Positions 1 to 64,000 of a stretch of DNA of 64,000 nt are shown one piece after another. Origin of the DNA: Patescibacteria group bacterium (GTDB lineage: Bacteria > Patescibacteriota > Patescibacteriia > SG8-24 > DYFX01). How positions within the stretch are numbered: position 1 is the stretch's first letter; the number at the start of each line of letters is the position of its first letter. The notes below the pieces were generated by a model that saw only the letters and a program-made list of their open reading frames with translations, did not search any database and was not told where the DNA came from. The stretch covers positions 518,234-582,233 of the forward strand of contig JBAZZB010000001.1 in assembly GCA_041659045.1 (NCBI GenBank), given 5' to 3'. The position numbers and the translations under genes were made by a program.

Positions 1-33
1 TCCACGCACCCTCAGTTCAAAGTAACTCTGGAA

Positions 34-58
34 CCGACCATCGTCGGTTTTTTCTTTT
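34..58 (+). terminator. Rho-independent terminator for an upstream plus-strand gene outside the window
   Basis: Hairpin CCGAC-catc-GTCGG (34-47) followed by TTTTTTCTTTT. Confidence 0.45.
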
Positions 59-60
59 GC

Positions 61-90
61 TAATAAAAAACTCATCCTTCATTGGATGAG
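61..90 (-). terminator. Rho-independent terminator of the 72..737 gene
   Basis: On the minus strand: CTCATCC-aatgaa-GGATGAG followed by TTTTTTATTA; the stop codon lies in the stem. Confidence 0.4.
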
Positions 91-737
91 TCGATCCCGT
101 CATCACAGTTGACTTCGATTATCGCGGGGTCGTTGCTGGCAAGCAGCCGAACGCGACGCTCACGATACCAAGGCCCGACAAGATCTACCGTGAGCACAAC
201 CAGCATCGCCCACAGGAAGTAAAAACCCAGGAGCCCGATGATGTTGAGCGGCTCTTCGTACGCTCCGCTCGCAATGAACATGAACACGAGCGAGAGAAGC
301 GCACTCACAGCGTAATCGACGGGAAAGAGACTGAACGGCCACCAGCGGCCGGCGTGCCATTCAATGTGCTCCTTCGAGAACTTTTTCACGCCGTACGCCG
401 GATTCAGAACGAACCACAGGAAATCCCAGGTCGGACAAATCAGGAAGAAGAACGCCAACGTCTGGCATTCGTTCAACCAGGTGAGCGGAGTGCCTTGCGC
501 ATAGCAAAGATGCAGCGCTAGGAACTGCAGCGAGAACATGCAGAGGTGGTAACCCGTCATCGGACGCCCGCCCATGAGAAGCAGCTGCGCGGCTCTGAAG
601 GCGCGTCCCCCGCGCGCACGGCGCCACGTTGGCAGGCTTGTCGCCCATCCATGCGACCCCTCGATGTTGACCTCAAGCGCGGCGGAAAGAAACGCCCAGG
701 CAAAGAAGACGACCGCTTCGGGAAGTGGAAAGAGCAT
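72..737 (-). CDS. Hypothetical polytopic integral membrane protein (222 aa)
   Basis: Hydrophobic Trp/Phe-rich helices. ATG at 735-737 is preceded by an AAGGAG RBS. The ORF-track N-terminal S/T-rich extension (to 1037) is judged non-coding. Confidence 0.6.
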   Translation of the reverse strand: MLFPLPEAVVFFAWAFLSAALEVNIEGSHGWATSLPTWRRARGGRAFRAAQLLLMGGRPMTGYHLCMFSLQFLALHLCYAQGTPLTWLNECQTLAFFFLICPTWDFLWFVLNPAYGVKKFSKEHIEWHAGRWWPFSLFPVDYAVSALLSLVFMFIASGAYEEPLNIIGLLGFYFLWAMLVVLTVDLVGPWYRERRVRLLASNDPAIIEVNCDDGIDSSNEG

Positions 738-831
738 TGAAAACTCCTTGGCTGACGACCAAACATTCTCGGAAAAATGCCTTTTTGTCAATAAGAAAAG
801 AGGTACGCGAGTGCGTACCTCTCTGAGTGAG

Positions 832-2529
832 CTAGCGGTTTTGGAACTTGGCGTTGAACCACAGGTCGACCTGTCTTGCCTTGTTCTCATCCCGCTTGGG
901 ATGTCTGAGAAAGAGCTGGCAGTCTGCCCATTCATCTGCGTGACCAAGCGAGTGCTCGGCCGCGCAGAGGCAGTAGAGGTGCTCGGCGTCGAGGTGTTCG
1001 GCGTCGAGAGGCTTGAGGATCTCGATGGCGAGACCAAGTTTCAGCTTCTCGTACGCTTCGCAACCCTCATCGGCCGTGTGCGCGACGAGCGGTGCCACGG
1101 CGGCATCAGGCGATACCGACGTCGCAAGCGCTACGCCCGCGCGTTCCTCTTGCGTGTCCCGAGGACCCGCGTTCCATGGCGTGCGTCCAGTGACGTACAT
1201 CCAGGTGAACACCGCGCATCCGATCGCCGTCGTGAACATGAGCACCGTCCAGAGCCAGCTGAGCTTGGGCGTCTTCGCAAGCGCGGGCGTTTCCACCGGA
1301 ATCGGTGGAGGGACGCTCGGCACGCGCGGACGTTTCGCAGCAGCCGGAATCGGAGGTGGCACGCTCGGCGAGCGAGGGCGTTGAGGCGGCGGGGGCGTCG
1401 GTCGCGGCTTCACGGTGGTCGTCGCAATGAGCTGGCTGAACGTCAGCCTGTGACGCCCTGAGTTGGGCGTGATCGTCCGCGGCAGCACCGGGAGCGTCGT
1501 CGCCTTGGGTGGCGGCAACTTCTTCGGCGTGTCGCTGACTTTCTTCGTGAGCCCAGCTCTCATGACTCCTTGCAGTCGCACGAGCGCGAGCCGCATCTCG
1601 CTGGCCGTGGCGTACCGACTCTCCGGATTCTTCGACGTCGCCTTGCGGACGAGGTCGGCCAATCCGAGAGGAACCGGTCCGTGCGGCGAAACGATCGGCG
1701 GCAACGGCGCGTTGCACTGCTTCTGGAGGATCTCCATCGTTTGCTGTTGGATCTCCATCGCTGGATTTCCGGTAAACGGCGGTTGTCCTGTCAGGAGCTG
1801 GAACAGCACGATGCCGAGTGCGTAGAGATCCGACCGCTTGTCGATCTTGCCCGCGACGAGGCCGGTCTGTTCAGGCGCCATGTAGTACGGCGAACCGGCA
1901 AGCATGCCTGCTTGGGTCAGTTCGTTCGACTGCATGGTGTCCTTCACGAGACCGAAGTCCAGAATCTTCACGTGACCGTCGGGGGTCAACATGAGGTTTT
2001 GCGGCTTCAAGTCGCGATGGATCATACCCGCGGCATGGATCGCTTCGAGTCCTTGCAGGATCTCGATCGCGAGCCGAACCACTTGCTCAGGAGGAAGAGC
2101 CTTGTCGCCGTCGATCAGCTCGCGAAAGGTGCGGCCTCGGAGATACTCCATGACGAGCAGGTGCTTGCCTGCCATCTCGGAGAACTCGTAGACCGTCACA
2201 ACATTCGGATGCGTGACCTTGGCGGCAGCGCGCGCTTCGACTCGGAACCGCCTGATCGCAGTGAGCTTCGCGGCGGGATCCGTGAGCGGGAGGTTGATCA
2301 GCTTGACTGCGACCTCGCGTCCTAGGTCCGGGTCCGTGGCAAGGTAGACGTCCCCCATGCCACCGGATCCGAGCTTTCGACCGATGAGGTACTTTCCGAT
2401 CTTGAGACCGGTCGTCGGCGTGCGTTCTTCGGGCTTCGGACGTCCGCGATGCCGGAGCTTTTCTCTCAGCGCGCGGTCCGTGTCTGACGGTGTTGCCAAG
2501 GGAGACCTCCTCTTGAGGTTCGGGTGCAA
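832..2529 (-). CDS. Hanks-type Ser/Thr protein kinase with Pro-rich linker, TM helix and small Cys-containing extracellular domain
   Basis: GxGxxG (LGSGGMGDV), VAVK, HRDLKPQN, DFG and APE motifs. Pro-rich segment, then a hydrophobic helix (LSWLWTVLMFTTAIGCAVFTWMYV), then a ~120-aa C-terminal domain with 4 Cys and no PASTA repeats. TTG start at 2527-2529 immediately after an in-frame TGA. Confidence 0.85.
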   Translation of the reverse strand: MHPNLKRRSPLATPSDTDRALREKLRHRGRPKPEERTPTTGLKIGKYLIGRKLGSGGMGDVYLATDPDLGREVAVKLINLPLTDPAAKLTAIRRFRVEARAAAKVTHPNVVTVYEFSEMAGKHLLVMEYLRGRTFRELIDGDKALPPEQVVRLAIEILQGLEAIHAAGMIHRDLKPQNLMLTPDGHVKILDFGLVKDTMQSNELTQAGMLAGSPYYMAPEQTGLVAGKIDKRSDLYALGIVLFQLLTGQPPFTGNPAMEIQQQTMEILQKQCNAPLPPIVSPHGPVPLGLADLVRKATSKNPESRYATASEMRLALVRLQGVMRAGLTKKVSDTPKKLPPPKATTLPVLPRTITPNSGRHRLTFSQLIATTTVKPRPTPPPPQRPRSPSVPPPIPAAAKRPRVPSVPPPIPVETPALAKTPKLSWLWTVLMFTTAIGCAVFTWMYVTGRTPWNAGPRDTQEERAGVALATSVSPDAAVAPLVAHTADEGCEAYEKLKLGLAIEILKPLDAEHLDAEHLYCLCAAEHSLGHADEWADCQLFLRHPKRDENKARQVDLWFNAKFQNR

Positions 2530-2584
2530 TAGTGACTGAACTGGTCAAAGGACATTCCAAAGGCGAATGCCTAGGAAACGGCTG

Positions 2585-2613
2585 ACTTTAGCCCAAAAAG
2601 CCGATATTGTCAA
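2585..2613 (-). promoter_or_regulatory. Sigma70-like promoter for the Ser/Thr kinase gene
   Basis: Minus-strand read TTGACA-N17-TAAAGT. Adjacent perfect palindrome GGGGTATCCCC (2614-2624) lies between the murF stop and the -35 element. Confidence 0.45.
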
Positions 2614-2633
2614 GGGGTATCCCCTTTTTTCGC

Positions 2634-3911
2634 TTAGTTCAGCCAATCCTTGGATTGCCGCACAAGGAGCTCCTCAGCTCGTTCCGGTTCCGCCATCATT
2701 TCTTTAACGATTTTCTCGGTGCGAATGCCTTGCGATCCTTTGATCAAAATCAAGTCTCCAGCATGCGCTCGCTCCTGCAAAAACTGACCCGCTTCTTGCG
2801 AATTTTTGAAGTGAAACACTCGTTCATCAGCCATTCCAGCCTCTCGCGCGCCGCGACAAAGAACGGCGGAGGAAGGCCCAACACCGATCAACCACTCGAT
2901 ACCAGAGTTTGCCGCCAATTGACCCACACGGTAGTGAGCGTCTTCCGTTAGCGCGCCAAGTTCAAGCATGTCGCCAAGCACGGCAACGCGACGACCGTTG
3001 GAACGAAGTGGCAGTCGTTGAAAAGTTTTGAGAGCGAGTTCGGCCGCGCGCGGTGAAGAGTTGTAGGTGTCGTCAATCAGCATCGTGTCCTTAATACCGG
3101 GCAAGACACGCAAGCGCCCCGGCGGAGGTTGATACTCGGCGAGACCGTACGGGATGACGGCCGGATCGACATGGAATGCGAGCGCGACCGAAGCGGCCGC
3201 AAGCGCGGCGTAAACGTTACCGTCACCGAGCGCGTTTGGAAGATTCACCGGATAACGATGTCCATCAACGACCAAATCAAAGCGCGTGAAGACAGTACCG
3301 AGCGCGAGTTCCGGTTCAACGCGTTCCGCTCGCACATTCGCCCCCTCGCCAAAACCGAAGACGACCGCTCGCGGCGCGTCGGATACCAACGCCGCCACGC
3401 GCGAGTCATCACCGTTCAACACGGCAGTTCCATGTTCACGTAGCGCGCGCACGATCATGCCCTCTTCTTTTGCCACACCATCAAGATCACCAAGAAATTC
3501 CGTATGCTCCTCGGCGATGGCGGTCAACACAGAAACGTCGGGCGGCGCAATCGAGGCGAGATACTCCAAGTCGCCGGGGTGATCGGTTGCCATCTCGAGC
3601 ACCAACACGTTGGGGTACGCCTGCGTCGGACCAAAGGCAAGACGAAAACCGCGCCACAGAATCGCTGCCCACGCGAACGGAGAACGTCCTCCAGACTTTG
3701 GCTCGCCAAGAATGGTAAGCGGCACGCCGATTTCGTTGTTGTGATTTTTCACGCTCCCCCGCGTTGAAAACGAACGCGCGAGCGTCGCCGTAACGGCACG
3801 CGTTGTCGATGTTTTTCCTACCGAGCCGGCAACGGCCACAATTTTCGGCGCGTACCGCGAAAGCGTCGTACGCGCCAAAAACGCGAGAACAGCTTGAAGA
3901 TGTTTGATCAT
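2634..3911 (-). CDS. murF: UDP-N-acetylmuramoyl-tripeptide--D-alanyl-D-alanine ligase MurF
   Basis: Mur ligase P-loop AVAGSVGKTSTT and MurF-like C-terminal domain. ATG at 3909-3911, 1 nt after the ftsI stop. The longer ORF-track start (4031) would overlap ftsI and is rejected. Confidence 0.85.
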   Translation of the reverse strand: MIKHLQAVLAFLARTTLSRYAPKIVAVAGSVGKTSTTRAVTATLARSFSTRGSVKNHNNEIGVPLTILGEPKSGGRSPFAWAAILWRGFRLAFGPTQAYPNVLVLEMATDHPGDLEYLASIAPPDVSVLTAIAEEHTEFLGDLDGVAKEEGMIVRALREHGTAVLNGDDSRVAALVSDAPRAVVFGFGEGANVRAERVEPELALGTVFTRFDLVVDGHRYPVNLPNALGDGNVYAALAAASVALAFHVDPAVIPYGLAEYQPPPGRLRVLPGIKDTMLIDDTYNSSPRAAELALKTFQRLPLRSNGRRVAVLGDMLELGALTEDAHYRVGQLAANSGIEWLIGVGPSSAVLCRGAREAGMADERVFHFKNSQEAGQFLQERAHAGDLILIKGSQGIRTEKIVKEMMAEPERAEELLVRQSKDWLN

Positions 3912-3912
3912 A

Positions 3913-5616
3913 TTATTTGCGCGTCGGCGGAACCTGATAATAATCCAGCAGATACTTGGCGATGTCGCCGAAGAGCGGGGCGGCGGTCGACTCAGCGAAC
4001 TGAACGCCTTCCGGACGATCGATACGCACAACCATCACGAACTTCGGGTCGTCGACCGGTCCGAATCCGGCGAACGAACCGATCGTCTGGCCGACTTCAT
4101 ACCCACCACCATCTGCACGCGGAATCTGGGCGGTGCCGGTTTTTCCGGCAATCCAATACCCAGGGACGCCGGCACGAGTACCATGCCCCTTCTCAACGAC
4201 GGCGACAAGCATGCCCGAGAGCAGCTCTGCCGCGCGCTTCGAGATGACACTTCGAACCGTTTTGGGCGCGCGTTTCTCGACGGTGCCGTCGCCATGACGC
4301 ACCTCGTCAACAATGTAGGGTTTCATGAGTGTGCCGTCGTTGGCGATCGCGCCATAGGCCGCGGCAAGCTGCAAAACCGTGACGGTAATACCTTGGCCGA
4401 ACGAACCTGTCGCCGACCAGATATCACCCTTGCGTGATAACGGCTCAATGTTACCGGCGCCTTCGGACTGCAGTTCAATACCCGCTTTCTGACCAAAGCC
4501 AAAATCGCGCACGTAGTTCAAGAATTTCTGCGGGCCGAGCGTGTGCACGACGTCGACCATGCCTGTGTTGAGTGATTCGGCCAACACGGTCGTCATATCG
4601 ACGCGACCGTGCGCCTTCAAATCGGAGTTTCGAATGGTAAAGGGTCCGATCTTGATTTCACCCGGGTCATCAAAAATCGTCGACGGCGTTACTTTTCCAG
4701 AATCAAGGCCGCCAGCCATCGTGATCGCCTTGAAGACAGAACCGGATTCGTACGGCTCAAAAATCGCCGTATTGTTGTAGACGTCGACGTTTTCAATTTT
4801 TCCGTATTCGTTAGGGTCAAAAGTCGGGGCATTGCACATGGCGATCACCCCACCCGTGCGAGGATCAAGAATAACGACACTGCCTTTCAGCGCGTTGAAT
4901 TTCTTCACCCATTCTTCCAGTTTTTTGCAGGCGACATATTGCACCGTGCGATCGATCGTCAGCACGAGATCATCGCCATCCTTCGCGGGCTGTAGCGTAC
5001 GATTACCGACCGCGATGACGCGGCCGCGCGAATCCTTTTCGGATTCAAGATACCCCTGCTCCCCCGCAAGCTCCTTGTCGAACCAACCCTCAATACCGTA
5101 ACGCCCACTCTTTCCTTTATCACTTTCGCCGACGAAACCAAGCATCTGCCCGCCCGTCACACCCTCGGGATAAAAACGAAAATCCTCTTTCGTGAAACCA
5201 ATGCCTTCAAGTTTTAGCGCTTCAATTTTTTCGCGCGTCTCATCGTTCAATTTGCGCGAGAGCACGCGATAGCGCTCCGTAGGACTAGAAATCTTCTCTT
5301 TGAGCTCCGAAGCCTCAATGCCCAAAATCGGCGCCAGCGCCTCAGCGGTATTGATCGGATTCTTGATACGGAACGGTTCCGCAAAAAGGAGATTTAATGT
5401 GCGATTGGTCGCAAGAAGAAACGTTTGATCGCCGGACTGTCGATCGCGGGCATACACCTTCCCGCGTTCTGGAAAGAGGTGTTGAAAAAGATCGTGCTGT
5501 CCCTCAGCCAACGCGACGTAAAAATCGTGCGAGAGCACTTGAATCCGGAAAAGCTGCCCGATGAGAAGCAGCCCAACGACAAAAAAACCGATACGAAGTA
5601 GCCGCAGCCGGCTCAT
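3913..5616 (-). CDS. ftsI: Class B penicillin-binding protein (FtsI/PBP2-type D,D-transpeptidase)
   Basis: N-terminal TM helix and dimerisation domain. Transpeptidase motifs SVFK (SxxK), SLN-like and KTGTA (KTG). Immediately upstream of murF, as in dcw clusters. Confidence 0.8.
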   Translation of the reverse strand: MSRLRLLRIGFFVVGLLLIGQLFRIQVLSHDFYVALAEGQHDLFQHLFPERGKVYARDRQSGDQTFLLATNRTLNLLFAEPFRIKNPINTAEALAPILGIEASELKEKISSPTERYRVLSRKLNDETREKIEALKLEGIGFTKEDFRFYPEGVTGGQMLGFVGESDKGKSGRYGIEGWFDKELAGEQGYLESEKDSRGRVIAVGNRTLQPAKDGDDLVLTIDRTVQYVACKKLEEWVKKFNALKGSVVILDPRTGGVIAMCNAPTFDPNEYGKIENVDVYNNTAIFEPYESGSVFKAITMAGGLDSGKVTPSTIFDDPGEIKIGPFTIRNSDLKAHGRVDMTTVLAESLNTGMVDVVHTLGPQKFLNYVRDFGFGQKAGIELQSEGAGNIEPLSRKGDIWSATGSFGQGITVTVLQLAAAYGAIANDGTLMKPYIVDEVRHGDGTVEKRAPKTVRSVISKRAAELLSGMLVAVVEKGHGTRAGVPGYWIAGKTGTAQIPRADGGGYEVGQTIGSFAGFGPVDDPKFVMVVRIDRPEGVQFAESTAAPLFGDIAKYLLDYYQVPPTRK

Positions 5617-6788
5617 AGACCAAAGCCGAACAAGGGGCCGGGACCGAGCGGGTTCATTCCCTTATCGACTTCAAGGCCGTCAGCATACCCATCAGCGTCC
5701 GTATCGGGATTCCAGGCATCAACGCCATAGAAAGCCTCCTGTGCGTCAGAGAGCCCATCATTGTCGGTATCCGTATTCTGCGCGGCAACACCCGGAAGAG
5801 TCGGCAACGGGGTTTTTTTCTCTTCTTCGGAAGCAACCTGTGCAAGCGCGCGCGACCCAGACAAGCTCAAACGTTTTTCAAAAAGCGGACCAAGCACCTT
5901 GTCGAGATCTTCCGCTTCCGGCGCGTCGACGCGAACAGGTTTCCCTTCATTTGAGAAGACGAGCGTACCAGCAGCAGCACCTCCCTTGCCGTCCTGACCG
6001 AGCGAAGTGCCAAGCGTGATCTGTTTTACCTTGTGTGTTCTCGCGTCGATCCAGATTTCACCGACCGGACGGTTCCACTGCATCAACTCACCCGTCACAG
6101 CCAACACATCGTCGGACGTGATCTCGCGGCCAAGACTCAATTCGCGACTCTTGAGCATCAAGGCCGAAACGACTTCCATATTCAACTCGACGGCGTAATG
6201 AAAAGATTTTGCGCCACCGATCGTTTCCTTAGGAAGTTTTTCGACAACGGTAAAAAGGTCGACCGACCGCGCGCTTTGTTTCATTGTCTCGATAGCAGAC
6301 GCATCCAACGCGGGGTCTGGCGCGCCTGATGCGAGCAAAAGATCGATGAACGGCTGTCCGGCTTTCATCCATTTGCCCACAATACGACTCGCGTCGAGTC
6401 CCTGGACGCCTTCCACGCGCTGGAGGCGTACATAGTGCGTACCATCTTTGCGTCGAGCTTCACCCACCAGCTTCGCTTGTCCGCCGGAAGAGAGCCCTTG
6501 AGACAGTTCGAACATCGAAACCGAAGCCTGGCGCGTCGGATCGGTGCGATCAATATCCATGCGCACCACTATGTCGACTCCAGTTGCGCCCGCGACAACG
6601 CCATTCTCAAGCTCCTTCGGCAACCCGATGACTGTGGCGTTCAGATCAAGATGAAATGTTTTTTCTGCCAAAATATTCTTCGTCGCTTGGCGCAGGACCG
6701 CTTGCGGGTCGGGTTCACGCAAGAAAAAGAAAGCCGTCGCGACGGCGACAAGTCCGAATACTCCGAGAATGATGGCGCGTTTAGACAT
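5613..6788 (-). CDS. Membrane-anchored secreted protein with C-terminal thrombospondin type-3-like Ca-binding repeats
   Basis: N-terminal signal/TM (AIILGVFGLVAVATAFFFL). C-terminal DTDNDGLSDAQE and DTDADGYADGLE (DxDxDGxxDxxE). 4-nt overlap with the ftsI start. Confidence 0.55.
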   Translation of the reverse strand: MSKRAIILGVFGLVAVATAFFFLREPDPQAVLRQATKNILAEKTFHLDLNATVIGLPKELENGVVAGATGVDIVVRMDIDRTDPTRQASVSMFELSQGLSSGGQAKLVGEARRKDGTHYVRLQRVEGVQGLDASRIVGKWMKAGQPFIDLLLASGAPDPALDASAIETMKQSARSVDLFTVVEKLPKETIGGAKSFHYAVELNMEVVSALMLKSRELSLGREITSDDVLAVTGELMQWNRPVGEIWIDARTHKVKQITLGTSLGQDGKGGAAAGTLVFSNEGKPVRVDAPEAEDLDKVLGPLFEKRLSLSGSRALAQVASEEEKKTPLPTLPGVAAQNTDTDNDGLSDAQEAFYGVDAWNPDTDADGYADGLEVDKGMNPLGPGPLFGFGL

Positions 6789-8046
6789 CTTCGAGATACT
6801 TCCGCCCCTTGAGCGAGGCTGGTAGATACTCTTGTTCGACGGGTTCTTTGAAATCCGGGTTGTACTTGTACCCTTTGCCGTAGCCGACGTTCTTCATGAG
6901 TTTCGTTGAAGCGTTTCGCAAATGCAGCGGCACGCCTTCGTTGGGAAACTCGTGAATGTCGGATTGCACTTTTTGGTATCCGGTATAGAGCGCGTTTGAT
7001 TTCGGTGCGCGGGCGCAGTAGGCCACGGCTTGCGCCAAAATGACGTTGCACTCCGGCATGCCGAGCTGGTGGCAGGCTTGATAGCTGGCCACGCACTGGA
7101 GCAGCGCGTTCGGATCGGCAAGCCCGATATCTTCCGAAGCGAAGCGTACGACACGCCGCGCGACGTAGAGCGGATCCTCCCCCGCCTCGAGCATGCGCCC
7201 GAGCCAGTAGAGCGCGGCGTCCGCGTCCGAGCCGCGCATCGACTTATGCAGCGCCGAGATGATGTTGTAATGCTCCTCCCCCTGACGGTCGTACAGGAGG
7301 TGGTTCTTTTGAAGCGTCTTGGCAAGCGCTTCCTTCTTCAAGAATACCACGTTTCCCGCGTCCGGCCGAACGCTGCGCAGGCCGAGTTCCAAGCCGTTCA
7401 AAGCGGAGCGCGCGTCGCCGTTCGCGATGCTTGCCAAATATTTCGTAGCCTCTTTGTCGAGTTTGATTTTGTGCGGATACACGCCGCGTTCCTGTACCAG
7501 CGAGAGTGCGCGCTTCAGCACCGCTTCAATCGCTTCGACCGTCAGTGCCTTGAGTACGAAGACCCGGGAACGCGACAAAAGAGCGCTGTTCACTTCAATC
7601 GAGGGATTCTCGGTTGTGGCACCGATCAAGGTGACCGTACCGTCTTCAACATGCGGCAAGAAAGCGTCTTGCTGTGCCTTGTTCCAACGATGGATTTCAT
7701 CAATAAAGACGATTGTCTTGTCGCCGTGGAGCAAGCGGCGTTCGCGTGCTTCTTCGACAGAGCGCTTCAGATCGGCGATGCCGGAGCTGGTCGCCGAGAG
7801 CGAAACAAAACGCGATTTCGTCATGCCGGCGATAATACGCGCGAGCGTCGTCTTGCCGACGCCGGGCGGGCCCCAAAAAATCATCGAAGGCACCGCGTCC
7901 AATTCCAAAAGCGTACGCAGCGGCGAATCTTCGCCCACGAGTTCTTCTTGCCCGATAAGATCATCAAGCGTCCGAGGCCGCATCAGCTCCGCCAGGGGTG
8001 CCTGTGACTCCTTGGTTTTCTCAGCTTTGAGGTCGAAGAGGTCCAT
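6781..8046 (-). CDS. rarA: Replication-associated recombination protein A (RarA/MgsA, AAA+ ATPase)
   Basis: Walker A GPPGVGKTT, Walker B IVFIDEIHR and MgsA C-terminal helical/tetramerisation domain. Full-length similarity to RarA. Confidence 0.9.
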   Translation of the reverse strand: MDLFDLKAEKTKESQAPLAELMRPRTLDDLIGQEELVGEDSPLRTLLELDAVPSMIFWGPPGVGKTTLARIIAGMTKSRFVSLSATSSGIADLKRSVEEARERRLLHGDKTIVFIDEIHRWNKAQQDAFLPHVEDGTVTLIGATTENPSIEVNSALLSRSRVFVLKALTVEAIEAVLKRALSLVQERGVYPHKIKLDKEATKYLASIANGDARSALNGLELGLRSVRPDAGNVVFLKKEALAKTLQKNHLLYDRQGEEHYNIISALHKSMRGSDADAALYWLGRMLEAGEDPLYVARRVVRFASEDIGLADPNALLQCVASYQACHQLGMPECNVILAQAVAYCARAPKSNALYTGYQKVQSDIHEFPNEGVPLHLRNASTKLMKNVGYGKGYKYNPDFKEPVEQEYLPASLKGRKYLEDV

Positions 8047-8052
8047 AGTCGC

Positions 8053-8083
8053 ATTCTACACGAACGGAAGACGAACGGGTCAA
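8053..8083 (-). promoter_or_regulatory. Sigma70-like promoter with extended -10, probably producing a leaderless rarA mRNA
   Basis: Minus-strand read TTGACC-N17-TGTAGAAT. Only 6 nt lie between the -10 element and the rarA ATG. No Shine-Dalgarno sequence. Confidence 0.5.
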
Positions 8084-8101
8084 GGAACCCAGCGAATACG
8101 T

Positions 8102-8128
8102 AAAACACTCGGCGTAACCGAGTGTTTT
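8102..8128. terminator. Bidirectional hairpin terminator between tRNA-Pro and rarA
   Basis: AAAACACTCGG-cgtaa-CCGAGTGTTTT: perfect 8-bp stem flanked by A/T tracts on both strands. Confidence 0.5.
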
Positions 8129-8131
8129 CCA

Positions 8132-8206
8132 TGGTCGGAATGACAGGGATTGAACCTGCGGCCTCTCGCACCCGAAGCGAGCGCTCTACCGCTGAGCTAC
8201 ATTCCG
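8132..8206 (-). tRNA. tRNA-Pro (anticodon CGG)
   Basis: Manual fold: acceptor CGGAATG/CATTCCG, D-arm GCTC..GAGC, anticodon stem CTCGC/GCGAG with loop TTCGGGT, T-arm GCAGG-TTCAATC-CCTGT. Encoded 3' ACCA. Confidence 0.85.
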
Positions 8207-8324
8207 ACGGGGTGGCTGAACGTGGGTATCCTACATGCCCCAGGCTCTTTTGGCAAGACTTCCGCGTTGACATTCCCCTCCTCTTCACCTACGCTGGCCG
8301 CACCCAACACCACGGAGGTGCGTC

Positions 8325-8711
8325 TTGTCCCAGAAAACGCTGAAAATCGTCTCGATCGTTCTCGGCATCGTTTCTCTCTATGCCCTGCAGACAGGCTACT
8401 TCCTGATCGGAGGCATCGCCTTGGCGGCCAACGGCGTACTCGTAGCGGTTTCGCCCCAGAAGGTCTGGATGCGTATCACGGGCGTCCTCGTGATGGTCTA
8501 CGGCCTCTACATCGTCGCGGCCGTTCTCGGACTGTTCGTCTCCGGACTCCTCGCCTTCATCGATCCGCAGATCGCGCTCTACGTCGGCTGCTTCCTCTTG
8601 GTCGTCGGCTTGCAGATCGTGCGCCGGGCACCGAAGCACCGCAAGATCGGACTGCTCATCATGGCCATCGGCGCGATCCTCGTCGCCTACGGCTACGGCT
8701 TCCTCGGCTGA
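8325..8711 (+). CDS. Small hypothetical membrane protein (4 predicted TM helices)
   Basis: Hydrophobic 128-aa ORF. GGAGGTG RBS 7 nt upstream of a TTG start. Confidence 0.5.
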   Translation: MSQKTLKIVSIVLGIVSLYALQTGYFLIGGIALAANGVLVAVSPQKVWMRITGVLVMVYGLYIVAAVLGLFVSGLLAFIDPQIALYVGCFLLVVGLQIVRRAPKHRKIGLLIMAIGAILVAYGYGFLG

Positions 8712-8748
8712 CCTCACGGTCAGTTTTTTTCTTTACCAAAGACGATGC

Positions 8749-9315
8749 CTAGAAAGGCATCGTCAGGTTGATCGGATTGGGTTTTGCCGTCGGGATGTTC
8801 CAACTCACTTTGACCGCTTTCTTCGTGGTCGCACGGTCGAAATAGAAGATCTCTCCGTGCGCGCGACCGTAGTCGTAGACTTCTTTCGTGACTTTCACGT
8901 CCTGAAGACAATAGTCTCGCAGCTTGTCGAATTCTCCCTTGCGAAAGTACTCGAGCGCTTGAAGGCCGCTCCCGCTCTTGCCGATACCGAGCGTTGCGTG
9001 CGCAACAGAGTCCAACTTCAATCGGAAACCAAGGTTGGCCGTAATAACCTCGAGCAGATCCAAGCTGGGGAACGTAAGGAAATCGCCGGGATAATAACTG
9101 TTCATCACCGGGTAATCGAACCCTTTCGTGTTGTAGCCGATGATACGATCGGCGCGCTCGAGTCGCGGCCACAAGTTCGGCAGCTCGTGTTCGAGGTAGC
9201 TCGCGTATTCGTCTGTTTCGTAGTAGTAGACGCCGATCAGCGTGATCTTCGGCATGACGCCGCCCACGCCAATCAAGCCATCGGTCTCAATATCAAGTAC
9301 GACTTCCTTGGACAT
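8749..9315 (-). CDS. DnaQ-like 3'-5' exonuclease (DEDDy type, RNase H-like fold)
   Basis: Exo I LDIETDGL, Exo II YNTKGFDYPVM and Exo III YCLQD (Y-x3-D) motifs. Resembles PolB/YprB-type stand-alone exonuclease domains. Confidence 0.65.
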   Translation of the reverse strand: MSKEVVLDIETDGLIGVGGVMPKITLIGVYYYETDEYASYLEHELPNLWPRLERADRIIGYNTKGFDYPVMNSYYPGDFLTFPSLDLLEVITANLGFRLKLDSVAHATLGIGKSGSGLQALEYFRKGEFDKLRDYCLQDVKVTKEVYDYGRAHGEIFYFDRATTKKAVKVSWNIPTAKPNPINLTMPF

Positions 9316-9369
9316 ACGGTACAGCCAGTCGGTGTGGATAATTCCAAAAGATGCGGACAGTATAGCAGA

Positions 9370-10809
9370 TCAGTTTTTCTTACGTTTCCAGGAAATCGTC
9401 TGGTACTGATCGGTCGTCAGTGGGAAGCTCGGCGGCGGGCCGTACAAAAGGTTTCCATCGTAAATAATGTTACGCGTCTGATACCCCGTACCGTCCGTGT
9501 AGGCGTAGCCGTAACGTTCGTACGTACCGAGCATGCCGTAGAGCGTAATCGTGCTTCGTACGTGGTACGGCGAGCAGCGATTCTGCATCCAGGTGGGCGG
9601 TCGGTAGTAGTAGCGGCCGATGCGGCCGTTCTGCGCGACGAGCGCCGCATCAATACGCAGATCATCCGCACTGTGCAGTCCGGCGTTGATATTATCCTGC
9701 GCAACGAGTGCAATGACATCCTGCCCGTCGTAGTTCGTGTACAACAAGTCCTCGTTCACCGTGATACTCATGCGCTGCGAAGGGTTATCCGGAAAGCGCG
9801 CTGCCGCGACCGTCACGCGGGCGGTATTGATCTGACCCTCGACCCACGTATTATCTTCAAGAAAGATAATGCCGTTATTCGGCAACGCATAGTTCGCCAA
9901 AAACGTTTGCGTGTTGATACTCCACGTGCCCCAGTCCGTCTGACCAACGACGGACGTGCAGCCGTTCGGAACAGGGACAAGCGAGTTCACGCGATAGAGA
10001 TCGAACGTATCATCGGTTTTTAAGACGACGCGATATCCAAGACTGCCGGAAGCGGCGAAATATCTGCCGTCCGCCTGCGCGTCGGTTTTCATTGTCGCCA
10101 AATTGCCGGTCAAACCCGCAAAATCAATGGCAGGTACGCCAACCGAACGACCTGCCTCAAAGACATCAAGACGCGATGGAATAGCCGTCGGAGGGAGCGG
10201 ATCGGTCGGCGTAAGATGCGTATGCACCGCGTGCTCGTCTCCTCCGGAATGATCCGCATCGTTGTAGACAACTGCGGCGCTCGTCACGGTATTGTGCGCC
10301 AAACCGTCAAAATGAATACCACCGTTCGAATGAATCGGACCGAACACTTCCGTACCTTCACCGAAACGCATCGCATCGTTAGCCACGACGCTGAACTTGG
10401 CCAAGGACGGCTTACCCATCTTTACTTCAACAATTTCCTTCACGCCCGTCGCGGCGTCAATGCGTCCCGTTGAGGTGATCGTAACGACCGTAGAGCCGGA
10501 CGGCGGAGGTACAATTTCCAGCGAAAAATTTCCAACAACGTCGCCGGAGGCGTTCTTAAACGAGTGGACGTACGGTCCGGAAACACCGGTCCCGTCTTGG
10601 TAGTCTTCCGGCGCGTGCGCGAGATGCCAACGGTAATACTCGATGCCCGCCTCCGCGACCTGCACCGCCAGCTGACGATGCTGCGACGCGCGACCGGCCT
10701 TCAACATAATGAAGGTCCACTGCACGATGCCCGTCAAAACCGCAACACCGATGCCGGTGAATACCAGCGTCTGAACCAGCGCTTGCCCAGTTGGAATGCG
10801 TCGTTTCAT
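9370..10809 (-). CDS. Pilus-associated protein with N-terminal TM helix (PilX/TadG-like minor pilin candidate)
   Basis: N-terminal hydrophobic helix after a short basic leader (MKRRIPTGQALVQTLVFTGIGVAVLTG). Large extracellular domain. 4-nt overlap with the upstream pseudopilin gene. No canonical G|FTLxE motif. Confidence 0.4.
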   Translation of the reverse strand: MKRRIPTGQALVQTLVFTGIGVAVLTGIVQWTFIMLKAGRASQHRQLAVQVAEAGIEYYRWHLAHAPEDYQDGTGVSGPYVHSFKNASGDVVGNFSLEIVPPPSGSTVVTITSTGRIDAATGVKEIVEVKMGKPSLAKFSVVANDAMRFGEGTEVFGPIHSNGGIHFDGLAHNTVTSAAVVYNDADHSGGDEHAVHTHLTPTDPLPPTAIPSRLDVFEAGRSVGVPAIDFAGLTGNLATMKTDAQADGRYFAASGSLGYRVVLKTDDTFDLYRVNSLVPVPNGCTSVVGQTDWGTWSINTQTFLANYALPNNGIIFLEDNTWVEGQINTARVTVAAARFPDNPSQRMSITVNEDLLYTNYDGQDVIALVAQDNINAGLHSADDLRIDAALVAQNGRIGRYYYRPPTWMQNRCSPYHVRSTITLYGMLGTYERYGYAYTDGTGYQTRNIIYDGNLLYGPPPSFPLTTDQYQTISWKRKKN

Positions 10810-11414
10810 TGGTTGTCTTTCAAATTGCGGAGTGAAATCTGGGTCGTCACTTCGACGGGACCTGGCGGACGACTCGCGTTTCGATCAACACCGATCACAA
10901 TCTTAATCATGCGCACCATGCTCGTGCTCACCGGAGACGGCAGCGGTGCTGTTGAAGAAGCGGTGCCCGTGTACGAGCTATCGTAGTACTGAAAGATACT
11001 CGTGGCACTCGTGACAACATTCTGTATCTGATCGATAACCGTTTCGTTCCCCGCAACGTAGGTAAACGGCGCCCCCGTCGGCTCAATGACACCCTTTTGG
11101 ATTTTGGTTCCGGAAAGGAAATATCGTACGCGCTCGACGACTCCGTCGTCGTCGATATCACTGTAAAACGTCAACGTGTTCGTTGCCGCCGTAAGGATCG
11201 GGAACGCCCCCGTTTCCGCCGGCGACGCCGATCGAAGTTCGTGCGACCAAATGCTCAAGACTTTTAGCAAATCCGCTTGAGCAGAAAGACCATCGTACGT
11301 TGTTGTGTTAAACGATAAGACGTTCTTCGCCAACGACCAGCCGCCAGTAATCACGATAACCGTGATACTGGTCGCAATGAGCGCTTCAAGCAGTGTAAAA
11401 GCTGGTCTTCGCAT
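10806..11414 (-). CDS. Prepilin-type N-terminal cleavage/methylation domain protein (pseudopilin-like)
   Basis: MRRPAFTLLEALIATSITVIVI: class III signal with FTLLE and Glu+5. ATG at 11412-11414. The upstream ORF-track extension is rejected because it overlaps the preceding gene. Confidence 0.65.
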   Translation of the reverse strand: MRRPAFTLLEALIATSITVIVITGGWSLAKNVLSFNTTTYDGLSAQADLLKVLSIWSHELRSASPAETGAFPILTAATNTLTFYSDIDDDGVVERVRYFLSGTKIQKGVIEPTGAPFTYVAGNETVIDQIQNVVTSATSIFQYYDSSYTGTASSTAPLPSPVSTSMVRMIKIVIGVDRNASRPPGPVEVTTQISLRNLKDNQ

Positions 11415-11415
11415 A

Positions 11416-13197
11416 TCAGTTTGGAAGCAGCAAAATTTCTTTTTGCTGCCAGTTGCTGTCCATGTCAACCGTCCCGACGTAATCCTGGTAACCGGCGCGC
11501 GATGCCATAACGTCATACGTGCCGGCTCCCAGGTTCGTGAACAAAACCTGACCGGGCGGCGTACAGGCCGATGTGTAGGTAAAACTTACGTCTGAGACAT
11601 TCGGCGTCGAGCTAGCATCTTCCGTAGAAAGAAACGCCTTGTACCGCATATAGCGGTTTCCGCTGTGGCTCGCGTGAATATTTGTGTTCGATGCCGCGTA
11701 ATACGTGGAAGACGTGCCGTCCGGACCGGTAAAAAGCCACGTGGCGTTGTCGTTATTGCTTGCGAGCTGAAATCTGAGGCTGTTTACGCCCGCTGCTGGA
11801 GGCTGATCGTTCGGCAACCATTGCATCTGGTAGAAGTTGCTGGTTGATCCCGTGTCAAAACTCGACGACTCAAGTTCGCCCGCGGCAACATAGCCGCTAC
11901 CCGGATCCTTCAAATGAAGGTCGCCGTTGGGATTCTGCGTCTCGAGGAAACCATCACTCGAAAAATACGCTGTCGGGTCGATAAAATCGGTTTGTCCGCT
12001 CGTACCCGACCAATCCGTCTGACGCATGAAGCCTCGGTTCGTGATGAGCGTCACGTCCGTGCCACCTTGCACCAACTGCACGGTCGTATCGGTTAACGGC
12101 AATTGCGTTGAAGCATCTTTTACGGTCACGAGCACACTGCGTGGCGCTTTCGCACTGACGATCAGCTGGAAATTTTGGTTGGTGTTCGGAGCAAGTGCGA
12201 GCGGCAGAAGCGGCACGGCACCGGCCAGATCGTAGCCAGCGTCAGTCAAAGACGCCTGATAGCTGTCCCACTCAAGCGTCGGCAGCGTCAACAATCCGGT
12301 TCCGTCCGTGGAAAAGGTGTTGGAGTACTTCAGTTGATCCGGCGTTGTGCCGTCGAGTTTTGAACCGACAAGCGAAAAATCAATGTTAGGAACCGGCGTG
12401 CAGGTATCAGTAACACTCGCAACATTCAGAGCGCTAACGCGATCAATCGCGAAACTCATCGCGGTCACCGATTGAAGCGCGACCGTTCCGTGCGGCTTGG
12501 CCGGATTCACGATCACGCTGTTTGGTGCATACGTTCGATCGGTTGAATAGCCGTCCTTCGTCACCGTCACGTAATACTGGTTGATACCCGGCGGCACGTC
12601 GACAAGCTGCAACAGGCCGGCCGCGTTGGTCACATCGTTGATCGTAAAAGACGGCGTCGCCGAGGCGTTTGTGACTGTGACGTTCGCGTCAGAAACCGGT
12701 TGCCCGTTAGCGTCAAGCGCTTGAATGAAGAGCGCGCCGTTCGTTGAAGATGTTTCAAGACTTTTCGGAGCAATCGTCGTCGTGAACGTCGTGGGAGAAT
12801 ACCCGATGCACCCATCGCAACTTACGACGAGTTCATACAGTTTGTAGTCGGCTGGTGACGTGTCGTTTGGCGAGCCTCCAAGCGTTCCATCAAAGATATC
12901 ATCAACATTACGAACCGTGCTCGTCAGTAAAAATACAATGCCGCTGCGAGTAACCGTCTGCTGATATGGGATTTTTCCAGGGGGAAGACCGCCGAGAATA
13001 CCGACGTTCACGTAGCTCATGTTTCTCGCGAATTCAAACTGTTCATTGGCCACGGCGGCGGCCATGACCTGAATGCGAGAAAGGCGTACCGCACGGTACG
13101 CGGCCGTCATCGCTTGATACAACGCCACCGTCACAAGCAAAAACACGGCCGTGCCGACGATCGTTTCAACAAGCGTAATGCCTCGGGGATGTCTCAT
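11416..13197 (-). CDS. Large prepilin-type N-terminal domain protein (593 aa pseudopilin-like)
   Basis: MRHPRGITLVETIVGTAVFLLV (G|ITLVE) followed by a long S/T/N-rich beta-rich domain. 4-nt overlap with the ATPase-like gene. Confidence 0.65.
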   Translation of the reverse strand: MRHPRGITLVETIVGTAVFLLVTVALYQAMTAAYRAVRLSRIQVMAAAVANEQFEFARNMSYVNVGILGGLPPGKIPYQQTVTRSGIVFLLTSTVRNVDDIFDGTLGGSPNDTSPADYKLYELVVSCDGCIGYSPTTFTTTIAPKSLETSSTNGALFIQALDANGQPVSDANVTVTNASATPSFTINDVTNAAGLLQLVDVPPGINQYYVTVTKDGYSTDRTYAPNSVIVNPAKPHGTVALQSVTAMSFAIDRVSALNVASVTDTCTPVPNIDFSLVGSKLDGTTPDQLKYSNTFSTDGTGLLTLPTLEWDSYQASLTDAGYDLAGAVPLLPLALAPNTNQNFQLIVSAKAPRSVLVTVKDASTQLPLTDTTVQLVQGGTDVTLITNRGFMRQTDWSGTSGQTDFIDPTAYFSSDGFLETQNPNGDLHLKDPGSGYVAAGELESSSFDTGSTSNFYQMQWLPNDQPPAAGVNSLRFQLASNNDNATWLFTGPDGTSSTYYAASNTNIHASHSGNRYMRYKAFLSTEDASSTPNVSDVSFTYTSACTPPGQVLFTNLGAGTYDVMASRAGYQDYVGTVDMDSNWQQKEILLLPN

Positions 13198-14321
13198 AGA
13201 CGCATGAGTTCTTCCGGCGCGATCGCACCGGAGAGGACCTTCCGCACCCCATCATCAAGCAGGGTTGACGGACGACGTTCGGGCACGAGCAAGTCTCTCC
13301 ATTCGAATACGGCGAGCTGTCCACGATGCCCCGTGTACCGGCAGCGGGCACATTTCGTGCCGCGCTCAAACGTTTGCGTTCTGTTCTTTTCAAACACGCG
13401 ACGCACGAGCGCGCGCGGCCAAATGACCGCCGCCTCTTCTCCTGTCATGGTATCGCGTCGACGGCAATCGGGACAGACGCGCCGCACCAAACGCTGAAGC
13501 AGCACCCCCGACAGGACGCGCGCTAGCATTTTCGGCTCAACACGCAGTTCAAGAAGCCTGTTCAAAGCGCCAGAAAGAGTTTTACCTTCAACGACAACGA
13601 TCACAAGCCGGTGTTCCGCTGCGGAAACCGCAAGAGCGGCGGACGTTTCCTCGCGCAACGAACCAAGACCAATAACGCTTGCGCCGCGCGCGATAGCCGC
13701 TCGCAGCAAAGACGAGGTTGTACGCCCAGCAACAGGGTCGACCATTTCCTGATCAACGCCATGCAGCTCGGCGAGCGACACCGTCTCAATCAGAGAGGTC
13801 TGCCTACGAAAAACATCGACTTCTTCTAAAAGCGCGTAGAGCGTCGTTGTGAGACCTGATCGTCGCGGTCCCGCGAGCAGCAGGAGTCCGGATGTTTTTT
13901 TCAAGCAACGCTCAAGCCCACCCCGTTGCACAGAGGAAAGTCCCAGATCCGCCAAACTCGGTCGTGGCGTACGGAAACGTACGACGACTTTTTCTCCTTC
14001 AAGTACCGGAACGACGGAGAGACGACTCTCCACCTCAACGCTGTCAACGACGCGTCGTAACGGATTTTCCTGGCAAGAAAAATCGGCGTCTTCGCGCAAA
14101 CGCGCGAGTATCTTCAGATGACGCACGAATCGCACGTGCGACTCCCTCGCTTGATGGAACCATTCGTGCAGCAAACCGTCGCGCCGAACACGCACGACCG
14201 CATCCTTCGCTGAAGGCTCTAAAATGAGTTCGGTGGCTCCGGAATCCGCAGCGTCACGCAAAAGCAGATCGACGGCATTGTCGATCTCAGTTTCTTTCAA
14301 AATGTGATGTGGTATCGGCAC
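13194..14321 (-). CDS. PilB/GspE-family ATPase homolog with degenerate catalytic motifs (predicted pseudo-ATPase)
   Basis: Walker A reads GPRRSGLTTTLYA (canonical GPTGSGKTTTLY); Lys to Leu, codon CTC at ~13852-13854. Asp-box and Walker B are degenerate (VIGLGSLRE instead of IMVGEIRD). Tetracysteine Zn motif CPDC...CARC is retained. N-terminal GspE N domains are absent. Confidence 0.7.
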   Translation of the reverse strand: MPIPHHILKETEIDNAVDLLLRDAADSGATELILEPSAKDAVVRVRRDGLLHEWFHQARESHVRFVRHLKILARLREDADFSCQENPLRRVVDSVEVESRLSVVPVLEGEKVVVRFRTPRPSLADLGLSSVQRGGLERCLKKTSGLLLLAGPRRSGLTTTLYALLEEVDVFRRQTSLIETVSLAELHGVDQEMVDPVAGRTTSSLLRAAIARGASVIGLGSLREETSAALAVSAAEHRLVIVVVEGKTLSGALNRLLELRVEPKMLARVLSGVLLQRLVRRVCPDCRRRDTMTGEEAAVIWPRALVRRVFEKNRTQTFERGTKCARCRYTGHRGQLAVFEWRDLLVPERRPSTLLDDGVRKVLSGAIAPEELMRL

Positions 14322-14353
14322 AGGTCCTCCTTCCCGCGCGCCCGGTTATGGGC

Positions 14354-14728
14354 TTACGGTGCTCCGATCCGTTCCGTAACTTTTTTAAGAACGTCGTCCA
14401 ACGAGTAGTTCGCCTTCACAAGGAAATCGAACGTACCGAGCGCCATTGCTTCAGCGACCTTGTCGCCGGAGCTGAGGTTGGTAAGAATGATAACCGGCAC
14501 GGGACGCAGGCGATCATCGTCTTTCATTTGCCGCAAAACGGAAATACCGTCGATCTTCGGCATAATCAGATCGAGCAAGACAAGGTCGGGCACGACGGTT
14601 TTCAAAATCGTCACCGCTTCCTCACCATCAGAAGCTGCTTGCACGTCGTATCCGCCATGCTCGAGCTTGCTCTTGAGCGCCCGCTGCATGCTCGGCTCGT
14701 CCTCGACAATCAATACAGTTTTAGCCAT
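14354..14728 (-). CDS. Single-domain response regulator (CheY-like receiver)
   Basis: LIVEDE, phospho-acceptor Asp in LLDLIMP, and conserved T (ILT) and K (LVK) motifs. ATG at 14726-14728. Confidence 0.85.
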   Translation of the reverse strand: MAKTVLIVEDEPSMQRALKSKLEHGGYDVQAASDGEEAVTILKTVVPDLVLLDLIMPKIDGISVLRQMKDDDRLRPVPVIILTNLSSGDKVAEAMALGTFDFLVKANYSLDDVLKKVTERIGAP

Positions 14729-14788
14729 GGGAAAACGCAAGACTTATGCCGACATCGTACCTGAAACTGAGCTTCGGAACAAGCAGTC

Positions 14789-15928
14789 TTAGGTGGAAGC
14801 GCGGCGCGGTAACGAGACTGTAAAGATCGATCCCCCGCCATCTGCCGGTCGATAATGTAGAGAACCATCATGAGCCGCGACAATGAACTTGGCGATAAAG
14901 AGCCCGAGCCCTGAAGCGTTCGGATTCATCTCGATTGCCCTCTTCGAGCGATAAAACCGTTCAAACAGGCGCTCTCGATCTGAAGTCGTCATGCCGATGC
15001 CGGAATCGCGGAACTCAATTTCAACAGAATCCTTCGTCGAGTGGATTTCGATGCCAACCCGTCCGCCGTCCGGTGTGTATTTCACGGCATTGTCAAGCAA
15101 TCGGATAAACACTTTTTCCATGCGCGTCGGGTCGATAAAGAGCGGCGTCAGATTTTTGGGCGGATCGAAAACTAACGTCTGCCTACGCAGAGAAACGCTG
15201 CGAGAAAAATCGCGTACAACCTTACCGACAATGGCTGATACGTCCACCGACACTTTTTCCAAACGGAACGCTTGCTGCTCGATATCAACCGCCAGAAGCA
15301 TGTCGTCAATAATCGATAAGCTGACGATGAGGCTCTTATAGGCGTCGCGCAACAACTCTGCCGCCTCCTTCGGGATCTCGCCGGCGTCACCGGAAAGCAG
15401 CACGTCCAGATTCCAACGCATGACATTCATCGGCGTGCGCAGTTGATGCGAAACGACGGTCATGAATTTTGATTTCAGTTCATCAGCGTTGCGCTGACCG
15501 CTGTAGCGAATTTTGAGCTGCATGATTTCGCGCTCGTTTGTGATATCGCGAATCACCCACAAGCGACCGAGATAGGCGCCATCCCTGTATACGGGATTAC
15601 TTTTCACCTCAAGGACCGTGCGATCAGGTGCTGTAATCTCGACATCACGCAAAAATTGCGCGTCTCTATCCTGAAAAGGATGCGTCACCGTTTCGTGATA
15701 CGACAAGATATCAGAAAACTTTACGGACCACTCCGGTTCAAAGTCCTTCAACGTACGCCCAACAAGCTTTGATGGGTCAAAACCGAACATCTCTCCGAAC
15801 GCCCGGCTCACGACCTGTAGCGTGCCGTTTTCAAGCACGAACAGACAGGCATTCGGCGTGGCATCCAAAAGCTCTGGCAGCAAATTCACGCCGCCGAGCA
15901 CCTGCGAAATGGTCGCTTTGGTTTTCAT
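14789..15928 (-). CDS. Cytoplasmic sensor histidine kinase (PAS-HisKA-HATPase_c)
   Basis: PAS-like N-terminal domain. H-box SHQLRTPMN. N, G1 (DSGIGM) and G2 (GLGLFIA) boxes. No TM segment. ATG at 15926-15928. Confidence 0.85.
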   Translation of the reverse strand: MKTKATISQVLGGVNLLPELLDATPNACLFVLENGTLQVVSRAFGEMFGFDPSKLVGRTLKDFEPEWSVKFSDILSYHETVTHPFQDRDAQFLRDVEITAPDRTVLEVKSNPVYRDGAYLGRLWVIRDITNEREIMQLKIRYSGQRNADELKSKFMTVVSHQLRTPMNVMRWNLDVLLSGDAGEIPKEAAELLRDAYKSLIVSLSIIDDMLLAVDIEQQAFRLEKVSVDVSAIVGKVVRDFSRSVSLRRQTLVFDPPKNLTPLFIDPTRMEKVFIRLLDNAVKYTPDGGRVGIEIHSTKDSVEIEFRDSGIGMTTSDRERLFERFYRSKRAIEMNPNASGLGLFIAKFIVAAHDGSLHYRPADGGGSIFTVSLPRRAST

Positions 15929-15936
15929 GTGAAGCG

Positions 15937-16923
15937 TTATTTGTAAAAACGTTTCGCGGTTTCCCAAAGATCCGGGTGCCCTTGCTTGGAAACCCAGTAC
16001 CACCATTCGACACCCCAAAGATACACCTCAGAAGCCCCAGAAGCCGCCGCGAACCTGGCGTTCGCATCAAGCTTCTCAGGATTCATCTGCGTGAATTGCT
16101 CTTCTAACGGCGTGTCGGCCACCGCTTTATGAAACCACGGTTCGGCCTGCAGCTCGCTCACAAACACGTCATGCAGGAAAGGTTTCAAAAGCCGAATACG
16201 ATCTTCGTAGAACGTCGGCGCAACCGGCCAGTACAACGACCCGACGGTAGAATTCCAGACGAGCCGATACATACTAATGCCGAGAACATCCACCAACGGA
16301 CCCACGCGAAGCCAGGTCGACAACTCACCGCTGTCCGTCGCCATGATCGGACGCGTATCAAGTTCGCGCACGAGCGAAATTTCCTTTTTCAACATCTCGC
16401 GATCCGGCGGCGGACAGGTACCGAATCGAAACAACGGCTCATTCTCGACTTGCCAACGCTTTATAACGGACGCGTTTTTGAAGTGCTCGATTTCGGATGC
16501 TAAAAACTCAAGCACGCGCTCGTTTTGCTTTTCAGGCGAAAGCACCATCGCCCACTCCGGCACGTGACATTCAGGCCAACGCGGCGTTTTGCGCCCCACC
16601 GCCAAAATAACGCTTGCATCGCGCTTGGCAGCTTCCTCCAGCATCCAATCAACCTCCGACCAGTCCCTCACACCCTGCACGCTTTCAACCGTATTCCAGT
16701 ACACCGGAATACGAAAATGCCGCACACCAAGGTCGTCGAGCGTCGCGATAAACGCTTCTTTCCAATCGAGCCCTAGCTCTTTGGCGTAGAGCGTGGAAAA
16801 CGTGACGCCGTAAGCGACCTTATGCTCTTGCGCGGAAGAGACGCGATACCACAAGAAAAGTATCGACGTCGCGATGACGCCGATTACGAGCATGGCGATA
16901 AAGCGTCCGCGCGAACGAAGCAT
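15937..16923 (-). CDS. Membrane-anchored clan GH-A glycoside hydrolase (GH5/GH113-like)
   Basis: N-terminal TM helix. Conserved WQVENEP (NEP acid/base motif) and a (beta/alpha)8-like pattern. Confidence 0.5.
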   Translation of the reverse strand: MLRSRGRFIAMLVIGVIATSILFLWYRVSSAQEHKVAYGVTFSTLYAKELGLDWKEAFIATLDDLGVRHFRIPVYWNTVESVQGVRDWSEVDWMLEEAAKRDASVILAVGRKTPRWPECHVPEWAMVLSPEKQNERVLEFLASEIEHFKNASVIKRWQVENEPLFRFGTCPPPDREMLKKEISLVRELDTRPIMATDSGELSTWLRVGPLVDVLGISMYRLVWNSTVGSLYWPVAPTFYEDRIRLLKPFLHDVFVSELQAEPWFHKAVADTPLEEQFTQMNPEKLDANARFAAASGASEVYLWGVEWWYWVSKQGHPDLWETAKRFYK

Positions 16924-16924
16924 G

Positions 16925-18262
16925 CTAGATGATCAACGGTAATTGCGCGAGCTCGACCTCCATGCCCGTGATGATCTTCTCGATGCGGTAGGCGCCATGC
17001 GTTGGCGCTTCAATGAAGCCGTTCCAGGCCATGCGCGCCAAGCCACCGGACTCAACCCAGTCAAAAAGCCATTCGTTGGTATATTTCGGATCACCCTGCG
17101 GCGTACCTCCACCGACCGTACGCAACCAGTGTTCGTTGTATACTTCCTGAGAGCCGATCGGGGGCGCAACAATAATCGGAAGACCGACTCCCGTGTAAAA
17201 CGAAAGTTCACTTGGTTTGGTCCACAGGATGTCGGAGTGTCGCAAAAGCTGATCGAATTTACGGAAGTACGAAGCGCGATCGGCGTAATATTGCACGCGT
17301 ACACCTTCGCCAAGATCGCTGCCAAGACCGATCTCCGTCAGCCTCTTTTTGAAATACAGCGCGACGTCTTTTTTCGTACCCGCAACAAGATTGAGGATGA
17401 TCTTGCCGCGGCGAATTTTTTCACGCAGACTCTCGGCGACTTGAAGACCGAGCTCGCGCTGAGCGCCAGCGCCACCGACGCTGAACGTAAGCGTGAGCGG
17501 GTGGGTCGGCACTAACCGGCAATTTCCCGCACCAATCGCTGCGCGCAACGTCTCTTCATATTTCGCCAAAAAAATGCCGTTCGGATCGAGATGACAGAGG
17601 CGCTCGCCTAAATCTTTTCTGATCGTTTCCGCTGAAGGACCGCCGATCAGATCTTTCGACAACGGGAAGCCCGTCAGGAAAATATGATCCGACGGAACGC
17701 CATACAACTTCAAGCGCTCGACAACGCGGCCGTTTGAAGCGAAATATTTGACGCGGCTCCGTTTCGGATCCTTCGCAACCCAAGCGCGATTCACGTCAGC
17801 ATCCGTCGTGACGAGATAGATGTCTTCTGGATAATCAAAATAATCGGCGGCAAACGCTGGGAGCGGGAAGGTGCAGACGAGCGGGAGACTGCGTTTTTTA
17901 CGCAGCGTTGCGATGAGGTCTGAGCCGAGCCCCTTCTTTTCAATCAAGTAATACTGCTGCAACACCTGCAAGCTCGGCTTCGACAAATCGCGCCTCGGAT
18001 AGAAAGGCTCGATCTCTTGCATGTTGTCGAAAAGGCTCCAGGCGATCTCACCCAGGATCGGCACGGATTTGAAACGAGAGAACGCTTCGTACAGCAAACG
18101 TGTCGCGCGCCACAATTTCTTATCGCGTTCGGGAATGCCGGGGTAATTATTCGACACGATTGGATCTCCGTACGCCAAATCAGTGAGCGCGTGCGAAGCG
18201 CGTTCATGGCCGTAGCCCATGTCAGCCGTCACGACCCAAGCTTTTCGAAAATGACGTTCCAT
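16925..18262 (-). CDS. Putative GT-B fold glycosyltransferase (MGDG-synthase/UgtP/MurG-like N-terminal motif)
   Basis: N-terminal VVTADMGYGHERASHAL resembles the GxGH motif of GT28-type enzymes. Start set at ATG 18260-18262 to avoid overlapping the Smr gene. Confidence 0.4.
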   Translation of the reverse strand: MERHFRKAWVVTADMGYGHERASHALTDLAYGDPIVSNNYPGIPERDKKLWRATRLLYEAFSRFKSVPILGEIAWSLFDNMQEIEPFYPRRDLSKPSLQVLQQYYLIEKKGLGSDLIATLRKKRSLPLVCTFPLPAFAADYFDYPEDIYLVTTDADVNRAWVAKDPKRSRVKYFASNGRVVERLKLYGVPSDHIFLTGFPLSKDLIGGPSAETIRKDLGERLCHLDPNGIFLAKYEETLRAAIGAGNCRLVPTHPLTLTFSVGGAGAQRELGLQVAESLREKIRRGKIILNLVAGTKKDVALYFKKRLTEIGLGSDLGEGVRVQYYADRASYFRKFDQLLRHSDILWTKPSELSFYTGVGLPIIVAPPIGSQEVYNEHWLRTVGGGTPQGDPKYTNEWLFDWVESGGLARMAWNGFIEAPTHGAYRIEKIITGMEVELAQLPLII

Positions 18263-18266
18263 AGAG

Positions 18267-18563
18267 TCAACGTTCGACGAGTAGTATGACCGTCGCTCCC
18301 CCACCGGAAGATTCCCGATAGCGGTCTACGAGCGGATGACTGATTAGCACGCGATGTAGCGCCTCGCGCAGACGTCCTTCTCCCTTGCCGTGAATGACGC
18401 GCACGACACGCTCGCCTCGCACGAACGAAGCGTTGAGCAGCCGTTCGGCGGCTTCAAGCGCTTGATCTGGATACAGGCCGTGGAGGTCAGTTTCAGGCAC
18501 GTCTCCCCCGGCTTCCGCCAGGAACAAAAGCGCTTCGGGGTCCTCAGAACTCTTCATGTCCAC
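18267..18563 (-). CDS. Smr (small MutS-related) domain protein
   Basis: DLHGL...IHGKGEG.L Smr motifs, 98 aa. Confidence 0.7.
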   Translation of the reverse strand: MDMKSSEDPEALLFLAEAGGDVPETDLHGLYPDQALEAAERLLNASFVRGERVVRVIHGKGEGRLREALHRVLISHPLVDRYRESSGGGATVILLVER

Positions 18564-18619
18564 AGTATAACAAAAAAACGCGCCGTCGTGTGACGAGGGC
18601 GCGACCGGAGACGAGATTG

Positions 18620-19768
18620 TCAGTCGGTGACAAAGATCTCGTCGACGGATTTGGCGTGGGGCGACAGATTCGGGATCGAGTCTGGCGCCATGTTGAGGAT
18701 TCTGAGGACGGTCGGGACGGTGTCGTACAGCAACATCGTTGCTGCGACGCTCGTCTTTCCGTTACGGGGACGCTTGATGGGTGGTAGGTCGGTGCGACCT
18801 TCGATTTCGTAGTCCCGCTTGATGCCGGGACCGACTGCGACCCACGGCACGAGCCGGTTGTCGTCGTCGTTCGCGCTGTGTCCTTTCTTGAGGCCGGGCG
18901 TGCCACCGTGGTCGGCGGTCACGATCAACGTGGTCGAGAGACCATCGCGCGCGTCCGCTTCGGTGATGCAGGTACGTACCTGCCCAAGCTTGGCGTCGAT
19001 GATCTTCGCTTCCTTGTACTGCTCGGGGGTGAGCCATCCCACTTCGTGTCCGGCGCCGTCGATCATCTTGAAGTGCAAGACGATCAAGCCGACGGACGCA
19101 TCCTTGAAGGCGTTGCAGTCGTGCAGCGCGGCCTTGTCGATGCTGTTCTTCGAGATGATACCCTTCTCCGTACCGTCGGCGCGCAGAAGACCGACAAGCT
19201 TGCCTTTCTCCACGTAGCCGAGCACGCCTCGTCCGGTTTTCTCCACGGCCGTGAAGATTGTTTCTTCCACGAGCAGTGGTTTCCATCGGAACGCGACGCC
19301 GTGGACGCGAGGATCGTTGCCGATCGCTTCGTCCTTCCTTGGTTCGGTCGTGACGCCGTTCACCTCGGGATCCGTTCCCGTGAAGAGCGCCGCGTGAGAC
19401 ACGGCCGTGGTTGCGGCAGTCGGCACGCGATTCTTCAGGGTGTGAGAACCCTCCTTGAACAACTCCTTCATGTTCGGCATCTCGTCGACGAGCGCCGCGT
19501 GCATGCCGTCGAGACTGACGAGCACGACGCGCGCCGTTCCTTCGGAATGCGCGACATGCCGCGCCTCAGCTTCCGCTTCGGTGCTAGGAGCGGCATCAGG
19601 AGCGTCGTCTGGCGCAGTGTCGGCGGAGGCGCTCGGCACGAACGCGGAGAGCGTTTCGGACCCAGGCGTAGCCTTCTGCGGCTTCTTCACGAGGACGATC
19701 GAGACGTAGGCGATGACGATCGCCGCGAGCACGAACGGTATCGGGTTCGTCGAGGATTCTTTCGGCAT
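18620..19768 (-). CDS. Alkaline-phosphatase superfamily enzyme (nucleotide pyrophosphatase/phosphodiesterase-like), membrane anchored
   Basis: N-terminal TM helix. VLVSLDGM metal-binding motif and TADHGG. AGGAG RBS before ATG 19766-19768. Confidence 0.65.
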   Translation of the reverse strand: MPKESSTNPIPFVLAAIVIAYVSIVLVKKPQKATPGSETLSAFVPSASADTAPDDAPDAAPSTEAEAEARHVAHSEGTARVVLVSLDGMHAALVDEMPNMKELFKEGSHTLKNRVPTAATTAVSHAALFTGTDPEVNGVTTEPRKDEAIGNDPRVHGVAFRWKPLLVEETIFTAVEKTGRGVLGYVEKGKLVGLLRADGTEKGIISKNSIDKAALHDCNAFKDASVGLIVLHFKMIDGAGHEVGWLTPEQYKEAKIIDAKLGQVRTCITEADARDGLSTTLIVTADHGGTPGLKKGHSANDDDNRLVPWVAVGPGIKRDYEIEGRTDLPPIKRPRNGKTSVAATMLLYDTVPTVLRILNMAPDSIPNLSPHAKSVDEIFVTD

Positions 19769-19826
19769 GACACTCCTAAAGAGCAGGCGATGGCTGATGC
19801 TCCGGCAGAATTGCCGGAACCGAGGT

Positions 19827-19855
19827 AGTCTAGCGTAAAATAGGGGTTTTGTCAA
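19827..19855 (-). promoter_or_regulatory. Sigma70-like promoter for the phosphodiesterase gene
   Basis: Minus-strand read TTGACA-N17-TAGACT. Confidence 0.45.
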
Positions 19856-19865
19856 CCCTTTGGCG

Positions 19866-19896
19866 CAAAAGAAAAACCCTCTCAAGGAGAGGGTTC
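19866..19896 (-). terminator. Rho-independent terminator after the class A PBP gene
   Basis: Minus strand: CCCTCTC-ctt-GAGAGGG followed by TTTTTCTTTTG. Confidence 0.5.
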
Positions 19897-22800
19897 AGTC
19901 GAAGGCGCCTTCGCCGAAGTCGGCGTTGGGCGCGTCCAGATAGGCTTCCGGCGTCTTCCCCCGCTGGAACGGAAGGAGACCGGTACGGCCGTTGTCGGTC
20001 GTACCGCGGCGAAGGAGCGTCACGTCGTCCGGGATCGGGAAATCCCGAGGCGGCGTCGAGAACGGCTGCCCGTCAGGAGGAACAGGAAACGCCGATTCCA
20101 TGAAGGCGATCCAGATCGGGAGCGCCACGACACCACCCGTCGCCTCTCTGGCGATCGGTGTGGGCGTCTTGCGTCCAACCCAGGTACCAACGACGAGATC
20201 GGACGTGCCGCCCATGAACCAGGCGTCCCAGAAGTTGTTCGTCGTGCCGGTTTTACCGACAACGGGTCGACGCAGCTTCTTGGCGCGCGTACCGGTTCCG
20301 AACTCGACGACACCGCGCAAGAGTTCCGTCATGGCGTAGGCGTCACCCGAAGGTACTGCCTGCGTCTTCGGACGCTCAGGAGCCATGTAGATGGTGCGCA
20401 ATTCAGAATGACCGGACGAGTTCCGGACGAAGGACTTGACCGACTTCACGAAGATGCCGGGCGCGTAGCCTTCTTTCTGCGTTGCCATCATACGTCCGTT
20501 CGAAAGAATCGTGGCGTAGCCAGCGGTATGTTCCCACAGCGTGAGCTCGGGAGTACCGACGGCCAAGGGGAAGACCCGAACGATCGGCGAGCGAATGCCG
20601 AGCGCGCGCATCGTGCCAATCGCCTTGTCGAGCCCGACTTCAACGAGAAGTCGAACAGACACGGAGTTGAGCGACTTCGCCAGCGCCGTGACCAGGTCAA
20701 CAGTGCCGTAGAAGACGCGCGTCGTTTTGGGACCGGAGTAGTTGGTCGGACACCACGGACCGGACGCGGTCGAAAGACAGATAGGCGCGTCGAGCTCCGT
20801 GGAGACAACGGTCTTTCCGTTTACGAGCGCCGTCAGGTAGACGTACGGCTTGATCGACGAACCCGTTTGGCGCCGCGCTTGCGTGGCGTTATTGAACTGG
20901 TTCTCGTTCCAATCGTAGCCGCCAACAAGTGCTCGGAGTTCTCCACTTTGTGGGTCGATGGCGACGATCGCGGCTTGAAGCGCTTCGGGATGATCCTTCC
21001 CACCCGTGCGGCGAGCGGTCAATGCGAAACGTTCGGATGTGCCGTCGTCGTTCGTTCTTGTTTCGATGCGCACCGTCAGCAGGTCGCCGACGATGAGCTT
21101 GCGTCCCGACTTGGCTCGTTCCCACTTCGCAACGCGATCCACGTCATCCGCATCGAGCGGAAACGCGTAGCCACGCACGCACAATGTGATCGAAGAGCGT
21201 TCGCGCGCGATGACACGGGCGTTCGCTTCGAGTGCACCGTCGGCGACCCAGCCTGAAGGATTCTCACAGACGGCGTCCGCGTCCTTGTCGTGTCCTTCCG
21301 GACCGGCAAAGCCGAGACGTCGTTCGAGATCGAGCAGACCGAATCGTTCGGCAGCCTGCGCCTTGCGCTGGAGCGTGAGATCGAACGTCGTATCAATGAT
21401 CAGACCCTGTTTGTAGACCGCGTCATAGCCGAACGTGCGTTCGACGAACTTGCGGGTTTCCTCGCAGGCGTACGGCGCGGTTGCCATATTGAAGGCGTGC
21501 GCGCGCTTGATGAGCACGATTGGCGCACGAAGCGCTTCCTCGTGCTGCGCCTTCGTGATCGCGCCCGTCTCGAGCATGCGCCCGAGCACGTAGCGCTGAC
21601 GCACCTTGGCGCGGTCGAAATGCCCGTCAGGCGAATCGAGCGAAGGCGCCTTAGGCAAGCCAGCCAGGATCGCCGCTTCAGCCACGGTGAGATTCTGTAC
21701 GGACTTTCCGAAATACGTCTCTGACGCGGCTTCGACGCCGTACGCGTTTTTGCCGAGGTAGACGTGATTCAGATAGACCTCGAGGATCTTTTGTTTGGCC
21801 TTGTGACGTCCGTGCTTCGAGGCCAACTCGCGTTCGAGCCGAACAGCCAGGAAGAACTGCTTGAGCTTGCGTTCGATCGTCGGACTCGAATCCTTGAGCA
21901 CCACCTGCTTGATCACCTGCGCGGTGATCGTCGAGGCGCCCTGTCGCGCTTCCCCATGGTTGAGGTTATGCAGACCGGCGCGAATGATGCCTTGCGGATC
22001 GAGTCCATCATGTTCCCAGAAGGTCTTGTCTTCCGAGGCGATGAAAGCTTCTTGCACGTGACGCGGGATGTTTTCGAGGTCGGCCCACGTCCGATTCTCG
22101 AGGGAGAAGCTGCACATCACCTGGTGATTGCGATCGAAGACGACCGACGAAACGACCGGTTGATAGCTTTCCACACTCGAAAGATCGTCCGACATGTCGT
22201 CGACAAACGCTTCAGCGAAGTGCGTGGCGATCGCGCACGTCAGAAAGGTTCCGAACGCGAATCCCGTGCAGAGCATCCGCAGGAAGACGAAACGTTCGCC
22301 CGCCTCGCCGACGCGTCCGTCCGGAGCCGTGAACTCCACACACTTTGGCACGCGCTCGATGGTGTACATCGGGATCGTTCCAGAGAACCGCTTGAAGTCC
22401 AAAAGGAGCTCGGGTGGAACCTTGCGAATCGTCAGCACTTTGCGCGGCGCGGCGCGGCGCAAATACGGAGGACGCGCGAGGAGCGCGAAGATCGTGAACA
22501 CGATTGGTGGAAGAATCGCGAGCGTGAGCGGGCGTTGGAGCGGCGCGAGAATGAAATCAAGCGCCCACGGCAAACCCTCAAACCACGACTCAGGAAACGA
22601 CAACCAATTGCGCCACAGCAAACTTTCGACCATGGCGTAGAGCCAGAGATCGATGACCAGAATGCCGAGGAACCACAGGACGATGCGAACAACATTGAAC
22701 ACGCCGGTATAGCCGGGCGACACTCTCCAGGTCCGCAAGCGCGCGATGACGCGCTCTGGCGGATTCGAGAGGAACATCGCTCCGAGAACACCGAGGATAC

Positions 22801-23161
22801 CAATCGCTTCAGAACCAAGCCCCAGCCAGACAAGCTTGCCGGAACGCAGGATGTTCCAAAGCGCGATACCTACGGCGAGTATGACCGAAAGCCCGAAGGT
22901 GATACGACGGAACAGACGAAACTTCCAGAGGAAGATCGCCAACCGAGCGACCCAACTTCCCACGCGCTTCAACGACCTCCAGAGCGTATACAGCACCGGG
23001 AGGACGGCAAAAGCGAGAAGGAAAGCGATCCACAACGGCGTGCCGAGACGATCCGAGGTGACCAGGAGGGCCAGCGGAATCGCCAAGAGAACGACGTAGC
23101 CGATCATGACCTTGAACAGGAACACGCCACGCTCGAACTGCCGCTTGAGCCATTGCAACAT
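19895..23161 (-). CDS. Class A penicillin-binding protein (GT51 transglycosylase + transpeptidase) with a ~330-aa polytopic N-terminal membrane domain
   Basis: GT51 motifs EDKTFWEHDG and GASTITAQ. Transpeptidase motifs SSIK (SxxK), SLN and KTGTT. Multiple hydrophobic helices in residues 1-330 before the GT51 domain. Confidence 0.85.
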   Translation of the reverse strand: MLQWLKRQFERGVFLFKVMIGYVVLLAIPLALLVTSDRLGTPLWIAFLLAFAVLPVLYTLWRSLKRVGSWVARLAIFLWKFRLFRRITFGLSVILAVGIALWNILRSGKLVWLGLGSEAIGILGVLGAMFLSNPPERVIARLRTWRVSPGYTGVFNVVRIVLWFLGILVIDLWLYAMVESLLWRNWLSFPESWFEGLPWALDFILAPLQRPLTLAILPPIVFTIFALLARPPYLRRAAPRKVLTIRKVPPELLLDFKRFSGTIPMYTIERVPKCVEFTAPDGRVGEAGERFVFLRMLCTGFAFGTFLTCAIATHFAEAFVDDMSDDLSSVESYQPVVSSVVFDRNHQVMCSFSLENRTWADLENIPRHVQEAFIASEDKTFWEHDGLDPQGIIRAGLHNLNHGEARQGASTITAQVIKQVVLKDSSPTIERKLKQFFLAVRLERELASKHGRHKAKQKILEVYLNHVYLGKNAYGVEAASETYFGKSVQNLTVAEAAILAGLPKAPSLDSPDGHFDRAKVRQRYVLGRMLETGAITKAQHEEALRAPIVLIKRAHAFNMATAPYACEETRKFVERTFGYDAVYKQGLIIDTTFDLTLQRKAQAAERFGLLDLERRLGFAGPEGHDKDADAVCENPSGWVADGALEANARVIARERSSITLCVRGYAFPLDADDVDRVAKWERAKSGRKLIVGDLLTVRIETRTNDDGTSERFALTARRTGGKDHPEALQAAIVAIDPQSGELRALVGGYDWNENQFNNATQARRQTGSSIKPYVYLTALVNGKTVVSTELDAPICLSTASGPWCPTNYSGPKTTRVFYGTVDLVTALAKSLNSVSVRLLVEVGLDKAIGTMRALGIRSPIVRVFPLAVGTPELTLWEHTAGYATILSNGRMMATQKEGYAPGIFVKSVKSFVRNSSGHSELRTIYMAPERPKTQAVPSGDAYAMTELLRGVVEFGTGTRAKKLRRPVVGKTGTTNNFWDAWFMGGTSDLVVGTWVGRKTPTPIAREATGGVVALPIWIAFMESAFPVPPDGQPFSTPPRDFPIPDDVTLLRRGTTDNGRTGLLPFQRGKTPEAYLDAPNADFGEGAFD

Positions 23162-23233
23162 CTGGTGCCCCCTCTGCTGAAGGACGCGTTTGCCTACGAT
23201 TTTCCGGAAACACGTGTCCCCGGAATAAACCTC

Positions 23234-23263
23234 TTATATACGCCCGGGAACCCCCTCTGTCAA
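23234..23263 (-). promoter_or_regulatory. Sigma70-like promoter for the class A PBP gene
   Basis: Minus-strand read TTGACA-N17-TATATA. GAGGGGG RBS 7 nt before the ATG. Confidence 0.5.
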
Positions 23264-23266
23264 TGT

Positions 23267-23297
23267 AAAAAGACCCCTGTCGAGTCGACAGAGGCCG
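23267..23297 (-). terminator. Rho-independent terminator after the TPR lipoprotein gene
   Basis: Minus strand: CCTCTGTCGA-ctc-GACAGGGG followed by TCTTTTT. Confidence 0.5.
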
Positions 23298-23300
23298 TAT

Positions 23301-25427
23301 TCATTGGAGTTGGACGCGGTAGATGAGTCCTTCATCAATCACGAATGTCCGGACGTTCGTACCGAGGCATTCCACCTTGGCCGACTTGGCGACATGGCAC
23401 AGGCGATGCTCGCCGATTGGAGTTGAAAACTGCGGCAGCGCCCCCGTACCCACTCGCGGCGGTACAGAAGGCTCGAGCGCGCGACCGTCGAGCACGAGCA
23501 CGATTTCTTCCTTCGAGAGATTCTCGACGAAGAACGTGACGTTGTCGACCGCGTCGTTTGGCACGACCGGCGAGATACCAGAGTTGTCGCGCTTGGGCGG
23601 CTCAGGCATCGTTACGTACCGCTTGTCGTTCCGCTCGCGGATCTCTTCGATCTTTGCCATGCCGATCATCTGCGGATCGAGCGTGCAATCGTATTCGACA
23701 AGCATGCGCTTGAAGGTGCCGTCGTACGCCGTTCGCATCTCACGGTAGTCGCGCAAGGATTTCTGCTCGTAGAGCAGGAGGTCTTCGGCGAGCGCGAGTT
23801 CGTCGGGCGTCAGGAGCAGTCCCCAATCATCCTTCAACAAGGTATGAATGGCGTCGACGCGCTTTTGCAGCTCTCTGCCGTGCGCTTCGTGCTCGGTACC
23901 GCGCTCGCGCGCGAGGAGATAGTCGCTTCCGGCCAGGCCGTCGGCGCACGCTCCTTCTTTCTCGTGCGTGAGGAGCCAGGTGCCATCGTTGACGGCTTCT
24001 TGAAACTCCGCACGTTTGACTTCCATACGATCGCGCATCGCGTCCGTGACGAGGATGCCGGCGGCGAACTTGCCAGTACCGTCATCCTCAGCCGCTTTGC
24101 GAATCTTGCGAAGCTTGGCGTCGTTCGGAAACCGGGAAAGGCCGAGGTCGTAGGCAGCGAAGGCTTCGGCCGAGTGACCGAGTGCCCGTTCGCAGGCGGC
24201 GAGCAGGTAGAGCGCGTCGAGATTCTCCGGCTCGGCCGAAATGATCACGCGCAATTCGATCACAGCATCGGCGTAGCGACGTTCGCTGGCGTACAAGCCG
24301 ATCAGCGCCCGACGCGTATCGAGGTTGTCGGGATCGAACGTGCGGCTCATCTCATACCGAGCGATCGCGTCGTTCACTCGACCAAGCTTGGCATACGCCT
24401 CGCCGAGCCAATAGTGGATGAGCGGATCTTCGGGACGGAGCGCCGCGGCCGTTTCGAGGCTCGCGCGCGCCGAATCATACTGTCCCGTACCGATCTCGAC
24501 GCGACCGTACGCGACCAGAGCGCGGACGTCATGAGGATCGTCCTTGAGTGCTTCTTGGTAGTGCATGCGCGCCTTCTCGGGACGATCGATCTGCCAGAGC
24601 AGCCAGGCATAGAGACGCCGTGCGATCTGATAGCGCGGCCAAATTCTGACAGCGTTCTCCGCGTAGGCCAATGCCGACTTCATCGACTCTTCCTCGTTGC
24701 CGAGGAGCAGCGCTCGATAGCTGCGAGAAAGGTTGATGAAGGAAACAATGTCCGGCGTCTGTGGATGCGAAAGCGCTTGCACGTGCGCGTCAGGCAGGCG
24801 AATACCTGCCTTGGCGAACGTCTTCGCGATTCCGCTTCCGAGCATGACGTGCACCGTGTCACCCTGCACGCCTGGGCGTTCGGGCTTTGGCACGTCTCGC
24901 GAAGAAGCATAGATCATCTTCTCTTCCGTGACGCGATCGATCTCGCGCAAGCGGTCGGTTTCAACTTCGAACAACACGACGCTCAGAGACCAGCGCTCGA
25001 CGCGACCGCTGTAGTAGCCGGTCAGCACGTGCGTGGCACCCGCGCGTTTCGCCGCCGCATGAATGGCGGCGAGCGAAATATCGTTCGGCTTTTCCGCGAC
25101 AAGCTTGGCCGATTCTTCGGGCAGCACGTGCGGCCCAACGACGACGTCGAGCGCGTACCCCTCGTCAGCCAACGCTTTCACAGCATCAGCGTTCTGGGAG
25201 AGCTCTTCGAGTCGCGCGTTCGCGAACAGCGCCAAACCAAGCGAGAAGTAGTCCATCCCCTTCTGATCGACGTCGGAGAACGGAGCCACAAACACGCGCA
25301 CCGTCTTGAGCGCCGGCGGCGCGGTAACGGGCAGGACCGTCGTCTTCTCGACAACGACCTTGGCAGAACTCTTCGAGCCACAGGCGATGGATACGAAACA
25401 CAGCCAAGCCAAAAAGAGCGTTTTCAT
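23301..25427 (-). CDS. TPR-repeat lipoprotein/secreted protein (708 aa)
   Basis: N-terminal signal with Cys (LCFVSIAC). Multiple TPR-like helical repeats in the central region. GGGAGGT RBS. Confidence 0.65.
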   Translation of the reverse strand: MKTLFLAWLCFVSIACGSKSSAKVVVEKTTVLPVTAPPALKTVRVFVAPFSDVDQKGMDYFSLGLALFANARLEELSQNADAVKALADEGYALDVVVGPHVLPEESAKLVAEKPNDISLAAIHAAAKRAGATHVLTGYYSGRVERWSLSVVLFEVETDRLREIDRVTEEKMIYASSRDVPKPERPGVQGDTVHVMLGSGIAKTFAKAGIRLPDAHVQALSHPQTPDIVSFINLSRSYRALLLGNEEESMKSALAYAENAVRIWPRYQIARRLYAWLLWQIDRPEKARMHYQEALKDDPHDVRALVAYGRVEIGTGQYDSARASLETAAALRPEDPLIHYWLGEAYAKLGRVNDAIARYEMSRTFDPDNLDTRRALIGLYASERRYADAVIELRVIISAEPENLDALYLLAACERALGHSAEAFAAYDLGLSRFPNDAKLRKIRKAAEDDGTGKFAAGILVTDAMRDRMEVKRAEFQEAVNDGTWLLTHEKEGACADGLAGSDYLLARERGTEHEAHGRELQKRVDAIHTLLKDDWGLLLTPDELALAEDLLLYEQKSLRDYREMRTAYDGTFKRMLVEYDCTLDPQMIGMAKIEEIRERNDKRYVTMPEPPKRDNSGISPVVPNDAVDNVTFFVENLSKEEIVLVLDGRALEPSVPPRVGTGALPQFSTPIGEHRLCHVAKSAKVECLGTNVRTFVIDEGLIYRVQLQ

Positions 25428-25460
25428 CGAATACCTCCCGTCAAAGGTCTACGCTAAAAA

Positions 25461-25490
25461 CCTGTTTTCGTCAATATAAAAAACCGACGA
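25461..25490 (-). terminator. Rho-independent terminator after the 25492..26352 gene
   Basis: Minus strand: GACGA-ctagc-TCGTC followed by GGTTTTTTATATT. Confidence 0.45.
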
Positions 25491-25491
25491 G

Positions 25492-26352
25492 CTAGTCGTC
25501 AGCTTGGTTGTCAACGCGCGTCCTGCACACATCGAGAAGCGGGAGCGCCGCGCGACCGATGAAGTGCGCACTGCACACGCGCAGCGTCGCCGGGTTCTTC
25601 GCGTTGTCTTCGTATTCGCAATGAGCGATCACATCCCCTTCTGCATCGTGCCAGTAGCGCGACTCGCCTGTTGGAGGCCGACCCCCAGCCTTGCCGAATC
25701 GCGACACGGTCAGACGACACTCTGCGAGCATCGCGCGCGCCTCATGGAACGTCGGCTTCAGTGCAAGCTTCTTGGCCGCAAGCCACTCATTCTTCAACGC
25801 GCGCACGAGGAGTGCCTCGGTTTCCGCGTCGAGTTGGCCTTGCAACTGCCCCAGGAGTGCCGTGGCATGCCGCGACATACCGTCGCGTTCCTCGCGAGTA
25901 CGATCGCGTCGTGCTCGCAGCGCGAGGTACGGCGAGAGGAGCAGGAGCACGGGAGATGCGAACAGCACGACACCGATCGCACCAGAACCGTGGCGTCCTC
26001 GGCCAAGGAACGGAATACCCGCCCCGTCGTTGTAGAGACGCATGTTCTCCAGGTTGATGTGCAGCTTCTCGTCGTGCCACTTCGGAGTCTCAGCCCCGTC
26101 GCTCCACTGCAGGTACAGCGTCTTGAGCGGCGGACGAACACGGGGCTCGTACCCCGGGCGGTCCCACATCTCCACGATACCCGCCGCACGCTTCTCTTCG
26201 GCCCAGGTCGCCGCGCGTCGCCGCACCTCCTCAGCCTTCCGCTCACCGTCACGATCAACGCGCACCGCTCCGCTCGACGGCGGATCGGATACGAGGTGAA
26301 TAGCGGCTCTGACGATGTCGAAATAGTTGAATCCGTCCTTCTCTTTGGGCAT
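25492..26352 (-). CDS. Hypothetical protein with a central TM segment
   Basis: High GC3 coding bias. AGGAGG RBS. No recognisable domain. Confidence 0.5.
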   Translation of the reverse strand: MPKEKDGFNYFDIVRAAIHLVSDPPSSGAVRVDRDGERKAEEVRRRAATWAEEKRAAGIVEMWDRPGYEPRVRPPLKTLYLQWSDGAETPKWHDEKLHINLENMRLYNDGAGIPFLGRGRHGSGAIGVVLFASPVLLLLSPYLALRARRDRTREERDGMSRHATALLGQLQGQLDAETEALLVRALKNEWLAAKKLALKPTFHEARAMLAECRLTVSRFGKAGGRPPTGESRYWHDAEGDVIAHCEYEDNAKNPATLRVCSAHFIGRAALPLLDVCRTRVDNQADD

Positions 26353-26441
26353 ACGCCCTCCTCTGGTCGATCACGACCGTGATTTGAACCTAGACGTTTT
26401 TGCGCTTCACGTCAACGCCCCAATGCGCTAGGCTTCTCAAT

Positions 26442-27233
26442 ATGCAACGTCGCAAACCTTTTTCACGAAAACCACAGGGCCCAAAAACTAGCTGGGAAGG
26501 CGTTTCTCGCTGGTACGGCTCCTATTTGGATAAGGAAGACACCGTCCAAGAAGCCGTCGTTTTTCCCGGCACCGAACGTCTGCTCTCCCCCGCTACCGGC
26601 AAGCGCTATCTCGATATCGCCTGCGGCGAAGGAGCGTTTACGCGCCTCATTGCCCGCAAGCCCGCCGTGCATGTTGCCGGTTTCGACGCGGCCCCGTCGC
26701 TCATCGAACGCGCCAAAACCCGCGCACCAAAGAACGCCGAATACGTCGTCGCCGATGCACGTGAATTCGCTTCGCGTTACCCCGCCGCTTCTTTCGATGG
26801 CGCGAGTTGCATCTTGGCGATTCAAAACATCGACGATATTTTTCCGGTTTTTCGCGATGCTTCAAAAGTTTTGAAATCCGGCGCTCGTTTCGTGATTGTC
26901 ATGAACCATCCAGCCTTCCGTCAGTTGCGCCAAAGCGGTTGGGGCTGGGATGAAGGACGCAAACTCCAATACCGCCGCGTCGACAAATACCTCGGCGCCT
27001 ACGACGTTCCGGTGCAAGCACACCCGGGCTCGAAACCAGGGATCGTCACCCATTCCTATCACCGTCCGCTTGAAACGTATGTCCACGCGCTCGCAAAGCA
27101 CGGTTTCGTGATTGAAAACTTGGAAGAGTGGACCTCGCACAAAACCAGCGACTCCGGACCGAAAGCCAAAGCCGAAAATATCGCGCGGAACGAGATTCCG
27201 ATGTTCCTGGCGTTAGTTGCTCTCAAAAAATAA
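26442..27233 (+). CDS. Class I SAM-dependent methyltransferase
   Basis: Motif I LDIACGEG, motif II FDGASC and post-I acidic residue. Start position uncertain (26400 or 26442). Confidence 0.7.
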   Translation: MQRRKPFSRKPQGPKTSWEGVSRWYGSYLDKEDTVQEAVVFPGTERLLSPATGKRYLDIACGEGAFTRLIARKPAVHVAGFDAAPSLIERAKTRAPKNAEYVVADAREFASRYPAASFDGASCILAIQNIDDIFPVFRDASKVLKSGARFVIVMNHPAFRQLRQSGWGWDEGRKLQYRRVDKYLGAYDVPVQAHPGSKPGIVTHSYHRPLETYVHALAKHGFVIENLEEWTSHKTSDSGPKAKAENIARNEIPMFLALVALKK

Positions 27234-27270
27234 CAAAAACGAGTCGCGTTGCAGCGACTCGTTTTTTTAC
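27233..27270. terminator. Bidirectional Rho-independent terminator between convergent genes
   Basis: AAAAAC-GAGTCGC-gttgca-GCGACTC-GTTTTTTT, a perfect hairpin with A/T tracts on both sides. Confidence 0.6.
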
Positions 27271-27854
27271 ACCGACCCCGTTGTTTCTAAAAACACTACG
27301 ATTTTGGCATGCGCTTCTTCGGGTGACTGCGTACCATCAACCTCGAGCGGATTCGTGAACTGCGATTTTCGCGTTTCGTACGCGGCAGCCAAGGCCATAA
27401 GCCAGTCTGGATTCATTGCAACCTCATCAACCTGTTCGTGCAGTGTGGCGCGATGGCGCTCAAGCGACACTTCTGGCGCAAGCCGCATAACGACAACGGC
27501 CGTAGCCAAACGAGCAAAACGTCCGAAGCAGCCGACGAGCGCGTCAGACTCTTCCTCAGTCACGACTTTCATCGCCCGATATACGTCCGCCCAGACGGCG
27601 ACGTCGCTCCAGCCACGGTCGATAATCATAACGTCGGCCTTGTCCTTATACGTATAGTAGGAATCGAGCAGCTGGCCGTAATAAGAGAGCGCGAAGGCCA
27701 AGGATTCCTGAGGCGGCACGGCCAGGCGCGCCATGTGCTCGCGGTCAGTCAAAAGCAGCACGGACTTTCCGCGCGTTTCGAGTTCCTTCTTCAACAATTC
27801 GGCTTGCGTGGACTTGCCACTCCTTGGCATGCCGACAAATTCGATAAGCTTCAT
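27267..27854 (-). CDS. P-loop nucleotide kinase, thymidylate-kinase-like
   Basis: GMPRSGKSTQAELL P-loop and a DRG..D lid-like motif (IIDRGWSDVAVWA). Confidence 0.5.
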   Translation of the reverse strand: MKLIEFVGMPRSGKSTQAELLKKELETRGKSVLLLTDREHMARLAVPPQESLAFALSYYGQLLDSYYTYKDKADVMIIDRGWSDVAVWADVYRAMKVVTEEESDALVGCFGRFARLATAVVVMRLAPEVSLERHRATLHEQVDEVAMNPDWLMALAAAYETRKSQFTNPLEVDGTQSPEEAHAKIVVFLETTGSV

Positions 27855-28369
27855 TTTTTCTCGTTGTCGTCGAAGAGTTTAAGGAGGCGCTCGGTCAGGC
27901 CGTCGCGTACAACACGGGCGCGGCGGGCGCGGTCGAGCTGGAGGCGATCGACGCCGCGCATATCGAATTCGTGATCGTATGTTTGTGCCAACGCGTCGAC
28001 GCGCTCATGGCGCTCATGTGGCGGCAGTGCGTCGAACACCGCCGCGCCAAGTTCGGCGCGCAAATCGCGTTCCGCCAAACGGATCGCCAGCTCGTCCCAA
28101 AAGACACAATCGTCGTAGTCGGCAACATACCCGGCCAGAGCCAGACGCGCCATCAAGGCTTCGGACGGTTTCAAACTCCCCGTCTCTTCCTCCGTGGAAA
28201 CGAGGTACCCCAAACCCTCCTCTTCGGCGAGCGCGAGAAGTTTCTGGAGCGAGGCGTCATGCGTTGCCGCGCGCTCTTCTAACGGACGATGGCCGTTGAT
28301 CAGCCATTCACCGAGAGCAGCGAGCTCAAGCAGACGCTCCAATTCCGATCGGTTGAGTTCAAGTGACAT
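27851..28369 (-). CDS. Hypothetical acidic protein
   Basis: Coding bias only. 4-nt overlap with the downstream gene. Confidence 0.45.
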   Translation of the reverse strand: MSLELNRSELERLLELAALGEWLINGHRPLEERAATHDASLQKLLALAEEEGLGYLVSTEEETGSLKPSEALMARLALAGYVADYDDCVFWDELAIRLAERDLRAELGAAVFDALPPHERHERVDALAQTYDHEFDMRGVDRLQLDRARRARVVRDGLTERLLKLFDDNEKK

Positions 28370-28374
28370 AGGCG

Positions 28375-29082
28375 TTACCAACCGACGCTCTGCACGTCGA
28401 TTTCTTTCGGAACATTTTTAATCCATTGAATCGGCGCCTCTCCTTTCGAAAGCAGATACGCGTTCGTTTTGCTAAAGTGCTTGCAGCCGAAGAAGCCGTT
28501 ATGTGCCGAGAGTGGCGAGGGATGCGTCGCCTCGAGAACCAGATGTCTTTCGCGATCGATGTGCATCCCCTTCTTTTGAGCGTAGGCACCCCAGAGGAGA
28601 AAAACGAGCCCCGTTCGGTGTGCGTTTAGTTTCTTAATAATCGCGTCCGTATATTCCTCCCAACCTTTTCTCTGGTGCGAACCGGCTTGTCCGTCAACGA
28701 CCGTGAGCGTCGCGTTGAGCAGAAGCACGCCTTGATCGGCCCAGTGCTGTAGATTCCCCTCCGTTGGGATCGGCAGCTCAAGATCGCTTTTGATTTCCTT
28801 GAAGATGTTTTGGAGCGAGGGCGGTTTTGGCACGCCGTCCGGCACCGAGAAGCACAGGCCGTGCGCTTGGCCGGGACCGTGATACGGATCCTGCCCAAGT
28901 ACGACGACGCGCACGTTTTCAAACGGCACCGATTCAAGCGCGGCGAAGATACGCTTCGGCAATGGGTAGACGGTCTTCGTGAGATATTCTTGTCGCACGA
29001 AATCAGCGAGGCTCTTGAAGTACGGCTTCTCGAACTCCTCTTTCATCTGTTCTTTCCAAGAGGGTTCAAGCCGCACGTTCAT
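28375..29082 (-). CDS. ung: Uracil-DNA glycosylase, family 1
   Basis: Water-activating loop GQDPYH. LLLN and HPSPLS motifs. Confidence 0.9.
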   Translation of the reverse strand: MNVRLEPSWKEQMKEEFEKPYFKSLADFVRQEYLTKTVYPLPKRIFAALESVPFENVRVVVLGQDPYHGPGQAHGLCFSVPDGVPKPPSLQNIFKEIKSDLELPIPTEGNLQHWADQGVLLLNATLTVVDGQAGSHQRKGWEEYTDAIIKKLNAHRTGLVFLLWGAYAQKKGMHIDRERHLVLEATHPSPLSAHNGFFGCKHFSKTNAYLLSKGEAPIQWIKNVPKEIDVQSVGW

Positions 29083-29091
29083 ACGTCTCCA

Positions 29092-29742
29092 TTACAAAGG
29101 AAAATAGAGCCTCGCGTCAAGCCACGGACCCATCTCTGTCTTGGATTGGACGTAGCCGCGCACAGTAACATCCGTGCCTTCGTGGAGGCCGAGATGCAGA
29201 TGTTTCCTCTCCCCATCGGTTTCCGCACTAGAGCCTTTGCCAAGCACACCAAGCGGATCGCCGCGCTTCAGGACATCCCCGACACTCGCAGTGATGCTTG
29301 CGAATCGTAGGTGACCGTAGACGACCGTGACGGGTCTCTTCTCAAGCAGACACTGCTGCACCGCCACGCCACCATAACCGTCTGAAACTTTTTTAAGCAC
29401 CAACGTTCCGTCGCAGACGGCAAGCACGACAACGTCCCGATCCTGCTCATCTTCAAACGTCTCGAAATCGACGCCGACGTGATACCCGCTGAAGCGTTCG
29501 GGACTGACGGGTGATGTTTTCGGTGTCACGTACAAACCGAACGGTTTCTTGGTAACGCGTTCCTGCGCGCGATCAAGCGGGAACCCAAGCAACGCTGTGA
29601 TTTCGACAGGTTCAACTCCACGCGCCTTCGTTGTCGAAACAGACGTTGCAGATTCGTACGGAGCATCCCTTTGCGACGACGCGCTCATGCATCCAGCGCC
29701 AGCCAGAAGGAGCGTACAGAGCGCTGCAAGAATCTTTTTCAT
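29092..29742 (-). CDS. M23 family metallopeptidase lipoprotein
   Basis: Lipoprotein signal MKKILAALCTLLLAGAGC. HxxxD (HVGVD) and HxH (HLHLGLH) motifs. Confidence 0.8.
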   Translation of the reverse strand: MKKILAALCTLLLAGAGCMSASSQRDAPYESATSVSTTKARGVEPVEITALLGFPLDRAQERVTKKPFGLYVTPKTSPVSPERFSGYHVGVDFETFEDEQDRDVVVLAVCDGTLVLKKVSDGYGGVAVQQCLLEKRPVTVVYGHLRFASITASVGDVLKRGDPLGVLGKGSSAETDGERKHLHLGLHEGTDVTVRGYVQSKTEMGPWLDARLYFPL

Positions 29743-29759
29743 ATCTCTACGCTAACAAA

Positions 29760-29790
29760 AAACGCGCCTTGATGAAAGCGCGGAATACTG
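29760..29790 (-). terminator. Rho-independent terminator after the GNAT gene
   Basis: Minus strand: CGCGC-tttcatcaag-GCGCG followed by TTTTTTG. Confidence 0.45.
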
Positions 29791-29793
29791 CAG

Positions 29794-30225
29794 TTAGAGG
29801 CGCATGCCGAACACATTCGTATCGTACTGGCTGAAACCGAGCGAAGCGTACAAACGTCTTGCTGACGCGCGACGCGGACTGCTCGTGAGGAGCAGTGACT
29901 TCAAACCAAGTTCACGCGCGTGATCGATCAGCGCCCGCATAAGCAAAGCACCTCCTCCTTGCCCGCGGAACGCTTCATCTACGACGACATCTTCGACCAA
30001 ACCTTCGCGTCCCATGAGCTTGCAGCAGATCGCGAGAGTGGCCATGCCGCGAAGCGTGTACGCGTCGTCGCGCAAGAGAAAGAGCTCTGCGTTTGCCGCA
30101 ACGTCCAGAACATCATCGATTGAAACACGGGGTGCGCGCTCGGAAAGCTGCGCAAGCAGACGGTTGATCGCTTCGATGTCGGCCGCCGTGATACTGACGC
30201 CCGAACCCATGTGCTGAATCTGCAT
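29794..30225 (-). CDS. GNAT family N-acetyltransferase
   Basis: Motif A RGQGGGALLMRAL and an acetyl-CoA binding fold pattern. Confidence 0.8.
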   Translation of the reverse strand: MQIQHMGSGVSITAADIEAINRLLAQLSERAPRVSIDDVLDVAANAELFLLRDDAYTLRGMATLAICCKLMGREGLVEDVVVDEAFRGQGGGALLMRALIDHARELGLKSLLLTSSPRRASARRLYASLGFSQYDTNVFGMRL

Positions 30226-30226
30226 G

Positions 30227-30991
30227 TTACCTCCGGAGCAGGAGTTTCCAAGGCAAGATCATCGCTTCAAAAACAATCGATCGACTGATCTTCGACCGGC
30301 CTTTGCGACGGTCGCGGAAGACGATCGGTACTTCAACAGGCACATGCCCGCCGAGCGCGGCGAACAGTTTCGTCTCGATCTGAAAGGCGTAGCCGTTGCT
30401 TCCCGGCCGCCGCGCAAGCACTTTCTCAAGCACGTCACGGCGCCAGGCCACAAAGCCCGCGGTGGCATCATGTACCGAAAATTTCGAAAAACGCAAGCCT
30501 AGCACCACGCGCGCGTAGACGTTCGCGTAATGACTGAGCCACCGGCGACGCCACGGCCAATCGGGGCAATCCCCTCCCGGCACGTACCGCGAGCCAACCG
30601 AAACGCCAGCCGCACGTGAAGCACGCACCAACTCCGGCACCTTAGCCGGCTCGTGCGAAAAATCAGCGTCCATTTCAAGAAGCACGTCATAGTGCGGCGC
30701 GTTCTCGAGCAACCAACCGAAGGCGTCGACGTATGCCGTGCCAAGGCCGAGCTTGCCAGAGCGCTTCATGAGCCACACACGCGTCGTCGCCTTCCGAGCC
30801 GCCTCACGGATACGCTCAGCCGTGCCATCCGGACTGGCATCATCCACAAAAAAGATATCGGTTTGCGTGCGACCGATCGCTTCGATCAACTCATTGATGT
30901 TGTCGCTCTCGTTGTATGTCGGAATAACCGCCACCGCCGCGCCGGCAGGGCAATCGTTGAGCGACTCGATACTCAGCACACGCGCGTTCAT
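30227..30991 (-). CDS. GT2 polyprenol-phosphate sugar synthase (Dpm1/Ppm1/ArnC-like)
   Basis: VIPTYNE, VDDASPDGT and EMDADFSH (DxD-type) motifs. ATGA 4-nt overlap with the upstream GT-C gene. Confidence 0.8.
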   Translation of the reverse strand: MNARVLSIESLNDCPAGAAVAVIPTYNESDNINELIEAIGRTQTDIFFVDDASPDGTAERIREAARKATTRVWLMKRSGKLGLGTAYVDAFGWLLENAPHYDVLLEMDADFSHEPAKVPELVRASRAAGVSVGSRYVPGGDCPDWPWRRRWLSHYANVYARVVLGLRFSKFSVHDATAGFVAWRRDVLEKVLARRPGSNGYAFQIETKLFAALGGHVPVEVPIVFRDRRKGRSKISRSIVFEAMILPWKLLLRR

Positions 30992-32382
30992 TGCTTCGGC
31001 TTTCGCGCTTTCCAAGCTTCGTACCAGCGCCACATGCAAGACGCCGCCATGAGTGCCAGAATCGAATCGAACGGTATGCGATATTTCGTGCCCGGAACCG
31101 TGAGAACATACGTTATCGTGAACGCGATCGCGAGACCGACGAACAGCCACGTGCGCTTGCGGTCTTCTTTTGAAGAGAAGGCCCACTCAAGCACGCCGAA
31201 GACGAGGAGAAATCCATAACTCAACGCGTACCCCCAGTTCATGAAGGCCGCTGAAAGAATAACCGATCCGGTGCCACCAACGGCATCCTTTGGCGTCCAC
31301 ATCCATGGGCGCCACAGAAGGTTGAATTTCATCGCCATGAGACCGACAGTCTCTCCTGGATTCGCGCGAATCCACTCCCACGCCTTCTTCTGGTAATAAC
31401 TCTGGCTCTCCAGTTCGGTGTACCCCTTCATGAAGCCGCAACCTGTTTTGTGTACACCTGTCATCGGCGTCGGGCGCGCGTCGACAGGATCCGGTGTCGC
31501 GTCCACCCACAAACCGTGCAGCATCATCTGCATCGCGAGCGGATGATAGGCCTTGTAGAAAACGCGGCCTCCGTCCGTCGTGAACGGCACGAACGCGTGG
31601 TGGACTTTCCAGTTACGAATAACCCAAGGCGTCATAACCAAGAGTGCCATCGCGGCCATGAGAGCGACGCGTTTCGCGGTTAACGCCAGCGATCCCCAGC
31701 GCCATAGGAGCCAAAGAGAAGCGATCGGTGCGATGAAGATCATGGGCCCGCTTGTCGCCAAAAGCGCGAAGCCAATAGCCAAGCCGGTGAGCGCCGCTGT
31801 TTTAACGCTCTTGGTACGCTCAAGCTTCAGGAAGCCGAGCACCGCAAGCAACATGAAGAACGTAAACAGGAACGTAATGTAGAACTGGATGTCGTGATAG
31901 AGATTGTAGGGATAGATCGCCATGAAGAACGCGCCAAGAAGCCCAGCGCGTTTTGAACGCCATTCAACACCAACGCGATACACCAAATACACGTTCACGA
32001 CGCTAAAGATCACTTGCGTCAGGCCGAGCGGCCAAGCGTAGCCAGCGTCGCCGAATAGGACGTAGAACGGGATAAGGAAAAAGATATACAACGGCGCTCG
32101 GTAGGACGTCGGGCAGTCCGACGCGATCCCCATGCCGTGCCCGATAGAAACGTTCCATGCCTGATTGGAGAAACCTTTCTCGTCGCGCGAATAGAGGTCG
32201 TTGTGGTAGACGACCAGCATGCCGAGTCTCAAAACCAGCGCGAGCAGAAGAACAACAAAAAGCAGGGCGCTGGCATTGCGCTCAACCCGCTCAGAAAGCG
32301 TGCCATTTCCCTTGAAAATGTCGCGAAACGCATCACGAATCTGAAGCGCTTTTTGCACCCACATAGTAGCTGCATGGTACAT
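30988..32382 (-). CDS. GT-C fold membrane glycosyltransferase (PMT/ArnT-like; families GT39/GT83)
   Basis: ~12 TM helices. Conserved DE motif in the first extracytoplasmic loop (YSRDEKGF). Translationally coupled to the Dpm1-like gene. Confidence 0.7.
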   Translation of the reverse strand: MYHAATMWVQKALQIRDAFRDIFKGNGTLSERVERNASALLFVVLLLALVLRLGMLVVYHNDLYSRDEKGFSNQAWNVSIGHGMGIASDCPTSYRAPLYIFFLIPFYVLFGDAGYAWPLGLTQVIFSVVNVYLVYRVGVEWRSKRAGLLGAFFMAIYPYNLYHDIQFYITFLFTFFMLLAVLGFLKLERTKSVKTAALTGLAIGFALLATSGPMIFIAPIASLWLLWRWGSLALTAKRVALMAAMALLVMTPWVIRNWKVHHAFVPFTTDGGRVFYKAYHPLAMQMMLHGLWVDATPDPVDARPTPMTGVHKTGCGFMKGYTELESQSYYQKKAWEWIRANPGETVGLMAMKFNLLWRPWMWTPKDAVGGTGSVILSAAFMNWGYALSYGFLLVFGVLEWAFSSKEDRKRTWLFVGLAIAFTITYVLTVPGTKYRIPFDSILALMAASCMWRWYEAWKARKPKQ

Positions 32383-32413
32383 GGCGACATGGCACTAGGC
32401 AACCCGCCAATGC

Positions 32414-33298
32414 TTGGTAGAATGGCTGTCTATGGCCCCTTCCTGCCCCGTCTGCACTGACACCGCTGTCGCCTACGCCAAGAAAAACGGCTTTGAATTT
32501 TGGCGCTCCCCCGCTTGTGGCCTCCTGTTCGTGTGGCCGTTTCTTAAAACGGCCCCGCAAGAGATCTACGAGGAAGACTACTTCGCCGGCGCGAAAGGCG
32601 GTTTCGGATATACCGACTACGACGCGGACAAATCGGTACTTGAAGGTTTCTTTAGAAAGTTTTTAAAACAGCTCGCGACCACGAGCCCAACGAAGGGAAA
32701 ACTGCTCGATGTCGGAGCCGCAACCGGCCACTTTGTCGGACTGGCGCAAGCGGAGGGCTGGCAAGCGGAGGGTATCGACATCTCGGCGCACAGCGTTGCC
32801 CTCGGCAAAGCCAAAGGTTTGAAGATGGAGCGCGCGACACTCGACAATTTTTCCGCGTCGCCCGAGAGCTTTGATGCGCTCACACTCTGGGACGTGCTCG
32901 AACACGTACCCGACCCGCTCGCCGCTCTCGACCACTGCAAAACGCTTCTCAAAAACGATGGACTCCTCGTCATCAATACACCGGACGGCGAAAGCGGCTG
33001 GGCGCGACTCATGGGCCCGCGTTGGCACGCGCTCGTACCGCCGGAGCACGTCTGCATCTTCAACCAACGCGCCTTGGAGCGCATCTTGAAAGCGCGCGGA
33101 TTCGAAGTGCTGCGCGTCGAACATCCCGTTAAAGTCTTCACGCTCCCCTACATCCTTAGCACTTTCTCGCGCTGGATCGGTTTTGCGCTGCTGCGCAGCA
33201 TTAAAAAAATCCTCGCCTGGAGGATTTTCTCGATTGTCGGAATTCCGCTGCCGCTCAAAGACAACATTCTGATCGTTGCCAAAAAAACGCAAAAATGA
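32414..33298 (+). CDS. Class I SAM methyltransferase with N-terminal Cys4 zinc ribbon
   Basis: CPVC...SPAC zinc ribbon. Motif I LLDVGAATG. DALTLWDVLEH post-II motif. Confidence 0.7.
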   Translation: MVEWLSMAPSCPVCTDTAVAYAKKNGFEFWRSPACGLLFVWPFLKTAPQEIYEEDYFAGAKGGFGYTDYDADKSVLEGFFRKFLKQLATTSPTKGKLLDVGAATGHFVGLAQAEGWQAEGIDISAHSVALGKAKGLKMERATLDNFSASPESFDALTLWDVLEHVPDPLAALDHCKTLLKNDGLLVINTPDGESGWARLMGPRWHALVPPEHVCIFNQRALERILKARGFEVLRVEHPVKVFTLPYILSTFSRWIGFALLRSIKKILAWRIFSIVGIPLPLKDNILIVAKKTQK

Positions 33299-33323
33299 TA
33301 GCCTAACGTTGATCAAAAACCAC

Positions 33324-33397
33324 GGGGGCGTGGTGAAATGGTATCACAAGGGTCTCCAAAACCCTTGTCGTAGGTTCGATTCCTACCGCCCCTGCCA
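33324..33397 (+). tRNA. tRNA-Trp (anticodon CCA)
   Basis: Manual fold: acceptor GGGGGCG/CGCCCCT (G1-U72), anticodon stem AGGGT/ACCCT with loop CTCCAAA, T-arm GTAGG-TTCGATT-CCTAC. 3' end ...CCCCUGCCA, like E. coli tRNA-Trp. Confidence 0.85.
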
Positions 33398-33552
33398 GCA
33401 AGAACTTCGCTAAGTATAGCGGAGTTTTTGCTATGGGACTCATGGAATCGAACTGCGTCTCCATCCCACATGTATCGCTTGACATAACGCCCCCCCCATC
33501 CAGCATGCTTGCGATGGCTCACCAACCAACCCGAGCCATTGGAGAGAGAAAA

Positions 33553-34395
33553 ATGCAGAAACACGGTTCCTTCCATCTCTTGACACTGATACTGTTTCTA
33601 GGGGGCTGTACGGCTGACACCAGCAACGATGATTCATCAACGGATACGCCTACCGTTTCCGTTGATGGACGCGGGAACAGGCTCGGCAACCTCGCGATTG
33701 CCGTCGATGACGACGGTACCGCTTCCGAAGTCATCCTGAATATCGATTCCGGCAGTGACAATCTTCATGTGGTACTGCGTGACGGCAAAGGAGCGACGGC
33801 TCTTTCAGCGGAAAAACGCGCCGGCCTCATTGTCGTGGAACCTTTCCGGGCCGTTGCCAGCGAGACCTTGTCGGCGCTCGACGTGTACGTCAACGGAGAA
33901 ATCTTCGGTGTATTGGATGTCTACGTGCAGGAAGATCTCCCTTCTGTGCCAGATCACTATGTTCATTTGATACAGACGCAAGGCGAGGGATACTTCATCA
34001 TCGACATGATGGGGCTCTCGAACGCGATGCGGACCTCACAAACTCCAAGTGAAGGTTCCGAGGGGACCGTGACTCAAGCACTCTCTTGTGGAAACGGAAC
34101 ATCGGGTCCCGGCATTGCCGATTTTTGGAGCGGCAGCCCTGGTAGTGGCGGTCAAGGATTCTCCTTCATGCCCGAATGGACCAACACCCTATTCTGGGCT
34201 CTCAATGGAGAACTCACTGCTGACGGCATTTACCGCTCATCTTGGGGCTGCGGAACAGCATTGAAGATCCCGAACAACTGTAGTGTCTACGTCAAGCAGG
34301 ATGCATCTCTCCAAAACTGCTGTGGCTTTCCGTGGTTCCAGCCCTCGTGGATTAACACGTACAGCGATTCGTACTTTCCAGATTGCCCGCTGTAG
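33553..34395 (+). CDS. Hypothetical lipoprotein with Cys-rich C-terminus (in a lower-GC islet)
   Basis: Lipobox LILFLGGC. Atypical codon usage (low GC3). GAGAGAG RBS. Confidence 0.5.
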   Translation: MQKHGSFHLLTLILFLGGCTADTSNDDSSTDTPTVSVDGRGNRLGNLAIAVDDDGTASEVILNIDSGSDNLHVVLRDGKGATALSAEKRAGLIVVEPFRAVASETLSALDVYVNGEIFGVLDVYVQEDLPSVPDHYVHLIQTQGEGYFIIDMMGLSNAMRTSQTPSEGSEGTVTQALSCGNGTSGPGIADFWSGSPGSGGQGFSFMPEWTNTLFWALNGELTADGIYRSSWGCGTALKIPNNCSVYVKQDASLQNCCGFPWFQPSWINTYSDSYFPDCPL

Positions 34396-34487
34396 GTCTT
34401 GACCGAAGGCGTGTAGCGCTTGAGGATAGGGCCGCCATATTCTACAATTATGGTGGCTTTTTATTTTTTACCACTATATTCTCCTAT

Positions 34488-34868
34488 ATGTATTTAATGC
34501 TTCTGCGATCTATTGTTGGAGTAGTGGCGGCGTTGATGGCCGTTGCCGCCGGTTTATATCTCCGTACTCGATATGTTGGGTTTGAACCGATTCCTGCAGC
34601 CATATTTTTTGTGGTAGTGTGCGTGTTGGGATTTGTCATCCTGTATGCCCTTCGAACACAGCCGCGTCCTGCCATCACAATCGCGTTGCTCGCTGGGGTC
34701 GCTTGTTTGCTCACTGTGGAAGTCTACCCGCTCATACAGGAAAAAAAGATCATTGCCCAATACGGTATGAATTGCGATAGAACCCAACCTCAGATTGCGC
34801 GTGAAGGTTTTTTCTGGATGCACTCCATTGCATGCGGTGAAGACGGACGCTGGGTGGGCGCTGAATAG
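34488..34868 (+). CDS. Hypothetical small membrane protein (lower-GC islet)
   Basis: Hydrophobic helices. Very AT-rich 5' region. Start uncertain. Confidence 0.4.
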   Translation: MYLMLLRSIVGVVAALMAVAAGLYLRTRYVGFEPIPAAIFFVVVCVLGFVILYALRTQPRPAITIALLAGVACLLTVEVYPLIQEKKIIAQYGMNCDRTQPQIAREGFFWMHSIACGEDGRWVGAE

Positions 34869-35103
34869 TGGCAACCACCTACGCCGCACAGTAGAGCGTT
34901 CGAACAACGTCTACGATCCCCTGTCAAGAGGACTCCAATACGCTTGGGGTCTTTTTGATTGGGGTACTCGCTTACGACCGTTGATGAATACAATATCCAT
35001 CTCGTCACCTAAACAAAAAAACACTCGGGGAACACCTCGTGGGTATCCTACCAAGTGCTGCGCTCCCAACTCGCTTCACCCCTGCATGGTGCGTGCAATC
35101 GAG

Positions 35104-35517
35104 TCAGGAGCTGGAGATGATCACGGGCGGGTGGAAGTGAGGCGAGACGTAGACGAGCATCTTGTGGCTCTTCCGCACCTGGCCGCCCCACTCCTCGAGT
35201 CGATCGTACGTGCCGATACAGTCGGACTGACCGGGTTTTCCTGCGAGCTCCGCATGGACCTGGCCGTTCTGGGTCCAGACCAGTGTATGGCCGAGGACCT
35301 GCGCGCCGCGCGGGATTTTAGTGCCTTCCCACACGAGGAAGAAGACGCGCCCGCCTTTCGCTCGCAAAGCGCGCTGGATGGAACTCACGGCCAGCTCGGC
35401 GAGTGCGGCAGAGAAGTTGTGCTCGCCGCCGAGGTTGATGGGGTTCGGACTGTTCGTCGTCACGAGCATGCCTCGCTCGACGGTCACTTCCTGCACGATG
35501 ACGGGCGGATGAGACAT
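35104..35517 (-). CDS. Hypothetical protein
   Basis: Strong GC3 bias on the minus strand. No recognisable domain. Confidence 0.5.
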   Translation of the reverse strand: MSHPPVIVQEVTVERGMLVTTNSPNPINLGGEHNFSAALAELAVSSIQRALRAKGGRVFFLVWEGTKIPRGAQVLGHTLVWTQNGQVHAELAGKPGQSDCIGTYDRLEEWGGQVRKSHKMLVYVSPHFHPPVIISSS

Positions 35518-35637
35518 GAGCCTCTTCTCCTCTTGCGGCCGCATAGGCCGTACTTCGCGAACGATTCTCGATTCCGCACGATGCGGGTTCAAGCACCGAA
35601 CACGAGAGGATAGTACGTTTTCTTATGCTTGTCAATC

Positions 35638-35823
35638 CTATTCGGCTTCCCACTTCTCCTCAAAAATCTTCTCAATCTCCTCATCGTCCAACCCAAAATG
35701 GTGACCAATCTCATGGATGAGCGTTTGGCGGATGACTTCGAACAGTTTGAGTCCGGAGCTTTCCGCTACTTCTTCTAAGATTGACAAGATGGTTCGATTT
35801 TGTAATTCTTTGCGCAACGCCAA
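35638..35823 (-). CDS. Truncated COG3824-like zinc metallopeptidase (HExxH) fragment, possible gene remnant
   Basis: LIHEIGHHFGLDDEEI matches the C-terminal HExxH region of ~120-aa COG3824 proteins. The N-terminal half is absent. Low GC3. Confidence 0.35.
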   Translation of the reverse strand: MALRKELQNRTILSILEEVAESSGLKLFEVIRQTLIHEIGHHFGLDDEEIEKIFEEKWEAE

Positions 35824-35843
35824 CAGGACGGGAGAATACGTCG

Positions 35844-36080
35844 ATGATGAGGTTCATGGATCCGAGTCACGTGACACGCATGATGGAGCTCGCCCGGGGC
35901 TCGTACCGGCCGAAACTGATCCTCGATCTCAAGCGGCAGATCGAAGGCGAAAAGCGTGCCGCCGAGCTGCAAGCAACCGTTTCTGGCAAGGTCGACGAAG
36001 ACCGCGTGCGCCACATCGTCGGACTCATGCTCGAGCTCGACGGCCTATACGCGGCCTGGGCGGAAGGAAGGATCTCCTAG
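35844..36080 (+). CDS. Hypothetical small protein (78 aa)
   Basis: High GC3. GGGAG RBS 7 nt upstream of ATG. Followed by a bidirectional terminator. Confidence 0.5.
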   Translation: MMRFMDPSHVTRMMELARGSYRPKLILDLKRQIEGEKRAAELQATVSGKVDEDRVRHIVGLMLELDGLYAAWAEGRIS

Positions 36081-36150
36081 GGCTTTAGAATCGGTCACGT
36101 GCCGGCAATAACATTATTGCCGGCTATTTTATTAGCCCTAACTTCTCTGA

Positions 36151-36180
36151 GATGCAAAAACGCCCCTTTCGGGGCGGTTT
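36151..36180. terminator. Bidirectional Rho-independent terminator (shared by the 35844..36080 gene and rpmG)
   Basis: AAAAAC-GCCCC-tttc-GGGGC-GGTTTTT. Confidence 0.6.
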
Positions 36181-36336
36181 TTACTTGGTCTCCTTGTGGA
36201 CCGTGTGCTTTTTGCACCACTCGCAGTGCTTCTTGAGCTCAATACGAGCCTTCAGCTTCTTCTTGTTCTTGTGGGAGTGGTAGTTGGCCCGCTTGCACTC
36301 GGTGCACTCGAGCTTGATGAGGTTGTCCTGTGGCAT
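36181..36336 (-). CDS. rpmG: 50S ribosomal protein L33
   Basis: [51 protein letters not shown]: Cys4 zinc ribbon, 51 aa. Confidence 0.9.
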
Positions 36337-36422
36337 AGCGACTGCGGTGAATGATGGGGAAAGAATACGCTTAAACCGTTCCGGCGTCAAGGGTGCTCGC
36401 CACCCGAAGCCTCGGCGACGGG

Positions 36423-36498
36423 TGGAGCCACCTCTGGGACTCGAACCCAGGACCGTCAGTTTACAAAACTGGTGCTCTACCAACTGAGCTAAGGTGGC
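36423..36498 (-). tRNA. tRNA-Thr (anticodon TGT)
   Basis: Manual fold: acceptor GCCACCT/AGGTGGC, D-arm GCTC-AGTTGGTA-GAGC, anticodon loop TTTGTAA, T-arm CTGGG-TTCGAGT-CCCAG, 3' CCA. Confidence 0.85.
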
Positions 36499-36559
36499 GC
36501 AAACTTTTGCTGGATTTTCGTGCAGGACGCAGCGCTCCACTCCCGTGAAACGCTATGCC

Positions 36560-36646
36560 CTGGTGGGCAGTCAAGGATTCGAACCTTGGAAGGCACAAGG
36601 CCAGCAGATTTACAGTCTGCCCTCGTTGACCGCTTGAGTAACTGCC
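36560..36646 (-). tRNA. tRNA-Tyr (anticodon GTA)
   Basis: Manual fold: acceptor GGGCAGT/ACTGCCC, long variable arm, anticodon stem GCAGA/TCTGC with loop CTGTAAA, T-arm CAAGG-TTCGAAT-CCTTG, 3' ACCA. Confidence 0.85.
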
Positions 36647-36647
36647 C

Positions 36648-36723
<76 letters not shown>

Positions 36724-36733
36724 CGCTGGATTT

Positions 36734-37633
36734 TCACGATTTTCCGGACATTTCAGAGATCCGTACCCGGAACTCCTCGAGCTTCGCGTTTCCGGGGTTC
36801 ACCTCTTCCAAGGCGGAAAGGGCTTCCCGAGCCGCATCTGCGTCGCCTACGAGTATACTCGCCTCCAAAAAATAATCAAGGTACTTCGGATTGTGCGGTT
36901 CTGCCTGGAGCGCTGTGCGGAACTGATCGACCGCTTTGCGGCCATCCCCTTGGGTCAGGTAAACCCTCCCCAACTCGGCCCGATAGACCGTCGCGTTGGC
37001 GGAAAGCTCGATCGACCGGAGGTAGCGCGCTTCGGCCTCTTCGAAGTTTCCACGGTTGGCCTCGATCTGACCCAGACGCCCCAGAGCGCGATCATCGTCG
37101 CTCTGCAGACGCAGGAGAAATTCGAGGATCTCAGCTGCCTGATCCGGCTGTTTTTGCGCCAGATACAACTCCGCCAACCCACGGTAGGCCTCGACGTTCT
37201 TGGCATCGGCTTTCAATGCCTCGATGTAGAGCTTCTCAGCCTCTTCGTAGCGTTCCTCAAGGCGGGCATGCTCAGCCTGATCCAAAAGAGCCGGCAGGCG
37301 CTCCACCGCCTTGGCGTGCTCAGCGGCGGTCGTTGGACGGCGTACGTGACCGTCCATGCGCGCTTCCATGCCCTTCAGCTTGTCCTGCGTGCGCTCAAAC
37401 CAGTTTTTGACACGAGAAGACGCGGCACCAACCGCTTCGTTGGTCTTGCCCTGGATCTTGCCGAGCGAGCGCTCAAAACGATCCTGCATGATGCGCTTTT
37501 TGACCGCCTCGTGCCGTTCTTTGGCGAGTGTCGAAAGATCAATCAGCTTGAGCTGAGGAAATTTCTTCACGAGCACGCCGTAGATCAGCGCGACACCCGC
37601 GAGCACGAGCAAAATGCCGATGAAAGTCCACAT
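36734..37633 (-). CDS. TPR-repeat protein with N-terminal TM anchor
   Basis: N-terminal hydrophobic helix. C-terminal half made of TPR-like repeats (AEARYLRSIEL..., AELGRVYLTQGD...). Confidence 0.65.
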   Translation of the reverse strand: MWTFIGILLVLAGVALIYGVLVKKFPQLKLIDLSTLAKERHEAVKKRIMQDRFERSLGKIQGKTNEAVGAASSRVKNWFERTQDKLKGMEARMDGHVRRPTTAAEHAKAVERLPALLDQAEHARLEERYEEAEKLYIEALKADAKNVEAYRGLAELYLAQKQPDQAAEILEFLLRLQSDDDRALGRLGQIEANRGNFEEAEARYLRSIELSANATVYRAELGRVYLTQGDGRKAVDQFRTALQAEPHNPKYLDYFLEASILVGDADAAREALSALEEVNPGNAKLEEFRVRISEMSGKS

Positions 37634-37635
37634 AC

Positions 37636-38364
37636 TTATTTGGCCAAAAGTTCAAACATCGCGCGTACGTCCTCTGCTCGCGTACTCGCCCCGCCGATCA
37701 ACACACCGTCGACGTTCGGCACTGCGAGGTACTCCATGAGGTTGGATGGATCAACGGAGCCACCGTACAAGATGCGGGCCGAGAGCGTGCGTGCATCGAG
37801 CTCTCTGCGGATGAACGCATGCATCACAGCGACGTCGGCCGGATTGCAGGGTCGACCCGTACCGATCGCCCAGCGCGGCTCGTAAGCCACGACCAACGGC
37901 TTCTCTGGCGCCCAGGAGGCAATGACCGCTTCGAGCTGTGTGCGCACCACCTGCTCCTGCGTGGAAGCGTCGCGCTCTTGGGCCGTTTCACCAACGCAAA
38001 GAACGGGCGTCATACCGTCCGCGGCAACCGCGGCAGCTTTCTGGACGACAAGCTCGTCGGTTTCACCGATCGCACGGCGCTCCGAATGACCAACGATCAC
38101 ATAGCTCGCGCCGGCTGCGGCAAGCTGTTTCGGTGTGACTTCCCCCGTATGCGCGCCTTCATCATTCCAAAAAGCGTCTTGGGCGCCCAAAGCGACCGCT
38201 GAGCCTCTCACGAGATGCGCAATGCTTTCGAGGGCCGTAAAACTCGGAGCGATCGCAAGATCGATCGAAGAAGTCGTGGAACGTTCCACGTACAGGCGTG
38301 TCAGCGTTTCCGCCTCCGCGTCGCTCAGATAGGTTTTCCAATTCGCGAAAAACAGCTTGCGCAT
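37636..38364 (-). CDS. tpiA: Triosephosphate isomerase
   Basis: ANWK, catalytic GHSERR, AYEPRWAIGTG and YGGSV motifs. Confidence 0.9.
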   Translation of the reverse strand: MRKLFFANWKTYLSDAEAETLTRLYVERSTTSSIDLAIAPSFTALESIAHLVRGSAVALGAQDAFWNDEGAHTGEVTPKQLAAAGASYVIVGHSERRAIGETDELVVQKAAAVAADGMTPVLCVGETAQERDASTQEQVVRTQLEAVIASWAPEKPLVVAYEPRWAIGTGRPCNPADVAVMHAFIRRELDARTLSARILYGGSVDPSNLMEYLAVPNVDGVLIGGASTRAEDVRAMFELLAK

Positions 38365-38367
38365 ACG

Positions 38368-39648
38368 CTATCGCGTCGGAATCTTTAGAAGCTTCATGAA
38401 GCGCGCCTTGTCCTTGAAGGGGCCGATCAGCGAGGCTGAGAGACCGGACGTGCGGAAGACGCGCTTCGCAACCGCGTGAACGTCTTCACGTGTCACTTTG
38501 TCGATGCGTGCCAAACGCATTTCCGGCGTTTGGATTCTTTTTTGCAGAAGTTCTTGCTTGGCGAAAAATTCGGCGAGTGCGCTTGACTCTTCGAGTCCAA
38601 GAACCGTTTTCCCTTTGATGTATTCTTTGGCGCGCGTGAGCTCTTCAGCCGTAACGCCTTTTTGTGCCGCCTTGCCGAGCTCTTTGAGGATCACGGTGAT
38701 ACCTTCATCAAGCTTGGCTTTCATGAGGCCAGCCTGAATCGCAATGTTGCCGACGTCCTGATACGGGCTCAGGCTCGCGCGAACGGAATAGGCCAAGCCG
38801 CGGCGCTCACGCACTTCCGTAAAGAGGCGCGACGACATACCGCCGCCAAGAATCGTAGTGAGAACCGAAAGCGCCGCCATGTCCTTGTGGCCGTACGGAA
38901 AGCCCGGAAAGCCCAAAGCGAACTGCACCTGTTCCGTCTCCTTATATTGTAGCGCAAGACGCGCCCCACCGCTTCTGAGGCGGGAGGCGGGATAGGTTTT
39001 AAGCTTCTTTTTCGGCTCTTTGACCGTACCGAAGGTTTTTTCGAGAAGGTCGACAACCGACGGTTCAAATTTACCGGCGACGGCGATGATCATGCGTGAA
39101 GGCGTGTAGGCCGCATCGCGCCAGCTCACGAGTTCAGCACGATCGATGCCATCCATCGTGGCGTGCGTGCCGGCGATCGGACGAGCGAGTGTGCCTTCAA
39201 AAATCAATTCTTCAAGAAGCTCTTCGGCGCGCATGATCGGATTGTCGTCGTACATGTTGATCTCTTCCTTGATGACGCCACGCTCGCGGCCGATTTCGTC
39301 GGCGCGATAGGTGGAATGGAAAAGCATGTCGTGCAGCATGTCGACGGCCAACTCAATTTTTGAAGCGTTGAGCTTCACGTAGTAGCCGGTGTAATCCTTG
39401 CCGGTAAAAGCGTTGTAGTCGGCACCGACGGAGTCGAGGTCGCGGCTGATATCCATCGTGGTTGGGCGGCGTTCGGTGCCCTTGAACATCATGTGCTCAA
39501 CAAAATGGGAGGCGCCGGCAAGCTTCGCGCTCTCATAGCGGCTGCCGACCTCGAACAACACCAACACCGTGGCGGCTTGCGTATCGCGCGACGGCACGAG
39601 AATGACCCGCGTGCCGTTTTTCAATTTCGCCGTTTGAAAGAGTGACAT
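38368..39648 (-). CDS. M16 family (pitrilysin-like) zinc peptidase
   Basis: Inverted zinc motif HFVEHMMFKGT (HxxEH) and M16 N/C domains. Confidence 0.8.
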   Translation of the reverse strand: MSLFQTAKLKNGTRVILVPSRDTQAATVLVLFEVGSRYESAKLAGASHFVEHMMFKGTERRPTTMDISRDLDSVGADYNAFTGKDYTGYYVKLNASKIELAVDMLHDMLFHSTYRADEIGRERGVIKEEINMYDDNPIMRAEELLEELIFEGTLARPIAGTHATMDGIDRAELVSWRDAAYTPSRMIIAVAGKFEPSVVDLLEKTFGTVKEPKKKLKTYPASRLRSGGARLALQYKETEQVQFALGFPGFPYGHKDMAALSVLTTILGGGMSSRLFTEVRERRGLAYSVRASLSPYQDVGNIAIQAGLMKAKLDEGITVILKELGKAAQKGVTAEELTRAKEYIKGKTVLGLEESSALAEFFAKQELLQKRIQTPEMRLARIDKVTREDVHAVAKRVFRTSGLSASLIGPFKDKARFMKLLKIPTR

Positions 39649-39649
39649 G

Positions 39650-40972
39650 CTAGAAACCGAGCTTCGACGAAAGGTAGCTTTCGAGCTCGTCGATCTTCAC
39701 GCGTTCTTGCTGCATCGTATCGCGATCGCGCACGGTAACAGACTGGTCGTTCAAGGTGTCAAAGTCGTAGGTGACGCAATAGGGCGTGCCGATTTCGTCC
39801 TGGCGGCGGTAGCGCTTGCCGATGGATTGCGTTTCGTCGTAGTCGGTCGTCCAACGCTGACGGAGCTTGGCCGCGAGCGCGCGGGCTGGAACCGAAAGTT
39901 CCTCTTTTTTGGAAAGCGGCAGCATGGCGATCTTGAAGGGTGCGAGCGCTTTCGGGAAACGCATGACGACGCGCAGATCCGTCTCCCCTTCTTCGGCCGT
40001 ACGAGCTTGTTCTTCGTGATAGGCCTCGAGCATGACCACCAGCACCGTGCGATCGACACCGAGTGACGGCTCGATGACATGCGGCAGGTATTTTTCGTTT
40101 GTTTCCGGATCGGTGTAGCGCAAATCAACGCCGCTCTTTTCCTGGTGGCAGGTGAGGTCGTAGTCGCCGCGGTACGCGAGACCGTAGAGCTCCTTCAAAC
40201 CGAAGGGGTACTGGTACTCGACGTCGACGGTGCGCTTCGAATAGTGTGCGCGCTCGCCATCTTCGATTTCATGGAAGACGAGGTGCTTAGGATCGACTCC
40301 GCAGAAATCGAGCCAAGATTTCATTTCCACGAGCCACGATTCAAAATGCTTTTCCCATTCGGATTCCTTCACGAAGTACTCGACTTCCATCTGCTCGAAT
40401 TCGCGCGTGCGGAAGATGAAGTTGCCCGGCGTAATTTCGTTGCGGAAAGCCTTGCCGACCTGAGCGATACCGAACGGCACGCGCTTGCGGCTCGTTTCCT
40501 GCACCTGTTTGAAATCGGCAAACATCGCCTGCGCGGTTTCAGGACGGAAATAGACAACCGCCGCGGCGTCCTCTTTGGCGCCGAGGAAGGTTTTGAGCAT
40601 CATGTTGAACTGCGCCGGTTCCGTGAACGTGCCTTTCCTTCCACAAGTGGGGCAAGCGGCCGTGAGGTCGATTTGGTCGGCGCGGAAACGCGAATGGCAG
40701 CCGGTGCACTCCGTGAGCGGATCGGTGAAGTGGGCGAGATGGCCGGAGGCCTCCCAAACCTTCGGATTCATGATGAGCGCGGCATCAATGCCGACCATGT
40801 CTTCACGCGACGTCACGAAGCGCTTCCACCATGCGTCCTTAATGTTTTTCTTGAGCTCGGAACCGAGCGGACCGTAATCCCAGGAGTTGGCCAAGCCACC
40901 GTAAATGTCGGATCCAGGGAAAATGAAACCGCGTCGTTTTGCCAGGGAAACCAGTTTTTCCATTTCGATCAT
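39650..40972 (-). CDS. glyQS: Glycine--tRNA ligase, dimeric alpha2 type
   Basis: Class II aaRS motifs and N-terminal RRGFIFPGSDIYGGLANSWDYGPLG. C-terminal anticodon-binding domain. Start at ATG 40972 or 40963. Confidence 0.9.
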   Translation of the reverse strand: MIEMEKLVSLAKRRGFIFPGSDIYGGLANSWDYGPLGSELKKNIKDAWWKRFVTSREDMVGIDAALIMNPKVWEASGHLAHFTDPLTECTGCHSRFRADQIDLTAACPTCGRKGTFTEPAQFNMMLKTFLGAKEDAAAVVYFRPETAQAMFADFKQVQETSRKRVPFGIAQVGKAFRNEITPGNFIFRTREFEQMEVEYFVKESEWEKHFESWLVEMKSWLDFCGVDPKHLVFHEIEDGERAHYSKRTVDVEYQYPFGLKELYGLAYRGDYDLTCHQEKSGVDLRYTDPETNEKYLPHVIEPSLGVDRTVLVVMLEAYHEEQARTAEEGETDLRVVMRFPKALAPFKIAMLPLSKKEELSVPARALAAKLRQRWTTDYDETQSIGKRYRRQDEIGTPYCVTYDFDTLNDQSVTVRDRDTMQQERVKIDELESYLSSKLGF

Positions 40973-40985
40973 ATGCCGCAGCCTA

Positions 40986-43900
40986 TCATGAGGCAGTTTT
41001 GAGTTCAATATCGTCAGCAATGAAGACGGGCTCTTTCTCGTGGGTGAAATCAATCTCTTTCGTGCGTGCCGCTTGGTATCCCGCGCGATCAGCCGTCAGG
41101 AAATAGCGGTTCTGACCGGCCAGGAAGGCGTAGCGTCCGCGTGCATCGGTCACCTGGGCTTCAAGCACTTTCTTGTACGCGGATTCGACAATACGAACGA
41201 CCACTTGCTTCACGGGCTTCTTCTGCTCATCGGAAACCGTTCCCCAGCTCTTAGGACGCCGCCCTCTGGCCAGGCGCATGAAGAGAAGCATGAAGGCGAG
41301 CTGTGTCATGAGTGCAATCACCTGCTCCCAACGAGGCGTTGCGGCATAGCTTGCAAGCGCAAGTCCGGGACCGATCGACGCGACGGCCCATTGCACGCGC
41401 AAGCGCGAGGAAGCCGCGAGAATGTCGATGTCCGTGCGCGTTTCACCCACAGGTTCGAGCGGCACGTTTTTGGCGATCATACCTTCCGGAGTTTCGATCG
41501 GGCCACCAAGGTGCAGGTCAGAGAAGGGGCCGTCGGCCACGCCGCTGATCGTTCGGTTCGGAGGAAAGGCAAAACCGGGCTTCTGTACTTCAAGCAGGTA
41601 GCTGCCGGGCTGTGGCAAGAAAAGATAGCGACCATACCGATCGGTGACGCGCGTTGAAACCGTTTTTTGCGTGACAGGGTCGACAAGACGGACGACAGCA
41701 AGATCCACCGGCAGCTTCGTGCCGACGTTATAGATGGTGCCGTAAGCCTTGCGACGGCGACGATCGAGCAGCGCGAGCGGTTGCGTAAAGAGGAACATCG
41801 CGTATCGCGCGTAGCCGGCAAAGCCCACAGCCGAAGTCGTCGCGACTGCGACCGCCGCAGTTGTAGCTGGGGTCACGACAACGTCGTTCGTTGTTTGCGC
41901 CACTGCGCTTCCGCGAATGGCTTTCATATTGTCGCGTACCGATCGCGCGATAGCGCCGATGACAGGCGTGTTCTGTGTCGCCTCCGCGAGACGATCAAGA
42001 ATCGGCGTTGCCGTAACGGCGTTCAATGGTCGCGCGATCCATTCAAGCAACGTCAGTCTTGTCTCTGTTCCGCTCGTCGTCCCGCTTCCAGACGTCGGTA
42101 CCGTTGGCGGTGTCGTTCCGGTCGTCGGACGTTCGGGATCGGTTCCGACAGGTGTCGGTTGCTCGGTTGTCGGTGGCACCGTAGGCTCTGACGATACTGG
42201 AGGTGCCGGTGTCGTTCCTGGTGTGGGGGCTGTACTTGGCTCAACAGGTGCCGTCGGCTGAGCAACTACCGGAGGAACGGTCGGTACCGTCGGTGGCAGC
42301 GTAACGATCGGTTCCACAGGCGTTACGGGAAGTTGTACAACATCCGTCGTCTGTTCAGAAATCGTCGTCGAGAGCCCATCCGCGGTGATGACGGCGCGAT
42401 TAAAAAGCGACCTCGCGCCGGGTAACACCCGCACGTGCACGCTGACATACCGGCGCATGCTTGCGGCAAGAGAACCAAGATTGTATGTCGCGGTACGCGT
42501 CAACGAATCAAAAGCGGCGTCATCTGTATCGGCGAGGTCCGTCAGAATCACACCATCAATCGACAAAGATGATCCAACGTATGACGTGCCGGGTGGAATT
42601 GTTTCTGCTACCACAACATTTCGCGCGGTCTGGCCGCCGACGTTCGACACGTCAATACGATAGGTAACGATATCACCAGTCTTCGGTTCGGGCGTACCGC
42701 TCGAAAATTCCAAAGAAGACACGTTCACGCCGACGCGCACCTCAGCCAGTACAGCAGCATCCTCTGGCACAGTCGTAGGGGGTACAACGGGCGGCGTCGA
42801 TGTTGTTGAGCCCGGCGCTCCTGATCCGCTTTGCGCTATTGTGAACGAAGCATCGCTCACGTCCGTCGCCAAAATCGTGTCACCTCCAGCGAGGGCTTCA
42901 GCGCGAATGCGCGCGGAATCAGCGGCCACGCTCGGCACCATCCAGGCGTAGACGCCCGCGGAAGGACTCACATTCGAAGCAATCACCGCGTACGTACTCC
43001 CGTTATCTACGGAGTACGAGAGTCGGACGTTCTGCACCTGAATACCCTGCGTCGTGAAAAATACGTTATATGTCGATCCACCCGCGAGCAGTTCGCTGCC
43101 GTTCGGCTGGCCAACCACAATGGAAGGCGTCGGGTTACCACCGCCTCCGCCTCCTCCCCCACCACCTCCGCCTGAAGCCGTAATCGAAAAGTCTGCGTTC
43201 GCGGTATCGCTCGCAAGTGTTACGTTGTTCGCGTCTTGTGCCTCGATTTTGATGCGCGCTGTGGTCGTCGTGATGTTGTTGACCGTCCAGGAATACGGCG
43301 ATGCTGCGTCGGATGCAGTAACAAGCGTCGGGAACGTGGAGCCCGAGTCCGTAGAAAGCGTGATGCGGTAGTGATCAACCAAACCAGCATTCGTCCACGT
43401 GATCGACGAAGAATCGCCGCCCGTCAAACTTCCTCCGCCATTCGGTGCCGTCACGGTTACTGTCGCCGCACCGTCAGAATCGGCGATCATTTGCACGCGT
43501 GTTTGTGAAACCGTGTTGACGGACTGGAAAGCCGTCACAATACCAGCGTCACCATTGGAGACAGCCGTCGGAATATCTTCAGCAAAACCGGCGCGAGCCG
43601 CAACAACGATTCCGTTTGCGGTCCACATCGCCGTGCCAGTTGAGTTCAGACGTTGTGCGTACACGTCGCCACCAGCCTCCGTTCTTTCATCCTTCCAAGC
43701 CGCTACAACACCGGCGCTATTGTCTGTTGCAATACTGAATTGCGCCCCTTGGTTATCAGCAGCATTGCTCACGACCTCGCCGTTCGCTGTCCACTGCGCG
43801 ACGCCGGAAGCATCGAGTCGTTGCGCGTACAGATCGCTCGTGACGCCTCCGCGCATATCTTTCCACACCACGATCGACCCGGTATCCGAAGCGATGACTT

Positions 43901-46277
43901 TCGGCACGGTTTGATTATCTGCTGCAGTCACAACATCAACTCCGCCCGCAGTCCATTGCACGTCGCCGGCTTCGTTATACATTTGTGCCTTGACGTTGGC
44001 GTTTCCAAGACTGCCGGGATCCGCGCTCCAGGCGACGACGACTCCGCCCGAGACGGCCGTAAGAGCTGTTTCGATGGCGGTGTTTTCTGTCGTGATGACT
44101 TCGCCGTACGTTGTCCAACCGGAAACAACCGCTCCGTTTGCCGCTGCTAGGCGCACGACGCGTAAGTCGGGATCGGTCACGTCGTTATCGATGTGCTGCC
44201 AAGCGAGATACGCGCCGCTTGCGCCGTCAGAAGCGATCGCGCCATATTCATGAGCGACCGTACCGGAAGGCAGCGGATCAGATGCTTCAACTCCTGTTGC
44301 GCCCCACGGAACACCGGCCGCAGATGTCACGCGCACGCCATACATCCTGTTATTCACCTCATACATCACAATGGCGCCACCCGCTCCGTCCGTGACGGTA
44401 CCCCAGACATCGACCGTCGAGCCGGACGGTGAAATACTCAATCCTGATGCCGACCAGCCGCCGACCACGACCCCCGAAGAATCAAAACGTTTGATTTTCA
44501 AAACCTCGGAACCCATATAATCCTTCCAGATGACGTATACGCCACCTGAACCATCGCCTAACAAGCCAAGCACCTCTTGCCCGATACCGATCGCAATCGC
44601 CACGCCGCTCGCTGTCCACTGTGAGACACCTGAGGAGTTCACTTTTTGCAAAAAAACTCTCGTTCCGTTATGGCGGTTATCATTCCAAGCAAGAAAATAA
44701 TTTCCTGAACCATCGGCCGCCACGCGCGGCACGAGCTGCTCTGCCGTAACGGAGCCTGGTCCATCTGGAAGCGTGAAGCCGCGCGTACCGTTAAATTGCG
44801 GAGCGCCAGTCGCGTCATCAAGTAACTGGCCAACCGCGTCATCCTCAAAGCTCGCTTGGATCTGTGCCGCAATCACGAAGTCGCCTGCCGTTGTCGTGAC
44901 AGCATACGGCATCGTAATCGGGAAAAAGTTCGTGGCCGTATCCGCATCAATCGCGAGCACGCCACCGGACGTCCAAGCCACGGTACCGTCAGAATTGACG
45001 CGCTGGGCAATCACGTCGCGTGTGCTTGCACCCGAATATTGGCGCATAATGGCGATGAGCACGTCACCCGAACCATCACCCGCCGTCACCGCGATCGTAG
45101 GATAATCTTCACGATCGGCAGTACTCGTCAGCGCCAAACCAGAGCCGGAAAACTGGGCGACACCAGAGCTATTGAGTTTTTGTACGTACAAATACGGGTT
45201 GGCGTAGTAGAAGACCATCGCGTCGGTTCCACTCATCGCAACCTTGGGATTTGCATTGGCGTTTGCCGTGCTGACCTGGACACCATTCGCAGTCCAAACC
45301 TGGTCACCGGCACTATCGATCTGTTGGGCGTAAACACCGTTAGCGCCTGAACGACTATCTTCCCAAACCGCGACAAGGCCTCCGGAACCGTCCGGTACGG
45401 CCTGCGTCATGCGATCCTGTGCGTCGGCAGCCGACGTGATTGCTTTTCCGTTCGCTGTCCACTGCACCGTACCAGCGCTGTTAATACGTTGCGCGTATAA
45501 ATCTTCATCCGCGCCGCGGAGATCCTCCCACGCGATGATCGCGCCGCCGGAGCCGTCCGTAACGATGAGCGGATCGCGCTGGTTATTGGCGGCCGCGCTA
45601 ATGACCACACCGGTCGCAGTCCACTGTTTGGCGCCTAAACCATCCAAGCGCTGCGCGCGCACGTCGCCGCCGATCACGTACGCAACGATAATACCGTCGG
45701 AGCCGTCAGGAAGAGCGACCCCTGACGTTTCGGAACTCGCGCCAACATCAGCAACCGCCAACCCGCCCGCCGCCCATTGCACGGCGCCGGAAGAATCGAG
45801 TCTTTGCGCGTAAATGTCGTTGGCACCATTCGAAATACCGTAGAGCACAATGACGCCGCCTGAGGTATCTGCGACTACTCGCACGCGCTGATCACCGAGA
45901 CCACTTGCTCCATCGTAGACCGTGATGCCTCCGCCCCATTGCGCCGCGCCGGTGTCATCAACTTTTTGAGCGTAGATGCCGCCCCCGACCGCGTTCGTGA
46001 ACACGAAGACGCTATACCCATCGCTCGTGCGAACGACAGGGCCACTGGTTGATTGTTCAAAAATAACTGACTCTTGGTCGCCCGCAAGGAAACCGTTTGT
46101 GGCAGCAGCAGCAACAACACCGTTTGCCGTCCAACTTGCAGAGCCGCTCGCCAAAGCCGTTGAGACAACGTTACCGAAAACAATCGCCGTGATCAGAACC
46201 GTCACGGACGCAAAAACAAACCGAGCGCGCGCCCAAGCTTTTACCGCAATCCAAAGACGGTTTATTCGATACTTCAC
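40986..46277 (-). CDS. Giant cell-surface protein A (~1760 aa)
   Basis: Architecture from N- to C-terminus: signal peptide; ~13 tandem ~50-aa W/YAQR beta-propeller-like repeats; DUF11-like domain; two ~90-aa Ig-like (Kre9/KNH-like) domains; Gly12 tract; Pro/Thr-rich linker; C-terminal TM plus prealbumin/CarboxypepD_reg-like anchor module shared with gene B. Start uncertain (GTG ~46277); the ORF-track start at 46556 would overlap the upstream gene. Confidence 0.7.
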   Translation of the reverse strand: MKYRINRLWIAVKAWARARFVFASVTVLITAIVFGNVVSTALASGSASWTANGVVAAAATNGFLAGDQESVIFEQSTSGPVVRTSDGYSVFVFTNAVGGGIYAQKVDDTGAAQWGGGITVYDGASGLGDQRVRVVADTSGGVIVLYGISNGANDIYAQRLDSSGAVQWAAGGLAVADVGASSETSGVALPDGSDGIIVAYVIGGDVRAQRLDGLGAKQWTATGVVISAAANNQRDPLIVTDGSGGAIIAWEDLRGADEDLYAQRINSAGTVQWTANGKAITSAADAQDRMTQAVPDGSGGLVAVWEDSRSGANGVYAQQIDSAGDQVWTANGVQVSTANANANPKVAMSGTDAMVFYYANPYLYVQKLNSSGVAQFSGSGLALTSTADREDYPTIAVTAGDGSGDVLIAIMRQYSGASTRDVIAQRVNSDGTVAWTSGGVLAIDADTATNFFPITMPYAVTTTAGDFVIAAQIQASFEDDAVGQLLDDATGAPQFNGTRGFTLPDGPGSVTAEQLVPRVAADGSGNYFLAWNDNRHNGTRVFLQKVNSSGVSQWTASGVAIAIGIGQEVLGLLGDGSGGVYVIWKDYMGSEVLKIKRFDSSGVVVGGWSASGLSISPSGSTVDVWGTVTDGAGGAIVMYEVNNRMYGVRVTSAAGVPWGATGVEASDPLPSGTVAHEYGAIASDGASGAYLAWQHIDNDVTDPDLRVVRLAAANGAVVSGWTTYGEVITTENTAIETALTAVSGGVVVAWSADPGSLGNANVKAQMYNEAGDVQWTAGGVDVVTAADNQTVPKVIASDTGSIVVWKDMRGGVTSDLYAQRLDASGVAQWTANGEVVSNAADNQGAQFSIATDNSAGVVAAWKDERTEAGGDVYAQRLNSTGTAMWTANGIVVAARAGFAEDIPTAVSNGDAGIVTAFQSVNTVSQTRVQMIADSDGAATVTVTAPNGGGSLTGGDSSSITWTNAGLVDHYRITLSTDSGSTFPTLVTASDAASPYSWTVNNITTTTARIKIEAQDANNVTLASDTANADFSITASGGGGGGGGGGGGNPTPSIVVGQPNGSELLAGGSTYNVFFTTQGIQVQNVRLSYSVDNGSTYAVIASNVSPSAGVYAWMVPSVAADSARIRAEALAGGDTILATDVSDASFTIAQSGSGAPGSTTSTPPVVPPTTVPEDAAVLAEVRVGVNVSSLEFSSGTPEPKTGDIVTYRIDVSNVGGQTARNVVVAETIPPGTSYVGSSLSIDGVILTDLADTDDAAFDSLTRTATYNLGSLAASMRRYVSVHVRVLPGARSLFNRAVITADGLSTTISEQTTDVVQLPVTPVEPIVTLPPTVPTVPPVVAQPTAPVEPSTAPTPGTTPAPPVSSEPTVPPTTEQPTPVGTDPERPTTGTTPPTVPTSGSGTTSGTETRLTLLEWIARPLNAVTATPILDRLAEATQNTPVIGAIARSVRDNMKAIRGSAVAQTTNDVVVTPATTAAVAVATTSAVGFAGYARYAMFLFTQPLALLDRRRRKAYGTIYNVGTKLPVDLAVVRLVDPVTQKTVSTRVTDRYGRYLFLPQPGSYLLEVQKPGFAFPPNRTISGVADGPFSDLHLGGPIETPEGMIAKNVPLEPVGETRTDIDILAASSRLRVQWAVASIGPGLALASYAATPRWEQVIALMTQLAFMLLFMRLARGRRPKSWGTVSDEQKKPVKQVVVRIVESAYKKVLEAQVTDARGRYAFLAGQNRYFLTADRAGYQAARTKEIDFTHEKEPVFIADDIELKTAS
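43137..43172 (-). repeat. GGN trinucleotide tract encoding 12 consecutive Gly
   Basis: Protein GGGGGGGGGGGG between an Ig-like domain and the next domain; DNA is imperfect GGN repeats. Confidence 0.7.
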
Positions 46278-46347
46278 GCGTGTATACAGAGGTCTCTTCA
46301 CAGCATGCAGTGTACCACTTTTAGGCAAATCCTTCTTGTTCGAACCT

Positions 46348-47823
46348 CTACACCGACACCACCGTTTTAAGGGTGATATCTCGAGCAATAAAAGCCGGAT
46401 CCTTTGAACGGCTGAAATCCACCGTTTCTGTCCTGGCTGCCTGATGCCCCGCCCCCTCAGCCGTGACGAAGTATCGATTCTGTCCGACCAAGAAGGCATA
46501 GCGACCCGAAGCGTCCGTGACCTGAGCTTCCAACACCTTATTGTAGGCATCTTCAATCACGCGCACGACGGCTTGTCGCACGGGCTGCCCTTGCGCGTCG
46601 CGTACGACGCCCCACCCCTTCGGCTTTCGCTTGTTGGCGATGCGAGAGAAAATAACGGTCAGCGCCAGCTGAAGCGCCAGAGCACCTACCTGTTCCCAAC
46701 GCGGCGTAACGACATAACTTGCCACCGCGAAACCGGGGCCAAATGCCGTAAACGCCCATTGCAAACGGAGACGCCCTGCCGCGGCGATAATTTTGGAATT
46801 GGTACGCGAGTCCTCTTTCGGTTCAAGTGGGATGTTTTTCGCGATAACACCATCCGAAGCAACGACGCTTCCCCCAACATGCAGGTCCGCGTACGGACCA
46901 TCGGCCACACCAGAGATCGTACGCACTGGAGGGAAGACGAATCCGGACTTCTGCACTTCGATCTGGTACGCACCGGGAGGCGCGAGGAAGAGATACCGTC
47001 CGAGACGGTCCGTGACGCGCGTCGCGATTACTTTTTGTCCCGTCGCATCAAGAAGCCGAACCGTCGCAAGATCAACAGGGAGTTTGGTCCCGACGTTGTA
47101 GACAGTGCCGTATGCTTTTCTACGGCGACGATCGAGCAGAGCAAGCGGCTGCGTCACAAGGAACATCGCGTAACTGGCGAAACCCGTGAAACCAACTGCG
47201 GACGTTGTCGCGACAGCAGCCGCCCCAGCGACGGCCGGTGTCAGTACGACTGTGTTGGTTGTTTGCACCGTTTCATTCGTACGCAAAGCCTTCACGACTT
47301 CGCGTGTCGCCTGAACAACCTCACGCACAATAGGAATATTTTTTGTGACGTTTGCCGCGATGTCCAGAAGCGGCGTCTCTTCAAGAGGTGCTTCTTCGCG
47401 CACAAACCACTCAATCAACGAAAACGAAGCGATCTCCTGAGCCGGTGACGGCACGGAAATTTCGCCTTGCGGAGACGGCTCGACAGATCCGCCTCCAGAC
47501 GATCCACTTGCGCCGCTTCCTTGCCCACCACCACTTGATGCTGGTGGTTCCGTATCTATAGACGTAACCGGACGTTCCGGAGTCGGGCGCGGGGTCGGTT
47601 TCGTTACCGGCGGTTCTTCTTCCGCTTCATCGATCGGTGTTTCTGTCGAGGCTGGAGGCTCAACGACCGGTTCTTCTGGCGTTACCGGTTCAGATGGAGT
47701 TTCAGGAGGCGTTTCAATAGGCGGCGTTGGTTCGACAGGCACTGTTGGGTCCGGAGTTTCAACGGGCGGTTCGGTTGGTGGCAGCACCGGCGGCTCAACA
47801 CCTGTACCAACAATCGTAAACAC
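46348..47823 (-). CDS. C-terminal portion of giant surface protein B
   Basis: Pro-rich linker, TM and CarboxypepD_reg-like anchor module. Reading frame is separated from the upstream portion by a frameshift. Homologous residue-for-residue to the C-terminus of protein A. No signal peptide and no RBS of its own; its reading frame continues upstream to ~47925. Confidence 0.7.
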   Translation of the reverse strand: MFTIVGTGVEPPVLPPTEPPVETPDPTVPVEPTPPIETPPETPSEPVTPEEPVVEPPASTETPIDEAEEEPPVTKPTPRPTPERPVTSIDTEPPASSGGGQGSGASGSSGGGSVEPSPQGEISVPSPAQEIASFSLIEWFVREEAPLEETPLLDIAANVTKNIPIVREVVQATREVVKALRTNETVQTTNTVVLTPAVAGAAAVATTSAVGFTGFASYAMFLVTQPLALLDRRRRKAYGTVYNVGTKLPVDLATVRLLDATGQKVIATRVTDRLGRYLFLAPPGAYQIEVQKSGFVFPPVRTISGVADGPYADLHVGGSVVASDGVIAKNIPLEPKEDSRTNSKIIAAAGRLRLQWAFTAFGPGFAVASYVVTPRWEQVGALALQLALTVIFSRIANKRKPKGWGVVRDAQGQPVRQAVVRVIEDAYNKVLEAQVTDASGRYAFLVGQNRYFVTAEGAGHQAARTETVDFSRSKDPAFIARDITLKTVVSV

Positions 47824-47843
47824 ACTGTCACTTACGTCCGTTG

Positions 47844-50800
47844 CTAAAATACTATCTCCACCGCCAAGCCCCTCCGCTTTGAAAAGCGCGTTGGTTGAAG
47901 AAACGTTCGGAACTGTCCAAGCGTAAAACCCGCAGACGGACTTCCTGAAGACGTGACGACGTTATAGGCAGATCCTCCATCGGCGGAATACGACAAGCGA
48001 ATGTTGTGGATCTGTGTGCCTTGCGACGACCAGAAGACGTTATACGTTTCGTTGGCGTGCAGTTGCTCTCCCCCATTTGGACGACTCAACGCAATTGCGG
48101 GCGAAGGATTGGAGCCTGAACCGCCTGTCGATGGTGCCGTCGTCGTAATAGAAAAGTCGGCGTCAGAAGTATCGCTTGTCAAAACGGAATTGCCGCTATC
48201 AAGCGCCTCGACCTTGATACGAGCAAGCGACGTCGTTACGGAACTCACGGTCCAAGAATACGGGCTACCCGCGAGGTTGCTCGTCAAAACGGTCGGGAAC
48301 GTGGAGCCCGAGTCGGTGGAAAGCGAGACGCGGTAGTGATCAGCTGGCCCCGCGGACGTGAAGGTGACGGAATAGGGATCACCACCGGTGAGCGATTGGC
48401 CGCCGTTCGGAGCCGTTACCGCAACGATCGAAGTGGCAATAGAAAAGTCCGCGTTCGAGGTATCGCTCGCCAAGACGACGTTGCCACTATCGAGCGCTTC
48501 AACTTTAACGCGCGCCGTCGAGGTGTTGAGACTGTTCACCGTCCACGAATACGGACTGCCCGCCGTGCTGCTCGTGATACTTGTTGGAAACGTGGATCCA
48601 GAATCGGTCGAGAGCGAGATTCGATAATGATCGACGCTGCCTACGCCCGTGAACATGATTGAAGACGACGCGCCTCCAGTAAGGCTTTCGCCGCCGTTCG
48701 GCGACGTAACCGTCACGGTTGGAGGATTGTTGTAGCCATACACCGTTCCGGCGCTACCCGCGACCGCCGCACCCGTACCACCTTTCGCGCCGCCCGTGGC
48801 CGTGGAAGTTCCGGAGCCCGTGAGCGTCACGAAGTAGGCCGCGATGCGTCCACCACCACCGCCGCCGCCGCCGTTCGCAGTCGTGCCAGCACCCGTACCG
48901 CCATTGGCCGTGACGTTTGCGTTCAAAATAGCGTGGGTGACGTCATACCAAATCGAGCCGCCGGAGCCGCCGCCGCCAAGATCCGTGGTTCCAAGGCCGT
49001 TCGTACCGTTCGCCGAAAGCGTGCCATCTACAGTGAGCGTATCGGTCAAAACAATCTTGATCGCGCCGCCACCCGGCCCGCCTTCGGCAACCGCCGCACT
49101 CGTCGTATCGGTTCCACCCGCAGAACCGAGGTCGACAGGGGAAGTACTACTGCCGTACGTCGCACTGCCGCCTGCGGCGCCAGAAGACGAAGCGCCGCCC
49201 GCACCGCCATAGCCTCCGCCGCCGCCACCTGTCCCGTTATCCGTTCCTTGCGCGTATCCTTCGCTGCTGGAAAAACCTTTTCCAACAACACTCACGGAAC
49301 CGCCGGCTTGAATATCCAAACTCCCCGCCGAAATATTCAGCGAGGTGTGGTGTGCCGACGTGTTTGTCGCGCTGGTCACAAGGCCGCCAGAACGCACGGT
49401 AATCGTTCCAGACACCGTCAAACTTGTGGTCGATGAAGAGCTGACGTAGGAACCTCCAGCATCAACAACAAGCGAAGCGAGACCAGCCGTGAAGTTTGTG
49501 TTGCTCGATGTAAAAGATGCGTTCTTGATCGTCAGCGCGGTTGTCACGTCGAAAAGTCCAGAATGCACGACATTGAGACCATCGATGGTTTGCGTCGCAC
49601 GACCATTCAGCGTACCGCCGCTTTGAATCGTGAGTGATGGCATAACGGAACCTCCACCCAAGATCGTCGTGCCGCTCGCAAGCGTGAGCGAGGCGCCGGT
49701 AGGAATGCTGTAGTGCGCGCCGTTCTTGATCGTGATCGCATCAAAGGAAAGGCTGGACGCGGCTATTTGGGTTGTAAAAGCCGTGGATGCCTGGCTGCCG
49801 TTATCAACGACAAGGCTGCCATTTGTTTGCGCAGTCGACTTCGTGTAGACCGTGCCGGCGCCACCGACTTGTCCGCTATTCGCCTTCGCTCCACCTTGCG
49901 AAGTCTTCGTGATCGTCGAAGAATCCGTCGTGTAGTAGATAGCGATGCGGCCACCGCCGCCTCCGGCGCACGTACAGCTCGCATACGCGTTACCTCCATT
50001 GGCCGTGATCGTACCGTTACCAGAAAGCGTGTCGGCTTGCAGCCAGACCGAACCTCCGGCCGCGCCGCCACTGCTCACGGTCGCGCTCGTACCGTTCGCA
50101 CTCATCGTACCGGAATGAGACAGAGTTCCGGCTGTAACGATTCTCAACGCGCCGCCACCGTTGACCGTGGACCCCGTAGCGCCGGAACCAAGATCAGTCG
50201 GCTGTGTCACGGAACCATATGTACCGCCAGCGGTACCGCTGAAGGCAAGACCACCGTTACCGCCATAACCCGCGCCCGTCGATGTTGATCCACCACCAGG
50301 CGCGCCACTGCCGCTACTGGTACCATAACCCTTTCTACTGACATCAACCGATGCTCCTGAGGCAATCGTCACGGTTCCTGTTGCTGAAATATCGGCAATA
50401 TATGCGCGCGTCGCCGCGGTGTTCGTAGCATGCGTAATGACAGCGCCAGAGTTCGCTGTCAACGTGTTCAGATAGAAAACACCGAGGCCTCGCTGTTCGT
50501 ATTTGCTGCCGCTGCCAAACGTGAAATCTTCCGCACGTCCCGCTGTACCGCTCGAAAAGACAGCGCCTTCGGGATACGGAGCGTACATCGCGTTCACGAA
50601 CGTCGCAGTCGTCAACGTGCGCACATCGCCGTAGTGAACAAGGTTCAGCGCACTGAAGGCAAAGCTCGAACTCTGGAAGACGAACAAGCCGTCAACTGTG
50701 AGCGTGCCGGCCACCGTCCCGCCGCCGCCGGAAATCGATCCTGTAGAGGTCGCGTACGACAAATTCATTCCGGCGCTCACGCGGTAATTTCCTCCACCTT

Positions 50801-52814
50801 TCAGAACGATGGAATCGTAGACCTGCGGCCAAGCTGCCGATTGACTGCTTGCCGCGCCCGCGACGTTATTATTATCGAGCGTCAAATCGCCGAACGACTG
50901 GGCGTCGGATTTCATGTAGATCGTGCCGGCGCCGCCTTTTTCGTAGCCGCGGACGTTACTGCCGCGCGCTTGGCGCGTGAACGTCGGGGTTGTGCCTGCG
51001 TACTGCACGGCGATCATGCCACCGCCGCCGGAACCGGTGAGAGCCGAACTCGGAGCGCCACCATTCGCCGTAATTGTACCGCTACCGTTCACGGTACTGC
51101 CGGAAGCGTTGATCCAAACCGAGCCGCCCGCTCCACCAGCACCGTCCGTGCCGGTCGTAGGCACGTCACGAGCATCAGCACTGATTGTGCCGTCGACCAT
51201 GATCGTACCGCCTGAGTTCACGGAAAGCTTGATCGCTCCGCCGCCATACCCCGTTGGAGTGGCGCTCGTACCTGTTACATCTCCTCCACCCGAGCCGAGT
51301 TCAACTGGGCGTGTAACAGAGTCGTACGCGCGACCGCCGGTATATCCGGCATACGTCGGATCTCCAGATCCGCCGTCGCCGCCGTGCGCGCCGCCCCCAC
51401 CAATGCCGTCTGAACCCTTGCCCGGACCTTGCTTAGCCACGTATCCGCGTTCGGAGGCCGTAATGACGCCGCCGCTGCTCAGCGTGATCGTGCTCGTGGC
51501 GCTCACGTCAAAATGATGAAGCTTGCCACTTGCCGTCGTCGCGCTCGTGTTGGTCGCGTGCGTGATCGTACCACCGGAACTCACTGTCAGCGTATTCACG
51601 AACAATGTCGGAAGATTCTGGGTGACCAACCAACCGCCGGAACCGATCGTCAGGTCGTCGACACGATTACCCGCGCCGGAGGTGAACGTCGCCGTCGTCG
51701 TGTTCAGGGTGTACACGCCGTTTATAACCGTCACGTCCACCGTCGTTCCAATCGCACCTTCGTGCGTTACATTGATCCCGTTAAACGTGACCGCAGCCGT
51801 AGGACCGTTGAACGTGCCGTTGATAATCAAAACGGGTTGCGCACTACCGCCAGTTGTTATCGTGCCGGCTGCTGCGACGCTGAGCGTGTACCCTGCTGGA
51901 ATCACATACTCTGAACCCTTCCAAATCGTTACGTTGTCGTACGTCTGGCTCGCTGTTGTGACCTGCTGTGTATAGGCAACGTTAGACGATGTGTTGTTGT
52001 TATCAACGATCAAATCACCATTTGTCGCAGATGCCTGCTTGCGATAAATCGTACCGGCTCCGCCGTTTTCGCCTGTCACACCGTTCGTGCCGCCGTAGGC
52101 TTGAACGGGGCCTGTTGCCGAAAACGTCGTGTAGTAAAGAGCAACACGTCCACCACCACCGGAACCGGAAGACGTCACGTGGCTGTTTCCGCCATTTGCC
52201 GAAATCGTGCCGCCGCCCGTGATGGTCGCAGCATCAATCCAAATTGAACCACCCGCTCCACCGCCTGCCGAAGCAGAGCTGGCGGTATTTCCTCCAGCCG
52301 AAATGGTTCCGGCCACAACGACCGTGCCACCAGTCGCCACAAGCTTGATCGCGCCGCCTCCGGCCACGCCACCCAACGCACCGACACCATTTCCGCCACC
52401 GGAACCCAAGGTGACTGGAGCTGTCACTGAACCATAGGCCGTTCCGCCGAGCTGTCCCGTGGATGAGCTGCCGCCATTGCCGCCATGCCCACCACCAGCA
52501 AAACTTGCGCCAGCACCCGTACCAGCCGCCGCGCCGTATCCTTGACCCGTCGCCGTGAGGGTACCGTCGATGCGAAAATGATCAGCGTTGATAATGACTC
52601 CGGCACCACTACTGCTTTGTGCCGTCACCGTCACGCCGGGGTTCACCGTCAGCGTGCCGCCGAATGTATACGTACCGGCAGCGAATTCGCAGCTTACGGT
52701 CAAGACAACGTCCGTACCGCTTGAGGTGCACGCAGCCGCGTGCGCATGTTTCGGAAACGCGCTCGTGATTACGATCAGCGAAATCAAACCGATGACAAGC
52801 GGGCGCGTTTCCAT
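47844..52814 (-). CDS. N-terminal portion of giant surface protein B
   Basis: Signal peptide (AFPKHAHA|AAC). About six ~230-aa repeats with GGAI-type motifs (GGGAIKL, GGALRIV), suggesting a parallel beta-helix. Three Ig-like ~90-aa domains homologous to those of protein A. The frame ends 28 codons after the SPSAG position, where the paralog continues. Confidence 0.7.
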   Translation of the reverse strand: METRPLVIGLISLIVITSAFPKHAHAAACTSSGTDVVLTVSCEFAAGTYTFGGTLTVNPGVTVTAQSSSGAGVIINADHFRIDGTLTATGQGYGAAAGTGAGASFAGGGHGGNGGSSSTGQLGGTAYGSVTAPVTLGSGGGNGVGALGGVAGGGAIKLVATGGTVVVAGTISAGGNTASSASAGGGAGGSIWIDAATITGGGTISANGGNSHVTSSGSGGGGRVALYYTTFSATGPVQAYGGTNGVTGENGGAGTIYRKQASATNGDLIVDNNNTSSNVAYTQQVTTASQTYDNVTIWKGSEYVIPAGYTLSVAAAGTITTGGSAQPVLIINGTFNGPTAAVTFNGINVTHEGAIGTTVDVTVINGVYTLNTTTATFTSGAGNRVDDLTIGSGGWLVTQNLPTLFVNTLTVSSGGTITHATNTSATTASGKLHHFDVSATSTITLSSGGVITASERGYVAKQGPGKGSDGIGGGGAHGGDGGSGDPTYAGYTGGRAYDSVTRPVELGSGGGDVTGTSATPTGYGGGAIKLSVNSGGTIMVDGTISADARDVPTTGTDGAGGAGGSVWINASGSTVNGSGTITANGGAPSSALTGSGGGGMIAVQYAGTTPTFTRQARGSNVRGYEKGGAGTIYMKSDAQSFGDLTLDNNNVAGAASSQSAAWPQVYDSIVLKGGGNYRVSAGMNLSYATSTGSISGGGGTVAGTLTVDGLFVFQSSSFAFSALNLVHYGDVRTLTTATFVNAMYAPYPEGAVFSSGTAGRAEDFTFGSGSKYEQRGLGVFYLNTLTANSGAVITHATNTAATRAYIADISATGTVTIASGASVDVSRKGYGTSSGSGAPGGGSTSTGAGYGGNGGLAFSGTAGGTYGSVTQPTDLGSGATGSTVNGGGALRIVTAGTLSHSGTMSANGTSATVSSGGAAGGSVWLQADTLSGNGTITANGGNAYASCTCAGGGGGRIAIYYTTDSSTITKTSQGGAKANSGQVGGAGTVYTKSTAQTNGSLVVDNGSQASTAFTTQIAASSLSFDAITIKNGAHYSIPTGASLTLASGTTILGGGSVMPSLTIQSGGTLNGRATQTIDGLNVVHSGLFDVTTALTIKNASFTSSNTNFTAGLASLVVDAGGSYVSSSSTTSLTVSGTITVRSGGLVTSATNTSAHHTSLNISAGSLDIQAGGSVSVVGKGFSSSEGYAQGTDNGTGGGGGGYGGAGGASSSGAAGGSATYGSSTSPVDLGSAGGTDTTSAAVAEGGPGGGAIKIVLTDTLTVDGTLSANGTNGLGTTDLGGGGSGGSIWYDVTHAILNANVTANGGTGAGTTANGGGGGGGGRIAAYFVTLTGSGTSTATGGAKGGTGAAVAGSAGTVYGYNNPPTVTVTSPNGGESLTGGASSSIMFTGVGSVDHYRISLSTDSGSTFPTSITSSTAGSPYSWTVNSLNTSTARVKVEALDSGNVVLASDTSNADFSIATSIVAVTAPNGGQSLTGGDPYSVTFTSAGPADHYRVSLSTDSGSTFPTVLTSNLAGSPYSWTVSSVTTSLARIKVEALDSGNSVLTSDTSDADFSITTTAPSTGGSGSNPSPAIALSRPNGGEQLHANETYNVFWSSQGTQIHNIRLSYSADGGSAYNVVTSSGSPSAGFTLGQFRTFLQPTRFSKRRGLAVEIVF
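48080..48660 (-). repeat. Tandem ~270-nt DNA repeats encoding Ig-like domains
   Basis: Opposite-strand ORF translations at 48001-48336 and 48388-48627 are near-identical (...TVQEYGLPA.LLV..VGNVEPESVESE.R). A third copy lies in gene A at ~43200-43370. Confidence 0.6.
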
Positions 52815-52937
52815 TCTACGTACGGCTTTTTTAACTGAAGAAAAATAGCGCCGTGCCAGGCGTTTCAGAAGCCGAATTCGGTTGTTAACAAAAAGAGTGG
52901 ACAGAGAATTCCTTTGTAGAAAGTATACAACAAAAAA

Positions 52938-52966
52938 ACCCGCGGTTCAACGCGGATTTCTCGCCA
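52938..52966 (-). terminator. Rho-independent terminator after frr
   Basis: Minus strand: CCGCG-ttgaa-CCGCGGG followed by TTTTTTTG. Confidence 0.5.
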
Positions 52967-52975
52967 TGTGCAGCC

Positions 52976-53530
52976 TTAAATCGTCATGATTTCTTCCTCT
53001 TTTTCAGCGGCCATGTCGCGCACCTTGTCGTTCCAGAGTTTCACCGCTGCTTCGAGTGCTTCCTGAAGGCGGAAGCGATCGTCTTCAGAGATCTCTTTGG
53101 CCTTCTCCAAACGATTCAATTCATCCTTGATCGTTTCGCGCACGGCGCGCAAACCGATGTGAGCCTCTTCCGCTTTTTTACCGACGATCTTCGTCAGTTC
53201 GCGGCGGCTTTCTTCAGTAAGAGGCGGCAACGTGACGCGCACGCGTGTGCCGTCGACAACAGGGTTCACGCCGATCGGCGCCTGGCGAATCGCCTTTTCA
53301 ATATCCTTGGTGAGTGCTTTGTCCCACGGCTCGATCATGATCGTTTTCGCGTCGGGCACAAGCACAGAGGCGACGCCTTTGACGTTCATTGTTCCGCCGT
53401 AGGCCTCGACCAAAATATCTTCAACCAACGCGGCGTGCGCGCGGCCGGTACGAAGGCTGCTCAAGTCGGCTCTCAAAAATTCAAGCACGTGCTCAAACTC
53501 GGGTCTGTATTCATCAATCAGTGTTTTCAT
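52976..53530 (-). CDS. frr: Ribosome recycling factor
   Basis: Full-length RRF similarity, 184 aa. Confidence 0.9.
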   Translation of the reverse strand: MKTLIDEYRPEFEHVLEFLRADLSSLRTGRAHAALVEDILVEAYGGTMNVKGVASVLVPDAKTIMIEPWDKALTKDIEKAIRQAPIGVNPVVDGTRVRVTLPPLTEESRRELTKIVGKKAEEAHIGLRAVRETIKDELNRLEKAKEISEDDRFRLQEALEAAVKLWNDKVRDMAAEKEEEIMTI

Positions 53531-53540
53531 ACCATCAAGA

Positions 53541-54611
53541 TCAGAAGCCGGTGTTTTGTTTAAACAGGGTTGTTCCCATGAAGATCGTCGAATCGTTTGT
53601 CGGATCGATCAAGAGATTCGTCGCCGCGCGCGTTGTCGGAAGTTTGGACGTGGTCCATTTGCCGCCGCCGTCGACCGTGCGATAGAGCGTGTTGATCGTG
53701 CCGTACGCGATGAAGTTCGAATCTTTCGGGCTGACCGCCAACGAATAGATCACGGTTGAGCCGGTAGGCGTCAGAAGCGTAATCGGCTTCCAGGTCGCGC
53801 CGCCGTCGGTCGAGCGCAGAAGTCCGTAGTTCGAGGCCACAAGAACGCTGTTTCCGCGGGCCACGTCCTCGGCAATAATCACGTTATCGAGCGCGCCGGC
53901 ATACTCCCCCATTCCGGGACTCAAGTCAACCCAGGTCGCGCCGCCGTCGGTTGTTTTCCAGACTCCCTTGTTGCGGGTGCCGACATACATGACGCGGGAA
54001 TCTGACGCTGTCGCGAGGATCTGTCGCACCTCATTTTCAAAGCGGTGAATCGGTGTCCACGAACCACCAGCGTCGCCACTCTTCAAAAGATCGCCTTGGC
54101 TTGTGGCGGCGTAGATATTCATCGGGTTGAAACGATCGATCAAGACAGCATTCACTCTCGTTTCAGCGCGTGAATCAAAGTAGACGTTCTCCCACGTGCG
54201 AGAGCAATCCGTCGTGCGCATGACGCGGTTACCGGTTGAAACGTATACCGTGCACTTGTCGGCCTGGCTCACCGCCGCCGAAAGCACGCGCACTGCGCCG
54301 AGGCCGGGGGCACCCTGCCACGATTCGCCGGCGTCATAGGAATAGAACAAACCGCCTTCCGTGCCGGCGTAGATCGCTTTCTTGTCGGTCGGGTCAAAAG
54401 CCAGCGCCGTCACGTTCGCGTTCGCGAAGTTGCGCGCCTGGCCAACCGTGGCAATCGACGATTTCAAAACCCATTTTGAACCGCGATCCGTGGAACGAAA
54501 CACCCCTCCGTCCGTACCGGCGCTGCCGCCCGTACCGGTGATTTGGATGCAGCCCGCGCCAAGCAACAGCACGACGGACGCAGCGACGAGGAAACGTGAT
54601 GGCATTCTCAT
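53541..54611 (-). CDS. BNR/Asp-box repeat beta-propeller lipoprotein (Ycf48/sialidase-like)
   Basis: Lipoprotein signal LLLGAGC. Seven SxDxGxxW repeats (STDRGSKW, SYDAGESW, TTDCSRTW, SGDAGGSW, TTDGGATW, STDGGATW, TVDGGGKW). Confidence 0.75.
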   Translation of the reverse strand: MRMPSRFLVAASVVLLLGAGCIQITGTGGSAGTDGGVFRSTDRGSKWVLKSSIATVGQARNFANANVTALAFDPTDKKAIYAGTEGGLFYSYDAGESWQGAPGLGAVRVLSAAVSQADKCTVYVSTGNRVMRTTDCSRTWENVYFDSRAETRVNAVLIDRFNPMNIYAATSQGDLLKSGDAGGSWTPIHRFENEVRQILATASDSRVMYVGTRNKGVWKTTDGGATWVDLSPGMGEYAGALDNVIIAEDVARGNSVLVASNYGLLRSTDGGATWKPITLLTPTGSTVIYSLAVSPKDSNFIAYGTINTLYRTVDGGGKWTTSKLPTTRAATNLLIDPTNDSTIFMGTTLFKQNTGF

Positions 54612-55518
54612 AACAACGATCCAAAGTAAGAGCGAATTTTTCGAGTAAAAGTCTAGGTTGAACGTTTGCCGTCAAGGAGCCGCGCAATGCGATGATGCCG
54701 CGCAAGTTGGCAGCGGCATTCGGCTCCCCCGCCTTGAGTTCGCGACGCAATGCGCCCTGCCACACGTCTAAGACGTCACGCAGTCGCTCAATCGTTTCTT
54801 CACGATCGGCACGGGCGGGTGCCAAGGCCGCACATTCGGCCAACCGACGATGGAGCGGAGCGCCGCGAAGCGAGCGCCAGCGGCGCTCTTCCGTCTCATA
54901 CCAGTTTACCATATCATCCTGCTCCATGAAGCCGCGCGCGAGTCCCGGACGACCATCGGCTCGGGCGGCAAGTTTCGCAGCTTCAAACGAAGCGACGCCA
55001 AGCGCCTTCAATGCTTCAGTAACCGTCGCGTCGGGTACGCGATCAAGCCCGATCGAAGCGCAGCGACTCACGATCGTTTTCGGTAAACGCATTTTCTCTT
55101 CGACGGACAAGAGGACATACGCGCGCTTCGTCGGTTCTTCAAGCGTTTTCAAAAGCGCGTTCGCAGCTTCTTCACTCAAGTGCTCGGCGCCATCGATCAC
55201 GGCAACTTTTGCGCCGCCCAAAAAAGAACTCATCCGAAGATGCTGCTGAAGTTCGCGAATGCTTTCGATCGGGATCGCTTTCTTGAGCTTGTCAGTTTTT
55301 TCGTCACGCGGACGTTCAACAAGTCGAAAATCGGGGTGCGTCGAAGCCTTCTCGACACCAAGAAGCGCGGCCGCGAGCGCGGAGACCATCGTCATTTTTC
55401 CAACGTGACGCGCGCCGTGAAAAATGATGGCGTGCGGCACCGTCTCGTTTGCCACGATCGTGCGCAAGCGACGCACGACGCGTTCGTGGCCGATCAGGCC
55501 GGAAAAGGCGTCGGTCAT
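54394..55518 (-). CDS. holB: DNA polymerase III subunit delta'
   Basis: AAA+ clamp-loader fold; HAIIFHGARHVGKMT P-loop-like and SRC (SRCASIG) motifs. The 3' end is uncertain: the reading frame runs ~70 codons of low-quality sequence into the BNR gene. ATGA overlap with the upstream GT4 gene. Confidence 0.7.
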   Translation of the reverse strand: MTDAFSGLIGHERVVRRLRTIVANETVPHAIIFHGARHVGKMTMVSALAAALLGVEKASTHPDFRLVERPRDEKTDKLKKAIPIESIRELQQHLRMSSFLGGAKVAVIDGAEHLSEEAANALLKTLEEPTKRAYVLLSVEEKMRLPKTIVSRCASIGLDRVPDATVTEALKALGVASFEAAKLAARADGRPGLARGFMEQDDMVNWYETEERRWRSLRGAPLHRRLAECAALAPARADREETIERLRDVLDVWQGALRRELKAGEPNAAANLRGIIALRGSLTANVQPRLLLEKFALTLDRCYENAITFPRRCVRRAVAWRGLHPNHRYGRQRRYGRRGVSFHGSRFKMGFEIVDCHGWPGAQLRERERDGAGF

Positions 55519-56660
55519 AGCTGATGTTGAATACCAAGCACTTCGAGCAGCACATTCATGGTGCGGCGCGCGGTTTCGTCCCACGAGTAGCGCTTGGCGT
55601 TTTCAAAACCAAGGGCGCGTCGGCGCTCCCACTCGGACGATTCATCCATCAGAGTTTTCATGCAGCGCGCGATATCCTCTGGCTCGTCTGGACGCGCGTA
55701 CAACGCGGCGTCGCCCCCGACTTCCGGCATGGAGGCAGCGCGCGAAGCGATGACGGGCGTGCCGCACGCCTGCCCTTGCAGGATCGGCAAACCGAATCCT
55801 TCATACCACGAAGGCAGGAGCAGAATTTTCGCGGCGGCAACAAGCGTGGGCATATCGGCCTCCGGCACGTAGCCCGGCATGAGCACCGACGATTCGAGCT
55901 TGCGCGCGGCAATTTCTTTTTTGACGCGTTCAAAACCGAAGCCCGGCGTTCCCACGAGAAGCAGCTTTACCGGATCGCCAACGCCACGCACGCTTTTAAA
56001 AATAGAAAAGGCATGCACGAGATTGACGATGTTTTTCTTTTCTTCGATGCGTCCGGCGTAAATGAAGTACGGACGTGACAAACGATACTTCATCAGAACC
56101 GCGTCTTTTTCCTCGTCGGAAATATCAGGACGATAACGATTCGTGTCGACGGCGAGCGGGGTCGCGATCACGCGTTCAGGCGGGAGCTTGTACCGATCAA
56201 TAATTTCTTGGCGGGAAAATTCCGATACCGTCAGGATGCGGTTGGCACGGCTGACCGCAAGCTGTGCGGAGTATCGGTGATAGCGCAATTCAGCCGGACG
56301 ATACAGCTTTGGCAAGCGTTCGAACCCGATGTCGTGCAACGTCGTCACGACGCGTTTCGGCGTAAAGAGCGGCAGGGTGTGCGTCGGCTGAAAAAAAACG
56401 TCCACCGGATGACGCCAGAGCTCCCACGACAAACGGAACTGATTCCAAAAACGCTGCGTACGCCAATACAGAATCTTGCCGTTCCAACCCGAAGGAAACT
56501 GCTCAAGTCCGTCATGGAGGAACTTTTTCGAGTACAGCAAAAATTCCAGACCGGGTACCTGGGTCTTCTTCAGAGCTTGAATCAGCTCGTAGGAGTACCA
56601 TTCCGTACCGGTACGTTCATGCGCGTTTGCCCGTGAGGCGTCGATGCCGATGAGTGCCAT
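55515..56660 (-). CDS. GT4 family (GT-B) glycosyltransferase
   Basis: EGFGLPILQGQACGTPVIAS (EX7E-type) motif. Confidence 0.8.
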   Translation of the reverse strand: MALIGIDASRANAHERTGTEWYSYELIQALKKTQVPGLEFLLYSKKFLHDGLEQFPSGWNGKILYWRTQRFWNQFRLSWELWRHPVDVFFQPTHTLPLFTPKRVVTTLHDIGFERLPKLYRPAELRYHRYSAQLAVSRANRILTVSEFSRQEIIDRYKLPPERVIATPLAVDTNRYRPDISDEEKDAVLMKYRLSRPYFIYAGRIEEKKNIVNLVHAFSIFKSVRGVGDPVKLLLVGTPGFGFERVKKEIAARKLESSVLMPGYVPEADMPTLVAAAKILLLPSWYEGFGLPILQGQACGTPVIASRAASMPEVGGDAALYARPDEPEDIARCMKTLMDESSEWERRRALGFENAKRYSWDETARRTMNVLLEVLGIQHQL

Positions 56661-56672
56661 ACGGCCGCCAGC

Positions 56673-57653
56673 TTACCGCTTTTGTTCCCCCTTATGCCAG
56701 TGGCCGTAGATCAGGAACAGGAAAAGCGCCGCTTTGACCGGCAAATGCCCAAGCAGTTCCTTAAAGCCAAAGAAATAGATAGAAATCAGGAAGAGCAGGA
56801 GACCGACGGCCACAGCGGGTCGGAAGGCCGCGCGCATCAGAATACAGAGGGCGACGACCGTTTCGACAACAGCGGCAATAAACACAAAGTGCGCATCACT
56901 CGCTCCGAGAGCCGAAAGGAAATTGAGGTGATACTCGCTGACAAGCGAAATCGCAAACTCCGGATGCAGCCATTTGACTCCTGAAAGAACGAGGAAGTTG
57001 AGACCGACAAGAACGCGGAACGCGTGGTACCCGAGACGCTGCGTTTCGGGGTTGAGCAGCGGCTTCCATGTCGTACGTTCGGAAGGCGTCGTGAGGAAGA
57101 AAATACCGGCGCCGAGTATGAAGAGCTCTTCCATCAAGTCCCAAAACGGCAGCACGGGCAAGCCAGCGAGGAAGAGAACCGCCAGGAGCACTCCAAGTTC
57201 TGAATAGGCGGGTTCAAGAAACAGGAAGAGCGACCCGAGCGCGATCTGAATCATGGCCAACGCGACGCTCCACGGATCGCCGCCGAGGACGAGGCTTGGA
57301 GAAAAAAAAGTTCCTTGAAGACCGGCGCCCATGAGCGAAACGCCGATCGCCACACCGAGCACCGTGCGCGGATTGAATTTGTAGGAGACGAGTTTTAGGT
57401 CGAGCCAGCGCGCCGCCGCGGAACCGTCAAAGCGCCGATCAAGCCAAACGACTCCAAGAAAAACTGTCGCCGCAAGCGCGATGATCGCCGCCGCGAAAAC
57501 AGGACTCACGTACGAAAACACCGACCGCGAAAATTCGACACCCTGATGATCGACATACCATTTCTCGTGTGCGAGCGTGGGCGACGCGGCGGCCGCGAAC
57601 GCGAACACGGCCAACGGCCAGCGTTTCCAATTCCAGCGGAGTTTCATATGCAT
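56673..57653 (-). CDS. Hypothetical polytopic membrane protein (DoxX-like?)
   Basis: Signal/TM followed by multiple hydrophobic helices. Start ATG 57651-57653 or TTG 57680. Confidence 0.45.
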   Translation of the reverse strand: MHMKLRWNWKRWPLAVFAFAAAASPTLAHEKWYVDHQGVEFSRSVFSYVSPVFAAAIIALAATVFLGVVWLDRRFDGSAAARWLDLKLVSYKFNPRTVLGVAIGVSLMGAGLQGTFFSPSLVLGGDPWSVALAMIQIALGSLFLFLEPAYSELGVLLAVLFLAGLPVLPFWDLMEELFILGAGIFFLTTPSERTTWKPLLNPETQRLGYHAFRVLVGLNFLVLSGVKWLHPEFAISLVSEYHLNFLSALGASDAHFVFIAAVVETVVALCILMRAAFRPAVAVGLLLFLISIYFFGFKELLGHLPVKAALFLFLIYGHWHKGEQKR

Positions 57654-57695
57654 GAAGTGTATCACGGGAGTCGTCTTCAAAAGAAAAAACCCGGG

Positions 57696-57926
57696 CTACG
57701 GCACGGGTTTGCAGTGCTTGCAGGGACGCATCCCTGAGGCGATCGCATCTTCCCAATGATGGAAAAACACGCGATTCTTCTTCATGGCGCGCTTGCCGCT
57801 CCAGCAATCGAGCCGACCGAAGATCTTTTGCGTCACGATACCGGCGTACTTACCGGGTTTCTTCGATGCGATGAACTTGCCGTTTTTCCAGATCTTGTAG
57901 CGTCTGATCTTTTTCTTTTCCGACAC
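57696..57926 (-). CDS. Small Ada-like zinc-binding domain protein (76 aa)
   Basis: C-terminal FFHHWEDAIASGMRPCKHCKP matches the Ada N-terminal metal-binding motif (F..EA.AAGFRPCKRC.P). GGAGG RBS 4 nt before a GTG start. Confidence 0.55.
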   Translation of the reverse strand: MSEKKKIRRYKIWKNGKFIASKKPGKYAGIVTQKIFGRLDCWSGKRAMKKNRVFFHHWEDAIASGMRPCKHCKPVP

Positions 57927-57939
57927 GACACCTCCCAAA

Positions 57940-58947
<1,008 letters not shown>

Positions 58948-58957
58948 TCGCGGGAAA

Positions 58958-60949
58958 TTACTTCAGGCCAACAGAGAACTGCCGGTCGGTGCGGAGGTCT
59001 GTGGATAAACGATAGTGCGAATCGCCCCATTGACTCGCGCTTTCCGGGGGCGTCGCGCGCGCTACGTTCTTACCAAAATCGAGGTCGAGCGTCAAACCGT
59101 GTCTGAGCGTGCCTAACTGCTTTTGTGCGTCAAGAACATACGTCCCTGAGCGGATCTGTTTCGCAACCGCCTCCGAAACACGATACTCCATCGTAAGCGT
59201 ACGCGTCTCCCCCGGTTCGATGGAAATAAAGGTGCCGAACACCGTATGCCCGAGTTCTTGCGTGACGTCGATCGTTCCCGGTCGGCGTTTTGGATCGTTC
59301 AATTTGTCGTCGATCATCATCCCTTCACCTTTGATGAGCGTGCTGCCGATCGGCGTATAGAAGCGCGCGTAGGTGCGGTACCGCGTCGTCTTCCAGTTAA
59401 AGCGTCCGTTGTTCTTATACGTGATGCTGGCGCGTGCGACCCACGAATCACCGTCGGGTTTAAGCGTGTAGGAAATATTCCTGTCCAAAACAGCGTCCGT
59501 TTTGAGCGAGGCCAGGTTCGCGTCGATGATTGCTAAGCGATCACCAGGTGCGGAACGGAAGCGTCCCGTCCAACCGCTCGTGTCGGCAAACGCTTGAATC
59601 GTCGAATCGTGAAAGTACGTCATCAAGTGTTTTTCCTTGATGGACTCCTGCGCCACGTCAGCGAGTTGCGAAAGCTGGGAAAGTTTCGTGCTGAGCAAGC
59701 GCTTGATGAGTTCTTGTCCGAGTTTGCCGACGACGTCTTTGCGTTGGGCTTGCGGCGTGCCGTCCGTCCAAAACGCGACCTCGACGCGATACTCGAGTTC
59801 GTCAACAACGTTTTCGGACGTGAAGGTCGAGCCGTCGATGGTAATCGGCCCCGTGATGGCGAGGAGTTTTGAAATAACCGTCGGCGTAATGCCGATCACG
59901 CCATCAAGCGCTTCTTTACCGCCTTCGAGCCGATAAAACTTCTCGACGTTCATGGCGGACACGGCAAAATCCGGCGACCAGTTGGAATCGCGCATGAACC
60001 AGCTCGGCACGCGCAGATATTTCTTGAGAGGCTCGGGCGCCTCTTCGTTCAGATACGCCTCCGAAGGACCGTCGAGCGCGTAAATATCGTCGGTGAAAAA
60101 CTTTGTGATCTCCGCATCAGCAAAATCGAGAATGCCGTAGGTGCCAATAAAACCGCCGCCGGGGCGAAGCTCCGTGTTGTTGAGCATGAGAAAAAGATAC
60201 GTCTTCGGTTCCGGATACCCGAGAATCGACGGCAGCATCGCAAGCGGCGAAAGATCGTGCGTCATGAGATCGCGCATCGTTCGAAGCTGTATCTTGTACG
60301 GTTCGATCGAATCGAGAACACCTTCCGTGAACGGCGTTTTTTCGACGCGATCCCAAGCCGCGAGCGCGCGATCAAGCGACGTGCGCGCGACCGCTAGACG
60401 ATCGGGCGCTTGCGACAGATTCTGCAACAACACGCGCCGCTCATCTCGTGTCAATGAGGAAACGGGTCGCGCGTCAGAGGAAAGGTCGGGCACACCCCCG
60501 AGCGTGGCCCCTCCAGTTTTGAGGACGGCGACCAAATCGGCGCCAACATCAATCGCCTCTTTCAAAGCCAAAGACGCTTCGCGCCCGCCTTCGAGCAAAT
60601 CATAAATACCTTGCAGGTCTTTTTTCAAAAACGGCAGTGCCTTGAACGGTTTGAGTTTTTGCTCCGCGCGCTGCGCGGCTCCGAAACGCTGTGCAGCTTC
60701 TTCCAAACGACCAGAGGCGACGCTGAAGTCGAGCTGTTCCGCCGCCTCCTTGGCGCTAAACAGCGCGTCACGTCCAGCCACCGCTTGGGCGTACACCTCG
60801 CGGGCCGTCAAAAGTGCCGGTACCGCAATAGCAGTGCCAACAACGATCACGAACGCCAAAAGACCCAGCGCGCCATAGAGGACGTATTTCCAAATGTTCC
60901 GCTTCGTTTTTTCTTCGGATCCGAGCAAATTATGGGCGTGCGATTCCAT
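58958..60949 (-). CDS. DUF4012 domain membrane-anchored protein
   Basis: N-terminal TM helix followed by LFLMLNNTELRPGGGFIGTYGIL (the DUF4012 signature). Start at ATG 60947-60949. Confidence 0.65.
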   Translation of the reverse strand: MESHAHNLLGSEEKTKRNIWKYVLYGALGLLAFVIVVGTAIAVPALLTAREVYAQAVAGRDALFSAKEAAEQLDFSVASGRLEEAAQRFGAAQRAEQKLKPFKALPFLKKDLQGIYDLLEGGREASLALKEAIDVGADLVAVLKTGGATLGGVPDLSSDARPVSSLTRDERRVLLQNLSQAPDRLAVARTSLDRALAAWDRVEKTPFTEGVLDSIEPYKIQLRTMRDLMTHDLSPLAMLPSILGYPEPKTYLFLMLNNTELRPGGGFIGTYGILDFADAEITKFFTDDIYALDGPSEAYLNEEAPEPLKKYLRVPSWFMRDSNWSPDFAVSAMNVEKFYRLEGGKEALDGVIGITPTVISKLLAITGPITIDGSTFTSENVVDELEYRVEVAFWTDGTPQAQRKDVVGKLGQELIKRLLSTKLSQLSQLADVAQESIKEKHLMTYFHDSTIQAFADTSGWTGRFRSAPGDRLAIIDANLASLKTDAVLDRNISYTLKPDGDSWVARASITYKNNGRFNWKTTRYRTYARFYTPIGSTLIKGEGMMIDDKLNDPKRRPGTIDVTQELGHTVFGTFISIEPGETRTLTMEYRVSEAVAKQIRSGTYVLDAQKQLGTLRHGLTLDLDFGKNVARATPPESASQWGDSHYRLSTDLRTDRQFSVGLK

Positions 60950-61028
60950 AGAGTCAGTATAACACGCGCACCTTGACAGGAGGCCATGTTCGTGGTCATC
61001 TGATGCCGGACAAACACATGGAGGAACC

Positions 61029-61439
61029 GTGTCCACAAAAAGAAAAGTGCACGAGAGACGATTTCGCAGGAAACAGGCGGCAGCGGCGAAGAAGGCCCGG
61101 CCCTGGTACATCGCCTGTACGATCCTGACTGTTCTGCTGTTCGTTGCCACTATCGGCTTCGCTCCCGCCTGCAAGAAGCGAGAGGAGTACAAGCCTCTCA
61201 CGCCGGAAGAGGAGCGTTCACAGCTCGAAGCGCGTCGGGAACACTTCAACGCGATCAGCTCCGACATCACGTATTTCCGAGAAGCGCGCAGCAACCTCTG
61301 CTTCGCCTACATCTTCCGAACATTCGGCCTTAGCCAATACGCGGTCGGCGGCCCGGCAATGGCATCCGTCGACTGTGCCAAGGTCGAACACCTGCTCATC
61401 AACAGCGCACCGCGCGCCGAATCCCCAACCGCTCCCTGA
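61029..61439 (+). CDS. Hypothetical protein with one TM helix (only plus-strand gene in this cluster)
   Basis: GGAGGA RBS followed by a GTG start. Strong GC3 bias. Basic N-terminus, then a TM helix. Confidence 0.5.
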   Translation: MSTKRKVHERRFRRKQAAAAKKARPWYIACTILTVLLFVATIGFAPACKKREEYKPLTPEEERSQLEARREHFNAISSDITYFREARSNLCFAYIFRTFGLSQYAVGGPAMASVDCAKVEHLLINSAPRAESPTAP

Positions 61440-61440
61440 C

Positions 61441-62265
61441 TCAGGAAGCGGTTTTTTCTTTTCTCGGGAGCGATTGTCCTTTCCACTTCCTGAAATACTT
61501 GATCGCGCTCTGGATATGAATGCGCGAAACTTTGTTCGTAAACGGCGCGAGAAACCAAAGCGTGTCGGCCGATTCTCGCCGATGGTAGTGAATGATTTCG
61601 ATCAGCGGATGATAAACAACTTTCCAACCGCTCGCCCAAAAACGCCGGCACCAGTCTGTGTCTTCAAAGTAGACGAAGAAACGCTCGTCGAAGAAACCCA
61701 CTTCGTCCACTGCCGATCGGCGCACGAACATCGCGGCGCCTTCCACCCAGTCGACATCCGTCGGAGTCACCATGTCCAGATCGCGCAAAAAATAGCGATC
61801 AATTTCATGCTTCGCCTTTGCGGTTTTGCCGAGCGGCGTGCGGCGATAGATGGGAATCCACGGCGACGGAAAACGATGCGCGGATTCTTGGCGCTTGCCG
61901 TCGGGATGCGCAAGTTTCGGGCCGAGCACGCCGACGTCGGAGTGGGCTTCCATGTACGCGAACATCGCTTCGATCGAACCTTCGTTCACCAGCGCGTCGG
62001 GGTTCAACACAAACACATATTTCCCCTTGGCCTTGCGTATCGCAGCGTTATTCCCTGCTGCGAAGCCAACGTTGCGATCGAAAGCGATAAGACGCGCCTC
62101 CGGAAATTCCGCGCGTACCAATTCCGGCAAGCCGTCCTGCGAGGCGTTATCCACGACAAAAACTTCGTAGTTCAAACGGATGCGCGCCAAACGCAAACTT
62201 TTCAAGCCTTGCTTGACCATGCCGCGCGTCTTGTAATTCACGATCACGATGGAAACATCGACCAT
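61441..62265 (-). CDS. GT2 family glycosyltransferase
   Basis: VSIVIVNYKT, VVDNASQDG, DxD-like motifs. Confidence 0.8.
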   Translation of the reverse strand: MVDVSIVIVNYKTRGMVKQGLKSLRLARIRLNYEVFVVDNASQDGLPELVRAEFPEARLIAFDRNVGFAAGNNAAIRKAKGKYVFVLNPDALVNEGSIEAMFAYMEAHSDVGVLGPKLAHPDGKRQESAHRFPSPWIPIYRRTPLGKTAKAKHEIDRYFLRDLDMVTPTDVDWVEGAAMFVRRSAVDEVGFFDERFFVYFEDTDWCRRFWASGWKVVYHPLIEIIHYHRRESADTLWFLAPFTNKVSRIHIQSAIKYFRKWKGQSLPRKEKTAS

Positions 62266-62266
62266 A

Positions 62267-63322
62267 TCAGCGGAACCATTTTCGCATTTCTTTTGCCGTG
62301 GCCTTGCGACGCTTGCGCAATGAGGCGCGTTTCTTCCACATTTTTGGAACGAGACCGAGTGCCTCGAAATACGCACCCAAGGCACGCGGCGCAAAGAAGA
62401 TCGTCGAGAGGAGCTTACCGATCTCGTGCGCGAGAATCCACGGCAGATGAAGAAGTTGATTCAAGCGATCATCATCTTTGACGAGCAGCAGCACATGATT
62501 GCGCGTGGAGAGACGATTCACGAGCGGTGAACGCCCGCGTCGACGCTTGAAAAGCTCAAGCAGCCCCACCTTTTCAGAACCGCCCGTACCGCGATAGTGA
62601 TAGGCCGTTGCTGAGGGAATGTAAAGTGACTTCCAACCGAGCAATCGCAGGCGCCAGGCCGCGTCGACATCTTCCTTGTACGCGAAAAAATCTTCATCGT
62701 AGAATTCGCCATCCGCTTCACGCAGCGATTCAATGGCTTCCGCGCGATACAACGCCAGCGCACCCGACGGACCAAATATTTCTGTCGGCTCGGCGTACGC
62801 AGGGCCGTCAGTCTCCCCTGCCCCGCGATCCGCCGCTCGACGATCGCGGCGCATGCGAAGCCCGGCAGAGTCCAAAACGTCAGAGCGTCGCGGATCACCT
62901 TCCTCTTCGAGACGCGGGTAGACTTTCAAAAGTTTTCCGCAGGCGCTCCCGATTTCGTAACGTCCGTCGATACCTCGCACGAGGTTCTCCAAAAAATCCG
63001 GCTGCAAGATGATATCTGGATTCATCACGAGCGCGTAGCGATCGATCGAGCTGCGTCCTTTTTTATCGTCATCGGACCAACGATTGCGCGCGAGCTCGAC
63101 TGCTTGATTGTGCGCATGGCTGAATCCAAGGTTTTTAAAATTGCGCAAAATGGTCGCTTCCGGAAATCCAGAACGCACAACATCAACCGAACCGTCCGTC
63201 GAAGCATTATCAACGACGGTGAGCGTGAAATCCTTAAATGTTTGCGCGCGAAGCGAATCAACCGCATCTCGGAGCACGCGCGCGTGGTTCCAAGAGACGA
63301 TGTGCACCGAGATTCTTGCCAT
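62267..63322 (-). CDS. GT2 family glycosyltransferase (rhamnosyltransferase-like)
   Basis: ISVHIVSWN, VVDNASTDGS, DEDF motifs. Confidence 0.8.
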   Translation of the reverse strand: MARISVHIVSWNHARVLRDAVDSLRAQTFKDFTLTVVDNASTDGSVDVVRSGFPEATILRNFKNLGFSHAHNQAVELARNRWSDDDKKGRSSIDRYALVMNPDIILQPDFLENLVRGIDGRYEIGSACGKLLKVYPRLEEEGDPRRSDVLDSAGLRMRRDRRAADRGAGETDGPAYAEPTEIFGPSGALALYRAEAIESLREADGEFYDEDFFAYKEDVDAAWRLRLLGWKSLYIPSATAYHYRGTGGSEKVGLLELFKRRRGRSPLVNRLSTRNHVLLLVKDDDRLNQLLHLPWILAHEIGKLLSTIFFAPRALGAYFEALGLVPKMWKKRASLRKRRKATAKEMRKWFR

Positions 63323-63323
63323 A

Positions 63324-64000
63324 TCAGGAATTCTTCTTCTCAAGCACCGTCTTCGGCGTCACCCAAAACCCGAGACGCTTACCCAAAAGCAAACGCGTCT
63401 GCGCGTCGATCGCGGGAACGGAGCCGAAGATGATAAAGGTAAACGGCAAGAGCATCCACTGAAGCAGCATCACGACGTGGAGATATTTGCGCTTATGTTC
63501 CGGACGGCTTGGCAAGAGCGGCAGCGAGAGCACCGCGGAGGCGAAGACGCCAAGCATGGCGCACGTCATGATCCACTGCAACGTGATCGGCGCGTTCTGA
63601 AAGACGATCTCCGGCCGACCCGTAAGACGAGCGATGTTGAAAGGCAGCCAACCGAGCAAGAAGATGAGAAGTGGTGCCGTCGCCCAGGTATACATGCCCT
63701 CCGTGAGCACCCACAGCTTCGCCAAACGCTTGCCGAGCGGAATCGTGGCCGCCTTGGCTTTGAAATTGATGACGAGATACGGAAGATGCTCAGCCCCCCA
63801 AGCCCAGCGTCGCTGCTGCTTATAGAGGTTCACCAAACTGCCGATCCACTTCGGCGCCATGACCGCGTCCATCGAGACCGGCACATAGAGCGGCACGACG
63901 CGGTACTCACCGTCGTAGCGAAGGAAACACTGCAAGAAAATGCGTGAATCTTCAGAGACGACGTCGCGCTGCCAGAAACCGACGTCGACCAGCGCCTTAA
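63324..64000 (-). CDS. Processive GT2 (cellulose/chitin-synthase-like) membrane glycosyltransferase, 5'-partial (continues beyond the window)
   Basis: QQRRWAWG (QxxRW processivity motif) followed by several C-terminal TM helices. The reading frame is open to the window end. Confidence 0.7.
   Translation of the reverse strand, partial: KALVDVGFWQRDVVSEDSRIFLQCFLRYDGEYRVVPLYVPVSMDAVMAPKWIGSLVNLYKQQRRWAWGAEHLPYLVINFKAKAATIPLGKRLAKLWVLTEGMYTWATAPLLIFLLGWLPFNIARLTGRPEIVFQNAPITLQWIMTCAMLGVFASAVLSLPLLPSRPEHKRKYLHVVMLLQWMLLPFTFIIFGSVPAIDAQTRLLLGKRLGFWVTPKTVLEKKNS

Follow-up and report, generated by a model that had tools for sequence, protein, structure and literature searches.

The window, that is, the whole 64,000-nucleotide stretch of Patescibacteria DNA analysed here, carries the seven minus-strand genes listed in Table 1, all of which were confirmed in place by the open reading frame listing and by Pfam/NCBIfam scans. 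The first-pass annotation had treated these genes as a single co-directional unit whose pilus-like members overlap by 4 nt throughout. The shared strand is real but not distinctive, since nearly all likely genes between about 72 and 26352 lie on the minus strand, the exception being a 128-aa ORF at 8325-8711. The overlaps hold at the pseudo-ATPase/593 junction (ATGA at 13194-13197) and at the 202/479 junction (ATGA at 10806-10809), but the 593 and 202 genes are separated by a 1-nt gap, with the stop codon of the former ending at 11416 and the start codon of the latter beginning at 11414. The histidine kinase (HK) gene starts only 8 nt past an upstream glycosidase-like gene, so that spacing offers no mark for the start of a unit. 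At the other end, 54 nt lie between the 479 and exonuclease genes, and a hairpin of 8 pairs followed by TTTTTTCT on the + strand sits between the convergent exonuclease and 128-aa membrane-protein genes; read on the minus strand, its A-run comes first.

Table 1. Genes and sequence features of the locus (window positions)
Feature	Position	Strand	Basis
HK, cytoplasmic PAS histidine kinase, 379 aa from MKTKAT	14789..15928	-	PAS + HisKA + HATPase_c
Receiver-only (CheY-like) response regulator (RR), 124 aa	14354..14728	-	Pfam Response_reg
PilB/GspE homologue, catalytically degenerate (pseudo-ATPase), 375 aa	13194..14321	-	T2SSE, E = 1e-42
593-aa modular prepilin	11416..13197	-	N_methyl motif + CarboxypepD_reg domain
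Small prepilin of 202 aa, middle member of the triplet	10806..11414	-	N_methyl motif
479-aa ComZ/PilX-like cap pilin	9370..10809	-	Predicted model; no Pfam hit
Promoter-like spacer preceding the exonuclease gene	9316..9369	-	Conserved in close relatives
DEDDy-type 3'-5' exonuclease-like protein, 188 aa	8749..9315	-	RNase_H_2 / DNA_pol_B_exo2
Hairpin + T-run, likely terminator	8706..8725		Terminator-like site, + strand

The prepilin-type character of the 593-, 202- and 479-aa proteins is supported, and together they form a cassette that is widespread in Patescibacteria and invariant in metagenome loci: the 202 and 479 homologues directly follow the 593 homologue in 51 of the 51 loci with sufficient downstream sequence. 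PilC lies immediately upstream of this triplet in 35 of 55 loci and an active PilB-PilC pair directly upstream in 26 of 43, while locus L011 reads PilB-PilC-triplet-PilM followed, where PilN/PilO would be expected, by three small ORFs. Within the clade, triplet omega is 0.04-0.08, and the cassette is 46-81% identical across 80 metagenome loci, in contrast to the poor conservation of pilins reported across Patescibacteria (PMC11623550). The same work describes, for the T4P-1 and T4P-2 systems of the Saccharibacteria strain TM7x, several pilus loci per small genome, pilin-only loci apart from machinery loci, and large accessory-domain minor pilins proposed as tips (PMC11623550). Shared with TM7x are several pilus loci per genome, pilin-only loci and accessory-domain minor pilins, as well as an elevated pilin content of Gly/Ala/Ser/Thr (PMC11623550), which is 33-37% for the pilins here as opposed to 24-26% for cytoplasmic proteins.

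By analogy, the cassette reads as a tip complex of the GspI/J/K type. Like GspI-GspJ-GspK (3ci0) and PilV-PilW-PilX, it encodes an I-like, a small and a K-like prepilin one after another, with no Glu5 in the K-like one, and in most loci it lies between PilC and PilM. It differs in having no GspH/FimU-like fourth member, in the about 450 extra residues of beta-sandwich domains in its I-like subunit, and in the beta-solenoid of its K-like subunit, where GspK has an alpha-helical insert. The 593-aa protein models as a GspI-like pilin head with a stalk of transthyretin/CnaB-type (Ig-like) beta-sandwich domains. The 202-aa protein, with the leader MRRPA|FTLLE and hence Glu5 present, is presumed to occupy the GspJ/PilW or PilA2 position; its distant orthologues carry the canonical G|FS(V/I)IE and match Pfam N_methyl at 3e-6 to 4e-5.

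The third pilin had been called PilX-like, and both its mature N-terminus, QALVQ, which has no Glu5, and its predicted structure bear this out. The family comprises 683 representative clusters, and the 479-aa protein itself has no sequence match in Pfam or the PDB. Its AF2 model (pLDDT 94.8, pTM 0.89) is a pilin fold, with a helix at 7-65, a sheet at 80-132 and a last strand at 470-477, interrupted by consecutive short beta-strands between ~141 and ~450 that we interpret as an inserted solenoid. The top Foldseek match is the competence pilin ComZ of Thermus thermophilus (6qvi, E = 1.7e-11), with ice-binding beta-solenoid proteins next. ComZ, of the ComZ-PilA2 system, binds DNA, has been argued to sit at the pilus tip, and has itself been reported to resemble ice-binding proteins (PMC6561018); like the 479-aa protein, it lacks the canonical Glu5 and is encoded beside small pilin genes. 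On the other hand, the two proteins are only 11-13% identical, with a low TM-score of about 0.3 (0.30-0.32) and no sequence-level match, and ComZ needs two lysines to bind DNA. The partners also differ, those in the cassette being the stalked 593-aa pilin and the small 202-aa one. Patescibacteria probably lack both an outer membrane and a secretin, a further difference from the ComZ-PilA2 system.

By this analogy, the 479-aa tip would most likely be a DNA-binding receptor. A possible, if less favoured, reading is that the cassette forms a host-adhesion tip, its beta-solenoid and Ig-like stalk binding the host cell envelope in an epibiotic lifestyle. Saccharibacteria type IV pili do mediate host binding through large accessory-domain minor pilins (PMC11623550), cyanobacterial beta-solenoid PilX proteins, which include an adhesion/motility subfamily, also serve motility and adhesion (bioRxiv 10.64898/2026.02.12.705559), and the 593-aa stalk resembles the Ig-like domains of Gram-positive adhesins and pilins. 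Against adhesion, the best structural match is specifically a competence pilin, and the very high conservation of the tip proteins, 50-60% over many lineages, is easier to reconcile with a universal ligand, DNA for example, than with varied host surfaces, although neither point is decisive.

Upstream of the cassette, the proposal that the PilB homologue is degenerate holds. The protein consists of N2D and CTD only, homologous to those of the PilB/GspE/PilF ATPases (EpsE, 1p9r; Thermus PilF, 5oiu; E = 4e-38 to 2e-29) and aligning to residues 34-357 of EpsE; it keeps their tetracysteine Zn site but has no N1/MshEN domain and a C-terminal deletion of roughly 19 residues. Among the 9 members aligned, from a clade of 13 clusters, the catalytic motifs are lost in every one: Walker A reads GPRRSG[L/R/C/V]TTT, with the lysine replaced by a variable residue, and the Asp box, the catalytic Walker B Glu and the His box are gone in 9/9. 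By comparison, GPTGSGKTT is kept in 30 of the 31 PilBs adjoining the triplet, and PilB1 and PilB2 of TM7x keep their Walker boxes, no pseudo-ATPase being described there (PMC11623550).

The neighbouring two-component pair (TCS) was likewise correctly described. The Pfam PAS, HisKA and HATPase_c domains of the HK are accompanied by no transmembrane-grade segment, all 19-residue windows scoring at most 1.6 on the Kyte-Doolittle scale, so that the protein is taken to be cytoplasmic. The RR is stand-alone, Response_reg (92 bits) spanning the entire protein with no output domain, and its sequence shows an acidic pocket (EDE), a phospho-acceptor (LLDLIMP), and the T and K in ILT and FLVK. No gene of the block is better conserved, with 91-96% identity inside the clade, 79% against L012 and an omega of 0.02-0.05. 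The HK reaches 76-78% identity with its counterparts in L004, L005 and L008; its L012 orthologue, which precedes an active PilB, is 55% identical. A single-domain receiver beside a PilB-family gene is also found in PilG/PilH (Pil-Chp) and FimX/PilZ-PilB, and implies a post-translational rather than a transcriptional output; unlike those systems, the locus has a simple cytoplasmic PAS HisKA kinase with no CheA-type kinase, MCP, PilZ, GGDEF or EAL.

The association of a receiver-only TCS with a pilus ATPase proves older than the clade. In L012/L014, which is syntenic on both sides, HK-GAF-HK-RR-RR lies directly 5' of a full pilus operon with an active PilB. The closest active relative of the pseudo-ATPase (37%, compared with 26-30% for triplet-adjacent PilBs) is P0014, in whose locus PBP1a, phosphodiesterase, Smr, DUF6938, GH and HK are followed by RR, RR, PilB, PilC, four ORFs (one weakly GspH-like, one with an N_methyl motif), PilM, three pilins, the exonuclease and MgsA, again syntenic with the window on both sides. 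Such a syntenic relative, with HK-RR-RR, an active PilB and a full operon in the same slot, points to the pseudo-ATPase being a relic of a two-component-linked pilus operon. In unrelated cassette loci, an HK and a receiver-only RR also occur upstream of PilB-PilC-triplet (L052, L060/61), and an HK and a double-receiver RR between PilB and PilC (L073, L078), at 28-44% identity to the window's proteins, a generic, domain-level similarity. Against a TCS link, such genes stand beside only about 15% of cassette loci.

Is this relic still of use? It is unlikely, in our view, that the pseudo-ATPase is merely decaying without function, leaving the pilin cassette and, independently of it, the TCS as all that matters. 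Such a view draws on the loss of all catalytic motifs and the N-terminal domain, the variable Walker A replacement, the tiny family and the deletion of the rest of its operon. The gene is also among the least conserved of its neighbourhood, at 57-73% identity where most neighbours reach 75-97% (the phosphodiesterase, at 60-61%, is comparable, and the 128-aa membrane ORF alone falls lower), with a dN 2-8 times that of neighbouring genes, and such faster evolution is also the pattern of a slowly dying gene. Yet the ORFs are intact at ~375 aa each in the 9 aligned lineages, free of stop codons and frameshifts despite up to 51% amino-acid divergence, omega is 0.11-0.36 (rough values, because dS is saturated) and thus well below 1, as under purifying selection, and the four Zn-site cysteines and many core residues are invariant. 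The GTG start is preceded by a strong AGGAGG ribosome-binding site, the 4-nt overlap that couples the gene to the cassette is maintained, and the gene persists in L006 and L008 even after loss of the triplet.

The exonuclease, confirmed as a stand-alone RNase_H_2 / DNA_pol_B_exo2 protein with visible DEDDy-type motifs (LDIETD, NTKGFD, YCLQD), is most likely just a flanking neighbour rather than part of the pilus module. We find it improbable that the seven genes are one co-transcribed system in which the TCS controls a filament made of the three pilins with the PilB-like protein assisting, and the exonuclease processes incoming DNA. The tight, co-directional packing with its two 4-nt overlaps and the short 479-to-exonuclease spacing, the ComZ-like fold with its suggestion of DNA handling, the retention of the order in L004, L005 and the P0002 and P0005 contigs, and the position of the exonuclease behind an intact pilus operon in both L014 and L013 all speak for it. 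Close relatives, however, are all syntenic over 20 kb, so that gene order shared within the clade carries little weight, and in all of them the exonuclease lies downstream of the pilus slot; L006 and L008 keep HK-RR-pseudo-ATPase-exonuclease with the pilins absent. Neighbourhood comparison beyond the clade separates these genes from the pilins: the exonuclease is missing from 80 of the 80 metagenome triplet loci, and any HK or RR occurs within 5.5 kb upstream in only 6 of 34. Distant exonuclease orthologues adjoin ribonucleotide reductase (L015 and L016, Uhrbacteria-like contigs), and the pseudo-ATPase would be unable to power assembly. The exonuclease gene also appears to have its own promoter: the spacer holds TGCTATACT, extended -10-like, then GGAATTATCCACACC, and although a simple promoter scan did not flag it, this element is kept in the window, L004, L005, L006 and L008 whatever the upstream gene, and in L004 and L006 it comes after a terminator-like hairpin and T-run. 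The earlier hint of competence draws independent support from the ComZ match. Far less plausible still is an anti-phage defence island or nuclease-carrying mobile element, for although a nuclease-fold gene adjoins an NTPase-fold gene and PADLOC gives weak domain-level matches for the RR and HK, it gives none for the ATPase, pilins or exonuclease, housekeeping genes whose synteny is conserved among relatives lie on either side, the GC content of 0.53-0.57 resembles that of the surrounding sequence, and the scanned window ORFs of at least 180 aa include no integrase or transposase.

The seven genes are not one conserved unit; a composite of three layers, namely a tip cassette, the relic of a second pilus operon and a neighbouring exonuclease, is the explanation we favour. 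The layout does look non-canonical, as had been noted, because an eroded operon is joined to a relocated cassette and not because the machine is new. The analysis establishes which genes are present, which motifs are lost, how far synteny and the cassette are conserved and what folds are predicted; assembly into a tip complex, its ligand and the role of the pseudo-ATPase are inferred. PilC, PilM, PilD, PilT and an active PilB were not found within the 64-kb window, and since this was the only readable DNA, it is by inference that the active assembly machine is placed elsewhere in the genome. After cleavage by prepilin peptidase, the three pilins would assemble into the counterpart of GspI-GspJ-GspK or PilV-PilW-PilX, a complex that primes a type IV pilus and forms its tip. 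Its uppermost subunit would be the 479-aa protein, which lacks Glu5 and exposes its beta-solenoid as the filament cap, with the 202- and 593-aa subunits stacked beneath and the latter giving a long Ig-like stalk. This complex would nucleate filament assembly on the PilB/PilC/PilM machine, its exposed tip most likely binding DNA, as ComZ does, or alternatively a host cell. The exonuclease would be a housekeeping gene of DNA metabolism that has its own promoter and merely borders the slot.

The genes of the HK and receiver-only RR and the adjoining PilB-like gene, on the other hand, would be the remnant of a different, once TCS-headed pilus operon, which a sister lineage keeps intact in the same slot and whose PilC, PilM and pilins appear to be gone from the window lineage. 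Under purifying selection and translationally coupled to the cassette, the pseudo-ATPase may survive because, as an adaptor or decoy without catalytic activity, it would still relay the action of the phosphorylated RR to pilus assembly; that the gene is also kept in L006 and L008, where the triplet is missing, weighs against such a role. A Walker A mutant of Myxococcus xanthus PilB still regulates exopolysaccharide production (reviewed in PMC11656802), and provides a precedent for such non-catalytic signalling.

The seven minus-strand genes that the first-pass annotation had grouped into one unit (a two-component system, a degenerate PilB-like ATPase, three pilin-like proteins and an exonuclease) are all confirmed by ORF listing and family scans, and the block's proteins are deposited as MFA5853997-MFA5854001 under the name 'Patescibacteria group bacterium'. 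The 4-nt overlaps reported for the pilus-like genes exist at the ATPase/593-aa and 202-aa/479-aa junctions (ATGA), but the 593- and 202-aa genes are parted by a 1-nt gap. Co-directionality, while real, is not special, nearly all genes between ~0.1 and 26 kb lying on the minus strand. The kinase gene starts 8 nt past the preceding gene. Scanned for consensus promoters and terminators, the 8-17 kb stretch barely exceeded its shuffled background, with 5 promoter-like sites against 4.9 expected and 18 terminator-like sites against 11.5. A search for RNA genes found tRNAs alone in the window.

Genes of the block in transcription order, with the basis of each assignment
Feature	Position	Strand	Basis
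PAS-HisKA-HATPase_c kinase (HK), 379 aa	14789-15928	minus	ORF listing and family scans
Receiver-only regulator (RR), 124 aa	14354-14728	minus	ORF listing and family scans
T2SSE-family protein (pseudo-ATPase), 375 aa	13194-14321	minus	Pfam T2SSE
Prepilin-type protein, 593 aa	11416-13197	minus	ORF listing and family scans
Prepilin-type protein, 202 aa	10806-11414	minus	ORF listing and family scans
479-aa protein with pilin-like N-terminus	9370-10809	minus	ORF listing; family hit absent
RNase_H_2 / PolB-exo-like protein, 188 aa, DEDDy-type motifs	8749-9315	minus	family scans and motif reading

The region's only plus-strand ORF (8325-8711) encodes a strongly hydrophobic, multi-pass protein of 128 aa, convergent with the exonuclease gene; it is without a family hit, is poorly conserved (37-49%), and occupies the same position in three loci of close relatives (L004, L005 and L006). 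Elsewhere in the window, a minus-strand run of three large ORFs at 40986-52814 resembles a cluster of surface proteins or adhesins: 1856 aa (DUF11), 491 aa with a Pro-rich N-terminus and CarboxypepD_reg/SdrD-B domains, and 1656 aa, Gly-rich, with a signal-peptide-like start and no Pfam match. A defence island is rejected, PADLOC giving domain-level hits only, as is a mobile-element origin, given the housekeeping synteny and ordinary composition.

The N2D and CTD core of the pseudo-ATPase is homologous to PilB/GspE (Pfam PF00437, T2SSE, E = 1e-42), and in a phmmer search of the PDB its residues 14-341 match EpsE (3.6e-38), the retained part corresponding to EpsE N2D plus CTD. Across nine aligned clade members, Walker A (GPRRSGLTTT in the window) has L, R, C or V at the position of the catalytic lysine, and the Asp box (LIETVS instead of IEDPIE), the Walker B catalytic Glu (GLGSLRE instead of MVGEVRD) and the His box (EHRLVIVVVE instead of GHLVLSTLHT) are lost. 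The N1/MshEN domain (PF05157), which is present in P0014, the active PilB of the sister loci L012 and L014, and in other PilBs, is missing in 9/9, and all nine share a C-terminal deletion of ~19 residues. What these nine proteins keep is the tetracysteine zinc site, with C283, C286, C324 and C327 invariant. A search of 5.8 billion proteins brought up no more than 13 clusters with this makeup (53-100% identity, ~375 aa), beyond which there is a sharp drop to P0014 (37%, 564 aa, with MshEN) and then to ordinary PilB/GspE at ~30%; a single-protein contig scan with the pseudo-ATPase returned only three distant GspE loci, at 30-31% identity. Judged from its motifs, then, the protein is a conserved, catalytically dead pseudo-enzyme, and in the literature searched we found no case of a PilB that is catalytically dead across a whole clade yet kept behind its two-component system.

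The pseudo-ATPase is 57-73% identical to its counterparts in four close relatives, as opposed to 75-97% for most neighbouring genes, the other low values being 60-61% for the phosphodiesterase and 37-49% for a small membrane ORF. The dN of the pseudo-ATPase is 2-8 times that of its neighbours and its omega 0.11-0.36, a rough figure usable as a relative measure only, since dS is saturated (0.6-4, two pairs being incalculable); all ORFs are intact. Selection on the protein, as read from these rates, is relaxed yet still purifying. Still under constraint and with its zinc site invariant, the dead PilB may be retained as an adaptor or decoy, a signalling role for which nucleotide-free PilB of M. 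xanthus offers a precedent (PMC11656802); alternatively, it may be no more than a relic in slow decay. A 9.75-kb contig bearing the proteins P0005, P0362 and P0368 (TXI88585/TXI88587; E6Q34_12155-12170) has the pseudo-ATPase and triplet arranged as in the window; its 'Burkholderiaceae bacterium' label almost certainly reflects a binning error. The 593- and 479-aa pilins of this contig are at least 90% identical to those of the window and its pseudo-ATPase only 70%, an illustration of how much faster the latter drifts.

The gene order of the window is repeated in L004 (CP129476.1) and L005 and, judged by locus tags, on the P0002 and P0005 contigs. Because a whole 20 kb is syntenic in this clade (PBP1a, phosphodiesterase, Smr, DUF6938 and a glycosidase-like gene upstream; MgsA, lipoprotein, PBP2 and Mur ligase downstream), such shared order says little. 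In two further relatives, L006 and L008, the pseudo-ATPase is followed directly by the exonuclease and the pilin genes are absent. The L006 spacer past the ATPase (~185 nt) is homologous to the L004 spacer past the 479-aa homologue (~250 nt), so a clean deletion or insertion of the triplet took place at this position. In the sister loci L012/L014 (tail in L013), where P0014 is encoded, synteny with the window holds on both sides, and the slot contains, in order, a kinase (55% identical), a GAF protein, a second kinase, two receiver-only regulators (79%), active PilB, PilC, four ORFs of 155, 1397, 174 and 124 aa (one weakly GspH-like, one with an N_methyl motif), a 698-aa PilM, three small pilins, the exonuclease (83% identical) and MgsA. 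Given this synteny, the pseudo-ATPase descends by position from an active PilB with a two-component system in front of it. Descent from a PilB of the kind that precedes the triplet elsewhere is rejected, as the syntenic L012 PilB is also the closest in sequence, at 37% identity vs 26-30% for the triplet-accompanying PilBs. The slot formerly housed a full pilus operon.

The PilM of L012/L014 is, at its 698 aa, unusually long. The 1397-aa protein (L012 13366-17559 = L014 965-5158) has a C-terminal ~130 aa with 34% identity to the C-terminus of the 593-aa pilin, which suggests a terminal domain shared among otherwise different minor-pilin sets.

The kinase has the SHQLRTP, DSGIG and GLGL motifs of a HisKA H-box and HATPase_c domain, with corresponding Pfam hits, and is without a membrane segment. 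The regulator has the acidic pocket EDE, the phospho-acceptor motif LLDLIMP and the T and K, and by Pfam and sequence an output domain is absent. With no DNA-binding output, the pair presumably has a protein as its target; ancestrally, the PAS kinase and receiver-only regulator would have acted on PilB. The proposed link between such a regulator and the pilus ATPase is partly supported, by L012/L014 and by some loci where the triplet occurs elsewhere, a kinase or regulator lying within 5.5 kb upstream of the 593-aa homologue at only 6 of 34 loci (tblastn panel). At L052 and L060/61 a kinase and a receiver-only regulator of 122-123 aa lie directly ahead of PilB-PilC-triplet; at L073 and L078 a kinase and a double-receiver regulator are placed between PilB and PilC, a different wiring of the two-component system into the same cassette-type pilus operon. 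The kinases at these last two loci have 528-530 aa and the two-receiver regulators 277-325 aa, ~1.2-3.9 kb upstream of the 593-aa homologue. The literature searched contained no description of receiver-only regulators being paired repeatedly with PilB in such operons.

The three pilins each have a single N-terminal hydrophobic segment and a Gly/Ala/Ser/Thr content of 33-37%, vs 24-26% in the cytoplasmic proteins. Their leaders read RG/ITLVE in the 593-aa protein, with Glu at +5; PA/FTLLE in the 202-aa protein, whose orthologues (G/FSVIE) pass N_methyl; and G/QALVQ in the 479-aa protein, where Gln at +5 leaves a mature N-terminus without Glu5, as expected of a cap subunit. The model of the 593-aa protein has a pilin fold (helix 9-58, strands 79-142). 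Searches of Pfam, NCBIfam and PDB sequences yielded nothing beyond N-terminal pilin-helix matches for the 202-aa protein and zero matches for the 479-aa protein. The AF2 model of the latter (pLDDT 94.8, pTM 0.89, from a 79-sequence alignment) comprises an N-terminal helix (7-65), a four-stranded pilin sheet (strands 80-132) and a last strand at 470-477, and its short beta-strands between ~141 and 450 are read as a beta-solenoid. By the criterion taken from PMC6561018, this model has the topology of a ComZ-type pilin, ComZ of Thermus being a competence pilin that binds DNA and has been argued to cap the pilus (PMC6561018). The same architecture is seen in cyanobacterial PilX proteins. The cassette order of I-like, small and K-like genes parallels gspI-J-K, and we infer that the 202-aa protein is at the J position.

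Homologues of the 593-aa protein number more than 1648, the best 120 being all 51-75% identical across their whole length, and for the 479-aa protein there are 683 representative clusters (50% identity). L011 contains PilB-PilC-triplet-PilM followed by three small ORFs at the PilN/PilO position; in L009 and L010 the triplet is separate from pilus machinery. A metagenome scan supplied 80 further environmental loci, examined by a tblastn panel, over which cassette identity is roughly 46-81%. Homologues of the 202- and 479-aa proteins lie directly downstream of the 593-aa homologue at 51/51 loci, PilC immediately upstream at 35/55, and PilB-PilC at 26/43; triplet-adjacent PilB ORFs in these loci plus L011 have the canonical GPTGSGKTT in 30 of 31 cases. 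MgsA was found at 0/80. As a cassette, the pilin triplet is independent and widespread. Published work on Saccharibacteria described pilins as poorly conserved across Patescibacteria, diverging too far for a group-wide comparison (PMC11623550), and a highly conserved ComZ-like/GspI-like cassette across Patescibacteria was not found in the literature searched. The kinds of component involved are already known, namely type IV pilus minor-pilin tip complexes, PilB-family ATPases and two-component systems. At L004 (13414-14853) the deposited call of the 479-aa homologue has 445 aa and starts at 13516; when aligned to the window's protein it begins at 13414, and a start there would give back both the 479 aa and the 4-nt overlap with the pilin gene before it. 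The call of the ATPase P0012 is likewise short, by 33 residues.

The 188-aa protein matches PF13482 (2e-11) and PF10108 (1e-8) and, from the motifs LDIETD (Exo I), NTKGFD (Exo II) and YCLQD (Exo III), is predicted to be a DEDDy-type 3'-5' exonuclease-like protein; PDB phmmer gave spurious TPR hits only, a sequence relative in the PDB being absent. In L014 and in all close relatives its gene lies at the edge of the slot. The stretch directly upstream (TCTGCTATACTGT ... GGAATTATCCACACC) is conserved whether the 479-aa homologue, a spacer or the pseudo-ATPase precedes it, and in L004 and L006 it is itself preceded by a hairpin and T-run, which argues for the exonuclease having its own promoter; the 8-17 kb consensus scan did not flag this promoter-like element. 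The exonuclease is found at 0/80 cassette loci (tblastn panel), and on Uhrbacteria-like contigs its orthologues, at 58-60% identity, precede ribonucleotide reductase and have no pilus genes next to them. The suggestion that the exonuclease serves the pilus is thus not borne out, and neither is the single seven-gene unit: with the cassette independent and L006/L008 without pilins, its appearance is a coincidence produced by operon erosion and synteny.

In the triplet-lacking L006 (1564-2226) and L008 (11166-11810) the exonuclease is 76% identical to that of the window, vs 90-93% in L004/L005; its N-terminal loop differs (QNSFADVGGANHDKLK vs DGLIGVGGVMPK), and the gene calls extend upstream over the promoter-like element. 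Between slot and exonuclease gene lies a conserved non-coding element of ~170-190 nt (L004 14893-15088, L006 1421-1590), which is missing from the window and L005. The L006 copy has a promoter-like start (TTGACG...TATACA), three predicted stem-loops and a terminal hairpin with T-run, and was unmatched in Rfam. The two copies are ~85-90% identical despite saturated synonymous sites between these genomes, and the element may be a small RNA gene.

Compared with a ComG-type or complete type IVa operon, the block falls short: neither it nor the 64-kb window contains an active ATPase, PilC/ComGB, a major pilin or PilM/N/O, components that L012/L014 and L011 possess. The cassette would yield a tip or priming complex and, with PilC, PilM, PilD and PilT all missing within the window, this complex would have to be assembled by a machine encoded elsewhere in the genome. 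Patescibacteria rely on pili for host attachment and DNA uptake. The earlier hint of competence is partly supported by the fold of the 479-aa model, for which ComZ (6qvi) is the top Foldseek match in the PDB and far ahead (E = 1.7e-11, probability 1.0), with ice-binding proteins ranking after it; the global TM-score is only 0.30-0.32. By analogy with ComZ, to our knowledge the only structurally characterised DNA-binding tip pilin, the ligand of the tip would most likely be DNA, host adhesion being the main alternative.

Two linked readings go further, and we regard them together as rather unlikely: that the cassette is the extracellular DNA receptor of a Patescibacteria competence pilus, and that the dead PilB is a new pseudo-enzyme regulator. 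For the former, a ComZ-like beta-solenoid cap may sit on a GspI-like subunit with a stalk, an arrangement conserved in much of the radiation; for the latter, the dead PilB may bind the CheY-like protein in its phosphorylated state and build rings, mixed or competing, with active motors, whereby a cytoplasmic PAS signal may gate pilus extension. A DNA receptor of this kind, if real, would explain DNA capture by nucleotide-auxotrophic cells. The locus documents the dismantling of a pilus operon whose motor is now a conserved, apparently dead protein behind a signalling pair, a natural experiment on roles of PilB beyond ATP hydrolysis; and the conserved tip cassette, with its predicted ComZ-like fold, offers a concrete, testable candidate for a DNA or host receptor in these uncultivated cells.

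Follow-up and report, generated by a model that had tools for sequence, protein, structure and literature searches.

A degenerate PilB/GspE homolog without canonical ATPase motifs, encoded next to a histidine kinase and a stand-alone receiver in Patescibacteria

Closest described systems

To our knowledge, motors of the PilB family are normally treated as obligatory ATPases. The known regulators of these motors are separate proteins, namely PilZ, FimX and CheY-like regulators, along with c-di-GMP binding to MshEN. The protein analysed here resembles PilB, PilF and GspE (EpsE) in its membership of the PF00437 family, in its N2D plus CTD fold and in the tetracysteine zinc motif; it also conserves the N2D Arg-x-Arg and the QRLxRR segment, and its ancestor is a canonical PilB encoded at this position in the chromosome, but its nucleotide-site motifs are replaced, the MshEN/GSPII domain is missing and no PilC gene is adjacent. 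ComGA of the Firmicutes is likewise a short N2D plus CTD protein without MshEN that heads a short run of pilin-like genes, and the run at our locus includes a ComZ-like competence-type pilin. However, ComGA is an active ATPase with canonical Walker A and B motifs and is followed by ComGB (a PilC homolog), while our protein lacks these motifs and its locus has no PilC homolog.

For functions of a motor body apart from catalysis, there is precedent in M. xanthus PilB with the Walker A substitution K327A, which still signals and regulates EPS production (PMC11656802), and in ATPase-dead PilT, which works with PilU (PMC11656802, a review). In both cases a non-catalytic body still informs or supports function, as we propose here, yet these proteins are otherwise active motors with point mutations made in the laboratory, whereas the loss described below arose in nature, is multiple and has become fixed in a clade whose locus no longer carries the cognate machine genes. 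In Synechocystis, PilB1 is bound by CheY-like regulators (PMC11181946). The Synechocystis PixG/PixH/PixE-PilB1 and P. aeruginosa PilG/PilH systems also encode a stand-alone receiver with the pilus motor and have an output by protein contact, as proposed for our locus; there, however, the target PilB is active and the kinase is of the CheA type, while here the neighbour of the receiver is a dead motor, with a simple PAS histidine kinase in place of a CheA-type one. Lastly, in type IV pilus regulation the GGDEF/EAL domains of FimX are catalytic domains that lost catalysis but were kept as binding or scaffolding modules, which is what we propose for our protein, though fold and chemistry are unrelated and FimX has been characterised experimentally, while our protein is known from sequence.

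Family membership, fold and nucleotide site of the pseudo-ATPase

The window, i.e. the whole stretch of 64 kb that was analysed, encodes a 375-aa PilB/GspE-family pseudo-ATPase consisting of N2D and CTD only (13194..14321; this and all other features given here lie on the complementary strand). Its start codon is GTG, 32 nt past the stop of the response-regulator gene, and a Shine-Dalgarno-like GAAGGAGGA is read before it (14325..14333). Pfam T2SSE (PF00437) matches residues 12-341 with 146.5 bits (E = 1.1e-42, cut-off 24.9), which places the protein in the superfamily. The profile-HMM comparison proposed in a preliminary description of this DNA was also run, and the NCBIfam equivalogs all score 3-6 times under their cut-offs: 172.6 against 630.25 for GspE (TIGR02533), 145.3 against 675.65 for PilB (TIGR02538) and 104.4 bits against 300 for ComGA (NF041000), for which a ComGB/PilC homolog is also missing downstream. 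It may be noted that JGI and NCBI records call these proteins 'GspE/PilB ATPase', which carries an annotation risk. No Pfam match to the N-terminal MshEN/GSPII domain was obtained and the protein begins at N2D; this absence is real because the orthologs share the same N-terminus, MPIPHHILKE, and the earlier claim that the N-terminal GspE domains are missing thus holds. Compared with PilB/PilF/GspE, about 19 residues are also deleted close to the C-terminus.

The AF2 model (pLDDT 93.4, pTM 0.87) has the bilobed N2D plus RecA-like CTD fold and is matched by Foldseek to PilF (5oiu/5it5) and PilB (5tsh) with E = 1e-35 and TM 0.83-0.86, while phmmer gives 3.6e-38 against EpsE (1p9r). The tetracysteine zinc motif CPDC...CARC is made up of C283-C286 (13464..13475; read from the DNA and invariant in 19 of 19 aligned sequences) and C324-C327 (13341..13352), and all four cysteines are invariant, as are Arg44 and Arg46 of N2D within the family. 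The family assignment and zinc motif of the preliminary description therefore stand, with T2SSE at 146.5 bits, a fold TM of 0.85 and the cysteines invariant.

The catalytic motifs are another matter. The Walker A remnant GPRRSGLT (residues 151-158, 13848..13871) reads GGA CCG CGA CGA TCA GGT CTC ACA in the DNA and departs from GxxGxGK[ST] at two positions: Leu157 (CTC, 13851-13853) stands in place of the Lys, as does Arg154 in place of the second P-loop Gly. Across the family, R, C, H or A is present at Gly154 of GxxGxGK, and the Lys position is L, V, R or C and never K in 13 of 13 sequences. A sequencing error at the CTC codon, which the preliminary description had named as a check, is rejected because none of the 12 orthologs carries Lys. 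From alignment with canonical PilBs, the Asp box (IEDPxEY) is reduced to LIETVSLAE (13767..13793) with the first Glu alone kept, and Walker B (DIIMVGEIRD) to SVIGLGSLRE (13650..13679), where the catalytic Glu has become Ser221 and the family has S, A, T or G. Both had been called degenerate before; the alignments show that the His box is lost as well, its remnant EHRLVIVVVEGK (13581..13616, canonical TGHLVLSTLHTN) having Glu245 for the second His (EHRLVIVVVEG against TGHLVxSTLHT), and the conserved Arg335 of the CTD is also replaced. Canonical PilBs have 97 positions with a conservation of at least 85%; this family departs from them at 48, including all nucleotide-site motifs, and keeps 49. 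The retained residues include G151 and G156 of the P-loop, T158-T160, the N2D arginines and Glu179 in the Asp box. At the level of sequence, the view that this PilB/GspE homolog has been stripped of its catalytic motifs is confirmed.

Gene neighbourhood, descent and selection

The gene had been described as the head of a pseudopilin operon. This does not hold, as a histidine kinase and response regulator pair lies directly upstream on the same strand. The kinase is a cytoplasmic PAS-HisKA-HATPase_c protein of 379 aa (14789..15928; Pfam PAS, HisKA and HATPase_c), 65-97% identical to its orthologs, with the same synteny and a dN/dS of 0.03-0.07, and the regulator is a stand-alone CheY-like receiver of 124 aa without output domain (14354..14728; Pfam Response_reg, 3.4e-26), 85-98% identical to its orthologs and 79% identical to the first regulator of the canonical locus L002. 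The order kinase, regulator, pseudo-ATPase is present in all orthologous loci, which were collected via the ATPase itself, such that kinase-regulator lineages that lost the pseudo-ATPase would be missed. An apparent split of the kinase in L009 was rejected, the assembly having a stretch of N there and no frameshift.

The nearest canonical PilB (P0014) is 37% identical to the pseudo-ATPase and belongs to a sister lineage, where it comes after the same GH-kinase-regulator genes and has PilC, minor pilins, PilM and pilins behind it. Two intermediates were found, one with the kinase, two regulators, a degenerate PilB and PilM (L046) and the other with the kinase, two regulators and the pseudo-ATPase alone (L045). 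The protein is therefore a positional descendant of the canonical PilB from a type IV pilus operon linked to the kinase and regulator, which revises the first view of it as just a paralog at the head of a pseudopilin operon; the pilins come from another module. These loci show that in a small Patescibacteria clade the ancestral operon shed PilC, PilM and its pilins, and that the PilB itself shed MshEN and every catalytic motif but retained the fold, the zinc site and a position within the kinase-regulator transcription unit.

Three pilin-like genes follow downstream. The first, pil593 (11416..13197), is of prepilin type (MRHPRG/ITLVE cleavage) with Ig-like CarboxypepD_reg domains as per Pfam (N_methyl, CarboxypepD_reg) and a motif scan, and its start overlaps the pseudo-ATPase stop by ATGA. 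The small pil202 (10806..11414), with MRRPA/FTLLE cleavage from Pfam and the motif scan, does not begin with its longest ORF but at 11414, 1 nt past the pil593 stop (TGA t ATG), and the ortholog gene calls give 202 aa. The large p479 (9370..10809) overlaps pil202 by ATGA and has an N-terminal hydrophobic helix and a beta-solenoid in its AF2 model, which Foldseek matches to ComZ (6qvi, E = 1.4e-9), making it a ComZ-like minor-pilin-like protein; at least 3948 homologs with about 60% identity were found across Parcubacteria. Hence, of the 4-nt overlaps reported earlier, two are present and the one between pil593 and pil202 is not, and of the three prepilin-type proteins pil593 (RG/ITLVE) and pil202 (PA/FTLLE) carry a class III signal peptide, while p479 with Gln in place of Glu at +5 is just pilin-like.

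These three genes are a different, widespread Parcubacterial cassette with a ComZ-like protein, which elsewhere in Parcubacteria sits behind its own canonical PilB-PilC without a dead ATPase. We rejected the possibility that they are leftovers of the same ancestral operon. Full-length orthologs are present in the other module, since p594 (after PilB-PilC in Zambryskibacteria) shares 45% identity with the whole of pil593, and the p202 of L047 shares 40% with pil202, and the pseudo-ATPase is 26% identical to the PilB of the cassette module against 37% to the kinase-regulator-linked type; a relic of one operon is thus replaced by a chimeric picture. The likeness of pil593 to a 1397-aa protein of the canonical locus is limited to the pil593 C-terminus. 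The cassette is present in the same arrangement in 9 loci, under strong constraint (dN/dS 0.03-0.05). It is missing from three lineages that kept the dead ATPase, each nested among cassette-bearing ones (98-100% bootstrap), and from both outgroups (L045, L046), and is therefore dispensable for retention of the pseudo-ATPase. With nothing coupled downstream the gene is kept in L005/L008, L009, L010 and L045, and in two of the three cassette-less lineages its rate is not accelerated, the exception being L010. Because of the three cassette-less lineages, the constant partners are the PAS histidine kinase and the CheY-like regulator and not the pilins, and as these two are the invariant neighbours, a link of the pseudo-ATPase with signalling is more probable than one with the three pilin-like genes.

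The 3′ boundary of the unit is marked by a conserved promoter-like element of the next, RNase_H_2-like gene (GCTATACTGT ... TTATCCACA, 9316..9369), which lies directly after the pseudo-ATPase stop in the cassette-less L009 and L045 and after a short spacer in L008 and L010. In promoter and terminator scans, no signal that would delimit the transcription unit rose above shuffled background. As the preliminary description had said, PilC, PilD and a second active ATPase are missing from the 64 kb: no Pfam match to T2SSF, PilM_2, Peptidase_A24 or a further T2SSE was obtained among 44 ORFs of the window (the response regulator and the likely genes with products of 150 aa or more), and tblastn of the window with PilB, PilC and PilM from related loci found nothing more. 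A single sub-threshold PilM_2 match in the window falls on MreB. Nor was a T2SSF (PilC/GspF platform) gene found within 10 kb of the pseudo-ATPase gene (less at contig ends) in 17 loci of the family. A search for a second PilB in genomes carrying the pseudo-ATPase, with P0014 as query, gave none among the best 120 matches, in which identity saturates at about 50% and cluster representatives hide members.

In all, 12 orthologs with 53-85% identity were aligned, and intact ORFs were obtained for 13 clusters at 90% identity as well as for L045 at 44% identity, with no frameshift or stop in any member. Across the 12 aligned members 79 of the 375 positions are invariant, the N-terminus being conserved too, and dN/dS is 0.11-0.14 (CI 0.08-0.19) at dS 0.7-1.0 in several independent pairs. 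A pseudogene, the other check named earlier, is rejected since dN/dS (about 0.12, bootstrap upper limit at most 0.19) is far below 1 and the frames are intact, so the gene is under selection. This pattern suggests that an enzyme has been converted into a regulator without catalysis, and not that the gene is broken. The pseudo-ATPase nevertheless evolves fastest in its neighbourhood, its dN being 3-4 times that of the kinase, the regulator and the pilins, which fits a loosely constrained role and counts against the explanation preferred below, as do the acceleration in L010 and the small size of the family. It is present in 6 of 185,579 GTDB species representatives, and a metagenome scan with the family alignment gave one extra ortholog (L023) from a collection without the contig of the window or its closest relatives. 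The hosts are a small group of uncultured, ultra-small Patescibacteria.

Proposed role and alternative explanations

Gutted catalysis in a conserved, intact and selected gene (dN/dS about 0.12, 12 orthologs) makes a non-enzymatic regulatory or scaffold role the sensible reading; this part of the preliminary description is retained, while the link it drew to the pilins is not, the cassette being dispensable. We give an even chance to the explanation that the pseudo-ATPase is a non-catalytic output or adaptor of the kinase-regulator system, acting on a hypothetical pilus machine encoded elsewhere. The protein would no longer hydrolyse ATP and probably would no longer bind it. The phosphorylated stand-alone receiver would bind the dead PilB body, which may dock on, compete for or co-assemble with a pilus or competence-pilus machine, most plausibly the one assembling the ComZ-like minor-pilin cassette, which is co-transcribed with the pseudo-ATPase in some lineages. 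Pilus extension would thereby be gated without any supply of energy. A more specific version can be offered tentatively: the phosphorylated CheY-like regulator may bind an ATPase-dead PilB ring. In a competence-type pilus machine, this ring may take up or poison the site where PilC docks, or join in mixed hexamers, and extension and DNA uptake in these episymbionts would then be switched by the pseudo-enzyme instead of by transcription or c-di-GMP.

Among the alternatives, the pseudo-ATPase may specifically serve the three minor pilins co-transcribed with it (a ComZ-like tip complex), as an assembly factor or chaperone without catalysis that passes them on to a platform driven by another ATPase. 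Its translational coupling to pil593 by ATGA, the repetition of the arrangement in the 9 cassette-bearing loci and the strong constraint on the cassette would all fit, but the protein is intact and constrained in the three nested cassette-less lineages, the outgroups have a degenerate PilB without the cassette, and other Parcubacteria run the cassette behind canonical PilB-PilC with no dead ATPase, and we consider this unlikely. Binding or hydrolysis of nucleotide via a non-canonical site, for example with the conserved P-loop Arg153 replacing Lys, which would make the protein a slow switch or motor, appears somewhat more doubtful still. All members do have a P-loop Arg (GPRRSG or GPSRSG), and G151, G156, T158-T160, E179 and the N2D arginines are retained; against this, the Lys position floats among L, V, R and C, Gly154 is R, C, H or A, and the catalytic Glu, both acidic/Pro residues of the Asp box, the second His of the His box and Arg335 are lost together, and we know of no precedent for such a site in the superfamily. 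It is very improbable that the gene is a slowly eroding, functionless relic of the dismantled operon held by polar or translational-coupling effects on its neighbours, even though operon erosion is stepwise across lineages, the gene evolves faster than every neighbour and its distribution is very narrow, as dN/dS is far under 1 in several independent pairs, no frame is broken down to 44% identity, 79 positions are invariant and the gene is retained where no coupled gene follows.

If the explanation of a dead motor as the output of the kinase-regulator system is true, the type IV filament superfamily would have in this output domain its first described case of a natural pseudo-ATPase with a regulatory role; no description of a naturally degenerate PilB/GspE was found in the searchable literature. 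The lineage is also a natural experiment on which PilB surfaces matter apart from catalysis, and its loci show the stepwise dismantling of a pilus operon in reduced genomes. As for Parcubacteria in general, the widespread and strongly conserved PilB-PilC-ComZ-like cassette may be their DNA-uptake pilus.

Active site, fold and family of the degenerate PilB

PilB*, the degenerate GspE/PilB-family protein of 375 aa, is encoded on the minus strand (13194-14321) from a GTG start with GAAGGAGGA just 5′ of it, the stop of the preceding response regulator gene lying 32 nt upstream. Comparison with HMMs, as proposed in the preliminary description, made it a member of the T2SSE family (Pfam, 146.5 bits; cut-off 24.9) that stays far under the NCBIfam equivalog cut-offs of GspE (172.6 against 630), PilB (145.3 against 676) and ComGA (104 against 300). 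That description had read Leu for the Walker A Lys, and the DNA (GGA CCG CGA CGA TCA GGT CTC ACA, GPRRSGLT) confirmed this (Leu157, CTC at 13853-13851); also, the middle P-loop Gly is Arg. On alignment with canonical PilB/GspE, the Asp box IEDPxEY becomes IETVSLAE and Walker B DIIMVGEIRD becomes SVIGLGSLRE with Ser for the catalytic Glu, both degenerate as had been claimed, and the His box is altered too (TGHLVLSTLHTN to EHRLVIVVVEGK). The N-terminal GspE domains said to be missing correspond to an absent MshEN/GSPII region of ~170 residues, and near the C-terminus the protein is shorter by ~19 residues. The tetracysteine motif and fold are indeed retained: all 4 zinc-motif cysteines are invariant in the PilB* alignments, and the confident AlphaFold2 model (pLDDT 93.4, pTM 0.87) matches the N2D+CTD cores of PilF, PilB and EpsE with a TM of 0.83-0.86, phmmer against PDB sequences giving EpsE (1p9r, 3.6e-38). 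These comparisons show a dead active site within a preserved fold.

A search of 5.8 billion proteins gave, besides the window protein, 12 other clusters of ~375 aa at 53-85% identity, and the next match below them was a canonical 564-aa PilB at 37%. One further, more distant member (P0240, 44%) came from an exhaustive HMMER search over 1.84 billion representatives. Only 6 of 185,579 GTDB species representatives are carriers, all Patescibacteria/Minisyncoccota MAGs, the complete genome CP129476.1 included. It may be noted that the deposited call for the ortholog in this genome (L001/L012, ~9899-11029; P0012, 342 aa) begins too late, as residues 1-374 of the 375 in the query align by tblastn from 34 codons upstream of its called start. 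The Walker A Lys position is occupied by L, V, R or C and by Lys in no member, which rules out a sequencing error at this codon, and the remaining motif losses are common to family members. Canonical PilBs have 97 positions with a conservation of 85% or more; 48 of these are altered in the family, covering all nucleotide-site motifs and Arg335, and the 49 retained include the zinc site, Arg44/Arg46 of N2D and the QRLxRR segment. In the closer pairs, which have a dS of 0.7-1.0, codon analysis gave a dN/dS of 0.11-0.14 (bootstrap 95% limits 0.08-0.19) for PilB*, which is clearly under purifying selection, even over its whole length; this rules out a pseudogene and agrees with the earlier view of a conserved pseudo-ATPase. 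The same analysis gave 0.02-0.06 for the kinase, regulator and pilins, PilB* being the fastest-evolving gene of the neighbourhood.

No description of a natural PilB/GspE pseudo-ATPase turned up in the literature searched. Yet Walker A motifs without Lys also occur in the PilB-like proteins P0251, P0255, P0347, P0375, P0201 and P0334 (variants GPADSGRTS, GRVGSGTST, GPRDSGRTS and GRAGHGTTT), and some non-Lys PilBs with GPTGSGTTT are otherwise full-length (564-567 aa); degenerate PilBs may have arisen repeatedly. Tandem double PilB-like ATPases of ~1000 aa with two T2SSE stretches (P0241-P0250, P0252, P0254, P0256, P0203) rank among the best matches to PilB*.

Kinase-regulator neighbours and ancestry

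PilB* is not the operon head it had been taken for: a PAS-HisKA-HATPase histidine kinase (HK, 14789-15928) and a REC-only response regulator (RR, 14354-14728) lie directly upstream on the same strand. As read from sequence, the acidic pocket, Asp53, Thr81 and Lys103 of the RR look canonical. Reading all orthologous loci as far as each contig extends, we found the common order TPR, PBP1, phosphodiesterase, Smr (uncalled in L045), DUF6938, GH-like, HK, RR, PilB*, RNase_H_2-like and MgsA. The HK and RR are constantly associated with PilB* in these genomes, the loci having been collected via the ATPase itself, so that the counts see no lineages that lost it. A tblastn split in the HK of the relative L009 (3480-3500) is not a frameshift but reflects a stretch of N in the assembly.

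The nearest canonical PilB, P0014, carries MshEN and all motifs. Its locus has the corresponding GH-like gene, HK and RR upstream (61%, 55% and 79% identity), and 3′ of the ATPase come PilC, four genes for pilin-like proteins, of which one is 1397 aa long, a PilM of 698 aa and a pair of pilins. Two outgroup loci are intermediate: L046 has HK-RR-RR, a 437-aa PilB (Walker A GPADSGRTS, His box degenerate), PilM and the RNase H-like gene, and L045 has HK-RR-RR, a 330-aa PilB* (GPRASGL, Asp box still canonical) and the RNase H-like gene. This synteny with its intermediates therefore makes PilB* a descendant, in the same position, of a pilus motor linked to an HK-RR pair. It shows descent from the motor of a full pilus operon, which was dismantled stepwise around the ancestral PilB.

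The pilin cassette and its repeated loss

Three minus-strand genes lie 3′ of PilB*: pil593 (11416-13197), pil202 (10806-11414) and p479 (9370-10809). The 4-nt overlaps thought to couple the operon do not hold for pil593 and pil202, which are 1 nt apart without overlap. Also, of the three proteins described as prepilin-type, pil593 and pil202 carry the only 2 clear class-III signal peptides of the window, and p479 has Gln at +5. Within the 64 kb, neither Pfam on 44 ORFs (the RR and the probable genes of 150 aa or more) nor tblastn with PilB, PilC and PilM from related loci detected a further T2SSE gene or any T2SSF, PilM or prepilin-peptidase gene, in line with the reported lack of PilC, PilD and a second ATPase. 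Elsewhere in the window (40986-52814, minus strand), a 491-aa CarboxypepD_reg/SdrD_B Ig-like protein is flanked by two very large ORFs, one of 1856 aa that has a DUF11 domain and one of 1656 aa without Pfam match; these are probably large surface proteins. Five tRNA genes are also present: Pro-CGG and Trp-CCA (at 8132-8206 and 33324-33397) and the cluster Thr-TGT, Tyr-GTA, Thr-GGT (36423-36724), whose first member is overlapped by an ORF (36181-36540) with a C-terminal part that looks by eye like ribosomal protein L33.

As a cassette, the three pilin-like genes are very widespread and strongly conserved in Parcubacteria, where p479 has at least 3948 homologs at ~60% identity. In Zambryskibacteria (L047/L048, 4597-11479) the trio p594, p202 and p492 (45%, 40% and 62% identity to the window proteins) lies behind a canonical PilB of its own (an MshEN+T2SSE protein of 583 aa) and a PilC, and ComEC is encoded 6 kb downstream. 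An RVT_1 reverse-transcriptase gene (3438-4457) lies directly upstream of this module. PilB* shares just 26% identity with the module PilB but 37% with the HK-RR-linked one, and the window operon is therefore chimeric. The only strong PDB match of the p479 AF2 model (pLDDT 75) is ComZ (6qvi, E 1.4e-9), a competence-associated pilin of Thermus thermophilus and proposed tip DNA receptor (PMC6561018). Going by this model, the cassette may be a DNA-uptake pilus tip complex of these Parcubacteria.

In a neighbour-joining tree of concatenated HK, RR, PilB* and GH (200 bootstraps), the cassette-less L008, L009 and L010 each fall next to or within cassette-bearing lineages (98-100% support), and both outgroups have no cassette; thus PilB* survived at least 3 losses of the cassette. 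By relative-rate tests, PilB* is not accelerated in 2 of the 3 cassette-less lineages, and its dN/dS is 0.136 for L008 paired with the cassette-bearing L044. A promoter-like element (GCTATACTGT...TTATCCACA, 9316-9369) 5′ of the RNase_H_2-like gene is conserved in L008, L009, L010, L044 and L045; it comes immediately after the PilB* stop in the cassette-less L009 and L045, and a spacer intervenes in L008 (~230 nt, with a terminator-like hairpin) and L010. The adjacent pilins are shown to be dispensable for PilB* retention.

Proposed role of PilB*

The proposed role has precedents. Synechocystis PilB1 is bound by CheY-like regulators (PMC11181946), M. xanthus PilB with a mutated Walker A motif keeps signalling and an ATPase-dead PilT is functional alongside PilU (PMC11656802). 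PilB* could be a nucleotide-binding switch using a non-canonical site, as the P-loop Arg is always retained, but the Walker A Lys position floats among members and four motifs were lost together. A dedicated chaperone for the pilins is a weakened alternative given the repeated cassette loss, and a relic without function is contradicted by the dN/dS. The pseudo-enzyme reading of the preliminary description is supported in essence, except that PilB* does not belong first of all with the downstream pseudopilin genes; it is a clade-specific protein under selection, predicted to be catalytically dead, that descends from an HK-RR-linked PilB. Pilus machinery is generally conserved in Patescibacteria, often at several loci, pilin-only ones included (PMC6744442, PMC12206443). 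PilB* would serve the two-component pair as an output or adaptor without catalysis of its own, and its target would be a machine for pili or competence pili whose genes would lie elsewhere in the genome.

Follow-up and report, generated by a model that had tools for sequence, protein, structure and literature searches.

A PBP1A-type peptidoglycan synthase fused to a conserved six-helix N-terminal membrane module in one clade of small-genome bacteria

A single open reading frame (ORF) in the stretch of DNA analysed here (64,000 nucleotides, hereafter the window) encodes a class A PBP in which six extra transmembrane (TM) helices lie ahead of the canonical anchor helix, confirming the claim of a first-pass annotation that the enzyme is fused to a polytopic N-terminal membrane domain (Table 1). 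The textbook class A PBP has a single anchor. Here the fusion is genuine and translated; it is conserved and under purifying selection, is monophyletic, lacks relatives elsewhere and is confined to one clade of uncultivated small-genome bacteria that carry the NCBI label 'Patescibacteria group'. The best explanation of the whole, advanced tentatively and as falling slightly short of an even chance, is that the protein is a PBP1A-type synthase with a scaffold or regulatory module for the membrane in cis, the functional part of this reading being argued by analogy.

Table 1. Positions in the window of the extended PBP gene, its parts and its flanking elements.
Feature	Position	Strand	Details
Terminator-like hairpin at the PBP stop codon	19874..19896	-	10-bp stem and T-run
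Extended class A PBP CDS, complete	19895..23161	-	1088 aa plus stop; ATG start
Transpeptidase domain, residues 731-977	20231..20971	-	Pfam Transpeptidase, E = 6.6e-16
Beta-rich inter-domain insertion, residues ~623-720	21002..21295	-	Site of the OB/ODD-like domain in PBP1A-type enzymes
GT51 glycosyltransferase domain, residues 352-529	21575..22108	-	Pfam Transgly, E = 5.1e-57
Canonical PBP anchor helix (TM7), residues ~291-313	22223..22291	-	Matches the lone TM of ordinary-length PBP1As in the alignment
N-terminal extension, residues 1-290	22292..23161	-	Six TM helices and cytoplasmic unit
Small basic cytoplasmic alpha/beta unit, residues 241-290	22292..22441	-	Ends in DGRxxxAGERF
Membrane-proximal cytoplasmic motif PPYLRRAAPR, residues 231-240	22442..22471	-	R235, R236 and R240 invariant
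TM6, residues ~211-230	22472..22531	-	Most conserved extension helix; P219, F222, T223, A226, A229
Extracytoplasmic aromatic loop, residues 181-210	22532..22621	-	Invariant N185-W186 and P190
TM5, residues ~158-180	22622..22690	-	Hydropathy, conservation; W163, D171, W173-L174-Y175
TM4, residues ~111-132	22766..22831	-	Hydropathy; conserved membrane-embedded E118 in outer half
TM3, residues ~87-104	22850..22903	-	Hydropathy; ends in conserved outer turn WN103xxxS107G
TM2, residues ~42-61	22979..23038	-	Hydropathy; followed by cytoplasmic Arg/aromatic loop 62-86
TM1, residues ~14-36	23054..23122	-	Hydropathy; preceded by basic N-terminus M-x-x-LKR
Shine-Dalgarno sequence and upstream element	23168..23184	-	GAGGGGG 23174..23168 and UCCUUC 23184..23179; predicted pairing
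5'-leader inverted repeat/hairpin	23202..23225	-	TTCCGGGGACAC/GTGTTTCCGGAA; closely follows the -10 element
Promoter-like element TTGACA-17-TATATA	23235..23263	-	TTGACA 23263..23258, TATATA 23240..23235; direct reading
Terminator-like hairpin and T-run ending the upstream TPR gene	23272..23296	-	11-bp stem, 7 GC pairs
Upstream TPR protein	23301..25427	-	708 aa; Pfam TPR families; conserved neighbour

In public databases the identical protein (P0001) is described as 'MAG: transglycosylase domain-containing protein [Patescibacteria group bacterium]', and its sequence points to a catalytically intact PBP1A-type peptidoglycan synthase as the best explanation of the gene product. The GT51 motifs E377-D378-x-x-F-x-x-H-x-G and R431-K432...E443 are conserved, with E377, D378, F381, H384, G386, R431, K432 and E443 invariant among 66 sequences, and the transpeptidase motifs S768xxK771, S830xN832 and K970-T971-G972 are invariant in the alignments. 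The NCBIfam model TIGR02074 (PBP_1a_fam) spans residues 356-1024 with a score of 491.8 bits, just below its curated cutoff of 508.75, and the best PDB matches by sequence and by fold are all PBP1a, the closest structures being those of A. baumannii (3UDF), P. aeruginosa (4OON) and H. influenzae (5U2G). With these PBP1A types the protein shares the GT51 and transpeptidase domains, the catalytic motifs, a beta-rich insertion (where AF2 places strands within residues 644-715, and where the Pfam scan gave no match to PCB_OB) and a single anchor helix right before the GT51 stalk. In contrast with them, it carries ~290 extra N-terminal residues, comprising six more TMs and a cytoplasmic unit, and is not bitopic.

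It might be objected that the first 290 codons are a separate gene, an alternative already raised in the first-pass annotation, or a mis-called start or chance frame, the PBP itself starting near the anchor. Long spurious ORFs are common in a genome of ~59% GC, many being listed on the opposite strand, and internal ATGs occur at codons 265 and 296. This reading, however, is effectively refuted already and retains next to no probability. The ORF contains no stop or frameshift, M296 is not conserved, and the later start would leave a gap of ~1 kb, the promoter and Shine-Dalgarno sequence being placed correctly for the long form. The extension displays coding-type GC3 (GC1/2/3 of 0.60/0.44/0.745, similar to the remainder of the gene and to neighbouring genes), and its dN/dS of 0.30-0.40, compared with 0.09-0.19 in the catalytic domains, lies below 0.5. 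The same fusion is found in ~30 orthologs of 1070-1097 aa that cover 100% of the query, come from independent assemblies (one of them a closed genome of 1.17 Mb) and show amino-acid conservation from residue 1. No further in-frame start occurs upstream of the ATG, and the annotated start is supported by the conserved MxxLKR and by Shine-Dalgarno-like sequences before the ATG in five loci, the latter read by eye from printed sequences. A single-sequence query of the genome collection returned CP129476.1 as the sole match; in the literature no paper was found that names CP129476, GCA_030583805 or cMAG.20.

The strong promoter motif reported in the first-pass annotation is exact, and lies on the minus strand; our promoter scan missed TATATA because it accepts only -10 hexamers whose sixth base is T. 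The form TTGAC(A/G)-17-TATATA also stands ~100 nt before the ATG in the orthologous loci L002, L004 and L006. At the leader position of the inverted repeat the orthologs likewise have a hairpin, of different sequence, and hairpins followed by T-runs were read by eye at the same place as the upstream terminator in the orthologous intergenic sequences.

With respect to the origin of the module, searches of Pfam and NCBIfam with residues 1-340 gave no family at E<=1. A word-indexed search with residues 1-291 alone also returned no match, which reflects a limit of the search method rather than orphan status, since the full-length query retrieved the ~30 extension-bearing orthologs. A profile search with the extension against 1.84 billion representatives yielded seven matches, all PBPs or PBP fragments; no standalone version was present among these representatives, which further argues against a separate gene. 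Two candidates were rejected. Internal duplication of the hairpins fails in that the A-B match consists of overlapping residues and the B versus C match is a weak 'AxxLAxPP' (E = 0.012, probability 3.5%), while for a Lipocone/VanZ-type domain no passage on such an architecture was found in the paper, and neither VanZ nor a related family was among the Pfam matches.

Hydropathy defines six strong TM segments, a polar linker (residues 231-290) after TM6 and then the anchor, giving seven TMs ahead of GT51; together with amphipathic or interfacial helices at ~68-80 and 191-209, this comes close to the ~8 helices in ~330 residues originally annotated. The Arg- and aromatic-rich loops described at the same time are borne out, as the cytoplasmic loops of 23 orthologs contain on average 5.7, 6.0 and 12.9 K+R. 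In these orthologs net charge alternates from loop to loop (+2.2, +0.4, +5.7, -0.4, +4.2, -1.4, +7.9), which places GT51 outside, as required. Residues L5, K6 and R7 are conserved ahead of TM1 in the orthologs, and the loop after TM2 (net charge +5.7) bears an FLWKFRxFR motif with L78, W79, R82, F84 and R85 conserved. E118 is present in 22 of the 23 orthologs, and the loop between TM5 and TM6 (net charge -1.4) has a mean of 4.6 aromatic residues across orthologs. Mean column identity is modest in TM1-4 (0.48-0.60) and reaches 0.72-0.73 in TM6; in the motif at residues 231-240, the most conserved stretch in the whole protein, it is 0.89, compared with 0.81 in GT51. The polar residues D281-G282-R283 are invariant, as is R295 of the anchor in an alignment of 28 sequences (A1) that includes ordinary-length PBP1As.

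In the AF2 models the cytoplasmic unit consists of strands at residues 240-247, 266-273, 275-278 and 284-287 and a helix at 250-260. Global confidence is low for the modelled extension (pTM 0.39), and both models render residues 82-132 (TM3 and TM4) as one helix, against the charge-based topology. The pLDDT of TM5 and TM6 is 68-83 in the isolated domain and 83-89 when the anchor and GT51 are included (88-89 for TM5 in the full-length model), while that of TM1-4 falls. This shift, the sole ground for the predicted contact, fits the packing of TM5-6 against the anchor helix.

The size of the extension is evolutionarily plastic, the number of extra helices being about 2, 4 or 6. Shorter relatives retain TM5-TM6, PPY(L/F), the cytoplasmic unit and the anchor, and TM5 belongs to the core that every extension-bearing relative shares. 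A single TM precedes GT51 in 73 of the 122 retrieved relatives with a locatable catalytic Glu motif. In the alignment the GERFVxxR of the extension falls opposite KRFSxLR in the tail of ordinary PBP1As, which indicates that the module was added upstream of a pre-existing tail; we propose that a short ancestral cytoplasmic tail may have been extended N-terminally, directly before the anchor helix, in one small-genome lineage. The tree of the relatives is a neighbour-joining (NJ) tree without bootstrap and has a long-extension sequence (P0036) at its base, and thus accretion from two to six helices is indistinguishable from reduction.

These features may be explained by a lineage-specific module of six TMs, arranged as three hairpins with a cytoplasmic N-terminus, a strongly basic cytoplasmic face and an alpha/beta unit, which would serve the enzyme as its own scaffold in the membrane and as a platform for regulation. 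On this view the hairpin of TM5 and TM6, with its aromatic loop outside, would lie against the anchor helix, beside the membrane-embedded face of GT51, and would thereby fix the position of the synthase in the bilayer. PPYLRRAxPR and the basic cytoplasmic unit may bind a partner, either cytoplasmic or in the membrane, by which the synthase is positioned or gated. The extension evolves two to three times faster than the catalytic domains, which is counted against this explanation. An unlikely, if quite conceivable, alternative is that the hairpins do no more than make membrane insertion more stable, for instance in membranes of scavenged lipids, which such organisms are reported to have, or cause the synthase to self-associate, with no docking or gating. 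This would be consistent with the variable number of extra helices, with the modest conservation of TM1-4 and relaxed dN/dS, and with the independent gain of two N-terminal helices by unrelated class A PBPs of other lineages (P0059, P0066 and P0072). It should be stressed, however, that other PBP1As manage with one TM, that PPYLRRAxPR is more conserved than the catalytic domains, and that such a motif, invariant polar loop residues (N185-W186, D281-G282-R283) and a cytoplasmic unit predicted to be folded are unexpected for a mere anchor.

Against a pure scaffold, E118 and D171 in the outer halves of TM4 and TM5, together with N103, S107 and N185-W186, hint at ligand or ion binding. An improbable reading, which gives specific form to the transporter-like or lipid II presenting module of the first-pass annotation, is that an outer-leaflet polar pocket (N103, S107, E118, D171, Y175, N185 and W186) of the long-form extension binds lipid II or undecaprenyl pyrophosphate, holding the pyrophosphate-sugar head, possibly via a cation, and feeding or clearing the adjacent GT51 site. 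In its favour, the outer half of TM3-TM5 and the outer loop, on the side of GT51, carry a cluster of conserved residues that are polar or acidic, and the extension is tethered beside the anchor helix. That the extension is a new lipid-carrier-handling domain in cis, channelling substrate or product at GT51, appears a shade less probable again. The fused regulator or transporter-like module suggested in the first-pass annotation is supported in part; the SEDS and flippase families are unmatched: the extension has neither a FTSW_RODA_SPOVE match nor the ten-TM fold of SEDS proteins (FtsW/RodA), and displays no sequence or fold similarity to MurJ/MOP, Amj, DedA/UptA, DUF368/PopT, BacA or PAP2. 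More doubtful still is a membrane-embedded sensor, in which E118 and D171 would detect protons, cations or membrane potential and switch GT51 allosterically via the anchor. Such a sensor would accord with two near-invariant carboxylates within TM helices, with the direct joining of the module to the anchor and with the apparent regulation of the gene at the mRNA level. The idea, however, is purely inferential; the E118/D171 pair is absent from short-form relatives, and Pfam and NCBIfam searches revealed no homology to known sensor domains.

A scaffold and regulatory platform would make the module a cis counterpart of polytopic partners that act in trans, namely RpdA (YufK) for B. subtilis PBP4 and CozE for pneumococcal PBP1a. 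RpdA (DUF5366), a protein with five TMs, is predicted to pack on the PBP4 anchor helix and to touch the GT domain, and PBP4 of B. subtilis depends on it for retention in the membrane (PMC12767342). By analogy, this polytopic module associated with a class A PBP matches the role proposed for the extension, but RpdA is encoded separately and works in trans, in another phylum, whereas the extension is fused in cis. Similarly, CozE is a membrane protein that forms a complex with PBP1a and is required for its septal localization (PMC7593971). CozE/CozEb of S. pneumoniae thus resembles the module as a multi-helix membrane protein complexed with a class A PBP, but it acts in trans, works with MreCD and is unrelated to the extension in sequence. 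Family searches detected no homology of the extension to RpdA/DUF5366, CozE or any other family, and Pfam-A, which we assume from the domain name in the preprint to hold a DUF5366 model, gave no match of DUF5366 to residues 1-340 at E<=1. The module would also parallel the Arg-containing cytoplasmic mini-domains of class A PBPs, whose conserved membrane-proximal arginines are bound by GpsB, the motifs in Gram-positive enzymes being SRxxR(R/K), TRxxYR and RSxxxR (PMC6335420). The likeness lies in a short membrane-proximal Arg motif conserved among orthologs; PPYLRRAxPR, however, does not fit SRxxR(R/K), and sits after TM6 rather than at the protein N-terminus.

A candidate partner of the extended PBP is the TPR protein, whose gene lies directly upstream of every extension-bearing PBP examined (L001/L002, L004, L005, L006 and L007) and whose N-terminus (MKTLFLAWLCFVSIAC) looks by eye like a lipoprotein signal peptide. 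In E. coli, PBP1A is activated by LpoA, a lipoprotein with TPRs that attaches to the ODD insertion of the enzyme. The two systems are alike in this lipoprotein-like N-terminus and in a TPR gene placed next to a PBP1A-type enzyme with an inter-domain insertion, but here a terminator and promoter part the two genes; the TPR protein was rejected as an LpoA homolog, as the similarity is that of generic TPRs. The organisms that carry the extended PBP are not known to possess an outer membrane. The window also contains an MreB gene, at 57940..58947.

Evidence is growing that class A PBPs rely on dedicated partners, among them LpoA/B, CozE, MacP, GpsB and, as the latest addition, the polytopic RpdA. 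The extension represents a membrane domain not described before, whose cytoplasmic motif is very sharply conserved, in a lineage with a scarcely characterized cell envelope. As a conserved natural fusion it would support the view that control by intramembrane partners, exerted on the anchor helix and GT51, is general among class A PBPs, and it would offer a single-chain system for structural work on the anchor/GT51 interface. Were the lipid-carrier reading true, polymerization would be physically coupled to carrier recycling in a minimal-genome bacterium.

In the 1088-residue PBP1A-type class A penicillin-binding protein (PBP), a membrane extension (residues 1-290) precedes a GT51 transglycosylase domain (352-529; Pfam, E = 5.1e-57) and a transpeptidase (TP) domain (731-977), and the NCBIfam PBP_1a_fam model spans residues 356-1024. 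All the catalytic motifs are present, AF2 predicts that a beta-rich insertion separates the GT and TP domains, and the closest proteins by sequence and fold are the PBP1a enzymes of P. aeruginosa, A. baumannii and H. influenzae. The first-pass annotation held that extension and synthase form a single protein, and this is borne out. The codon-position GC content of residues 1-290 (0.60/0.44/0.745) matches that of the rest of the gene and of neighbouring genes. Comparison of the window with two orthologous loci gave dN/dS values of 0.30-0.40 for the extension versus 0.09-0.19 for the catalytic domains, which are only approximate because dS is near 0.8-0.9; the extension is under purifying selection, 2-3 times more relaxed than that on the catalytic domains. 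A full-length search returned an identical public protein, which NCBI attributes to a ‘Patescibacteria group' MAG, and about 30 orthologs (1070-1097 aa, 49-82% identity) that carry the same fusion over 100% of the query and derive from numerous independent assemblies, among them the closed 1.167-Mb chromosome CP129476.1. The ortholog alignment of the extension begins at residue 1 (MxxLKR) and includes the motifs FLWKFRxFR, WNxxxSG, a conserved E118, PPER, DxWLYAxVE, NW and ALLARPPYLRRAAPR, while the internal Met296 is not conserved. A Shine-Dalgarno-like sequence is readable before the ATG in all five loci compared (that of the window, GAGGGGG, is separated from the ATG by 6 nt). The GC pattern, dN/dS, orthologs, unconserved Met296 and Shine-Dalgarno placement effectively exclude a separate gene or chance reading frame; we regard the fused architecture as very nearly certain, and an artefact as exceedingly improbable.

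Signals flanking the PBP gene mark it as a separate transcription unit (see table). The dedicated promoter described previously gains support from its conservation, with identical spacing, in the orthologous loci L002, L004 and L006, although the -10 element matches TATAAT at only four of six positions. The leaders of these loci and of L007 contain a hairpin at the equivalent place, partly or wholly different in sequence (in L006 a 13-bp stem, CCTTGTTTTCAGG/CCTGAAAACAAGG), and leader folding z-scores range from -1.5 to -3.7. The window and L004 have a further predicted hairpin, in which UCCUUC pairs with the Shine-Dalgarno sequence. The leader hairpin could stabilize the transcript as a stem-loop at its 5' end, act as an operator palindrome or control translation.

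Features of the window (all on the minus strand)
Feature	Position	Remarks
Ser/Thr protein kinase, 565 aa	832..2529	second cell-wall cluster
Mur ligase	2634..4031	second cell-wall cluster
Class B PBP (PBP_dimer + Transpeptidase)	3913..5616	second cell-wall cluster, 832..5616
T2SSE/PilB-type ATPase	13194..14321	followed by 593-aa prealbumin-like-fold protein; both within 11416..14321
PBP	19895..23161	1088 codons from first possible start after in-frame stop
Terminator-like hairpin		at PBP stop codon
5' leader, ~70 nt	23162..23234	between -10 element and ATG
Strong leader hairpin	23225..23202	TTCCGGGGACAC/GTGTTTCCGGAA; starts ~10 nt after -10 element
Promoter-like TTGACA-17-TATATA	23263..23235	follows upstream gene's hairpin
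Terminator-like hairpin		3' end of upstream TPR gene
TPR protein, 708 aa	23301..25427	N-terminus MKTLFLAWLCFVSIAC resembles lipoprotein signal peptide (by eye)
Giant ORF, 1856 aa	40986..46556	DUF11 repeat match only
Giant ORF, 1656 aa	47844..52814	no Pfam match
MreB/Mbl homolog	57940..58947	Pfam E = 1.3e-131
DUF4012 protein, 778 aa	58958..61294	Pfam E = 3.2e-29

Kyte-Doolittle analysis of the extension identifies six strong hydrophobic segments (~14-36, 42-61, 87-104, 111-132, 158-180 and 211-230), then a polar stretch (231-290) and a seventh helix (~291-313) that aligns with the lone anchor helix of PBP1As of ordinary length. Thus, the roughly eight helices counted initially become six extra transmembrane (TM) helices plus amphipathic segments, the description being otherwise accurate. 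Net loop charge in 23 orthologs, from the N-terminus onward, is +2.2, +0.4, +5.7, -0.4, +4.2, -1.4 and +7.9, a clean positive-inside pattern that predicts an N-in topology of six helices and then the anchor, and puts GT51 on the outer side, where it has to be. On its cytoplasmic face the extension carries roughly 28 Lys and Arg residues, and the outer loop (181-210) is aromatic-rich, with N185-W186 invariant in the 23 orthologs. Both AF2 models depict residues 82-132 as one continuous helix, at odds with the charge pattern; we put this down to an alignment of little depth and, for the isolated-domain model, low overall confidence (pTM 0.39).

It was initially suggested that the extension might be a SEDS, flippase or transporter-like module. 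Residues 1-340 alone, however, have no Pfam-A or NCBIfam match even at E<=1, no PDB chain matches the extension profile (best E = 0.32, an unrelated protein), and Foldseek returned nothing at E<=0.001. An exhaustive HMMER search of 1.84 billion representative proteins with a profile of 23 N-terminal domains (E<=1e-3) gave seven matches in all, each a class A PBP, a fragment or a frameshifted piece, with no standalone extension or fusion to another domain. The suggestion is therefore without support, and it fits poorly with the shortened extensions of distant relatives: P0033, P0124 and P0125 (~890 aa) keep only the TM5-TM6 hairpin, the PPY(L/F) motif, the small cytoplasmic unit and the anchor, and in P0031 and P0034-36 the extension is of intermediate size. 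Separately, in the relatives P0089 and P0090 a Cys-rich segment resembling a zinc ribbon leads into a long cytoplasmic N-terminus that is probably disordered. In a neighbour-joining tree of the catalytic region, built with no bootstrap, all extension-bearing PBPs form one clade on a long stem, apart from ordinary PBP1As; extension length differs within this clade, and the tree gives no polarity of change. A single TM helix is found in 73 of the 122 relatives with a locatable catalytic motif. Multi-helix PBP N-termini are thus unusual but not unique, since P0059, P0066 and P0072, PBP1A-type proteins of other lineages, have independently gained two extra N-terminal hydrophobic helices that by eye look unrelated in sequence to the extension. 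Elaboration of the class A PBP N-terminus seems to have arisen several times.

Within the clade that has all six extra helices, column identity averages 0.48-0.61 in TM1-5, 0.72 in TM6 and 0.89 in the membrane-proximal cytoplasmic motif 231-240 (PPYLRRAAPR), compared with 0.81-0.82 in GT51 and TP. AF2 predicts a small strand-helix-hairpin unit at residues 241-288, ending in DGRxxxAGERF; its GERFVxxR segment lines up with KRFSxLR, the cytoplasmic tail of ordinary PBP1As, so the module was joined on ahead of a tail already in place. AF2 modelling of the full-length protein (pLDDT 84.3, pTM 0.67) gives TM5 and TM6 a pLDDT of 83-89, compared with 68-83 in the isolated domain, whereas TM1-4 score ~10 points lower than in isolation; these shifts fit packing of TM5-6 against the anchor or GT51. 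We tentatively propose, at slightly less than an even chance, that the extension serves as a membrane scaffold and docking platform fused in cis to the synthase. Its TM5-TM6 hairpin and outer loop would pack on the anchor helix beside GT51 and so hold the enzyme in a set position in the bilayer; the invariant Arg motif, with the basic cytoplasmic unit, would bring in a partner to position or gate the synthase; and TM1-4 may be a later or more plastic addition. This proposal draws on precedents that would resemble the extension functionally, by analogy, none being homologous to it: RpdA/YufK (five TM helices), for which packing on the PBP4 anchor helix and contact with the PBP4 GT domain are predicted, and which PBP4 needs for membrane localization (PMC12767342); CozE, a membrane protein that occurs in a complex with PBP1a, which depends on CozE to localize to the septum (PMC7593971); and GpsB, which recognizes conserved membrane-proximal arginines in class A PBP cytoplasmic mini-domains (PMC6335420). 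Passive anchoring or oligomerization is a rather unlikely alternative. A pure scaffold leaves unexplained the polar residues in the outer half of the membrane that are near-invariant in the 23 orthologs (N103, S107, E118, D171, Y175 and N185-W186). These residues are the reason for considering lipid II or Und-PP handling, which we nevertheless deem improbable; an intramembrane sensor is a little less probable still.

The gene order TPR protein, PBP, type I phosphodiesterase, DUF6938 protein, GH-like protein and PAS histidine kinase is kept in every extension-bearing locus examined, and the one ordinary PBP1A locus compared lacks this synteny. An Smr gene lies inside the block in the window and L001/L002 and is absent from it elsewhere. 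The TPR gene is directly upstream of the PBP in every extension-bearing locus examined, including the distant L005, L006 and L007, whose extensions have fewer helices. E. coli PBP1A is activated by LpoA, a TPR lipoprotein. The arrangement here is similar in that a lipoprotein-like TPR protein neighbours a PBP1A-type gene, but the neighbour has only generic TPR similarity; we infer that it is a candidate partner of the PBP. The class B PBP indicates that the organism also has a synthase of that type, and the Ser/Thr kinase might have the cytoplasmic portions of envelope proteins as substrates. The MreB/Mbl homolog points to elongasome-type organization in a small genome and is a possible partner class for the basic cytoplasmic face of the extension. 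Elsewhere, a type IV pilus-like cluster is kept downstream of the PBP block, adjoining the PAS histidine kinase (and a response regulator in L001/L002 and L004); in L002 an N_methyl (pilin-like) protein comes next in this cluster (21845..22453). Between the two giant ORFs lies a 491-aa protein with CarboxypepD_reg-like domains; these are probably large surface or adhesin proteins.

We found no description of the architecture or domain in the literature, and public annotation reads only ‘transglycosylase domain-containing protein' or ‘penicillin-binding protein 1A'. The protein is a bona fide PBP1A-type synthase with an undescribed, lineage-restricted polytopic domain. While its confinement to one uncultivated clade limits the reach of the finding, the fusion offers a natural single-chain model of the interface between a class A PBP and a membrane partner, timely after the RpdA and CozE results.
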